Source: Macrostomum lignano
Lineage: Eukaryota
DNA length: 64,000 nt
Assembly: GCA_002269645.1 (NCBI GenBank)
Contig: NIVC01000996.1
Location: forward strand, 186,001-250,000
Direction of reading: 5' to 3'
Positions 1 through 64,000 of the stretch are shown here, one piece after another. Numbering within the stretch: the stretch's first letter is position 1; every line of letters begins with the position of its first letter. The translations under genes were made by a program, and so were the position numbers. The notes under the pieces were generated by a model. The model saw nothing but the letters and a program-made list of their open reading frames with translations, had not been told where the DNA came from and ran no database searches.

Positions 1-372
1 TTGCTACGCTGAAAAAAACAGCCTAACTTTAAAAGTGCACAGCACCGCTCAGGATTAACTTTGAGACTCGAAATTTTACATGATTGTGCCAAAATAGTTT
101 AAGATTATCTGTGTCAAATTTAAAGAGAATCGGTAGAAGTGGAGCGGCGCTAAAGAGGCTTTAGTAAAAAAATCGCGCATTTTGAGCAGTTTTTTGCACT
201 TTTAGGTAGGAAGACTCAAATTTAGGAAATTGAAAGGTAGCCTAAGACATTCTCCGTAGTGAGTTTAGGGTGGGTGTAAAATTTGATGTCATTTGGTTGA
301 GCGGTTTGGGAGTCCATAGCGATCAAAATTGTCCACACACACACACAGAGTTTTGATTTTTATAGGTAGAGA
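1..372 (-). mobile_element. Helitron-like non-autonomous element, 5' end (runs out of the window)
   Basis: Minus strand reads A|TCTCTACCTATAAAAATCAAAACTC(TG)n...AAACCGCTCAACCAAAT. It starts with TC after a host A and has an early microsatellite. It shares the AAC(C/G)GCTCAACC block with the element at 45894. The 3' hairpin/CTRR end is not seen. Confidence 0.45.
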
Positions 373-883
373 TTGTTCAAAACTATGTTATAAATTTATC
401 AATATCTATGGTAGCAATATACATGCCCATTTTACATCTAAGTGAAAAATAAAATATTTAAAACAGATTTACATAGTATATTAGAAAAACAAGTATTTCT
501 TATCTAATTTCTTGACTGTACATTCTAACAAGTCACATCGCCCGTGCACCAACCCCCATTTTGGGGTCCTACTAAATGTACGCATGTATGTATATATTCC
601 AATGTGTGACTTTTCAATACGTTTGTGGCACACTGGGGTGGGTTGGGGTGCTGACGTAGTGACAGTTCTCTCAAGGTCATTTGGTAATCACGACACTAGC
701 TCGTGGTTTTTTACACCTGCATCTTTCCCGCCGAGGAGGCAAAGTGCGTGATTAAAAAAGGACCGGCTCGTCTAGAGAGAATCCGCCTTCAATTAACAAA
801 AGCGAACAATAAACGGGATTAGAAAAAAGTTTCACTCGATCGTGAGTCGTGAAAAGCGAAATAGAATTACAATAATCGATTGT

Positions 884-3267
884 TTAAGCTTGAGAAGTGT
901 TAGCTTGTTGCTGTTGTTGCAGCTGCGGAGCTGGCTGCGACGGCGGAGGCGGTGGCTCCACGGAGTTCTGTCTCAACTTTCGTACAGCCGACTTGGTTCG
1001 TCTTGCGCCAGAAGTTGAAGGTGCCTCAGTAGCAGCACCGTTCGGTGCTGAGTTAGCGGTTGCAGCTGCTCCAGCTGCTCTGCCACTGGTAGAAGCGGCT
1101 GTTTGGGGTCTGCGAAGTTGAAGCATCGAAGGCGGCAGCTGCGGCGGCGGTTGCTTCGACGTCTGCTTGGCTGCAGCAGCGGCGGCGGCGGCGGCGGCAG
1201 CAGCAGCAGCACGTCGTTCTTCCCGACGTCGTCTATGATGTCTTTTCGGCTGGGGCTGCTGCTGTTGCTGCTGAGCAGCCGGCGGCGGAAGAGGGTCCAA
1301 CTGACGAGCAAACCGAACTGCTTTTCTCTGCTGCTGCTGCTGCTGCTGTTTGTTGGCATCTTCAATGGCTACATCGCAGCGAACCGGTTGCGGACTGTTG
1401 GCCAACTGCTGGTGCAAGCCGTCCTTTGTGGCGAACAGCACGGGCGCCGATGTCAACAGCTTGGCTTTGCGTGCCTGCGGATTGATATTGGCTTCCTGCG
1501 AATTTCTAGCTTGACTTGCCGAAGCAGAAGACGCGCTGGCAGCTGGATTGTTCGGCTGCCTCTGACGCTGCTGCTGGCTAGGTTGAGGCTTCTGCTGCTG
1601 GTCACCTCTACTGCTGTTCACAGCGGCTGCCTTGCCGCCGTTACAGACGGCTCCGTTGTTAGAGCCGCTAGATCGGAACACCGCGTTGATCATTCCGACA
1701 AGTTTTCGTCGAACATCGGGCCGCAGCAGCAGCACTAGTGCTGGCACGGCCGGGCCGTAGGTGAACCGCAGTGTTAAAAATGCGGTCTCTAACGCTTCGG
1801 CCAGGGTTGAGTCGGCTACCGGTGCGTTGCCACTAGTAGCGGGGACTACAGGCACGGTGGTGGCGGACGAGGCCACTTTGACTCGGTCTGCTGAAATTAA
1901 AACGATGTAGGGACCAACTAGGAGAAGCCAGGCGGCCGTCAACCAGCCAGTCTGCGCAGTTAGCGGCCCAGTTGTCGACGAGATCAAGGAGTTCTGGCGG
2001 CTTAGTCTCTGATGGCGTCGCATCTGAAGGTTGAGGAGAAAATTGGTTATAAGGTTCCGTGTACGGCTTGGGCCATGCTGGAAATAGAAAATCAATGGGC
2101 ATCATGGCAGTGCTTGCTCGTGCACAGGGGTCAGTGAGAACGGGCATGGCTGCTTGCCTCCTCGCTGCCCGCACAGCAATCCGACGTAGCTGACAAATAT
2201 GTACTTTTATATTACATCGACGGATAACGACGTCATATAACAACGTCGGATTGATGCCTCGTCCTTGATTTAAGGCTGTGCCCAGAGCCCCCTTCAAAAA
2301 AACTAAATGCTTCTCAGTATCTTATTAGACAGGCTTATACCACAGCACAGTTCAAACCCGTGATTACCTCAGGGATCCGACCAGACCCATTTGAAGTTCC
2401 ATTAGTCATCCCCGGTGCAGCAATACCGCCAGCTGCAGTAGCCGCAGACGTCGTCGTGGAAGCAACGCCAATCCCGGAGGACGCCGCCGACACGCCAGAC
2501 GCTGATGCCAGAGCCAGATGCGACGCTGAAGTTGTTGAGTTCGACGTCCCAGAAAACGACGAGGAATTAGTTGACGAGTTAACGACAAGTCGGAGCGAGA
2601 AGAGCAGGACAAGAGCGATGCTGAGCACTGGCAAGATGAAGCCGAGGCAAAGAACTGCGGCTGCGTAGGCCAGAGCCGTTCCCGGCGCGGGGCTGCAGGT
2701 CAGCCTGCCGGGGTAGAAGGCAGCCGGCACCGAGCTGGACGATGCCCAGGCCGGCAGGCTGATCGCTAGAGCTGCCAGCCACACGGCGGCCCCAGCTAGG
2801 GAGACGGCAGCGACGCGGCACCGTCTCCGGTGGCTATCGGGGTCCGCCACGGCCCACAGACGGTCGCTGGCGAGACACAGCAGGCAGAACAGCGGCAGGT
2901 TGTCGCCAAACAGCAGCGTGAACGCCGTGAACTGACAGGCCGCCTGCGACCAGGGCGCCTGACGCTGCCGAGACATGGTCGCTGACACGGACGCTCCAAT
3001 CGCGACGGTGCAGTTGCACAGCAAGTCGAACAGATTGGCTACGCATGCGTTGCTAAGCAACCGATTCGCCGAACGACGTCGCAGGGTTCGACTATAGATC
3101 AGGGTGGCCAACACCAGGCTGTTTCCGGCAAATGAAACGAGAAGTATGAGCGACAGGACGCCGGTTCGAATGGCTACAACGGCTGTGCTGGCGCCTTCGC
3201 TGTCGCCAAGCAACGCTATCGGCGAGTCAGTCAGCAGTTCTCCAGAGTCCGTTTCATTCTCTGCCAT
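884..3267 (-). CDS. Orphan class A (rhodopsin-like) GPCR, 2 exons (3267-2341, 2077-884), about 706 aa, with long polyQ/polyA C-tail
   Basis: Exon 1 encodes TM1 (..SFAGNSLV), TM2, TM3 ending LASDRLWAV (DRY-like), TM4 W and TM5 (GFILP). Phase-0 donor GTATAA at 2340 joins phase-0 acceptor TTTTCTATTTCCAG at 2078 into the frame encoding TM6 (AWLLLVGPY), TM7 and the tail. Confidence 0.8.
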
Positions 3268-4263
3268 GTCGCATCAACTTCGATTGCGCAGGACAGACAA
3301 ACACTACAGCCGTGTATTGTTTTATCTCGGCTGGTATGCGGCAGAACAAGCACAGTGTAGTCAGGGCCCTGAGGAGAAAATGCCATTTAAATGCAGTTTT
3401 GAGACGAGAGAGAATTAGGGACAGAAAAGTTTTGAACGTTCTATCCACTCCAACCATTGTTCTACCGATTCCCTACGTCTCTCTCCCCTCTCTGCCCTCA
3501 GTCCGCATCCCTGTCTATTTTCTCCCTCATCGCCTACCCTTCAGAGAGCTGCCAGCAGGTTGCTGAGTGCCCTTGTACTTGTAGTGCGCGTACAACTAAT
3601 CCCAGATATTGTTTCAGAGCTAATCCAATAAAATTCGTTTCATCTCGTCTCGTCTCGTCTCTCGCTCTCTCTAACTACAAGCGCGTGTACAATGGCATGC
3701 ATGCCGCGGCCTGAGACCTCGCTGCCAGTCTCTCTCTCTCTCTCGCTCTTCATCCCTCCATTGTCCCTGGCTGAAACAACGGGTGAAGCGGTAGTGGGGA
3801 GGTACTACACCGCATCAACTGTAGCAGTTTCTTCCTACCTGGGACAGACTCGGGGGCTACTGTTCAAGCTTCAATGCTGATGCAAAACCTTCCGTCAGCT
3901 GCTCTAACTCAAATTACATTTGTATGGCGATATGCAAGGAAGCCCATTCCGCCTTGCTAAACCTCCTGTAATCTTGCTATCTCTCTGACGACCTGCAGTT
4001 CAATGACAGCTAGCTGAGTAGAAAGTGAATAGCTGCATTCAAAATTCTTACGGTTTGTGAAAAAAACTGGGCTGCCCCTAACGACGCCCAGCAACTGGGG
4101 ATTAACGCGATTATAGTGAGGATGTATACTTTTGCGATCTGGGATTGTCTTGCATACTCAATTTTTATTTTAATTTCACGGCTTCATGAAAGGCTTCATG
4201 ACGATGTTTTTGTAATTTTTTAATTGAATTGAGCAATCCATGATTCTAGATTTTTCAATTAGA

Positions 4264-4999
4264 CCCAGTCCCCATTCCTCATTCCCCAATTCCCTATTCC
4301 CCAGTCCCCATTCCTCATTCCCCAATTCCCTATTCCCCAGTCCCCATTCCTCATTCCCCATCTACTGATTCCCCATTCTCTATTCCCCATTCCCCAATTC
4401 TCCATTCCCCAATTCTCCATTCCCCATTTCCCATTCCCCATTTCCCATTCCCCTATTCCCCATTCCCCTATTCTCCAATCCCCAATTCCCCATTCTCCAT
4501 TCCCTATCCACCGATTCCCGATTCCCCATTCCCCATTCCCCATCCCCCAATCCCCATTCCCCAATTCCCGATTCCCCATTCCCCATCCCCCAATCCCTTC
4601 CCTATTCCCCAATTCCCAATTCCGTATTCCCCATTTCCTAATTCCCCATTCTCCATTTCCTATCCACCGATTCCCGATTCCTGATTCCCCATTCCCCATT
4701 CCCCAATCCCCAATCCCCCATTCCCTATTCCCCGATCCCCCATTCTCCATTCCCCGATCCCCCATTCTCCATTCCCCAATTCCCCATTCCCCATTCCTCA
4801 ATTCCCCATTCCTCATTCCTCATTGCCATTCCTCATTTCCCATTCCACATTCCTCAATTCCCAATTCCTCATTCCTCATTCCTCATTGCCATTCCTCATT
4901 TCCCATTCCCCATTCCTTATTCCCCATTCCCCATTCCTCAATTCCCCATTCCTCATTCCCCATTCCCCATTCCCCAATTCCCATTCCCCATCCCCATTC
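4264..4999. repeat. Degenerate 7-bp (ATTCCCC)n array
   Basis: Direct reading; strongly C/T-rich on the plus strand, with GGGGAAT runs on the minus strand. Confidence 0.95.
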
Positions 5000-5257
5000 A
5001 TTTCTTTGTTTGCCTCAACTAAATTTCTAATTAATTTCCCCTTGCCAAACTTTAAACGCAACTTTCGGTGACGCAAAACAGCGAGTTTCGCAGATTTATT
5101 TGATAAATTTTTGTGCAATTAAACCAGATTTATAGGCAAACGAACGACTCCTACTACTAGTAAAAAACATCAGCTAAATAGCCAACTACGATCGGCATTG
5201 ATTTCTAAAACAAATCCTGTAATTTCAGATAAGTAGTGGCTTCATTCTACAGATTCT

Positions 5258-6106
5258 TGGTTTTGTCTCGCATAGAGGCGCCTAACCGCAGTCACTCCTG
5301 TGAAACTTGTCTCTGCCTGGCTGAAAGCTTGTAATGAGTGAGTAGGCTGGGTTGGAGGGTAATAGTGGATCGGGAAGGGCTGTGGGTAGCTGTATAGGAA
5401 GGCAGGCCTATACCTGTACCAAGGTGCTCTGACGGTATCCCTCAGGCGCCCTCTGAGCGTACAGCCAGCGACCCTATTAAAGCTGGAGTGTGCCAGAACC
5501 AGGACTGAGTCTGAGCAGGACGGGACCGTTGGCACGGTCACTATTAAAATGGCGGGTTGGCGAAACAAAGGGTGAAATAGTCCCGGCGAATAGCCCTCCT
5601 GCCGCTTCAAAGATAAGAGACTGTCTGGCAAAGAGTACCCGGGGTTTAAGTTGGGGGGGAGGCTCCTTCGGGTTGCCACGGCCGTGGGGGCGGTCTTATG
5701 ACCGGTTATTTGGCCTTTCTAACCCAGGAGAAGGCACGGGCTCCCCTGAATGGTTCACTCTACCCTCTCTGGCCCCGGGGAGGTTTTTGATATGTACCCG
5801 GGGGTGGTGGGCGGTCGGCCCCAGCATGGTAGCCACGGCTCTAGGCCTTCGGGCCATCCCCTAATAGGCTATGGGTCTATCTAACCTGGTTTTGGGCACG
5901 GGCTTCCTGACTGGTATGTCGTTCCGCTGTCACTGTCCCCCGGGGAGGTTTGGTTTTTTTGATACTGCCCTGTACAGTCCTCTATAGTCTAACTTGGCTT
6001 TTAGTGTACATTAGTACACTCCCTATTCAGGAAACTTTTTATATCTAGTGGCGTAAGAGCCTGTTTCAATGGCTGAGGCGCCGGAGTTACTTATTTAGTT
6101 AGTTAG
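5258..6106 (+). mobile_element. 5'-truncated non-LTR retroposon 3' fragment ('family A') with (TTAG)n tail and 17-bp TSD
   Basis: TTCATTCTACAGATTCT is repeated at 5241-5257 and 6107-6123. Tail TTATTTAGTTAGTTAG sits just before the right copy. A homologous 3' end lies inverted at 51500-51770. No recognisable ORF. Confidence 0.7.
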
Positions 6107-6244
6107 TTCATTCTACAGATTCTACTCTGTAGGAATGTTGATGTTGTGTTGGTCATTGAGCATGGAAATTTATAAATCTGTGGGCATGGCTTAATTTTCA
6201 CCTGCGGGGAAGGGAGAGTGAAGAGACAGAATAGATGGAGTAAG

Positions 6245-6768
6245 GATATACGGTTAGAGCGGAGAGAGGGGTAGACCGTAGAGAGAGGGGTAGAGAGCGG
6301 AGAGAGGGGTAGACCGTAGAGAGAGGGGTAGAGAGCGGAGAGAGGGGTAGACCGTAGAGAGAGGGGTAGAGGGCGGAGAAAGGGGTAGAGGGCGGAGAGA
6401 GGGGTAGAGGGCGGAGAGAGGGGTAGAGGGCGGAGAGAGGGGTAGACCGTAGAGAGAGGGGTAGGGGGTGGAGACGGGTAGACCGTAGAGAGAGGGGTAG
6501 AGGGCGGAGAAAGGGGTAGAGGGCGGAGAGAGGGGTAGAGGGCGGAGAGAGGGGTAGAGGGCGGAGAGAGGGGTAGAGGGCGGAGAGAGGGGTAGAGGGC
6601 GGAGAGAGGGGTAGAGGGCGGAGAGAGGGGTAGAGGGCGGAGAGAGGGGTAGAGGGCGGAGAGAGGGGTAGAGGGCGGAGAGAGGGGTAGAGGGCGGAGA
6701 GAGGGGTAGAGGGCGGAGAGAGGGGTAGAGGGCGGAGAGAGGGGTAGAGGGCGGAGAGAGGGGTAGAG
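6245..6768. repeat. 21-bp purine-rich minisatellite (GAGAGAGGGGTAGAGGGCGGA)n
   Basis: Direct reading; lies just 3' of the tlx stop codon. Confidence 0.95.
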
Positions 6769-6888
6769 GCCAGGAATCTAACGGTGTCCTTAGAAACAAA
6801 AAGCCAACAGAATTGTAATTCAGCAGTAAAGCAGTTAGCAACAACTACAAAAAGAAGTTTCATTTGCGAGGCAGCCCGGGGCAGCCGG

Positions 6889-9800
6889 TCAGACGCCCAG
6901 GAACATGTCCACCACCAGGCTGTCCAGAGCTGTCGGGCTGTCCAATTGGCGAAAGAAAACAGTGTGCAGGCCGACAGGCGACACGGCTGAAGCAGCTTGA
7001 AGCAGCAACAGCAGGCGGCCGAAACGATTGTGATTGAAGCTTGTCGCCTGCTGGGCAGCGGGCATCGAGCTCAGGACCTCAGAGTTCAAGGCGGTCAACA
7101 TCCGGTCCCTCAGGTCGGCTATGGTCTGGGCCGAAGCTGCCGACGATGGCGATCGAACTGTAGAATTTTTAACGAGATAAAGAAAAATGTTTTACTTGCT
7201 ACTGCCGACAGATTTGGCAGTAGTGTACCTGGGACAGTTTCTTAAAATTATAAAACACAGTTTGAAATACATTATGAAATTTCGACGAATTAATAAGTCA
7301 TCACTTAGTTTTTCAGTTTTTATCAGAAAATTTTCATGAATACAAATTGATATTGAAAAAAAGATGAAAAGGCAGATGAAGGAAGAGATGAAAGGTGAGA
7401 TTAAAGATGACTGAAAGTGAGAAATCTATACTAAGTTAAGCAGACACATTAATTAGACAGATATACGAAGGGAGGGTGAACTGAGAGATGAATGGACGAA
7501 AAGGAGGAAAGAGATAAAGGCAGCGAGATGGAGGGAGAGAGGTAAACAGAGAGTTGAAGGGAGAGAGATGAAGGGAGATATGAATAGAGTGAGATAAATT
7601 TAGAGAAGATAAAAGGAGAGAGAAGAAGGGAAACATGAAGGAAGAGAGATGAAGGGAGATATGAAGGCAGAGAGACGAAGGGAGAGAGATGAAGGGAGAA
7701 AGATGAAGGGAGAGAGATGAAGTGAGTTGAACGGAGATTTGAAGGGAGATATGAAGGGAGATATGAAGGGAGAGAGATGAAGGGAGAGAGATGAAGGGAG
7801 AGAGATGAAGGGAGAGAGATGAAGGGAGAGAGATGAAGGGAGAGAGATGAAGGGAGAGAGATGAAGGGAGAGATGAAGGGAGAGAGATGAAGGGAGAGAG
7901 ATGAAGGGAGAGAGATGAAGGAAGAGAGATAAAGGGAGAGAGATAAAGGGAGAGAGATGTGGACGGATGTGAGATGTGAGAGGGAGTAAGAAGGGAGATG
8001 TGGACGGAGAGAGACGAAGGGAGAGATGAAGAGAGATATGAAGGGAGATATGAAGGGAGGGAGACGGATGTACAAATAAAAAGAAAGAAATGAATGTTGA
8101 GATGAAGGGAGAGATGAAGGGGCAGCTGGCTCACCAGTCCTGAACAGGGCGAGTGCCTGCAGGCAGGCCAGCTCTCCCGGTCGGACTTGCAGGGCGTCAA
8201 ACTCTGCAGCGAGTTCAGTCAGCAGTTCCGCGGTCGCCAGCGCCGCCCGTTTCTCCTCCTCCTCCGTAATGGCAGCGATGACGTCATCCTGAGCAGCGAT
8301 CGTCAGCTCGGGCAGTCGGGCGTGGGCAGCGGTCAGCAGGAACAGGCTGCGCCAGCTGGACTTGGCCAACGCGGCTCTGTCAGCCTGCGGCAGACCCTGA
8401 TAGGCTGGCATGGCCGCGGCCCAACGTGACAGCAGGAACAGCAACCGAGCGGCGAGTTCATCGCGATCGTTGGTTGTTGCTGGTCGAAGGCCGTCGCATT
8501 GTTGCTGTTGCTGTTGCGGCATGGGAGCCGGAGTCAGTGCTGGCAGTGGGTTGTAGGTTAGCGACAAGAACGGCCAAACCGTTGTTGATGACGGAGTCTG
8601 GATTGGAAGGACGGCTGTCCGCTGTTGTTGCTGCTGTTGCGGCTGCTGCGGCTGAGTTAAAGATTTGCGAGGCCCGCGCTCCTGCTGTACAGCTGCGGGA
8701 ATGCGGAGTGTTGATGTACAGTTATCGGTGAGATTGGCGAGCTTAGGATCTAGGAGTGAGACTCAGAGATCTAGGAGTGAGACTCAGAGAACTAGGAGTG
8801 AGACTCAGAGATCTCGGTGTGAGAATAAAATGACGGAATGAGACTCACAGATCTCGGAGTGAGAATAAAATGACGGAATGAGACTCAGAGATCTTGGTGT
8901 GAGAATAAAATGACAAGGAATGAGACTCAGAGATCTTGGAGTGAGACTCAGAGATCTAGGAGTGAGACTCAGAGATCTTGGAGTGAGACTCAGAGATCTA
9001 GGAGTGAGACTCAGAGAACTGGGAGTGAGACTCAGAGATCTAGGAGTGAGACTCAGAGAACTAGGAGTGAGACTCAGAGATCTAGGAGTGAGACTCAGAG
9101 AACTAGGAGTGAGACTCAGAGAACTAGGAGTGAGACTCAGAGATCTAGGAGTGAGACTCAGAGAACTAGGAGTGAGACTCAGAGATCTAGGAGTGAGACT
9201 CAGAGAACTAGGAGTGAGACTCAGAGATCTAGGAGTGAGACTCAGAGAACTAGGAGTGAGACTCAGAGATCTAGGAGTGAAACTCAGAGAACTAGGAGTG
9301 AGACTCAGAGAACTAGGAGTGAGACTCAGAGATCTAGGAGTGAGACTCAGAGAACTAGGAATGAGACTCAGAGAACTAGGAGTGAGACTCAGAGATCTCG
9401 GTGTGAGAATAAAATGACGGAATGAGACTCACAGATCTCGGAGTGAGAATAAAATGACGGAATGAGACTCAGAGATCTCGGAGTGAGAATAAAATGACGG
9501 AATGAGACTCAGAGATCTCGGTGTGAGAATAAAATGACAAGGAATGAAACTCAGAGATCTTGGAGTGAGAATAAAATGACAAGGAATGAGACTCAGAGAT
9601 CTTGGAGTGAGACTCAGAGATCTAGGAGTGAGACTCAGAGATCTTGGAGTGAGAATAAAATGACAAGGAATGAGACTCAGATATCTCGGAGTGAGAATAA
9701 AATGACAAGGAATGAGACTCAGATATCTCAGTAGCAGAGTAGCTGCTGACTGACTCAGATATCTCGGTGTGAGAATCAAATGACAAGGAATTAGACCCAA

Positions 9801-12489
9801 AGGCCCAGAAATTTCAGCAAACTTCAATCGCACAAAAGCAACACATACAGGTACAGTGCAATAACGGTCTAGCATTGAGCAACAAGCACTGCTGAGACAG
9901 TCAGAGCAGACAGGTCTGACAGGACAATGGCTAGGGGTCCTGAATTGCCGTATGAGAAGCAGCAGAAGTTAAAGGGGGGAGAGGGCTTATCATATTCAAA
10001 CCCACGATACAATTTGGCAAGCTCTTTCAAGTCGCACCCTAACTTCTATCTTATCTTATTGAATAGCTCAAATAGAACTGCTGCATCTGGAGAGTGAGAG
10101 AGAGAGAGAGATGGAGCTTTTATTTTGATATTTCTATTTTCTCATCTACCTGCTTCTTTCCCTGCCAGAAATTGTCAGAAGTTGTTGTCAAGCCGTTGCG
10201 AGAGGTCTTGGAAATTAAAGAAAAAGGCAATTGTATATTGGGCAATTGTGGGCACTGGTAGAGATAAAGCTAAGGCGCTGTGTGACTCAAACTCTCTCGC
10301 TTGTTTTGTTCTGCGCTGACTCTGACTTGACTATAGGCTGACTGACTGAGTCACGTTGGCAGCTCTGCGTCACGATGTTTGCCCCGGGTTTTTTTTAGTT
10401 TCATATCGGGTTACAGGTGAATTTATGGCTATGTTAGCCTCTGTGTGAAGCTTGTGCACAGGTGTGAATGCTGAATTCCCTGTTATGCACAGGTGTGAAT
10501 GCTGAATTCCCTGTTATGCACAGGTGTGAATGCTGAATTCCCTGTTATGCACAGGTGGGAATGATGAAAAGATCCTGTTATGCACAGGTGTGAATGATAA
10601 ATTCCCTGTTATGCACAGGTGGAAATGATGAATAGATCCTGTTATGCACAGGTGTGAATGATAAATTCCCTGTTATGCACAGGTGTGAATGATAAATTCC
10701 CTGTTATGCACAGGTGTGAATGATGAATTCCGTGTTATGCACAGGTGTGAATGATGAATTCCCTGTTATGCACAGGTGTGAATGCTGAATTCCCTGTTAT
10801 GCACAGGTGTGAACGCTGAATTCCGTGTTATGCACAGGTGTTAACGCTGAATTCCCTGTTATGCACAGGTGTGAATGATGAATTCCCTGTTATGCACAGG
10901 TGTGAATGCTGAATTCCCTGTTATGCACAGGTGTGAACGCTGAATTCCGTGTTATGCACAGGTGTGAATGATGAATTCCCTGTTATGCACAGGTATGAAT
11001 GCTGAATTCCCTGTTATGCACAGGTGTGAATGCTGAATTCCCTGTTATGCACAGGTGTGAATGCTGAATTCCCTGTTATGCACAGGTGTGAATGCTGAAT
11101 TCCCTGTTATGCACAGGTGTGAATGCTGAATTCCCTGTTATGCACAGGTGTGAATGCTGAATTCCCTGTTATGCACAGGTGTGAAGCAAGGACCACTAGG
11201 AACACTTCGTTATAGAACACACTAGTCTAGTAGTCCTTGGTGTTAAAATTCAGTGTTTTCAGGTTTCCGAACGCACAAGTTTTGCACTTGTTCAAGTACA
11301 TCATGTACTCACCTTCCCTGCTCATGCCAACCCGCAGGCAGGAGCTCAGCCGGCACGCTCGGCACTGATTTCGCAAATTGCGATCGATATGACACTCATT
11401 GATGACTAATCCGCCAGTATTAGCCTCTGTACCGCTTCCGTCTTTGTTTGTTAAAAAATTTTTCGCTTTACACACGTACTTGTGCTGGCGGCGCACCGAT
11501 CGCTTGAAGAAGCCGGCGCATCTAAAAGACAAAATGCACTTTAAATTGGAGAGAGTACATAAACAGAGAGAAAGGCTCTTAATGTACTGCGGACCGAGGA
11601 TTAAAATTATATTGTGTGAGAGAAAGGCGGTTAGGTTGACCGAGGATAAAAAGTACATTGGGAGAGAGAGAAAGTCAGACTGAACGAGGATTAAAAGTAC
11701 ATTGGGAGAGAGAAAAAGAAGGTCAGACTGACCGAGGATTAAAAGTACATTAAGAGAGAGAGAAAGTCAGACTGAACGAGGATTAAAAGTACATTGGGAG
11801 AGAGACAAGGAAGGTCAGACTGACTGATGATTAAAAGTACATTAGAAGAGAGAAAGAGGGTCAGACTGACCGAGGATTTAAAGTACATTGGTAGAGAGAG
11901 AAAATAGGTCAGCCTGACATCGATACATCGATTAAAAGTACATTGATTCAGATTTACCCATCGCAGGCGTAGACTCCGTAATGCTTTCCGCTGCTGAAAT
12001 CGCCGCAAACTTCGCATGGAACGTCCGCAAGAATTCGGCCTGTTAATATATTGGTTGTTGGAGGCGGTTCAGTCAGATGTCAGTTTGGATGTCAGTGAGT
12101 GCTTCAACTCTGGTGTCATGGGGCTCTAATCTGTGAGTCAGTAGGGCTCTAATCTGTGAGTCAGTAGTGCTCTAATCTGTGAGTCAGTAGGGCTCTAATC
12201 TGAGTCAGTAGGGCTTTCATCTGTGTCAGTAGGGCTCTAATCTTTGAGTCAGTAGGGCTCTAATCTGTGAGTCAGTAGGGCTCTAATCTGTGAGTCAGTA
12301 GGGCTCTAATCTGAGTCAGTAGGGCTCTAATCTGGATAATTAGCGGTGCCAGAACCGGGGCATGCAGGGCCGCACAACTGTGCACTTACTGGAACTGACA
12401 TTGGCCCCGCTGCTCCTAGTCCCAGAAGTGGACACAAAAGCCCGGGACGAGCTGCTAGAAGCTGGTGAACGACTTCTTGACGAGTCCAT
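6889..12489 (-). CDS. tlx: Tailless/TLX (NR2E) nuclear receptor, 5 exons: 12489-12390, 12039-11958, 11521-11313, 8692-8135, 7157-6889; 405 aa
   Basis: Spliced product reads [39 protein letters not shown]...[23 protein letters not shown]. The P-box CDGCAG is tll-type. The LBD has RLLF/W..., '[12 protein letters not shown]', 'RFGRLLLLL' and an AF-2-like LVVDMF. All junctions are GT-AG and phase-consistent (1218 nt total). Confidence 0.93.
7330..8122. repeat. 14-bp purine-rich array (GAAGGGAGAGAGAT)n in tlx intron 4
   Basis: Direct reading; begins about 12 nt from the donor at 8134. Confidence 0.93.
8750..9790. repeat. 21-bp minisatellite (GAGTGAGACTCAGAGA[T/A]CTAG)n with longer variants, tlx intron 3
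   Basis: Direct reading. The unit is a multiple of 3, which explains the spurious RSRSETQ and RLRDLGV ORFs. Confidence 0.95.
10452..11184. repeat. 31-bp minisatellite (CACAGGTGTGAATGCTGAATTCCCTGTTATG)n, tlx intron 3
   Basis: Direct reading, about 23 units, each carrying a CAGGTG E-box. Confidence 0.95.
11620..11910. repeat. Degenerate array of about 45 bp (GACTGACCGAGGATTAAAAGTACATT...), tlx intron 2
   Basis: Recurring GGATTAAAAGTACATT blocks. Confidence 0.8.
12121..12333. repeat. 23-bp minisatellite (GTAGGGCTCTAATCTGTGAGTCA)n, tlx intron 1
   Basis: Direct reading, about 9-10 units; contains TGAGTCA and TAATCT. Confidence 0.92.
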
Positions 12490-13047
12490 GTGCGTCGTAT
12501 ACGTATGATGAAGCTACAGTAGTTTTGTTAGAATCTTCTCGAAACTTAATACACAGACACCACACTGCTTGCTCAAAATAGCCATGTATCTATCTATATA
12601 CATATATATATATAGCCTATTATACGGCGCTTATTTTTGGTCAGAACAATTGTTAATGTATCGCAGCAAAATGTGGAGAGTAAGGTAGGGGGTTAAAAAA
12701 AGCATTGACCGCACGCGTGCAGCAACTTTGCAGACTCTGCAGCAGCCCCCCTCCATCGTACGAAAACAAGGTAATGCATATCTTATTTAATAAGAATTTA
12801 ACCAACCAAGTTGAGAATTTCCATTTGGCAGTAGCTTGGAGTCTTGCCCATACTCGTAGACAGAAATTGACGGGAAAAGGCAAACAAGTTTACAGTATAA
12901 TTCTGCGTTAAAAAGGTTGCATCGACTGTCTCTCAGTTTACAAAACTGTTAGACTTTTTTATCTCATAATTTACTGTTTCCGCGAACAGGGCTGCTTGTA
13001 AACATCGGGAGCATTATGGTACAGCCTGTACTATCTTGCTAATCGAA

Positions 13048-13118
13048 GCATCGGTGGTTCAGTGGTAGAATGCTCGCCTGCCACGCGGGCGGCCCGGGTT
13101 CGATTCCCGGCCGATGCA
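13048..13118 (+). tRNA. trnG-GCC: tRNA-Gly (anticodon GCC)
   Basis: GCATCGG/CCGATGC acceptor stem, A box TGGTTCAGTGG, anticodon GCC at 13080-13082, B box GGTTCGATTCC; 71 nt, followed by T-runs (Pol III terminator). Confidence 0.97.
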
Positions 13119-13848
13119 AATTTATTATTTTATATTTTTTAATACTTGCAAAAGCATACATGTAAATTTTTCAGACTAAAAAAACTTCCTTTAATTTTTA
13201 TTCAGTAGATTTGATTTATTTGTACAGGTAATTACGAATTTTATTATAGCTTGTAAAGCTGACTGAGAATGTGAACGCGATATCCCATAAAGCTATACAT
13301 GTACATCTAGACTTTACTTCTACTTTTAGTAGCTAAATGTAAGCTTCGATTATTTTTGCAATTGTACATGTAACTTTCATAGCAGCTGTTTAAAAATTAT
13401 TTCAAATGACAGCAGGTCGCAGCCACACATCGCATTTATTAATTATGTTCGGTTCGGTGTAAATTTCTAAAACCGCAGCAGCTGCCTAAGGCTCGCTCAG
13501 ACAGCGCTGTGACTTGAGAACACACGGGGCATCTAAAAAAATAATGGTCAGGCAGACAAACATCTGCACTCAACGGCAGAGCTCTCTCTTCAGCTTTTCC
13601 AACTCGTAAGTAAAGTGGCAATTATTGGGCAGGCTCAGCTGCTTAAGTGGGCCAGAAGAGGCAGCAGGGACAGAGGCAAAAACTTGATTGCTGTTGTCCC
13701 TAGTTTCACTTAGCAACCATTGAAGCACAATGATTCTTAAATTGCGTTGCAAAAATATGTTTTCTTCTGGTCAATTTTTTGTATTTGACTTGAAAGACTA
13801 CTTGCAGTAGCGAGCTAAAGTTTTTTATCGTATTTTTGATTGATGGTT

Positions 13849-14152
13849 GGGGAAATTGCAGCCTAGTGGTTAGAGTGTCGGACTCACGACTTGAAGGTCG
13901 GAGGTTCGATTCTCGATCCCACTTGGAACAATTGTGTCCTTGAGCAAGACACTTAACTCTGCATTGCTTCAGTTCACCCAGCTGTAAAATGGGTGCCAGC
14001 ATTAGCTGGGGGTAATTGAAGGGTGTGTGGCGACCCCCCAGTCCTTGGACTGAACAGCCGTCGCAGCCTTCAGATGCGCTGCGCAATAGCTGCGGTTGAG
14101 CTGTCGGTTGCACATCTGGCCATTAGGACAGGTGTAATCAATTATAATTATT
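13849..14152 (+). mobile_element. tRNA-derived CORE-type SINE, copy 1
   Basis: A box TAGTGGTTAGAG and B box GGTTCGATTC, then GTGTCCTTGAGCAAGACACTTAAC...CAGCTGTAAAATGGG, matching the MIR/CORE consensus. Tail ends CAGGTGTAATCAATTA(TAAT)n. Homologous copies at 42634-42937 and 44221-44520. Confidence 0.88.
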
Positions 14153-14499
14153 AATGTTTGATGAAAAAACCGACAAAATAAGACAAAAATCGAAACTTCA
14201 CTTAAGATTTCCAGATTAATTACTCAGATTAGGTTTAAAAAAGCATTCTACATTTTGTGTTCTTTAGCAGAAGAACATCAACGTACGTCATAACACTACA
14301 TATTTAAGTGAAAAATTGAGCTAGTCAGTAGAAGCGCTAAATTATTTATTGTTCAGCTTGTCAGTGACAAATAATATTAATCGTACTGTTACAGCTGTGT
14401 CGGACGGAAAGAAATCACTTGTGACAGCGCCAGAGCAAAAGAACAAAGCAATGGGATATTTTTTATCATAATATAAAGCGGATTTTCTACAAGAGATTG

Positions 14500-15135
14500 T
14501 ACAGGGAATCCCTGTTGCATAGTTCTGGATTTCCCACTTTAGATTGGAGGGGAATCTCAGTTGTATACTTAGGGGATTTTCCACTCTAAATAGGGAGGGG
14601 AATCCCCGTTATATAGTTAGGGATTTCCTAGCCTAGATTAGGAGGGGAACCCCCGTTACATAGTTGGAGATTTCCCACTCTAGATTAGGAGGGGAATCCC
14701 AGTTGTATAGTTCGGGAGTTCCCATTTTAAGTAGGGAGGGAAATCATCGTTGCATAGTTGGGGATTTCCCTCTCTAGATGGGGAGGGAAATCCCAGTTGT
14801 ATAGTTTGGGATATCCCACTCTAGATGGAGAAGGGGAATCCCAGTCGTATACTTAGGGATTTCACACTCTAAATAGGGAGGGGAATCCTCGTTGAATAGT
14901 TGGGGATTTCCCACTCTAGATGGGGAGGGAAATCCCAGTTGTATACTTAGGGATTTCCCACCTTAAATAAGGAGGGAATCCCAGTTGCATAGTTTGGGAA
15001 TTCCCACTCTAGATGGAGAGGGGAATCCCAGTCGTATACTTAGGGATTTCCCACATTAAATAAGGAGGGAATCCCAGTTGCATAGTTTGGGAATTCCCAC
15101 TCTAGATGGAGAGGGGAATCCCAGTCGTATACTTA
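14500..15135. repeat. Degenerate array of about 59 bp (..GGGGAATCCCAGTCGTATACTTAGGGATTTCCCACTCTAGA..) starting at the stop codon of the NEF1-like gene
   Basis: Direct reading; the last unit fragment CCCAGTCGTATACTTAG overlaps the TAA stop at 15133-15135. Confidence 0.88.
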
Positions 15136-18100
15136 GTCATTAAGCGAAGCAAACGACGCCCGCAGCATGTCAATTAAAAAGTCGGCATAATTCTCGGCTA
15201 GAAAATCCGACCCCAACAACAGCGTAGCAACGGACAGACAGACAGCCTGCAGACTGGACGCCATCAAGACAATTAAACACACAGGCAGTGGCAGGATGAT
15301 CAGGGCGATAAACAATGGCGTTAAGTCGTCATCGTTTCTTAGTCTCAGGCTGGAATAAAGACGGCCGCTGCCACTGCTGCTCTTATTGTTAGAAAAGATT
15401 CTACCATAGAGACTGACAAGAGGCCAACGGATTTCCGCAACGGAAGCAATATCGCCGCTTCCATCTTCCATAGAGGAGCCATTGTCGCAGTCCAGAGCCA
15501 GACTGCACAAGATGAAGTGCAACGGCAGCTGGCCCAAGCAGAGGGCGCACTCCAGCAGGCCTACCAAACGGTTCCACCAATTTGAATTGTCCAAGTCGTC
15601 AATTCCGTAGAAATCTACCGAATATAGGGCGGCCACCTGGCAGCTGAGCAGCTGGGCGATGAGGAACGGAGCCTGGGAGCGAGGGCCCAGCCAAGCCAGT
15701 AAAAGCACTGGCAGGGCCAGAGACTGCAATTTTTTTTAAGAAAAACAGGTGAAAACTTCATCAGATCAACATTTTACAACGAAGTTGTTTAAGTAGTGAG
15801 GTGACAACATTGAATAGCACTCTGAGCAGATTAATTTTTTTGTTTTTAATATAATTTGAAGTATTATTGACACTCCAACATTTTGCCAGCCAGGCATCTA
15901 CCAGCCAGACATTTTGCCAGCCAGGCATCTACCAGCCAGACATTTTGCCAGCTAGGCATCTATTTCCCAGCCAGACATTTTGCCAGCTAGGCATCTATTT
16001 CCCAGCCATACATTTTGCCAGCTAGGCATCTATTTCCCAGCCATACATTTTGCCAGCTAGGCATCTATTTCCCAGCCAGACATTTTGCCAGCTAGGCATC
16101 TATTTCCCAGCCAGACATTTTGCCAGCTAGGCATCTCCCAGCCAGACATTTTGCCAGCCAGGCATCTACCAGCCAGACATTTTGCCAGCTAGGCATCTAC
16201 CAGCCAGACATTTTGCCAGCCAGGCATCTACCAGCCAGACATTTTGCCAGCTAGGCATCTACCAGCCAGACATTTTGCCAGCTAGGCATCTACCAGCCAG
16301 ACATTTTGCCAGCTAGGCATCTACCAGCCAGACATTTTGCCAGCCAGGCATCTACCAGCCAGACATTTTGCCAGCTAGGCATCTATTTCCCAGCCAGACA
16401 TTTTGCCAGCTAGGCATCTATTTCCCAGCCAGACATTTTGCCAGCCAGGCATCTACCAGCCAGACATTTTGCCAGCTAGGCATCTACCAGCCAGACATTT
16501 TGCCAGCTAGGCATCTATTTCCCAGCCAGACATTTTGCCAGCTAGGCATCTACCAGCCAGACATTTTGCCAGCTAGGCATCTATTTCCCAGCCAGACATT
16601 TTGCCAGCCAGGCATCTATTTCCCAGCCAGACATTTTGCCAGCTAGGCATCTCCCAGCCAGACATTTTGCCAGCTAGGCATCTATTTCCCAGCCAGACAT
16701 TTTGCCAGCTAGGCATCTACCAGCCAGACATTTTGCCAGCTAGGCATCTATTTCCCAGCCAGACATTTTGCCAGCTAGGCATGTATTTCCCAGCCAGACA
16801 TTTTGCCAGCTATGCATCTATTTTCCAGCCAGACATTTTGCCAGCTAGGCATCTATTTCCCAGCCAAACATTTTGCCAGCTAGGCATCTTCCAGCCAGAC
16901 ATTTTGCCAGCTAGGCATCTTTTTCTCAGCCAGACATTTTGCCAGCTAGGCATGTATTTCCCAGCCAGACATTTTGCCAGCTATGCATCTATTTTCCAGC
17001 CAGACATTTTGCCAGCTAGGCATCTATTTCCCAGCCAAACATTTTGCCAGCTAGGCATCTTCCAGCCAGACATTTTGCCAGCTAGGCATCTTTTTCTCAG
17101 CCAGACATTTTGCCAGCTAGGCATCTTTTTCTCAGCCAGACATTTTGCCAGCTAGGCATCTATTTCCCAGCCAGACATTTTGCCAGCTAGGCATTTACCA
17201 GCCAGACATTTAGCCAGCTGCTAATGGTCCAACCAGCGACAAAAAAGCATAAATTTGAGCAATTTTTTTTATTTTACACAGCAAATTTATCTAGCAAAAC
17301 GCATACAACCTACTTGAGCGTGAGTAGTGTCATACATAGTGTCACAAAAACAAAAACGCTAGGAAAAACTTACAATGGCATTGTCCAACGGATTCCAACA
17401 GCCCAACAGCAACAGACAGTAGGCAATAGATAACAAACCATTGAAAAGCAGTTCTTCAATTGCCAATTTTTGTGTTAGTTGAACCAAATCCGGATTTGAC
17501 TGTTAACGAAATTATAGAGAAAAAAATCGATATGAAAAATCATAATTAAAGCAATAATAATATTACCATCTATACTAAAATATTTTACCTTTGCAAGGTA
17601 GTAAAGCCACCTACAGGCTGCCAACTGGTGCAAAACTACTATTAGAGAAAGTGTGAACGAAGACCAGCTTGGCAGTAGTAGTTGGTGCAATCCAGCTAGT
17701 AGTATCACGCAGGCAAAGCTGGAAAAATTTAATTTGACAGACAAAAAATGTCACAATGCAGATGAGGTAAACATTGTATGAATTACAGAAAGCAGAAACT
17801 CACAGAGCAACTGCTGGTTTAAACAGTTTATCGGCACTGATGTTTCCGCACAGAGACAGAGCGAAACTTGACGATATGCTGATGGAGCCAACCAGTGCGA
17901 TGCCAGCTTGATACGACACGAGCGAAGGGTCGAACTGAGCGAGGGGAATAGATAGGAGTCTGATGAAAATACATGACAGTTGAGCGGAATGAGGATCTGA
18001 GAGGCTGGCCCAGCAACTGAGGATCTGGGAGGCTGGCCTAGCAACTGAGGATCTGAGAGGCTGGCCCAGCAACTGGGGATCTGGGAGGCTGGCCTAGCAA

Positions 18101-21100
18101 CTGAAGATCTGGGAGGCTGGCCCAGCAACTGAGGATCTGGGAGGCTGGCCCAGCAACTGAGGATCTGGGAGGCTCGGCTGGCCCAGCAACTGAGGATCTG
18201 GGAGGCTGGCCCAGCAACTGAGGATCTGAGAGGCTGGCCCAGCAACTGAGGATCTGGGAGGCTGGCCCAGCAACTGAGGATCTGGGAGGCTGGCCCAGCA
18301 ACTGTGGATCTGGGAGGCTGGTCCAGCAACTGAGGATCTGAGAGGCTAGCCCAGCAACTGAGGATCTGGGAGGCTGGCCCAGCAACTGAGGATCTGGAAG
18401 GCTGGCCCAGCAACTGAGGATCTGGGAGGCTGGCCCAGCAACTGAGGATCTGGGAGGCTGGCCCAGCAACTGAGGATCTGAGAGGCTGGCCCAGCAACTG
18501 AGGATCTGGGAGGCTGGCCCAGCAACTGAGGATCTGGGAGGCTGGCCCAGCAACTGAGGATCTGGGAGGCTGGCCCAGCAACTGAGGATCTGAGAGGCTG
18601 GCCCAGCAACTGAGGATCTGGGAGGCTGGCCCAGCAACTGAGGATCTGGGAGGCTGGCCCAGCAACTGAGGATCTGGGAGGTTGGCCCAGCTACAGTTAA
18701 ACAGGCAACTCACCACAGTGAAGTAGAGCAGCAGATGCTGACAGGTCAAACCGATGCAGAGAATTACACTCCAGCTGACTTTAGAGGAAATTTTGGATTT
18801 GTTAAGCCAGGCTAACAAATAAACAGACACCACAGCCACAAGCTGAGCTGCCGAAACGATTAGCCTACAAAATACGAGCATTAGAATAAGTTATTAAGGC
18901 TTAATTAGGTAAAAATTATTTCAGTTTAAGAACAGTTTCAATTCTTTACCTGACATTGGAGCTAACAAATGGGATTATATCGTTACGAACTAATCCCAGC
19001 GCTAATGCAGCAGTGCCAGATGAAATTGTTATTAATTTTATCGCAGTCCAATGCGGTGCAAACAGACTTTTGCAATGCAATACCGAGCACAATAGTAGAC
19101 AGAGAACTGCAAAATAGAATTAGACGATATGTATCGAAAAAACGCTAAAAGTATTGATTACTCTTTTACTCACCTATTAACTCAGCCAGATCCAGCTGCC
19201 TATCAAAGATGCTGTTAGCTATCGAAGATAGAATTGAATTGCGTATGCAAACTAATAGGACAGCCACCGACAGAAAAGATGCAATTGGCTGTTGAAAAAA
19301 GTTGTGAAAATGATATTAAATATTCTTACTATGCTACTTAACGGTAGAGTACTATGATAAATATTTTAGCTTTATTTGTTAAAATTTTGATTCTCGAAGC
19401 CTGGGGTCTGGGGAGTGATGGAGCGGAGAGGCTGATTCTCCAAGGAGTCTGAGGGAGTGATGGAGCGGAGAGGCAGATTCTCAAGGATTCTGGGGGAGTG
19501 ATGGAGCGGAGAGGCTGATTCTCCAAGGAGTCTGAGGGAGTGATGGAGCGGAGAGGCAGATTCTCAAGGATTCTGAGGGAGTGATGAAGCGGAGAGGCAG
19601 ATTCTCCAAGGAGTCTGAGGGAGAGATGAAGCGGAGAGGCAGATTCTCAAGGATTCTGAGGCAGTGATGGAGCGGAGAGGCAGATTCTCAAGGAGTCTGA
19701 GGGAGTGATGGAGCGGAGAGGCTGATTCTTTAAGGAGTCTGAGGGAGTGATGGAGTGGAGAGGCAGATTCTTCAAGGAGTCTGAGGGAGTGATGGAGCGG
19801 AGAGGCAGATTCTCAAGGAGTCTAAAGGGAGTGATGGAGCGGAGAGGCAGATTCTCAAGGATTCTGAGGGAGTGATGGAGCGGAGAGGCAGATTCTCAAG
19901 GAGTCTGAGGGAGTGATGGAGCGGAGAGGCTGATTCTTTAAGGAGTCTGAGGGAGTGATGGAGCGGATAGGCAGATTCTCCAAGGAGTCTGAGGGAGTGA
20001 TGGAGCGGAGAGGCAGATTCTCAAGGAGTCTGAGGGAGTGATGGAGCGGATAGGCAGATTCTCCAAGGAGTCTGATGGAGTGATGGAGCGGAGAGGCAGA
20101 TTCTTCAAGGAGTCTGAGGGAGTGATGGAGCGGATGGGCAGATTCTCCAAGGAGTCTGAGGGAGTGATGGAGCGGAGAGGCAGATTCTCAAAGTGTCTGA
20201 GGGAGTGATGGAGTTGAGAGGCTGATTCTCAAGGATTCTGAGGGAGTGATGGAGCGGAGAGGCAGATTCTCAAGGAGTCTGAGGGAGTGATGGAGCGGAT
20301 AGGCAGATTCTCAAGGAGTCTGATGGAGTGATGGAGCGAAAAGGCAGATTCTCAAGGAGTCTGAGGCAGTGATGGAGCGGAGAGGCAGATTCTCAAGGAG
20401 TCTGAGGGAGTGATGGAGCGGAGAGGCAGATTCTCAAGGAGTCTGAGGGAGTGATAGAGCGGAGAGGCAGATTCTCAAAGTGTCTGAGGGAGTGATGGAG
20501 TTGAGAGGCAGATTCTCAAGGATTCTGAGGGAGTGATGGAGCGGATAGGCTGATTCTCCTCGGAGTCTGAGGGAGTGATGGAGCGGAGAGGCAGATTCTC
20601 AAGGAGTCTGAGGGAGTGATGAAGCGGAGAGGCAGATTCTCAAGGATTCTGAGGGAGTGATGGAGCGGAGAGGCAGATTCTCAAGGAGTCTGAGGGAGTG
20701 ATGGAGCGGAGAGGCTGATTCTTTAAGGAGTCTGAGGGAGTGATGGAGCGGAGAGGCAGATTCTTCAAGGAGTCTGAGGGAGTGATGGAGCGGAGAGGCA
20801 GATTCTCAAGGAGTCTAAAGGGAGTGATGGAGCGGAGAGGCAGATTCTCAAGGATTCTGAGGGAGTGATGGAGCGGATAGGCAGATTCTCAAGGAGTCTG
20901 AGGGAGTGATGGAGCGGAGAGGCTGATTCTTTAAGGAGTCTGAGGGAGTGATGGAGTGGATAGGCAGATTCTCCAAGGAGTCTGAGGGAGTGATGGAGCG
21001 GAGAGGCAGATTCTCCAAGGAGTCTGAGGGAGTGATGGAGCGGATAGGCAGATTCTCCAAGGAGTCTGATGGAGTGATGGAGCGGAGAGGCAGATTCTTC

Positions 21101-24100
21101 AAGGAGTCTGAGGGAGTGATGGAGCGGATGGGCAGATTCTCCAAGGAGTCTGAGGGAGTGATGGAGCGGAGAGGCAGATTCTCAAAGTGTCTGAGGGAGT
21201 GATGGAGTTGAGAGGCTGATTCTCAAGGATTCTGAGGGAGTGATGGAGCGGAGAGGCAGATTCTCAAGGAGTCTGAGGGAGTGATGGAGCGGATAGGCAG
21301 ATTCTCAAGGAGTCTGATGGAGTGATGGAGCGGAGAGGCAGATTCTCAAGGAGTCTGAGGCAGTGATGGAGCGGAGAGGCAGATTCTCAAGGAGTCTGAG
21401 GGAGTGATGGAGCGGAGAGGCAGATTCTCAAGGAGTCTGAGGGAGTGATAGAGCGGAGAGGCAGATTCTCAAAGTGTCTGAGGGAGTGATGGAGTTGAGA
21501 GGCAGATTCTCAAGGATTCTGAGGGAGTGATGGAGCGGATAGGCTGATTCTCCTCGGAGTCTGAGGGAGTGATGGAGCGGAGAGGCAGATTCTCAAGGAG
21601 TCTGAGGGAGTGATGGAGCGGATAGGCAGATTCTCCAAGGAGTCTGAGGGAGTGATGGAGCGGAGAGGCAGATCCTTCAAGGAGTCTGAGGGAGTGATGG
21701 AGCGGATAGGCAGATTCTCCAAGGAGTCTGAGGGAGTGATGGAGCGGATAGGCTGATTCTCCTCGGAGTCTGAGGGAGTGATGGAGCGGAGAGGCAGATT
21801 CTCCAAGGAGTCTGAGGGAGTGATGGAGCGGAGAGGCAGATTCTCAAGGAGTCTGAGGGAGTGATGAAGCGGAGAGGCAGATCCTTCAAGGAGTCTGAGG
21901 GAGTGATGGAGCGGATAGGCTGATTCTCCTCGGAGTCTGAGGGAGTGATGGAGCGGAGAGGCTGATTCTCCTCGGAGTCTGAGGGAGTGATGGAGCGGAG
22001 AGGCAGATTCTCCAAGGAGTCTGAGGGAGTGATGGAGCGGATAGGCAGATTCTCCAAGGAGTCTGAGGGAGTGATGGAGCGGAGAGGCAGATTCTCCAAG
22101 GAGTCTGAGGGAGTGATGGAGCGGATAGGCAGATTCTCCAAGGAGTCTGATGGAGTGATGGAGCGGAGAGGCAGATTCTCCAAGGAGTCTGATGGAGTGA
22201 TGGAGCGGAGAGGCAGATTCTCCAATGAGTCTGATGGAGTGATGGAGCGGAGAGGCAGATTCTCATAGAACAGAGATCCGCAGAGGCTCACCAAAGCCAA
22301 TTTTCGCTGATCAACAAAGAACCCATGGTTCGAAGGGAGTGTCCACAGCAGCCAGACAGCCTGCAGGCACAGAAGCCACAGACCAGCAACGGAAACGTGA
22401 GGAAAAATTTCTCGCTCCTCAGCGCCAGCTAGACGATGCGTTGCTAGGAGCAAGCAGCGGGTAGCAACAGTTGCTAAGTGAACAGATTTAACATTCGTAG
22501 GCAGCTTGGATTCCGGCAGTCTTGAAAAATTGAAGATTTGATGAACAATTATTATGATGCGCGAGGTGCTTTATAAATAATATCAATAAAAGAATATTAT
22601 TGGTATGAGTTGCGGGCTGAGGGAGGGTAGTCAGACATGCACATCCCAGTTGAAAACGTTATCGTGACAAGAATCGTTAAAGAGTCATTGCAAACAATGA
22701 ACTATTGTTTAATATTTCTACTATTTTTAAGGCTATTTATAACCCCCTATTTACAAGCCCCAAATGATTATAGACGCGCATTAACCCCGAGGAGGTTCGT
22801 GGCGGGGGAGAGTCAGACGCATTTACTCCTGAGAACAAAAGTACATAGATAATTAAATTTTACAACTTACTTTAATAGAGCCGCATTGACCAAACACGAA
22901 AATAGCAATACGACTTGATAAGGCGAATAGCCCAACAGATAGAAATTCCATTCGCAGTAGAAAAATGCTGCAATTAACAAAAAATAACAAAAAGCGCGTA
23001 TCAATATTTCGAACTACTAACAGTAGACAAAAGTAAACAAACTGCTAAATATTCTACAAAAGGCAACTAACCAATTAAAAATGCAGAAAATGCCACGGCA
23101 AACAGGTAGCCACTTTTTAGAGACGAACTTCGTCCAAAGGACGATCGGTCCCTCTTTGACAGCAGAAGAAACAGCAACGGAGCCAAGGCTGTAGCAAATA
23201 GAATGCTGGCAAATTGCCGCTGAGTTAAAGTTGGATCCCACATTGAATACCTGCGGAGAATGCAAGATTAAGCTACGTTACAAGCTATTTGTTGTTGTTA
23301 AACGAGGGTGGGTAGCCAGGGGCTCCCGCGGATCAGCCCAGGGAAGGGCTCTGCCGCTGAATATAAGGGGGCACATCTACCAGGGTCACAGCCCGAGCAG
23401 CCCAGATTGGGACCTGACTTCATGGCCAGAGAGAGAAAACTAATTGGGGCTACTAGCTCAAGCCTATGGACTAAGACACCGCTGACCAACAGTGGAATCA
23501 GGGACGGTGCTAGGACCGAGTCCACTCAGGCAGGCCACCCACCCAGCAGACAAATCCCGGGGCCGGGAGTGCGCGAAAAAAGATTGGAAAATTTTCGAAA
23601 CACTACTGAAAGCGGTCCGATAGCGGGGAGACCCGAAGTCTACGGAAATGGCTCAATTTTGGAGCGAATCTGGGCAGCTTATTACCAAGGGCGAGACTCC
23701 TATCAGGTATGCATTTGGTCCGAGAGAGGAATTATCCTAGTCCACGGAAAGGGGCCAGGCCAAGGGTTCGGAGAGGGGCACAAGGAGCAAGAGGAACCCG
23801 GACTCAGCCGGTATTCCCCAATTCGGGACGAACTCATTCCCCAGGACTCCAATCCACTGTCAGCGATAATAAGCAGGGAGACAACCAGCGGAGCCAGCAG
23901 ATGGACCAAGACAAAGCAAGATAGACCAGGCAGGGAGGGCAGAGCTCATAACTCCAGAACATTGGATGGCTACAAAGCCGGGGATAAAACACAAAGCTAA
24001 AAGTACAAGGGGATAAAACAAAAATGGGAGGAGCACCTGAACCCTAAACCTGGGGCTCAGCCTCAGGGCTGGCATCAACTAGGCTCTACCGTACACTTTT

Positions 24101-27100
24101 GTGAATGGTCGTCTGGGCTCTACCGTACACTTTTGTGAATGGCCGTCTGGGCTCTACCGTACACTTTGTGAATGGTCGTCTGGGCTCTACCGTACACTTT
24201 TGTGAATGGTCGTCTGGGCTCTACCGTACACTTTTGTGAATGGTCGTCTGGGCTCTACCGTACACTTTTGTGAAAGGTCGTCTTTCCTGCAGGGCGGGTG
24301 CGACCGGGGGGGGGGCTCAAGTCCCGTTCTAGCCACACTTGCAGTCCAGAATTCCAACTCTTTCATTCCAACAACTCACGTTACAAGCTATTTACAGTAG
24401 GATGAATGCATATTGTGCCGCGACTGACAAAAAGAACATTTATAATTGACTTTTTTTAATGAATTTTTTCGCGTTGCCGCCTCCCTCAAGAAATGCCCAC
24501 AAACCCTCCTCCCACCCTTAAAGCAACCAAATTGATTTCTGTTGACTATTTATGTTGCATCTTGAGCTGTAGGAAAACTTCAAATGCGCCGCGCAATAGC
24601 TGCGGCTGAGCTGTCGGTTGCAAATCTATCTATTAAGGCAGGTGTAATCAATTACTAATATTATCATCTGTTTGCTAAGTTCTGCGTCTGTCATATCCAT
24701 ATCTATCTAATGAAGCCTAGTTTCTATGGTGGATAGATACAACTGTAGAAAGAATTAATCGTGCGCCTAAATCTTCAAATTGACTGTTCCACAGTCCCCA
24801 TTGCTGGCTAATAAGCAGCTTTGCTGACCATTCGGCAGACAGTTGAAATCACAACAACATTTTTCTAATTTACATTAAAATAAACATAACTATCTACTTA
24901 TCTATCTAACTTAATCTAACTATCTTGACTAAATCTAACTATCTACAGCCCCCGATACTTTTATGTAAAAAATACAAAAATGTACATGACTCAAACTTTA
25001 GGCTTACTGAATCTTCCAGGGAAACAGAAACACCTGAGCAGCGAAGGCCAGAGCGCCGATGATGCCGCAGAGCCAGCCAGCCAGCCGGCTAAACAGACCG
25101 ATCGAACCGCCGGCTTCCCTGCCTAGCAACACGGCAGACACAGCAGCCAGAGCAGCCGGAGGCCCCGTATAAAAGTGCAGCCTCATACCGTGAGCCTGCA
25201 TTGCCGGGGTCAGCAGAAGGGCAGCCGATATCAGACTTACATCGCGAATGAGTCCGCCAGGATCTCTAATCGATGCGGGCAGAGCAACGGCCGCTTCGTC
25301 AACTAGAGATGAGTTAACAGTTAGTGTAATAAAACATAATGTTGTTTATGCAGTTTCCCTGCCCTGATATTTCATATTTTTGAAAAGATTAACCCTAATC
25401 CTAATCCTAAACTTATGAAGATATGAAGTGTCGGAGATATGAAGTGTCGGAGATATGAAGTGTCGGAGATATTAAGTGTCGAAGATATGAAGTGTCGAAG
25501 ATATGAAGTGTCGTAGATATGAAGTGTCGGAGATATGAAGTGTCGGAGATATGAAGTGTCGAAGATATGAAGTGTCGAAGATATGAAGTGTCGTAGATAT
25601 GAAGTGTCGGAGATATGAAGTGTCGGAGATATGAAGTGTCGGAGATATGAAGCGTCGGAGATATGAAGTGTCGGAGATATGAAGTGTCGGAGATATAAAC
25701 TGTCGGAGATATGAAGTGTCGGTGATATGAAGTGTCGGAGATATGAAGTGTCGCAGATATGAAGTGTCGGGGATATGAAGTGTCGGGGATATGAAGTGTC
25801 GGGGATATGAAGTGTCGGAGATGTGAAGTGTCGGATAGATGAAGTGTCGGAGATATGAAATGTCGGAGATAAGAAGTGTCGGAAATATACGGAGATATAA
25901 AGTCGAAGGAATTCTTATATTGCTAGAAAAGCCAAAGTTTTATACTCAAATTATCAAAATCCTGTCCTTAAAAATCTACATTGAAAATCTTTTGGTTGAT
26001 AAAATTAAAACGTTTAAAAAGGTAAAATCTGTAACTCACTATAGTGTTTAATCAGCTGTTGAAGTCCTAAAAAGTTGGATGCCAGTCCGCAGAGGCTGAT
26101 TAAAAAGAATAGTTCCAACTGAAAATATTTTAAAATAATTAAAATATGAGGTAGATCACAAACAATGCTGTTTATAGAGTGGAGGATAGACAGGGGAATT
26201 CAATGTACACCCGAGTCTATAGAGTAGAGGATAAACAAGGGGATCAAATGTACACCCGAGTCTATAGAGTAGGGGATAAACAAGGGGAATCAAATGTACA
26301 CCCGAGTCTATAGAGTAGGGGATAAACAAGGGGAATCAAATGTACACCCGAGTCTATAGAGTAGAGGATAAACAAGGGGAATCAAATGTACACCCGAGTC
26401 TATAGAGTAGGGGATAAACAAGGGGAATCAAATGTACACCCGAGTCTATAGAGTAGGGGATAAACAAGGGGAATCAAATGTACACCCGAGTCTATAGAGT
26501 AGGGGATAAACAAGGGGAATCAAATGTACACCCGAGTCTATAGAGTAGGGGATAAACAAGGGGAATTCAATGTACACCCGAGTCTATAGAGTGGAGGATA
26601 GACAGGGAGAATCCGATGTACACTCTGAGTATGTAGAGTGGGGTATAGACAGGGGGAATCCAATGTACACTCTGAGTATGTAGAGTGGGGTATAGACAGG
26701 GAGAATCCTATGTACACCCGAGTCTGTAGAGTAGAGGGTAGACAGGGAGAATCCAATGTACACTCTAGTATGTAGAGTGGAGTATAGACAGGGGATTCTC
26801 CCTGTCTATCCCATGTACATTAAATAAACAAATGAAATGAAAAACACGATGCGCATACCAGTTTATCCCCATCAAGCAGAGACATTAGAGAGGCGCTCAT
26901 GACGGCGTGTTTAACAAGAAAAACGAACACGGTGGCAACGAAAACGATAGCAACAATGATGCAGTGAACTTCGGCAGCATACTTGGACTCTTTAGTGTTC
27001 CGAATCTCGGGGTCGGTGATGTAAACACGGTACTGAACGAAACTGGAGTGTTTTTGTTAGATACATGATTTTTAAACAATGGAACTACTAAGTTATAAAA

Positions 27101-30100
27101 TAATTACCTAGCAAAATTACCTGATACAAAGTATATAATAAGGCAGATATTCAATTCCGTATATGGTAGTTAGGAACCAACTGCAGATACCGGTTGCTAA
27201 GCCAGGCAGCAAGCAGTAGCCAAATATCCTCAGACCCTCCTGGGGGAAATTAACAACTTGCAAATATTAATGGAAAGCACTAATTTCTATTAATAGAAAT
27301 TTGACATAAAAACTCACATCAAACAATACTCCTGGACCAATTAATGCTTGCAAATCAACAGACTCGTCAAGTATAACCCACATGACTGACACGACGACAA
27401 AGAAGTGGAAACAGATGAACAATAGAATGTAGAACAATGACTGCCTGTGAGGATAGAAAAAATATACTACTTTGAGTAAGTTATAAAACCGCTGAAAATT
27501 ATTGTAATCATAATCATGTAAAAGCTAATTACTCAAATATCAGTGATCAATTCAGTCACTGACTCACTGCTAAACTAATCAATCTGAATCAGTGACTATT
27601 TGATCAATTCAGTCACTGACTCACTGCTAAACTAATCAATCTGAATCAGTGACTATTTGATCAATTCAGTCACTAACTCACTGCTAAACTAATCAATCTG
27701 AATCAGTGACTATTTGATCAATTCAGTCACTGACTCACTGCTAAACTAATCAATCTGAATCAGTGACTATTTGATCAATTTAGTCACTGACTCACTGCTA
27801 AACTAATCAATCTGAATCAGTGACTATTTGATCAATTTAGTCACTGACTCACTGCTAAACTAATCAATCTGAATCAGTGACTATTTGATCAATTCAGTCA
27901 CTGACTCACTGCTAAACTAATCAATCTGAATCAGTGAATATTTGATCAATTCAGTCACTGACTCACTGCTAAACTAATCAATCTGAATCAGTGACTATTT
28001 GATCAATTCAGTCACTGACTCACTGCTCAACTAATCAATCTGAATCAGTGACTATTTGATCAATTCAGTCACTGACACTGACTCACTGCTAAACTAATCA
28101 ATCTGAATCAGTGACTATTTGATCAATTCAGTCACTGACTCACTGCTAAACTAATCAATCTGAATCAGTGACTATTTGATCAATTCAGTCACTGACTCAC
28201 TGCTAAACTAATCAATCTGAATCAGTGACTATTTGATCAATTCAGTCACTGACTCACTGCTAAACTAATCAATCTGAATCAGTGACTATTTGATCAATTC
28301 AGTCACTGACTCACTGCTAAACTAATCAATCTGAATCAGTGACTATTTGATCAATTCAGTCACTGACTCACTGCTAAACTAATCAATCTGAATCAGTGAC
28401 TATTTGATCAATTCAGTCACTGACTCACTGCTAAACTAATCAATCTGAATCAGTGACTACTTGATCAATTCAGTCACTGACTCACTGCTAAACTAATCAA
28501 TCTGAATCAGTGACTATTTTATCAATTCAGTCACTGACTCACTGCTAAACTAATCAATCTGAATCAGTGACTATTTGATCAATTCAGTCACTGACTCACT
28601 GCTAAACTAATCAATCTGAATCAGTGACTATTTGATCAATTCAGTCACTGACTCACTGCTAAACTAATTAATCTGAATCAGTGACTATTTGATCAATTCA
28701 GTCACTGACTCACTGCTAAACTAATCAATCTGAATCAGTGACTATTTGATCAATTCAGTCACTGACTCACTGCTAAACTAATCAATCTGAATCAGTGACT
28801 ATTTGATCAATTTAGTCACTGACTCACTGCTCAACTAATCAATCTGAATCAGTGACTATTTGATCAATTCAGTCACTGACTCACTGCTAAACTAATCAAT
28901 CTGAATCAGTGACTATTTGATCAATTTAGTCACTGACTCACTGCTAAACTAATCAATCTGAATCAGTGACTATTTGATCAATTCAGTCACTGACTCACTG
29001 CTAAACTAATCAATCTGAATCAGTGACTATTTGATCAATTTAGTCACTGACTCACTGCTAAACTAATCAATCTGAATCAGTGACTATTTGATCAATTCAG
29101 TCACTGACTCACTGCTAAACTAATCAATCTGAATCAGTGACTATTTGATCAATTCAGTCACTGACTCACTGCTAAACTAATCAATCTGAATCAGTGACTA
29201 TTTGATCAATTTAGTCACTGACTCACTGCTAAACTAATCAATCTGAATCAGTGACTATTTGATCAATTCAGTCACTGACTCACTGCTAAACTAATCAATC
29301 TGAATCAGTGACTATTTGATCAATTCAGTCACTGACTCACTGCTAAACTAATTAATCTGAATCAGTGACTATTTGATCAATTCAGTCACTGACTCACTGC
29401 TAAACTAATTAATCTGAATCAGTGACTATTTGATCAATTCAGTCACTGACTCACTGCTAAACTAATCAATCTGAATCAGTGACTATTTGATCAATTCAGC
29501 AGTGTTGGGCAAGTTACTCAAAAAAAGTAACTTGCGTTACTGTAACTTAAGTTACCACTTTTTAAAAAGTAACTTACGTTAGCCTAGTAACTTTGAACAA
29601 AAACCCGGTAACTTTTAAGTTACTTCCGTTACTTACTTCCGTTACCTATGTTATTAACAAAATTTTCTGCTTTTTTTAACATTGCAAATGTGATGGAACA
29701 GCACAAATGATCGCGAAAGCCAGGAGGAAGAATACAACAACATTAATTTCAGTAACTGTATTAAATTTTAATCACTTTAGGCCCTTTCCGTAAAAAGAAG
29801 AGAAGCTGAAGGTCAGAAACGTTAAAGGCAAAACGCAATTTAATTTTTAATAACATTATAAGTTATAATACACAAGGACAACTTAACGTAACTTCAGTTG
29901 TCCTTGATAATACATCGCTCGTAATAAGTATCTGGCTTTACTCCACTCTACAGTCTGCTTTACTAGTATTTTTATTTATTTTCAATTATTATCATTAATA
30001 TTAAATTATTGTGCAGTGCAGTGCAGTGCCAGTGGACTTTAGTGGTGTAGCCAGGGAGGCCGCCTTAACAATCGTTGGGGCGGCAACTTCACCCCACCTG

Positions 30101-33100
30101 CAAGACACCCCACCTGGGGGGTGGGGTTGGGCGTGGCGGGTACCAAAAACCATGAGGCGATTTGAGTGCCTGCGGCGCTTAAATGAGTGCCTGCGGCGCT
30201 TAAATAAGTGCTTGCGGCGCTAAAATGAGTGCCTGCGGCGCTAAAAGTGGCAATAACATGAGGCATGGCCAGCCAGGCCAACCCGCCCCCCCCCAATTAA
30301 AATTCCTGGCTACGTCGATCACTGAGTGGATTTGTGGAGACTACAGATGAATTTCTTTCTTTGGTTGTTTGTTTCTAAGAACTAAACAAAATATTTTTAT
30401 TAACTTAAAAACGAAAAGCAAAAATATTTTACCGAAAATAACAAAGTAAAAACATGTTTCAAGTATTTCTTTATTAATTACAGCGTAATACCGTATGATA
30501 TTATTCACTTAGTTTTGAATTTAGGAATGAAAAATGCTAAAAATGTGACAACTGGCGTAATAGCTAAGCATATCAGTTTTAAATTTAAATATTGCGATTG
30601 TTGCAAAGTAACTGTAACGGACTTCCGAAATTTGAGTAACTTACCGTTACTCCGTTACCAAAATAGGAAAGTAACTTGCGTAAGGAACGCTTTACGAAAA
30701 AGTAACTTGCGTTACCATTTACAAGTTACTCGGTAACGGAAGTGCCCAACACTGCAATTCAGTCACTGACTCACTGCTAAACTAATCAATCTGAATCAGT
30801 GACTATTTGATCAATTTAGTCACTGACTCACTGCTCAACTAATCAATCTGAATCAGTGACTATTTGATCAATTCAGTCACTGACTCACTGCTAAACTAAT
30901 CAATCTGAATCAGTGACTATTTGATCAATTTAGTCACTGACTCACTGCTAAACTAATCAATCTGAATCAGTGACTATTTGATCAATTCAGTCACTGACTC
31001 ACTGCTAAACTAATCAATCTGAATCAGTGACTATTTGATCAATTCAGTCACTGACTCACTGCTCAACTAATCAATCTGAATCAGTGACTATTTGATCAAT
31101 TTAGTCACTGACTCACTGCTAAACTAATCAATCTGAATCAGTGACTATTTGATCAATTCAGTCACTGACTCACTGCTAAACTAATCAATCTGAATCAGTG
31201 ACTATTTGATCAATTCAGTCACTGACTCACTGATAAACTAATCAATCTGAATCAGTGACTATTTGATCAATTCAGTCACTGACTCACTGCTAAACTAATC
31301 AATCTGAATCAGTGACTATTTGATCAATTTAGTCACTGACTCACTGCTCAACTAATCAATCTGAATCAGTGACTATTTGATCAATTCAGTCACTGACTCA
31401 CTGCTAAACTAATCAATCTGAATCAGTGACTATTTGATCAATTCAGTCACTGACTCACTGCTAAACTAATTAATCTGAATCAGTGACTATTTGATCAATT
31501 CAGTCACTGACTCACTGCTAAACTAATTAATCTGAATCAGTGACTATTTGATCAATTCAGTCACTGACTCACTGCTAAACTAATCAATCTGAATCAGTGA
31601 CTATTTGATCAATTCAGTCACTGACTCACTGCTAAACTAATCAATCTGAATCAGTGACTATTTGATCAATTTAGTCACTGACTCACTGCTCAACTAATCA
31701 ATCTGAATCAGTGACTATTTGATCAATTCAGTCACTGACTCACTGCTAAACTAATCAATCTGAATCAGTGACTATTTGATCAATTCAGTCACTGACTCAC
31801 TGCTAAACTAATTAATCTGAATCAGTGACTATTTGATCAATTCAGTCACTGACTCACTGCTAAACTAATTAATCTGAATCAGTGACTATTTGATCAATTC
31901 AGTCACTGACTCACTGCTAAACTAATCAATCTGAATCAGTGACTATTTGATCAATTCAGTCACTGACTCACTGCTAAACTAATCAATCTGAATCAGTGAC
32001 TATTTGATCAATTTAGTCACTGACTCACTGCTCAACTAATCAATCTGAATCAGTGACTATTTGATCAATTCAGTCACTGACTCACTGCTAAACTAATCAA
32101 TCTGAATCAGTGACTATTTGATCAATTTAGTCACTGACTCACTGCTAAACTAATCAATCTGAATCAGTGACTATTTGATCAATTCAGTCACTGACTCACT
32201 GCTAAACTAATCAATCTGAATCAGTGACTATTTGATCAATTCAGTCACTGACTCACTGCTCAACTAATCAATCTGAATCAGTGACTATTTGATCAATTTA
32301 GTCACTGACTCACTGCTAAACTAATCAATCTGAATCAGTGACTATTTGATCAATTCAGTCACTGACTCACTGCTAAACTAATCAATCTGAATCAGTGACT
32401 ATTTGATCAATTCAGTCACTGACTCACTGATAAACTAATCAATCTGAATCAGTGACTATTTGATCAATTCAGTCACTGACTCACTGCTAAACTAATCAAT
32501 CTGAATCAGTGACTATTTGATCAATTTAGTCACTGACTCACTGCTCAACTAATCAATCTGAATCAGTGACTATTTGATCAATTCAGTCACTGACTCACTG
32601 CTAAACTAATCAATCTGAATCAGTGACTATTTGATCAATTCAGTCACTGACTCACTGCTAAACTAATTAATCTGAATCAGTGACTATTTGATCAATTCAG
32701 TCACTGACTCACTGCTAAACTAATTAATCTGAATCAGTGACTATTTGATCAATTCAGTCACTGACTCACTGCTAAACTAATCAATCTGAATCAGTGACTA
32801 TTTGATCAATTCAGTCACTGACTCACTGCTAAACTAATCAATCTGAATCAGTGACTATTTGATCAATTTAGTCACTGACTCACTGCTCAACTAATCAATC
32901 TGAATCAGTGACTATTTGATCAATTCAGTCACTGACTCACTGCTAAACTAATCAATCTGAATCAGTGACTATTTGATCAATTTAGTCACTGACTCACTGC
33001 TAAACTAATCAATCTGAATCAGTGACTATTTGATCAATTCAGTCACTGACTCACTGCTAAACTAATCAATCTGAATCAGTGACTATTTGATCAATTCAGT

Positions 33101-33936
33101 CACTGACTCACTGCTCAACTAATCAATCTGAATCAGTGACTATTTGATCAATTTAGTCACTGACTCACTGCTAAACTAATCAATCTGAATCAGTGACTAT
33201 TTGATCAATTCAGTCACTGACTCACTGCTAAACTAATCAATCTGAATCAGTGACTATTTGATCAATTCAGTCACTGACTCACTGCTAAACTAATCAATCT
33301 GAATCAGTGACTATTTGATCAATTCAGTCACTGACTCACTGCTAAACTAATCAATCTGAATCAGTGACTATTTGATCAATTCAGTCACTGACTAACTAGT
33401 TTATTAATCAATATTAAAAAATCTATCAACATTATCAATTCAATTAATTAATTCAAAATCAAGGACACAAAGCTTAAAACACAGTTGATGTCCTTACCCA
33501 ATTAGTGAAAGAATGGTCACAATAATATGCAATTCAATCAGAACACCAATAAAAAATCCTGCTCCAACGGTTCTGCAAAGATAAAAAAATAGTTTTTGTA
33601 ACATATCAAAAATAAAAGTTACTTCTTAGATAATTTAGAACTTACACTTGATAATGCTTCTTAGCTATCAGCTTTGCCATGTAGAGAAGGGTATACAAAA
33701 ATATAATCCTAAAAAGTTAAAAATTTTTAATTTCAAATTAACTATAGAAATTCTATAACTATAAAGACATTTTCAACAAGATCAACTTACCGTTGGCCAC
33801 ATGTCTCTGCCAAGCAGAGAACAGTTGGCACAATTGACAAGCCAATTTGTCTAGGAAAAAATGAAATTGTCATGGTTTGTGCCTTGAACAATTCTATTTT
33901 AGATGGTTTAAAACTTCTAGCTGAAAATATTGGCAT
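15133..33936 (-). CDS. Polytopic membrane protein resembling plant NO EXINE FORMATION 1 (NEF1-like), 18 exons, about 997 aa
   Basis: Exons 33936-33791, 33708-33646, 33572-33498, 27444-27318, 27239-27121, 27042-26859, 26118-26040, 25302-25008, 23250-23072, 22967-22871, 22520-22292, 19288-19174, 19106-18950, 18864-18714, 17934-17804, 17718-17589, 17499-17374, 15723-15133. All junctions are GT-AG, phase-consistent and stop-free (2994 nt). More than 20 hydrophobic segments by eye. The gene structure is well supported; the NEF1 assignment rests on comparison with a recalled Arabidopsis sequence (about 0.65). Confidence 0.85.
15876..17220. repeat. 27/31-bp minisatellite (GCCAGACATTTTGCCAGCTAGGCATCTA[TTTC]CCA)n, last intron of NEF1-like gene
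   Basis: Direct reading. Confidence 0.95.
17996..18690. repeat. 28-bp minisatellite (GGCTGGCCCAGCAACTGAGGATCTGGGA)n, intronic
   Basis: Direct reading; three units give the 28-aa peptide repeat seen in the ORF track. Confidence 0.95.
19405..22265. repeat. 41/42-bp minisatellite (GAGGGAGTGATGGAGCGGAGAGGCAGATTCTC[C]AAGGAGTCT)n, intronic, with a block duplication of about 1 kb
   Basis: Direct reading; the rare variant AAAGTGTCTGAGGGAGTGATGGAGTTGAG recurs near 20190/20478 and 21184/21472. Confidence 0.95.
23291..24377 (-). mobile_element. Retroposon-like insertion with 16-bp TSD and (AAC)n tail, containing a 34-bp x about 6 minisatellite
   Basis: ACGTTACAAGCTATTT occurs at 23275-23290 and 24378-24393. 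GTTGTTGTT sits at the left end, giving a minus-strand tail. Internal GGCTCTACCGTACACTTTTGTGAATGGTCGTCTG repeats at 24082-24282. No recognisable protein. Confidence 0.65.
24583..24665 (+). mobile_element. 3' tail fragment of the CORE-SINE family (or its partner LINE)
   Basis: ATGCGCCGCGCAATAGCTGCGGCTGAGCTGTCGGTTGCA...CAGGTGTAATCAATTA matches the SINE 3' ends at about 14075-14145 and 44440-44510. Confidence 0.8.
25418..25890. repeat. 16-bp minisatellite (GATATGAAGTGTCGGA)n, intronic
   Basis: Direct reading. Confidence 0.95.
26175..26800. repeat. 46-bp minisatellite (GAGTCTATAGAGTAGGGGATAAACAAGGGGAATCAAATGTACACCC)n, intronic
   Basis: Direct reading; CACCCG recurs at 26253 and 26299. Confidence 0.93.
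29500..30754. mobile_element. Non-autonomous hAT-type DNA transposon (1255 bp)
   Basis: TIRs CAGTGTTGGGCA / TGCCCAACACTG; perfect 8-bp TSD CAATTCAG (29492-29499, 30755-30762); dense subterminal GTAAC/GTTAC motifs; no ORF. Confidence 0.92.
30039..30325. mobile_element. Small MITE nested in the hAT element
   Basis: Imperfect TIRs AGTGGTGTAGCCAGG / CCTGGCTACG..CACTG; near-TSD AGTGGACT / AGTGGATT; GC-rich island with internal TGCCTGCGGCGCT repeats. Confidence 0.6.
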
Positions 33937-35208
33937 GTTATTGACCACATTTGGATTATTACTTGAAAATAGATACTTAATATCTTAGTTAACTTGTTAA
34001 ATCTAGTAGTTACAATGGAAAATATGGTAGCTAGGGGTTTTTACTACACAGAAAATGTGGTAGATTGGGCAGTTATTTATTTATTTAAGACATCATAGCT
34101 GTGTAAATAGCACACTTTAAGCAACATTGTCACATAACTAGCAAGAGGCATCGTTGCCCATTATATTGAATCCCTTGAGCAGGCATACAAGTTGCATGTC
34201 ATATGCATAAGTACACACTAATATAGTGTACAGTAGCCCTATTTTTATTTATTGTATAAATGCATTTAGAATTAGCCCAAGCTTAGGCCAATGGCATACC
34301 AGAGCATTGCACAAGACCACTAGGCTATAGGAATTGGAAGTAGAGATAAATTGGTAGGTGTTTAAACCTAACAATATAGAAAGAAAAGTGATAGTTAAAC
34401 TAAAATGAAAATGAAAAAACAGAGTTAGACACTGAGATTTTATAATTAGATAAATTGCAAAAATGTAGATAAGTATTTTTATTTCAATTTTACTTTGAAA
34501 AAAATACACTGGTTCAACTTGCACCAAAGTTAGAAAAAGAGCTTTTATAAGAAAGGGAGCTAAAATTACTATAGGCTGGGGCCTACTAAGAAAATATATA
34601 CTTTGAAAACAAATAAAAACAAAAAACACAACTTAATTGATTGAATAAAAATGCAGCAATGAATAGCACACTGGGTAATTATTTTAATGAAAATAAAAAT
34701 TTGCAAGGACAAATACTGGAACATAAAATTGTTTAATAATATGCTCCAAGTTAAGCAATATTAAAAAAACGTAAAATGAAATAAAGTTTTCAACTTAGCA
34801 ATGACAATTTTAGCTTTTTACCAATGAACACCATTTTAAACAAGATAAAGCAATGGTATTAAATGTATTGAGGAACTTTAAATAAAATGCAAAGAACCAG
34901 AAAAAGTTATAACAAAATAAGACAAATATGATAAGCCTAGCTAATATTAGGATACACATGTTTATTTTTTTAAACAAAAGGCAATCATATAGGTATAGTG
35001 AAGCAAATCAATTACTATTCATTACTATTCTAATTTAAATGGTTATAAAGCTTTTTTATAGTCATTTACTTTGACTTTATAGTTGGTTCAACTTTAAACC
35101 TTTTTGTTTAAGTTAGGCATATTATAAAAAAACTTAAACAAAAAAGTTAATAAGACATAGGCCTAGTAACTAGGACTTAATATAAAAAACTTAGAATGAT
35201 AGGCTTAA

Positions 35209-35834
35209 TTGGTAACAGTCCACTTCGGTAAAAGCCATTTTGGTAACAGCCACTTTGGTAACAAGTAAGAATGATATAATATGTATTAATTTATATGCTC
35301 CAAAAGGATGTGCAAACAAACTTTAAAGAAAGAGCAACAAAACACATGTGTACCTACATTTATTTAACTTGTTTAAAAGTGTTTTAACCAATCTATTTTA
35401 ATTTCTGGATGAGTCAGATACATGCACCTGAGACATCCTATACTTGGCCAAATATTGTATACCATATACATTAGAATCTTTGATCTAGTTAGCAAATGGT
35501 GACTTAAAATTACTGAATCTAACTTTTTTTCTTCATTAACTAATTTAAAAAATTTCAATATCAATGTATGTATACGATCTTGCTTTGCTTAATTTTCTTT
35601 GCCTTTAAATTTTTCACAAAGTTGATGAACAAGTTTAAACAAGGTATAATACAGTTTCACTAGAAAGTTTATCAATATGTGCAATAAGATATTTGAGATG
35701 TTAGCCTAATTATTAAACTTATTATTGCTAAACCTTAGTAATCATAAAAATAAAGTGTTGACAATTATAACTCTACTTTGTTACCGAAGTTGGCTGTTAC
35801 CAAAATGGCAGTTACCGAAGTGGATTGTATTTGC
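35209..35834. mobile_element. MITE-like element with about 50-bp imperfect inverted repeats
   Basis: TCCACTTCGGTAA..GCCATTTTGGTAACAGCCA near 35219-35265 is the inverted copy of 35778-35825. TTAA flanks both sides (35205-35208, 35835-35838), but the outermost bases do not pair. Confidence 0.6.
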
Positions 35835-35989
35835 TTAATTAATGTCTACAAATGCTTTAAAATCAGAAAGGTAAAGACAAGCTATTAGTATCAAAGAAAA
35901 GGGGTTTAACTTATGTACATTAGGTACATATGTCTAGAGCTATTGTTGTTATTGTTCTAAGATGGTTTAAGGATATACTTGGTACTTGG

Positions 35990-36362
35990 TAGAGGTTGGA
36001 CGGGATCCCCATCCTGATCCCGAAATCTCGGGATCCCAAGGAAAATTGAATTCCCGCGAGACCAAAATCCCGACCATAAAAAACTTGAGATTCAGGAACA
36101 GGTCTTTCGATTAATAATTTATAGAATTAGTGATTACTTGAAGGTATTTTGCTTTAACTTGTACTTGTTACACTATTTACTTTGTTGGTTACAAAACTTC
36201 ATATCGATTTTGTTGTGTTTTACTTCTTGATCTTGACAATCTTTTCTCATTTTTGTTTAACTTTACATGGACAATACACTAAAAGACCTGATCCCGATCC
36301 CGAGAAAAAAATTATTCCCAATCCCGATCCCACCCGAAGATTTCAATCCCGTCCAACCTCTA
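35990..36362. mobile_element. hAT-type MITE (373 bp)
   Basis: 17-bp perfect TIR TAGAGGTTGGACGGGAT / ATCCCGTCCAACCTCTA; 8-bp TSD GTACTTGG / GTACTTAG (7 of 8 match); subterminal ATCCCG repeats. Confidence 0.85.
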
Positions 36363-36497
36363 GTACTTAGCCAATAATATAATCTACGAGTAAAAGTAAG
36401 CTTTGAGTTATTGACTATAGACCTTAAATGATAGTTTAGCATTTAGTTGGTCGAATTAGGTAATATGAATCAGTTTAAATTAATGATTAGAATTAAA

Positions 36498-37050
36498 TTA
36501 GCATTCTTCTTCAAGCTTATGAAGAGCCTTCTTAGCACGCCGAGTAGATCCACTTGGAGTACTAGTATTAGCAGAACAGCCATTAGAAGTTTTCTTGTTA
36601 GAAATTCCTTTCTTTTTACTAGAATTTCTAGTTGTTCTAGTCAAATGCTTTTCCACTTCTGGCTCACTATTGTAACTGTAAGCAAAGTTGAGGTCTTCTT
36701 GGTGTTGACAATATAGGCCTACTCCATTGGCTTGATTTAAATTGTTGCTCATAGGCTCAATTGGTGGCAAAATAGACTTAGATACATCACCAACACTGTA
36801 GCTTCTTTTCAGATGATCAGCAGTTCGCAAAACAGCATTGGCAGCATAGTTCATTCCATGTTGGCCAAACTGAAAGAGCATTTCACAACCCTTGTTAGAA
36901 GCTAAATAGTCAAATAAATAATAAGTTAAATAAATAAGTTAAATAGTCAAAATACTGCAGTAAACAGCCGTTACCAGTCGAAGTCAAAGACAATCGAAGT
37001 CTTTTTAAACCGCTACTAAATTGAACAGTACTTGCCTCCGTCCGTCTCTT
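36498..37050 (-). CDS. Terminal exon(s) of an unidentified gene; basic, low-complexity product
   Basis: Open frame 36901-36498 after acceptor ACTATTTAG (phase 1). A candidate phase 0-to-1 exon at about 37050-36975 ends in a GTAACG donor. The 5' end is unresolved and no family is recognised. Confidence 0.35.
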
Positions 37051-37904
37051 AAAAGAAAATGCTGTTAGTGCTACAAACCAAACCGATCACTCATTATTTT
37101 CGAAGAAATCTGCATCGAGCAGGATTTTTAAAATAAGTGGCTAACTTAAACAAAACTCTCATAGTTCGCTAAGAAGTTAATCACGAATAAGTCTTAATCG
37201 TAGTGCATTTTTATTAGGTGCCTATTTATTTTTTTCCTATTTAGGTGTATGCTGCAACCCATAAACGATATGAAGTTTTCAATCCATATCCTAAAAAAAT
37301 TTCTATTAACTTCTAATGCGATCTCCGATTGCTTCAATGCTATAGATGTACTACTCAGAATCATTTTTAAGAATGAAAATAATAGAAAATTTTGTTGGAT
37401 CAGACGTTCTCTTTTTGCTTAAGATCGAAAACATCAACTTCCGCTTTCAGAATGATGCAGTACATGTACATGCACAACGGTTGTATTTTACGTCATGACG
37501 TGCATGTACAATAAAGATGTAACTTACAAGGTGGTCATGTCCATGTGGGAAATAAAGGATTTCGGTTTCCAATGAGGTCTGCACGCCACGCATTTTCAGG
37601 CGGCAGATTTTTTCACCAATAGATACTGCAAGAGCTAGTTTAAGACCTAGCTCTAAGTTCGTACATTTAACCGGTGTTCCCTTGTACGTGTACGCGATCG
37701 GAGCTTTTAAATTTAGCGGATGGTCCTCCTCCGTGTAACTATACAGCCGTATAACCTATGTTTCTGGCACCCATAGAAGCTAGGTAGTACAGTACTATAA
37801 TAGTTGGGGTATAGTAGCCAGAAAAAGTCTACTAACGAGAAATCTCATGAGCGCTCAGTCAGGGATACGTTCTGTCCTCACCACACAGATACGTCTGATG
37901 TGAT

Positions 37905-38283
37905 GGTCTGACCACAGATACTATAATAACTGATGTCTGACCACAGATGTCTGACAGATGTCTGATAACTGATGTCTGACCACAGATGTCTGACAGATGT
38001 CTGATAACTGATGTCTGACCACAGATACTGTAATAACTGATGTCTGACCACAGATACTGTAATAACTGATGTCTGACCACAGATGTCTGACAGATGTCTG
38101 ATAACTGATGTCTGACCACAGATGTCTGACAGATGTCTGATAACTGATGTCTGACCACAGATACTGTAATAACTGATGTCTGACCACAGATACTGTAATA
38201 ACTGATGTCTGACCACAGATACTGTAATATAAACTGATGTCTGACCACAGATACTGTAGTAATAACTGATGTCTGACCATAGA
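37905..38283. repeat. Mixed-unit minisatellite built on ACTGATGTCTGACCACAGAT
   Basis: Direct reading. Confidence 0.9.
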
Positions 38284-39101
38284 TAATTTAATACATGCAC
38301 GTATATATGATACCTAGATGAGATGATCGATATCCTAGGCGTTGAAGCACAGAGAGGTCCCTATAGCTGTGCCGCTGCTGCTATACGAGCTGATTTGTAA
38401 AGACAGCTGCTTGTCAGTGTGAGTCCATGACTAGGCTTGCTGCAAAAATCGTGGTTCTTACATGTGTGCATTATACATGTAATTAACGTAGTATTCAAAC
38501 AGTAAAGTATAATTTCTCTCCCAGCTGTCTTGGAGACCAAAGCTACATGCATGAGCTATATAGTGTACCTACAGACAATTTTTGACGGGCAAAATAAAAT
38601 ACGCAGCAGAAAATTTCTTCCAGACCCTCGGGGCGTGGGTAATTAAATTTATATAAATCCCGTGCAAAAATACCTCCATCTAAATATATACCTGCATGCA
38701 TGTCTGCAGAATCAGGATGAGCTTTCAGTAGCGCAACCAGAAATTTGTTGTCAAATTGAAACCTGCACGTGAACATTTACCATGTACATGTAAGAAATGC
38801 ACTGACAGGAACGTCGCTATAAAAGGATGAGGTTCAGGATGTCCACCAGCAGAAATATGATGCGCAATTAATAGTACGGAAAAAATAAAAAAATCCTTGT
38901 CTGAGACCGTTTGCGTCTAAGCCTGGTAATTATTTTGGAAAATGATTCATCATCGTGCTATTTTTCCTTTCTTAGCCTGGCGTCCAAAAATTTATTCTGC
39001 AGGTTTCTTAGTGGAACTAAAATATAATGTTTTTGTTGTACAGTGCAGCACATGAAAATTAGTTGTCTTAATTTACATGCAGTTAATTTTGCCAAGTAAT
39101 G

Positions 39102-39584
39102 TTAGAAAATATCAATAGCATCCGGATATGGACCAACAATCGTGTGAGCTGGATAATCCTCAGGACTAGCCTCCACGCCAGGCTCACGTTCGTACACATC
39201 GCTATCGACATCAGGCAACGATTCAAATCCGTCTTCCTCTCGCTGAAGTTCGTCGTCCTCAGCGCCATAATCGTCCGATTGTGACTTGTCAGCCTCATCA
39301 GCCTCATCAGCAGGGACTTCGAGTTCAATAGTGTCCTCAAAGTCTGGCAAAGAATCCGTGTCAGAATCATCTTGTCCAGATCCGACACCAATCTCGTCAT
39401 CAGAAGGGTCCTCCTCACGTCCTACTAGTACATCAGAAGGTTCGTCCTCACGTCCTTTTAGTAGAACAGAATCCTCCAAGCTTGCATCACCGAACTGATC
39501 TTGAGTCTCTCTGTAGGCTGTAGCAGTATCGTCAAAAAGCCGCGTACCGATCAGGAGTACCAGCAGTACCGTGGTAGTCTTCAT
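39102..39584 (-). CDS. Putative secreted, highly acidic (D/E-rich) protein, 160 aa (C-terminus may be spliced)
   Basis: ATG start, signal-peptide-like MKTTTVLLVLLIGTRL, then D/E-rich non-repetitive sequence with coding-like composition. Confidence 0.6.
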   Translation of the reverse strand: MKTTTVLLVLLIGTRLFDDTATAYRETQDQFGDASLEDSVLLKGREDEPSDVLVGREEDPSDDEIGVGSGQDDSDTDSLPDFEDTIELEVPADEADEADKSQSDDYGAEDDELQREEDGFESLPDVDSDVYEREPGVEASPEDYPAHTIVGPYPDAIDIF

Positions 39585-40103
39585 CTCAAGCCAAATTAGT
39601 TGCGGGTATTACAAAGTCGATGAGATATCGATCGAGTGACTACACACTCACTGCATGAATTTATGCTTAATATATACAAGTAAAGTAGGGTTTTATGATT
39701 ACAGCCTGAAGTAGGTTTTCCGTATTGATAAGAGCCATGGTTATAGAGCGAAAAGATCACGCGCGCCTGAGATTGCAAACCAGACCAAGCTGGAGTTGAA
39801 ATTAGCCGGATTAAACTAGCTTCCAACCCTGAAACTACTCTGGAAACTTGTTTTCCATATCGTATCGTTGGCTCTACTTGAGAGGGTCAGAAACAGTTTT
39901 AATGACATTTCAAATCATTACTTCACAAAAATATCGTAAGCTTGTCAAGTATGCATTGTATTTTAGTTTAGGAAAGTTTTCGTAGTAATCGTATTTAAGT
40001 TATTGATGAGCTTTACTACATTTTAAAACAAGGCAAGATTTTTAGTACATGCACTACGGATGTATTCAAGAAGCAGTTCGAGCTTAGATTTAGACAGGGA
40101 GCA

Positions 40104-41762
40104 TCACCACAGTGACCACTGCAGCAGCCAATCAAGTCTATCTGGCTTTAAATCCCGGTTAGACTTCTCCAGCTTAACCGTGACGCTGATCAGTTCGCTA
40201 GTGTCCAAGCCGGAGTTGCTTAGCGAAAACAGCGAATGGAAACTTTTTCGTCGCTTGTCGTAGTAACCGGCATCGCCGCTAGCTACTTCCGGTTGCTGGG
40301 GCGTGGCCGATGCAGATCCGTGCTCAGCTGCTTCTTCTTCAACAACCTTAAGTCCCGGAGCTTCTGCTTCTGAAAGCTCTCGAGCGGTCGTCTCTTCTGT
40401 CAAGGACAGCGTCTTTGATGGTGGAGGTTTAACTTGGTTTCCGCCGACCACAAAGAGCTTGTTACCAATTAGCGACACGGCCGCATAAGCTCGACTGCAC
40501 TGTTCGATATTTCTTCGAGTCCAGCACAGTTTGAGAGAGTCGGATATGCCATCAACAGTGCCCTGCTCCATCGCTTTGTCGAGCTCATCTAACAACGCTT
40601 TCATGTCTTCGATGCTGAAATAGTACAATCCAGGCAAGCGACTCTTTTGCGAAACGGCTGGATCGTCGTCCTTGCCGGTCAGAGGCGAGCCGCCGACCAA
40701 GTAGACCCGGTTGAAAGCGGAATCGAACACCAGCTGGTGGCCGCGAACTCCCAGACTGGTTGGGACTCCGACGCCCGATGGTAGCGCCTGCCATAGATAC
40801 TCGTAGTCCAGGTAAGGATTCGTCGATTTGAGTAAACCAAATCGCCATATGTGATTGAAACAACGAAATGAACCGTTTGGACTGCGGGCAACGCCGCCAA
40901 CTAATATCACCGTGGAGAGCTGCTCCAGGCAGATGCACGCAAACTCTGCGCATGGAGCTGGCAGAGGATTCTCTTGGTACCAATTGTTCGTGATCGGCTC
41001 GAACGACTCCATGAGCTCTGTGAGGGCGCCGTTGGTAGTCCGGCCGCCAGGACAGTAGATTTTGCCGTCGTAAGCGAATGCTGAAAAATCTGCTCTGGGA
41101 GTCTTCATCTTGTTGCAGTAGTACCAGGTGCCCGTGCTTAGCTGTGGGTTCATTCACGTAAAGTGCGTAGGAAGCCGATGAGAAAAGGCGAGGAGGGATT
41201 CGATGACAAGAGTCGAGACGAAACTAGACGAGATTGACGAGAGGAGACGAGAGGAGACGAGACGGACAAGATGAGACGAGACGGATGAGATAAGACGAGA
41301 CGGACAAGACAAGACAAGACGAGACGGACGAGATAGGATGAGACAGGACACGACGAGACGGACGCGACGAGAGAGACGAAACGAGACGGGAAGAGATATG
41401 ACAAATTAGATAGTGCGATACAGAACATATCACGAGATAAAACGATAGTGGTAAGACGCGATAAGAAATTAGAAAAGTAGAAATTAAAGTATGAAACACA
41501 AATCGCGATTAAAATTTTTGAGAAGACTAACCTCATACCGCAACACTTGTCTACTGTATTTCTTCTTAGCAGGCCGGTAGCCTCCGAGAAAGTAAAGGTG
41601 ATCGCGAAGTCGAACCACACTGTAGCGACAGATCCCGTCGAGTCTACGCCAGTCTAACAGCGACACCTTTGGCATCACCAGGCGGCGCTCGGGATGGTAA
41701 ACTAAAAACGCCGCGCACTGCTTCATCGACTGTCGAGGAAAGAGAAGTATCAGGTCCGCCAT
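40104..41762 (-). CDS. Kelch-repeat protein; exons about 41762-41533 and 41141-40104; 5' part unresolved
   Basis: Repeated kelch blades (HLYFLGG, KIYCPGG, VILVGG, RVYLVGG, KLFVVGG with downstream W). Phase-0 GAG|GTTAGT donor joins CCCACAG|CTA acceptor. No BTB/BACK exon identified. Confidence 0.8.
41200..41400. repeat. Degenerate (AGACG)n pentamer repeat in the kelch intron
   Basis: Direct reading. Confidence 0.85.
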
Positions 41763-42633
41763 GGTGCCGAGGTGGGAGTCCTAACCGCCCTGGGGACAGA
41801 TCCCAGTACAAAAACAGCTTTCTCTTATACCAGAGAAATTTTAACACTATCGGTTGCTAAACTGCCTAACAAAAATCTGCTGGCTGAACTCTGTCTCTAT
41901 CTTTCTGTCCCTGCTTCTATCTCTGACTCTCTGCTCTCTGTTGACGTCTATCCGCAGCTTTTTAACGGGGTGGGTGTTTGGCGCCTGCATTCAAACACAA
42001 CGGGGCCAGGTAGGGACTATAAGTAGACTAGACTAGAAGAGAGCAAAGAAGAAGAGATGGAGGGTTGGCAGCAAAAAAAAATTGAGCGCTCTCTCTGCGT
42101 CTATACCGTTTCTAGTCCGTTGTCATGAACGCTTTTGAAGTATAATGGGTACAATAGTGGGCTACGGGCTACCGCTCAAGACCTAACAGAGAGACAGAGA
42201 TTGGTGTGCAATTTCGTAGCTTTAACCGGGCGAAGAAGCCCTGGTGGACATTAATACTCGTAGTGCATTTATCTGCTTTTAAAGCGTTAATTTTAATTCG
42301 ACCTATATTTCATCGTATTGAACTTGCTTTTTATTTATCCATTTCTATTCGGTGTCGCAAGTCGTATCCCAACCTCTCTGGGAGGTCTTTTCCTGAGATT
42401 TAGCATGATTTCTTTACGTGTAAAGTTCCGTCAGTTATGTTCTGTTATTGACATATCTGTCTGATTTATTCATAGACAATTTGTCTGTTCGGTTACTATC
42501 TGCCTGTCCATCTACAGATCCGTCTGTCAATGAACTTGTCTGACAATGAATCTATCTACCTACGCAACGGTCTGTCTTAGAATGTGTCTATTTTTAAACC
42601 TGTCTCGCAAATTAATCTTTAATACTAACAAGA

Positions 42634-42937
42634 ATAATTGATTACACCTACCCCAATGGGCAGGTGTTCAACCGACAGCTCAGCCGCAGCTATTGCGCTG
42701 CGCAGCTGAAGGCTGCGCACGGCTCTTCAGTCCAGTCCAAGGACTGATGGGTTGCTGCACACACCTTCAATTACCCCAGCTAATGCTGCTGGCACCCATT
42801 TTGACAGCTGGGTGAACTGAAGCAATCCAGAGTTATGTGTCTTGCTCAAGGACACAAATTATTTCGAGTAGGATCGGGAATCGAACCCACCATTCAAGTC
42901 GTGCGACGGACGCTCTAACCACTAGGCTAAAATCCCC
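42634..42937 (-). mobile_element. CORE-type SINE, copy 2
   Basis: Reverse complement of copy 1 features: A box, B box (GGTTCGATTCC), GTGTCCTTGAGCAAGACAC, AAAATGGGTGCCAGC and the same tail. Confidence 0.88.
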
Positions 42938-43869
42938 TATTTAATAGTAGAACCGGGTTATGACCTGTCTATAATATATCTATGTATATTTAGTTCACTG
43001 TGTCGTTTAAGTTCGCAAATCAGTAAATGACTGCTGTGAAGTTGAGTTCACAAACTGTCTCGACGAAAACGGCGACCCCGCGCCGCGGGTAGTCAAAATG
43101 ATAACGGCAGTTGAAGCATGCCTATCAGATTTGTAGAAGCCGCGGTAGATTTTAGACTTCAAATCGTGAGAAAACGGCCATGTTTAGATAGCTTATCAAA
43201 AAACACTCGCGACTTAATTAATAAACTTATAAATATCAATAGTATGGCGGTGTATTCCGAACAAGCAATTTTTCAACTCGTCTGTCAAAACCAAATCAGC
43301 AAAAATATCTGTCATGTAAGTGCGAACTGTTGCTATGCGTTTGTCGTCTAATAAAGGTCTTGAAGGCTCTCTTAAAGTAAGAGATCTGCAAATCAATGAC
43401 GATATATGTACCGTTTATTCTTCTTAAGTAGTCCTTGTTGAGAGTTTTATCAAGATGGCTTCTATACATGTCTCTGCGTATACTCGTATTCTACGGCAGC
43501 AATATATTTAAAATGACATTTGCTTTGGTTCGTTTGAGCTCCCGTTTTCGGAGTCCATCATATCTCCATCTTCCACTCATGGCTTTTGCCATCTATACGG
43601 CTCGTACATAGACAACTAAACATACATACCGGTACATATAGACAGGCTAAATTTTAATCTTTTAGTCTTTGTAGCTTCGCTTTTATTTTCTAATAATTTC
43701 ATTTAGTTACGAGAGTTATCATTTGTAGAAAACGCATTTAATATTTTAGTACGATTACGATTTCGATAGGTTTCTATAAAAAATGAAACGTATCTTTTTG
43801 ATGTGCTCGATAATGTTTAACATTTAGAACTATCAACATCTAAGCAACATGTAATTGCATCCAAATACG

Positions 43870-44926
43870 ATGTCAGTAGGTCATATATTGAGAACATTGT
43901 CACAGGGACCACCAATACATGAAAGCATACAAAATAACGGTAGGCACCTGTCTTTCAGGAATTCATCCAGTATAACCGCGCTGATTGTTCTGCTCTGCAT
44001 CGCTGCCAGCCACCAGCAGCTTCCCAGTCTACCGGAAGAGTTCTTCCGCTGCATCTGCCTGATCGAGTCCGACTGCAACAACAACATCGGCTGCGCTCCC
44101 GACACCGACAATTTGCTGGCCTGCGGTCCCTACCAGATTAAGAACGCCTTCTGGATCGACGCGTCACAGTTTGCTGGCCGAAACCTCGGCGGAAGTGAGT
44201 TCCTGTATGTAGCTACAAAGGGGGGTTGCAGTCTGGTGGTCAGAGCGTTGGACTCACGACTTAAAGGTCGGGGGTTCGATTCTTGATCCCACTGAAACAA
44301 TTTGTGTCCTTGAGCAAGACACTTAACTCTGCATTGATTCAGTTCACCCAGCTGTTAAAATGGGTGCCAGCTAATGGGTAATTGAGGGTGTGTGTGGCGA
44401 CCCCCAGTCCTTGGACTGAACAGCCGTACGCAGCCTTCAGATGCGCCGCGCAATAGCTGCGGCTGAGCTGTTGGTTGCACATCTGGCCTAATTGGGGCAG
44501 GTGTAATCAGTTTTATTACTATGAAAAACGTTTTCGTTGAATGACGTCACTACAGATGCTCACCATCTAATATAAGTCTACTATAGGAATTTTATAAAAT
44601 CTTGGGTTTGATTGGTTAGCCAAAATAACAAATGATTCCAGGCTGGCTGGAGTGCACCACCGGTAGAAACAACCAGGCTTGCTCACGCGAGACTATGCTC
44701 TACTATTTTGCTAGATACGGCAGGTACTGCACTAACAATAGGCCGCCGACTCTTCAGGTGAGATGCCAATCTAAATAGCGTTTATTATTGTGATGAATAC
44801 ACCTGCCTATACTCATTCGTTGAATAGGATTACGCCAGGATTCACAACGGGGGACCGTTGGGCTGCAGGCACCATTACACTGCTGGCTATTGGGACAAGG
44901 TGCGCACCTGCCTCGAGCCTCGTTAA
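43870..44926 (+). CDS. i-type (invertebrate) lysozyme / destabilase; exons (43870 or 43959)-44194, 44642-44757, 44828-44926
   Basis: Signal-like LIVLLCIAA, then CICLIES..GC..D..CGPYQIK..FWIDA / WLEC..ACS..Y..RYG / DYARIHNGGPLGC..YW.KV..CL. Junction phases 1 and 0 are consistent. The true start codon is uncertain. Confidence 0.92.
44221..44520 (+). mobile_element. CORE-type SINE, copy 3, in the lysozyme intron
   Basis: Highly similar to copy 1; starts 26 nt after the GTGAGT donor at 44195. Confidence 0.88.
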
Positions 44927-45723
44927 TTACCACAGAACTAATCGATTCAAAAAAATCTTTGTGTCGGAGTAATGCTGTGTCTGAAGTGAACTCGATGATA
45001 ATTGCAAATAAACGAGGATTCCAATTTTAATTTGGAAAATCGGTCAATATTCAAACTTTAATGTTTTGTCGAGTTGTAGACAGCAATTTCCTCCCAGCAT
45101 CTATACTTTTACCAGCATCGAATTGTTGTAGTAACTAACTAAAATTCTCACATAACTAAAACAAAATTAATCTATGTACTTAGATACGTTTTGTTTAACT
45201 GAGCTGAGATGCCCCATATTGCATGTGCATGCAGTTGAATCAGGGCTCAGTGATTTCGGTTCTGGTTTCAGTGAAATAAGCCTGCAATATTTTAGAAGCA
45301 TTTTAGGAGCTGCAAAAAGTGAGTCTACAAAAACTTTATAAGAAATGATTTGCCCCTTGAAACGGAAGTCTCGTCGTCCTGGTTCTCCAGATGAAACTTA
45401 GCGCCCCACCACCAAAATTATATTTATGAGTATGCATTTTGATTAGAGTCATATCAGAAAATAAAAAGGAAAATTCGAGAGAGCTATCACGTTTTATCAG
45501 ATCTTAAATAAAATTATTAGTTTTAATAACTTTACAGTCTATCTGAATAAAGCAATATAGCATTGGCCGAAAATTATAACAAAATTTGATATATACGAGC
45601 GTACTTTTACCGATGAAAATACGTGTGCATTAACTTGAAACTTGCACGAAAAAAGTTAAACAAAATTGTCGAACGAATGGGTTTGCATCGACATCAAATG
45701 TGCCATGGCATCGCTAACGCATT

Positions 45724-54906
<9,183 letters not shown>

Positions 54907-55777
54907 TTCTCGATTGTTTCAGTTTGTTAAGTCGCTAATCTCCGCGTCAGACAGACCACAGAGCTGACAAACTGAATTCTCTCAGTGGTGGTTTAAGCTG
55001 GCTGTTTGACAATAGGGCGGCTGCTGCGGGTTATACAGCTCAACACCCATCACAGTCCAAGTCGAATCTCTGAGCAGTCCTCTCTCTGAGAAGAAAACCA
55101 ACTAACTAAAAGAAGACGAGATTAAAATGAAGCAGAGAGAGAGAGAGGGAGAGAGAAAAGAAGCGCTCTCTTCAAATGGATTCTGTCTGCGTACATAGCT
55201 AGAAAGGCCATTGTGCTCGTGAGACTATACATTTTCATAGAGTGAGTAAACACGCAGAACAGTTCAACAGAACTATAGAGTTTTCCTCAGCATGACTCCG
55301 AGTGAGAGAATGACGCTGACACAGTACAGAAAAATGTTGCTTCAATGTTTTTAGACGGCAAATGTCTATACATATACAAAGAACTCTGTTACAAAGATGA
55401 TAATACAAGTTTTCGTTATTATCGTCAAATATGTGAAATATACTGAAATTCTAGATCCTTGGACAAGCTGTTGTACATGCAGTTATCTACTAATTTGTTG
55501 ACAAAATCAACTTTCGAAATAAACTAGCAATCTAGAGCTTCCTATAGGGGCGGCCAATAAGCAAGGAGCAAAGTTTATATATGCAAATCCATTAAAAAGC
55601 TCATTTTCTTGAGAACCAATTCCTTCTTCAGTTTTATAAGTCACCTTATTCGAGAAAAATTGTCACGGACAATGGTGTTTGCTGAATCTCTTTTTTTAAA
55701 GTAACAAAAGGACAATAAAATGAAGCCTTCACAAAGATAGCAGGCATTCCCCTTAAATACTTTGTAGAAAGCATGCA

Positions 55778-56671
55778 TCCCCCAGACAGCAAGCATCCCC
55801 CAGACAGCAAGCATCTCCCTAAATAGCAAGCACCCCCAGATAGCAAGCACCCCCAGATAGCAAGCATCCCAGATAGCAAGCACCCCCAGATAGCAAGATC
55901 CCCCAGATAGCAAGCATCCCCAGATTGCAAGCATCCCCAGATAGCAAGCATCCCCCAGATAGCAAGCATCCCCAGATTGCAAGCATCCCCAGATAGCAAG
56001 CATCCCCCAGATAGCAAGCACCCCCAGATAGCAAGCATCCCTCCAGATAGCAAGCATCCCCCAGATAGCAAGCATCCCCAGATTGCAAGCATCCCCAGAT
56101 AGCAAGCATCCCCCAGATAGCAAGCACCCCCAGATAGCAAGCATCCCTCCAGATAGCAAGCATCCCCCAGATAGCAAGCATCCCCCAGATAGCAAGCATC
56201 CCCCTAAATAGCAAGCATGCCCAGATTGCAAGCATCCCTCCAGATAGCAAGCATCTCCCTAAATAGCAAGCATGCCCAGATTGCAAGCATCCCCCGGATA
56301 GCAAGCATCCCCCAGATAGCAAGCATCCCCCAGATAGCAAGCATCCCCCAGATAGCAAGCATTCCCCAGATAGCAAGCATCCCCCAGATAGCAAGCATCC
56401 CCCCAGATAGCAAACATCCCCAGACCAGATAGCAAGCATCCCCCAGATAGCAAGCATCCCCCAGATAGCAAGCATCCCCCAGATAGCAAGCATCCCCCAG
56501 ATAGCAAGCATCCCCCAGATAGCAAGCATCCCCCAGATAGCAAGCATCCCCCCAGATAGCAAACATCCCCAGACCAGATAGCAAACATCCCCCAGATAGC
56601 AAGCACCCCCAGATAGCAAGCATCCCCCAGATAGCAAGCATCCCCCCAGATAGCAAACATCCCCAGATAGC
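55778..56671. repeat. 18/19-bp (CCCCAGATAGCAAGCATC)n array, upstream of iGluR
   Basis: Direct reading. Confidence 0.95.
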
Positions 56672-57533
56672 AGGCTCATAGTCAAATGCTTTCGTAGCAC
56701 GCACTATAACTCCTATGGCGAAGTCCTTTGTCTTATGGCAAAATCCAAATGAAGAAAAGCAAATTTTTGTGAAAGCTGTACGATTAAAGTTCAAAACTAC
56801 TAATAGTAGTTTGATGGAACACTCACTTTACACCAAAAATGCTTTCATTACTCGAATTGAACTTTCTTCTACGAGCTAAAAGCAGAACTTAATTGATTGT
56901 CCATTGTCCCACAACTCGACAATTTTCATACGGAAGACTCCGAGCTCTCCTTCGATTAAATAATCCAGCTCAAGCAATTGGAAATGGAATTACACGACCT
57001 CATTGCCCTCTGATATTGCTGGCTGATAAGAGGCGTAGAGATCAAGAATCCGACATGACGCACGGGCTCGCGCAAATCAAATCCGGACTAATTAATTTGC
57101 TCAGCTAGGAGATTTTTTCTTTCTACCTCAGCAACCACCCAACGGTGCGGTCCGTCCGACTCTTTGATCTCTGCGGCAGAGGGTATAGGAGAAGGAATTA
57201 ACAGGGGAGGGGGTTAGACGGAGAAAAAGCTGGCCTCAATATGAATTATTCTGCCCAGTTGCGCTAATCCCGTACAACTGGCTCATAAAACTTGGCGGAT
57301 ATTTTCCACTCTAAGCTCAGCGACTCTCGATAGGCTATCCATTGAGTAGCAATCAAATTTGATTTCAACCATCAAACTTATTATTGGCGAGAATAAATAA
57401 TCACCCACCTGCCATATGTGAGGAGACAAAATCTACATAGGCAGTTCCGATTCCCCATCAATATTATCCATCTAAATTTCTCAGTCTTTAGAGAAGCCGC
57501 AAGTCAGAAGATAAATATATAATTTGAGAAATA

Positions 57534-57947
<414 letters not shown>

Positions 57948-58325
57948 CGTAGACGGGCAGCATAGGAGTGGGTGATACGGAATCGCCATTAAAGAAGAAA
58001 AATGTGTACGCAAACAGAGATAAAGGCCAGCTCACGGGGAACTTGTTAGTACGCTCGTACGATCCAATCGGAAGAAAGCAGTTATTGAGCAAATTCTGAC
58101 CAATTGCAAGACTCTCCAACTGACATATACAGAACGATTGCTTCTAGAAAGCTTCTATTCTCCAAAGCGGAAACGTCTGAGAGCTCCGAACACCCTCGTT
58201 TTAAAGCCGCTGAAATGAAAACGTCAAACTACCGATTTTTGCAATGATACAAGTACATTAGGTTTGAAACTAATCAAACAATTTGATAATTCTTGTGAAC
58301 GAAGACGCTGTTCAAAAAAACCAGC

Positions 58326-58622
58326 ATGAACTCCGAGCACCGGCGAGAAATGCTGGAGAAGCTGTTAGTCTATGGCCCGAACCAGACTTGGGCCCGCAAC
58401 GTCAGCGCGGCGGTAAGTTCGACGCTAGTCAACAATACTCTGGCTGGAACTCTGTCCGCGGCTAATGACACGAACAGTTGGATGCGCCCTGTGCTGTTTC
58501 AAGCTCGATATAACACACTGCACATTGTGGTTACTAGCGTCATCCTGGCTGTTATCATTCTCTGCACGATTATTGGAAACGTATTCGTGGTGGCAGCTAT
58601 CATATTGGAGAAAAATCTTCAG
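58326..58622 (+). CDS. First coding exon of an aminergic GPCR, 5-HT1-like (rest lies beyond the window or was not found)
   Basis: N-glycosylation sequons in the N-terminus, then TM1 VILAVIILCTIIGNVFVVAAIILEKNLQ, typical of invertebrate 5-HT1 receptors; donor CAG|GTAAGA at 58623. Confidence 0.8.
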
Positions 58623-58633
58623 GTAAGACTGTA

Positions 58634-59520
58634 GCTTGTGTCTTCAATTTGACGATTGTGTCTTCAATTTGACGATTGTGTCTTCAAGTTGACGATTGTG
58701 TCTTCAATTTGACGATTGTGTCTTCAATTTGACGATTGTGTCTTCAAGTTGACGATTGTGTCTTCAATTTGACGATTGTGTCTTCAAGTTGACGATTGTG
58801 TCTTCAATTTGACGATTGTGTCTTCAAGTTGACGATTGTGTCTTCAATTTGACGATTGTGTCTTCAAGTTGACGATTGTGTCTTCAAGTTGACGATTGTG
58901 TCTTCAATTTGACGATTGTGTCTTCAATTTGACGATTGTGTCTTCAATTTGACGATTGTGTCTTCAATTTGACGATTGTGTCTTCAATTTGACGATTGTG
59001 TCTTCAAGTAGACGATTGTGTCTTCAAGTTGACGATTGTGTCTTCAATTTGACGATTGTGTCTTCAATTTGACGATTGTGTCTTCAATTTGACGATTGTG
59101 TCTTCAATTTGACGATTGTGTCTTCAATTTGACGATTGTGTCTTCAATTTGACGATTGTGTCTTCAATTTGACGATTGTGTCTTCAATTTGACGATTGTG
59201 TCTTCAATTTGACGATTGTGTCTTCAATTTGACGATTGTGTCTTCAAGTTGACGATTGTGTCTTCAAGTTGACGATTGTGTCTTCAAGTTGATGATTGTG
59301 TCTTCAAGTTGATGATTGTGTCTTCAAGTTGATGATTGTGTCTTCAAGTTGATGATTGTGTCTTCAAGTTGATGATTGTGTCTTCAAGTTGATGATTGTC
59401 TCTCTAATTTGAAGGTTGTGTCTTCAAGTTGACGATTGTTTCTTCAATTTAACGATTGTGTCTTTAAGTTGACGATTGTGCCTTCAATTTGACGATTGTG
59501 TCTTTAAGTAGACGACTGTG
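58634..59520. repeat. 20-bp (TGTGTCTTCAATTTGACGAT)n array starting 11 nt into the GPCR intron
   Basis: Direct reading. Confidence 0.96.
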
Positions 59521-60129
59521 TGTAACCACTATTCAACTTGTGTAACTAACCATTAACCTTCACTATGATTGTGCCTTCAAATAGATGATTGTGTCTTAAA
59601 CACGTAGCCTTAATATATAGCATTAGCTCAAGCAAAAGACTTTCATAGCAACCTCGATTTGTTTGGGAAATTATTTATTAATAGAATCAAGAGAGCTTAA
59701 ATCGAACTTTTATTTACACAACTAAAGTCCTCTAACATGGGAAGTTAGTCACTCCCTCGAACGCGCACTTGGTTCACTCACTACTGAGAAATGAACAGTC
59801 AGTTCGCGAGGTAGATGGCATCAATCATTGGAGAAACGCTGGGTCAGCTTTTATACCGCCACTGCAGCGACGCAAAACTGTCGACAATTTTTGGTTGACT
59901 GACTAACGGACTTGACTGACTGACTTGACTTTTCTGTACACGTGCAGGCTATTGATAATAATTATGAATTAACGTCCTCTGTCTCAGGATAATTTAGCGA
60001 CCATAGTGATACTCGCATCAGTGTGAACTTTACAAGGTTATAATAAATATTTTAAACTTTTTGTTCTTTATCTATGTAACCCTTCCTATATCACTCTCTT
60101 CAATCTTTCGGCAATATTGCCTCTCCCCC

Positions 60130-60280
60130 TTTGTGTCTGATCTATCTCCAATTGTGTCTGATCTATCTCCAATTGTGTCTCCCCCTTTGTGTCTGATCTA
60201 TCTCCAACTGTGTCTGATCTATCTCCAATTGTGTCTGGTCTATCTCCAATTGTGTCTGATCCATCTACACTTGTGTCTCA
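60130..60280. repeat. 21-bp (TTGTGTCTGATCTATCTCCAA)n array
   Basis: Direct reading. Confidence 0.88.
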
Positions 60281-60804
60281 TCTTTTTTGTTCATTTAATG
60301 CTTCTCTATTCGACAAATCTGTTGAATGTCTCAAGTGGCTCCTAGGGAGAGAGTCTGATTAGCAAAATTAATCGCACCCAGACGAAAAGTTTGAATGAGT
60401 TATACTTTGGCCCTAATTAATTCTCTCATTAGTGTCGCCGGCAGCTAGCGCATCTGCATTTCAGACTTTGATAATTGCGCTCAGATACGCGAATAATGTT
60501 CAACGCATCCCGGTTAGGCATTGGCATTGGGCGATGCGGCCCAGGGTAATAATAATAAAATGCCCACCCCCTACCCACGTTCTGAGCTTGTTCTTTGTTA
60601 TAAGGCTCTACAAGCTTTGTTGTCCCTTGACACGCACCATGCAGGTGTTCAAAGCACATGATTGTCTCTACTGACTTCAGATAAAATCCATTTTTTAATA
60701 TTGGGCAATCGTTGCAGACTTGGCCTTGATTAAGTGTTTTAAGATACATATCGCCAAGTTGACTAGCTCGGCTTTTTGAAACCAGAGACATGGTCAAACG
60801 CCTA

Positions 60805-61152
60805 GAATCGAACCTGGGTCGCCACATTAGGATCCCGGGTCGTCTCACCAGGGAATCGAACCCGGGTCGTCACACCAGGGAATCGAACCCGGGTCGCCAC
60901 ACCAGGGAATCGAACCCGGGTCGTCACACTAGCCTAGGGAATCTCACCAGGAATCGAACCCGGGTCGTCACAACAGGGAATCGAACTTGGGTCATTACAC
61001 TAAGAATCGAACCCGGGTCGTCACACTAGGGAATCGAACCCGGGTCGTCACACCAGGAATCGAACCCGGGTCGTCACACCAGGGAATCGAACTTGGGTCA
61101 TTACATTAAGAATCGAACCCGGGTCGTCACACCAGGAATCGAACCCGGGTCG
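60805..61152. repeat. 26/27-bp array whose unit is a tRNA T-arm/B-box (GGGTTCGATTCC on minus strand), 12 copies
   Basis: Unit GGGAATCGAACCCGGGTCGTCACACCA; AATCGAAC occurs 12 times. Confidence 0.9.
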
Positions 61153-61498
61153 TGCTTATCTCCAGCTCAAGTTAGAGTTTGTTATCGAAGCAGGGTGAAG
61201 TTACTCGAGGCTGAAGATTATAAGAGCGCAGGGGTCGCACAAAACCCATTTTAGGAAAATGCCCCGAAATATGGCCTTTCTCCCCGCTGGGTTAGGGATC
61301 TCCAGAATTAACAGGGCCCTCATTTTCCTCGGAAAGAGCCGGATTAGAAGTGGATGAGTGGGCGGATGATCTCCACTCTCGCGTCTCCAGGTTTTGATCT
61401 ATTCTAGGCATCATTTTTTTACTGGAAAATCTTACTTGAAAGACGGGGCGAGCTTAATAAACAACTAATGACACTCACTACGCGTATTAGGGCTGCCC

Positions 61499-61540
<42 letters not shown>

Positions 61541-61929
61541 CCTTCATTTCGATCCAAGAACTTTTTCTATCAAAAAATACACCGCCGCATCAAAATAAAG
61601 TACTTTACAGCTAAGCAAGCCGCCCCCCAGGCTGAGTCACGCAGAGCAAACATGGGAGACCGCGGGTAATTAACTTGACTTATCTGATTATCAAGTTTAA
61701 ATAAAATGAGAGGAAAAAACTGTGACCCAACAAGATCTTGGACAAATTAGCACTCTGAGGGTAACTGGCTTGTATTGAAGGAATATTGACTGCAAACAGC
61801 ACACTGCCTGGTGCAGAGGAACTGGGTTCAGTACCCGCTTCAGCCTCTACATTGCACCCTCAGCTAGGAATTGTTTATTTTTCTGTTAGACTCTGAACTC
61901 GACAGCCCAGTAATTATCGCCACTTTAAG

Positions 61930-62250
61930 TAGCGCCACATCAAACGGCGCCAACCCTATTAGTGCCACATTAAACGGAGCCAAACCTATTAGCGCCACAT
62001 CAAACGGCGCCAAACCTATTAGCGCCACATCAAACGGTGCCAAACCTATTAGCCACATCAAACGGCGCCAAACCTATTAGCGCCACATTAAACGGCTCCA
62101 AACCTAGTAGCGCCACATTAAACTGTGCCAACCCAATTAGCGCCACATCAAACGGCGCCAACCCTATTAGCGCCACGTCAAATAGCGCCAAACCTATTAG
62201 CGCCACATAAAACGGCGCCAACCCTATTAGCGCCACATTAAACGGTGCTA
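61930..62250. repeat. 30-bp (AGCGCCACATCAAACGGCGCCAAACCTATT)n array
   Basis: Direct reading. Confidence 0.92.
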
Positions 62251-63321
62251 GTCAAAAAAATCGAGGCAGCACTCAAAATTCGGCGCCATTCTAAATAGCG
62301 CCATTGCGCCAACCCTCAAACATGGTTTAGAGTTGCTAGCTAGAAAGCCTGCGCTCGTAGAAAACGCATAAGACTCCGGCTTGATAGGCTCGGATTAGTG
62401 GAAAACCCATTTCGCATTAATAATTCAATAGCTAGAGCATTCAACCCAGCCCTTATAGCTTTGCTAGCTAGAAAGTCAAGTTGAATTCAATTTTCACCAT
62501 CCGGTCTGGAATAAACTTCACGGATCAGTCATAAACTTCTACTCAATAATGCAAATTGTAAAACTTGCAACTTTCGTCTCTCTATGCAGGTTTGCGTGAT
62601 GCAAGCTTTTTGGTTTGGGTTTAGTCTAAATTTACAATCTGCAAGTCCATGTGAGACACAAGGACGACTTAAGAAGGACGGGAAAGCTCGTTTCTTAGGA
62701 AATTTTAGAAGGCAGGCTTTTGCCGAAAAAAATACACTACGGAGATAGGAAGTTTTCATTTTTTCAGCACAAAAATTGTTATTGCTTTTGATAGGAGGCA
62801 GATTCAGTGTTCATCTTTTGATATGTTGTGCCTTTCTTATTGCTCTATCGATATTTATGAAGCTTTTCGTTCAAAAAATAAGAATTATATGTTCAAATAG
62901 AATAAAACATTAACACAGAATCCTAATTTTTTAAACAAAAAGCTTTATGAAGGCACCACAACCTCCTGCTAAATGAATGGAACCAAGGATTTATTGCTGA
63001 CCTTCTTTGTCATGCCCCCTTTATTACTCGTAATAACTCGTTATTACTCGTAATAACACAGCTGACTCTAGGTTCGCCCCCCCCCCAATGTCGTCAAAGC
63101 ACCTCCTTTCTATGCAACTTCAAGTACTGATCCAATTGAGTCTCATTGGTTAACCAATGCTTGGCAATGCAACACGATAGCATTGACAGGAAAATTATTT
63201 GGGATTTTGTGCTTGTCAATCAAATACTAAATCAATTTCAATACTGATACTGCTGCATTTATTGATTGATTGTTTGATTGATCCTTCTAATTGGCAGTTA
63301 AAGTTGCAACATTGTTTTATC

Positions 63322-64000
63322 TCCCCTGAGATTGCCCCCTGAGATTGTCCCCTGAGATTCTCCCCTGAGATTCTCCCTGAGATTCTCCCCTGAGATTCTC
63401 CCTAAGATTCCCCCCCTGCACGAGGTTCTCCCCTGAGATTCTCCCTGTGATTCTCCTTGAGATTCTCCCAGAAAATTCTCCCCTGAGATTCTCCCCTGAG
63501 ATTCTCCCCTGAGATTCTCCCTGTGATTCTCCTTGAGATTCTCCCCAGAAAATTCTCCCCTGAGATTCTCCCCAGGAGATTCTCCCCCGAGATTCTCCCC
63601 TGAGATTCTCCCTGAGATTCTCCACTGAGATTCTCCCTAAGATTCCCCCCCCCTGCACGAGGTTCTCCCCTGAGATTCTCCCCTGTGATTCTCCTTGAGA
63701 TTCTCCCCAGAAAATTCTCCCCTGAGATTCTCCCCGTGAGATTCTCCCCCGAGATTCTCCCCTGAGATTCTCCCTGAGATTCTCCCCTGAGATTCTCCCT
63801 AAGATTCCCCCCCTGCAGGAGGTTCTCCCCTGAGATTCTCTTTGAGATTCTCCCCAGAAAATTCTCCCCTGAGATTCTCCCCAGGAGATTCTCCTCTGAG
63901 ATTCTACTTGAGATTCTACTTAAGATTCTCCCCTGAGATTCTCCCCTGAGTTTCTCCCCTGAGATTCTCCCTAAGATTCTCCCCTGCACGAGGTTCTCCC
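63322..64000. repeat. 12/13-bp (CCCCTGAGATTCT)n array with higher-order blocks, runs off the window
   Basis: Direct reading. Confidence 0.93.

Follow-up and report, generated by a model that had tools for sequence, protein, structure and literature searches.

A 997-residue polytopic membrane protein of the flatworm Macrostomum lignano bears a statistical resemblance to plant NEF1

The functional, transcribed Macrostomum lignano gene at locus Mlig004664.g4 codes for an integral membrane protein of 997 aa, which has roughly 22-27 helices and short loops and lacks a soluble domain. Because this protein aligns collinearly with the plant protein NEF1 above every control, most clearly in its first 330-400 residues, we consider a diverged NEF1 relative the most likely reading. 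The protein would thus be a very distant, extremely diverged member of the NEF1 family or would at least share its fold, to which we give a probability of roughly 0.55. A more specific version, for which the odds seem to us about even, is that the protein is a true NEF1 homologue and that NEF1, rather than being a plant invention, is what remains of a giant polytopic membrane protein family of ancient eukaryotic origin. Among animals, as far as can be detected, this family would have survived only in the Macrostomum lineage, in a non-plastid membrane.

The window analysed is a stretch of 64,000 nt (contig NIVC01000996.1, positions 186,001 to 250,000), and the gene runs on its minus strand from 33936 to 15133. 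Spliced alignment to the one database match (P0001) delimited 18 exons (Table 1), and the 17 introns between them all begin with GT and end with AG, with donors that mostly read GTAAGT or GTGAGT. Once spliced, the exons add up to 2994 nt, that is, 997 codons plus the stop, free of internal stop codons. A preliminary description of this DNA had proposed an 18-exon GT-AG gene with a single stop-free frame of 997 aa, and its start, end and length were exactly reproduced; several exons were indeed missing from the ORF track, since the shortest ones (63-79 nt) fall below the size of the ORF list. The protein is 100% identical to GenBank PAA73729.1, the M. lignano hypothetical protein Mlig004664g4, whose annotation was made from RNA-seq assemblies (PMC5730564). 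The start at codon 1 is provisional, as the GenBank model begins at codon 8 of the 997-codon frame and a further in-frame ATG follows at codon 22.

Coding sequence accounts for 16% of the 18.8-kb gene span, and tandem arrays located in seven introns for ∼58%. Six of these arrays are large; the preliminary description was thus right about the presence of large satellite arrays and wrong in counting five. The array of intron 3 is broken by a 1.1-kb non-array insert (∼29630-30750) that is missing at the sister locus. Intron 8 also carries an 86-nt dispersed repeat at ∼24578-24663 and a 230-aa ORF for which no Pfam match was found.

Table 1. Exons of the M. lignano gene and tandem arrays in its introns (positions in the window).
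Feature	Position	Strand	Description
Exon 1	33791..33936	-	146 nt; ATG 33936-33934; alternative in-frame ATG (codon 22) 33873-33871
Exon 2	33646..33708	-	63 nt
Exon 3	33498..33572	-	75 nt
Intron 3 array	27544..33397	.	57-bp unit, ∼100 copies
Exon 4	27318..27444	-	127 nt
Exon 5	27121..27239	-	119 nt; codes for LRIFGYCLLP..SW..YG..YY, the best NEF1-like block
Exon 6	26859..27042	-	184 nt
Intron 6 array	26173..26778	.	46-bp unit
Exon 7	26040..26118	-	79 nt
Intron 7 array	25419..25888	.	16-bp unit
Exon 8	25008..25302	-	295 nt
Intron 8 array	24082..24283	.	34-bp unit, short
Exon 9	23072..23250	-	179 nt
Exon 10	22871..22967	-	97 nt
Exon 11	22292..22520	-	229 nt
Intron 11 array	19406..22265	.	42-bp unit, ∼69 copies
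Exon 12	19174..19288	-	115 nt
Exon 13	18950..19106	-	157 nt
Exon 14	18714..18864	-	151 nt
Intron 14 array	17990..18691	.	28-bp unit
Exon 15	17804..17934	-	131 nt
Exon 16	17589..17718	-	130 nt
Exon 17	17374..17499	-	126 nt
Intron 17 array	15878..17219	.	35-bp unit
Exon 18	15133..15723	-	591 nt including stop 15135-15133; carries the final TM helices plus the hydrophilic loop at residues 878-940

A recent genome duplication has left the gene in at least three near-identical loci. All 18 exons are kept at the sister locus (L001), and the two copies differ by 16.5 synonymous versus 8.5 nonsynonymous changes (pN/pS 0.17), showing purifying selection. Two independent loci each lie among animal genes and share a syntenic nuclear receptor gene; the other neighbours encode a GPCR, a Kelch protein, an iGluR and a destabilase. 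These neighbours and the 18-exon frame bear out the earlier view that this is a real, intact gene of an animal genome. A hydropathy scan of the 997-aa protein found, depending on the threshold, between 18 and 27 hydrophobic cores of 19 residues and only two hydrophilic loops (∼174-206 and ∼878-940). No Pfam family matched the protein at E≤10, nor the sequences P0002, P0123, P0125 and P0126 at E≤1, and no PDB relatives were found for either the flatworm protein or NEF1. A phmmer search of 1.84 billion representative proteins returned M. lignano copies only, with no animal or protist relatives elsewhere.

NEF1 (At5g13390), present in land plants and green algae, is similar in size to the flatworm protein (∼1120 versus 997 aa). 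Membrane helices, more than 20 of them, make up nearly the whole of both proteins. Neither has a Pfam domain, and in each a charged loop follows approximately helix four and a long hydrophilic loop precedes the final helices. In contrast, the flatworm protein lacks the 60-residue Ser/Pro-rich N-terminus and the ∼100 C-terminal residues of NEF1, and its gene has 17 introns while plant NEF1 has three. Also, the flatworm is an animal without plastids, whereas the passages on NEF1 in PMC3220415 and PMC12346373 describe it as a plastid membrane protein and, citing Ariizumi 2004, attribute to the Arabidopsis nef1 mutant defects in lipid and sterol-ester accumulation in tapetal plastids.

The NEF1 family has no Pfam model and is operationally defined only by significant similarity in standard searches. 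BLASTP against 120 NEF1 sequences gave a best E value of 0.48 with non-collinear HSPs, and NEF1 was absent from the phmmer matches among the 1.84 billion representatives. The NEF1 HMM scored the flatworm protein at -19.8 bits, under shuffled decoys, and hhalign returned a probability of 0.2-0.3%, its score matching the decoy mean, and, in -glob mode, found nothing. The top hhalign alignment paired residues 23-241 with NEF1 67-297, the same N-terminal region in which the global-alignment signal described below is strongest. Full shuffling yielded z = 6-9 for the flatworm protein against NEF1, which falls short of the 12-14 SD that the TCDB convention sets for shuffle-based homology. By standard search similarity the protein does not qualify as a NEF1 member, and the significant match on which the preliminary description had made its own proposal depend did not appear in BLASTP, phmmer, hmmsearch or hhalign.

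Global alignment gave a different result, in tests that are of our own devising rather than a community standard and that use a NEF1 profile built from land plants only. The mean BLOSUM62 score of the flatworm protein against 31 NEF1 orthologues was -19, compared to decoy means of -98 after shuffling in 7-residue windows, -82 in 4-residue windows and -141 for rotations, which corresponds to z values of 3.4, 3.1 and 7.3 with no decoy reaching the real score. Permutation of the TM cores gave z 3.5-3.9, shuffling of loops only z 4.0, and an architecture-preserving null z 7.2 with BLOSUM62, 5.3 with BLOSUM45 and 2.7 with PAM250. The profile-global score was -85, while four kinds of decoys averaged -213, -190, -174 and -243 (z 6.9, 3.9, 3.2 and 8.1) and none out of 740 reached -85. 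All negative controls, that is, size- and TM-matched E. coli Nuo chimeras, the reversed NEF1 profile, the flatworm protein against Nuo and a provisional human dolichol kinase sequence, remained at |z|<1.9. When both proteins were divided into thirds and compared in a 3x3 scheme, the signal appeared in cognate thirds only (N-terminal z 3.8/5.5, middle 2.8/2.2, C-terminal 1.4/3.1), with off-diagonal cells between -2.8 and 1.8. The C-terminal third was weak and the mapping of segments past residue 530 inconsistent. Overall, the end-to-end collinear resemblance to NEF1 claimed in the preliminary description is absent from standard searches and holds in global statistics, where the full-length alignment exceeds nulls that preserve composition, hydropathy and architecture (z 3.2-8.1) and controls are clean. 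NEF1 had been picked there for its likeness to the protein, and the p-values carry a selection effect of unknown size.

The NEF1 motifs cited in the preliminary description are present in real NEF1 proteins. Of the six motif pairs tested, the optimal profile alignment passes through the first two (RQIGLSIVP/RIAIALVP and LRIFGYCLLP../LERLLFACVP..), and the four later ones miss it by 9 to 47 score units. Within the best block, flatworm 23-241 against NEF1 67-297, the proteins match at P74, G84, F111, W158, P171, P186, G202, Y209 and P224. Identity to the NEF1 consensus was 24-25%, hardly higher than the ∼23% that shuffled decoys attain once their alignments are optimised. At NEF1 columns conserved in at least 98% of sequences, 84 of the 264 aligned residues were identical (z 3.4 versus rotations, 2.6 versus the architecture null and a non-significant 1.0-1.5 versus window shuffles); further comparisons gave similar values. 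Plant NEF1 has its introns after residue 408 (phase 0), near residue 598 (phase 2) and after residue 672 (phase 0), and none of the three coincides with any of the 17 flatworm introns; the closest, intron 13 (phase 2), is 2.3 codons away from the third plant intron, within chance expectation. The comparison of introns proposed earlier thus yielded no shared positions or phases. AlphaFold2 models were too poor to compare: the flatworm protein, modelled from its single sequence, reached a pLDDT of 40, and NEF1, modelled with 62 angiosperm sequences, one of 48.

The likeness could instead be explained if the protein were an unrelated, lineage-restricted polytopic membrane protein, either an orphan or very fast-evolving, that resembles NEF1 in architecture and local composition, an effect amplified by the choice of the best-looking match. 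We regard this explanation as tenable, though the less probable one. It agrees with the uniformly negative standard homology tools, an identity close to that of optimised decoys, a marginal identity excess at conserved NEF1 columns, the four motif pairs off the optimal path and the lack of common introns. Against it, nulls that preserve architecture, local composition and the real helices were all exceeded without a single one of the 740 decoys attaining the real score, z was near 0 for six polytopic proteins unrelated to NEF1 and for the reversed profile, and the signal of the thirds test was confined to the diagonal.

Much less credible is a divergent dolichol kinase or pecanex-like protein, an idea that comes from the names automatically assigned in UniProt to fragment models of the same gene: ‘Dolichol kinase’ for A0A1I8G686 and ‘Pecanex-like protein’ for A0A1I8HJ63 and A0A1I8J9Q3. 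These names contradict each other, since they label fragments of one protein, and both families were absent from the phmmer matches among the 1.84 billion representatives. Pecanex (PCNX) is likewise a large multi-pass animal membrane protein, defined by PF05041 (Pecanex_C) after the TM region and a length above 1500 aa. Compared by domain, search and size, the flatworm protein showed neither Pecanex_C nor another Pfam family at E≤10 and, at ∼1000 aa, has under half the usual pecanex size of >2000 aa. Dolichol kinase (DOLK/SEC59, polyprenol kinase family) is also polytopic, an ER-type membrane protein half as long as the flatworm protein. Residues 888-903 of the latter, GD.(.)AS...EIRWP, coincide with the C-terminal CTP-binding motif region of a provisional human DOLK sequence, which itself had no Pfam match, no PDB relative and no match in the literature to confirm it. 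The coincidence is limited to GD..AS and EIRWP; the remainder of the motif, KTxEG included, is missing, and alignment to the provisional sequence gave z 0.1 (local), -0.1 (glocal) and 1.1 (motif region). The least probable explanation is that the gene was recently acquired horizontally from a plant or alga, or that it is an assembly contaminant. M. lignano is fed on diatoms and NEF1 is otherwise known from the green lineage only, but the gene occupies two independent loci between animal genes with conserved nuclear-receptor synteny, and none of its 17 spliceosomal introns falls at any of the three plant positions. Because identity to NEF1 is at noise level, any transfer would be ancient, and the lack of a closer algal or protist protein keeps a recent one improbable.

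Returning to a diverged NEF1 relative, we infer homology from sequence comparison. With no relative found outside M. lignano, both origins named in the preliminary description, an ancient family and an old horizontal acquisition, would fit the data. The protein might then sit in the endomembrane system or the plasma membrane and could perhaps move or handle a lipophilic substrate, as its all-membrane architecture and the lipid and sterol-ester defects of nef1 would suggest; its sequence points to no particular catalytic or binding site. No support was found for the initial suggestion that it serves lipid polymers of the eggshell or glands. To our knowledge, NEF1 has been treated for twenty years as plant-specific, with its biochemistry unknown. 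Its function has been accessible solely through a male-sterile mutant whose tapetal plastids show lipid defects. If the flatworm protein is a true animal relative, the NEF1 family would be older than plastids, which would argue against a plastid-specific mechanism, and M. lignano, with RNAi and transgenesis, would offer a second genetically tractable system for the NEF1 fold. The automatic names ‘Dolichol kinase’ and ‘Pecanex-like’ are in any case unreliable for this gene. Should the resemblance not be homology, the gene still encodes an orphan membrane protein of 1000 residues that is conserved and under constraint.

Searching the protein collection with a rough concatenation of the hydrophobic open segments from 15133-33936 returned a sole match, P0001, annotated as 'hypothetical protein BOX15_Mlig004664g2, partial' from Macrostomum lignano. 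Alignment of P0001 back to the window, combined with a splice-site scan, located 18 exons on the minus strand, with all 17 introns being GT..AG and most donor sites reading GTAAGT or GTGAGT. The joined exons comprise 2994 nt, that is, 997 codons plus a stop, with an ATG at 33936, a stop ending at 15133 and no internal stops. This confirmed the 18-exon gene of the preliminary description, both in its start and end and in a spliced reading frame that is open throughout. The product is 19% Leu and, as the threshold is varied, shows 18 to 27 hydrophobic cores of 19 residues; its hydrophilic loops number just two (~174-206 and ~878-940). A search for an internal repeat found none. Acceptor-like sites (TATTTTCAG and CTAG) were seen within codons 3-7 (window 33900-33936, minus strand), and the GenBank model begins at codon 8. 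Should SL-trans-splicing of the mRNA take place at codons 3-7, the real start may be Met22 (33873), yielding a protein of 976 aa.

GenBank entry PAA73729.1 (Mlig004664g4) is identical to the window protein across 990 residues, and two additional loci show 8 and 31 residue differences from it. Since the annotation of this assembly was built from RNA-seq assemblies using StringTie/TACO, TBONE and TransDecoder (PMC5730564), the splice junctions have indirect transcript support. A sister locus in M. lignano, L001 (NIVC01001643.1), keeps 18 of 18 exons, and its coding differences from the window amount to 16.5 synonymous and 8.5 nonsynonymous changes (pN/pS 0.17). Short introns diverged between both copies by 0.65% (7 of 1085 positions), below the 2.2% of exon synonymous sites, and intron 8 was 99.8% identical; this low divergence may stem from gene conversion in patches or from the noise of small counts.

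Intronic tandem arrays occupy about 58% of the gene span. The preliminary description had correctly placed satellite arrays inside the gene but counted five, whereas Tandem Repeats Finder detected them in seven introns (3, 6, 7, 8, 11, 14 and 17). Array length in the window and in L001 was, respectively, 6053 and 2525 nt in intron 3, 3003 and 1141 nt in intron 11, and 1650 and 514 nt in intron 17. As the exons are 99% identical, these several-fold differences imply that the arrays grow and shrink fast without upsetting splicing, and a pN/pS of 0.17 alongside them points to a coding sequence under purifying selection. A 1.1-kb non-repetitive insert at ~29630-30750 splits the array of 57-bp units in intron 3 and is missing from L001. 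Intron 8 also carries an ORF with no Pfam match, and a dispersed repeat of 80-90 nt, possibly a SINE- or MITE-like element, occurs in this intron and outside the gene. The flanking repeats agree with the 15% share of simple and tandem repeats in the M. lignano genome (PMC5730564). We conclude that the gene is a real, intact and constrained animal gene.

Features surrounding the membrane-protein gene and dispersed repeat copies (window coordinates)
Feature	Position	Strand	Remarks
Nuclear receptor exons (zf-C4, Hormone_recep) and rhodopsin-type GPCR	11227-11658, 7449-8567, 2335-3267	-	downstream, same strand as the gene
tRNA-Gly(GCC)	13048-13118	+	Rfam 66.7 bits, ARAGORN; between the gene and the downstream nuclear receptor
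Kelch-repeat protein	40104-41153	-	upstream
Destabilase exon	43855-44286	+	upstream
Ionotropic glutamate receptor exon	47969-48808	-	upstream
RNase H/RT-like retroelement fragment	52104-52670	+	upstream
Dispersed repeat, 80-90 nt	24578-24663 (86 nt, intron 8), 14068-14153, 44422-44512, 42635-42711		82-86% identity
Further flanking tandem arrays and low-complexity repeats	14504-15131, 53227-54318, 55641-56794, 57481-58119, 63317-63989		

By ordinary criteria of sequence comparison, the flatworm protein is an orphan. Pfam gave no match even at E<=10, and neither did a PDB sequence search; exhaustive phmmer over 1.84 billion representatives retrieved, apart from the protein itself, just one fragment with 96% identity, and a word-indexed search at E<=10, queried with the exact 997-aa protein, returned nothing besides P0001. 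The preliminary description had proposed kinship with the plant pollen-wall protein NO EXINE FORMATION 1 (NEF1). A NEF1-like probe sequence matched 296 proteins, with up to 97% identity and with many of the 120 matches listed named 'No exine formation 1', which validated the probe; later tests used retrieved database sequences only. BLASTP of the flatworm protein restricted to 120 NEF1 sequences gave a best E of 0.48 with non-collinear HSPs, and an HMM from 56 NEF1 sequences scored it at -19.8 bits, lower than window-shuffled decoys. Comparison by hhalign reached a probability of 0.3% and a score of 21.4 (decoys 20.8 +/- 3.1), a second profile comparison 0.23%, and hhalign -glob no match. By the refuting condition that the preliminary description itself had set, full-length kinship was thus not upheld, there being no significant match in BLASTP, phmmer, the NEF1 HMM or hhalign. 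Profile searches with NEF1 itself found no Pfam family and no PDB relative, and the AlphaFold2 models (pLDDT 40 for the flatworm protein, 48 for NEF1) were both too poor for fold comparison. Scanning metagenomes with the NEF1 alignment recovered land-plant loci only (57-97% identity) and no algal, protist or animal intermediates, and the literature searched held nothing on NEF1 outside plants or on 'Mlig004664'.

The top hhalign alignment joined flatworm residues 23-241 to NEF1 67-297, the region of the first motifs in the preliminary description, and for this reason we measured global scores against increasingly strict nulls. Against 31 NEF1 orthologues, the global BLOSUM62 score averaged -19, and the profile-global score, calculated with our own Needleman-Wunsch code and a weighted 64-sequence NEF1 profile, was -85.

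Global alignment of the flatworm protein with NEF1 against decoy sets
Score	Null	Decoys	z	Reaching real score
BLOSUM62	7-residue window shuffle	-98 +/- 23	3.4	0/100
BLOSUM62	4-residue window shuffle	-82 +/- 20	3.1	0/60
BLOSUM62	circular rotations	-141 +/- 17	7.3	0/70
BLOSUM62	TM cores permuted	about -87 to -92	3.5-3.9	0/60 each
BLOSUM62	only loops shuffled	about -97	4.0	0/60
BLOSUM62	TM cores permuted, loops reversed	-126 +/- 15	7.2	0/250
BLOSUM45	TM cores permuted, loops reversed		5.3	0/250
PAM250	TM cores permuted, loops reversed		2.7	4/250
Profile-global	architecture-preserving	-213 +/- 18	6.9	0/200
Profile-global	7-residue window shuffle	-190 +/- 27	3.9	0/200
Profile-global	4-residue window shuffle	-174 +/- 27	3.2	0/200
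Profile-global	rotations	-243 +/- 19	8.1	0/140

As a negative control, six chimeras built from NuoH/J/K/L/M/N of E. coli (994-1122 aa, 25-28 TM cores) scored z -1.4 to 0.8 against NEF1; the flatworm protein scored 0.6-0.9 against the reversed NEF1 profile and -0.2 to 1.8 against the chimeras. An unconfirmed dolichol kinase sequence, taken as a further control, gave z about 0. When both proteins were cut into thirds, the signal appeared in cognate pairs only (N-terminal z 3.8/5.5, middle 2.8/2.2, C-terminal 1.4/3.1), with off-diagonal cells between -2.8 and 1.8.

Several results limit this resemblance. Identity in the optimised alignment was 24-25%, with decoys already at ~23%. Among NEF1 columns at least 98% conserved, 84 of 264 were identical, which is more than in rotations (z 3.4) and the architecture null (z 2.6) but not significantly more than in window shuffles (z 1.0-1.5), and segment mapping was consistent in flatworm residues 100-530 only. 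Of the motif collinearity said to run from end to end, two of the six pairs tested (RQIGLSIVP/RIAIALVP and LRIFGYCLLP/LERLLFACVP) lay on the optimal path, whereas KLAIE/MLAIE, CIRNSI/CRETIF, YSPYQVVL/YPSYMVIL and LPLHFIL/APGHIIF fell off it by 9, 15, 22 and 47 score units. Plant NEF1 genes have three introns, none at a flatworm intron position, so that the comparison of intron positions gave no shared site. The TCDB convention is 12-14 SD, and the full-shuffle z of 6-9 falls short of it. In addition, NEF1 had been chosen for its likeness, and the p-values therefore include a selection effect. The profile is confined to land plants; the metagenome scan contributed two further sequences, 57-60% identical, and none more distant. 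The homologue in Chlorella scores a mere 69 bits against Arabidopsis NEF1 (PMC4928020).

Other identities were considered for the gene. Among its fragment and exon-skipped models in UniProt, A0A1I8G686 bears the automatic name 'Dolichol kinase', and A0A1I8HJ63 and A0A1I8J9Q3 are called 'Pecanex-like protein'. A short GD..AS/EIRWP coincidence, the sole match, links the 878-940 loop to a human dolichol kinase sequence that searches of Pfam, the PDB and text did not confirm. We take it as a lead only, since the 'EIRWP' match may be primed by the flatworm sequence; the same dolichol kinase sequence aligned with z about 0. Both names contradict each other for one gene, Pfam on the fragment models reproduced neither, and both families were absent from the exhaustive phmmer matches. 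Either identity is very unlikely, and the names are probably false positives of family assignment for a protein rich in TM segments. An origin by horizontal transfer or contamination we regard as more improbable still: the adjoining genes (nuclear receptor, rhodopsin-type GPCR, Kelch protein, i-type lysozyme or destabilase, and ionotropic glutamate receptor) are all animal, and the same nuclear receptor follows the L001 copy, revealing conserved synteny and ruling out contamination.

The choice then lies between an unrelated orphan and a very distant relative of NEF1. A specific, collinear, mostly N-terminal resemblance to NEF1 exists and holds against all the controls built, while accepted homology methods are non-significant. 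The NEF1 interpretation is in this way partly supported by the sequence comparisons; an unrelated orphan is a tentative alternative that we take seriously, and we favour, with a probability of about 0.55, a very distant relationship to NEF1. As a working guess, drawn only from the all-membrane architecture and the reported phenotype of the plant nef1 mutant, the flatworm protein would sit in a non-plastid membrane and either resemble a transporter or handle lipids.
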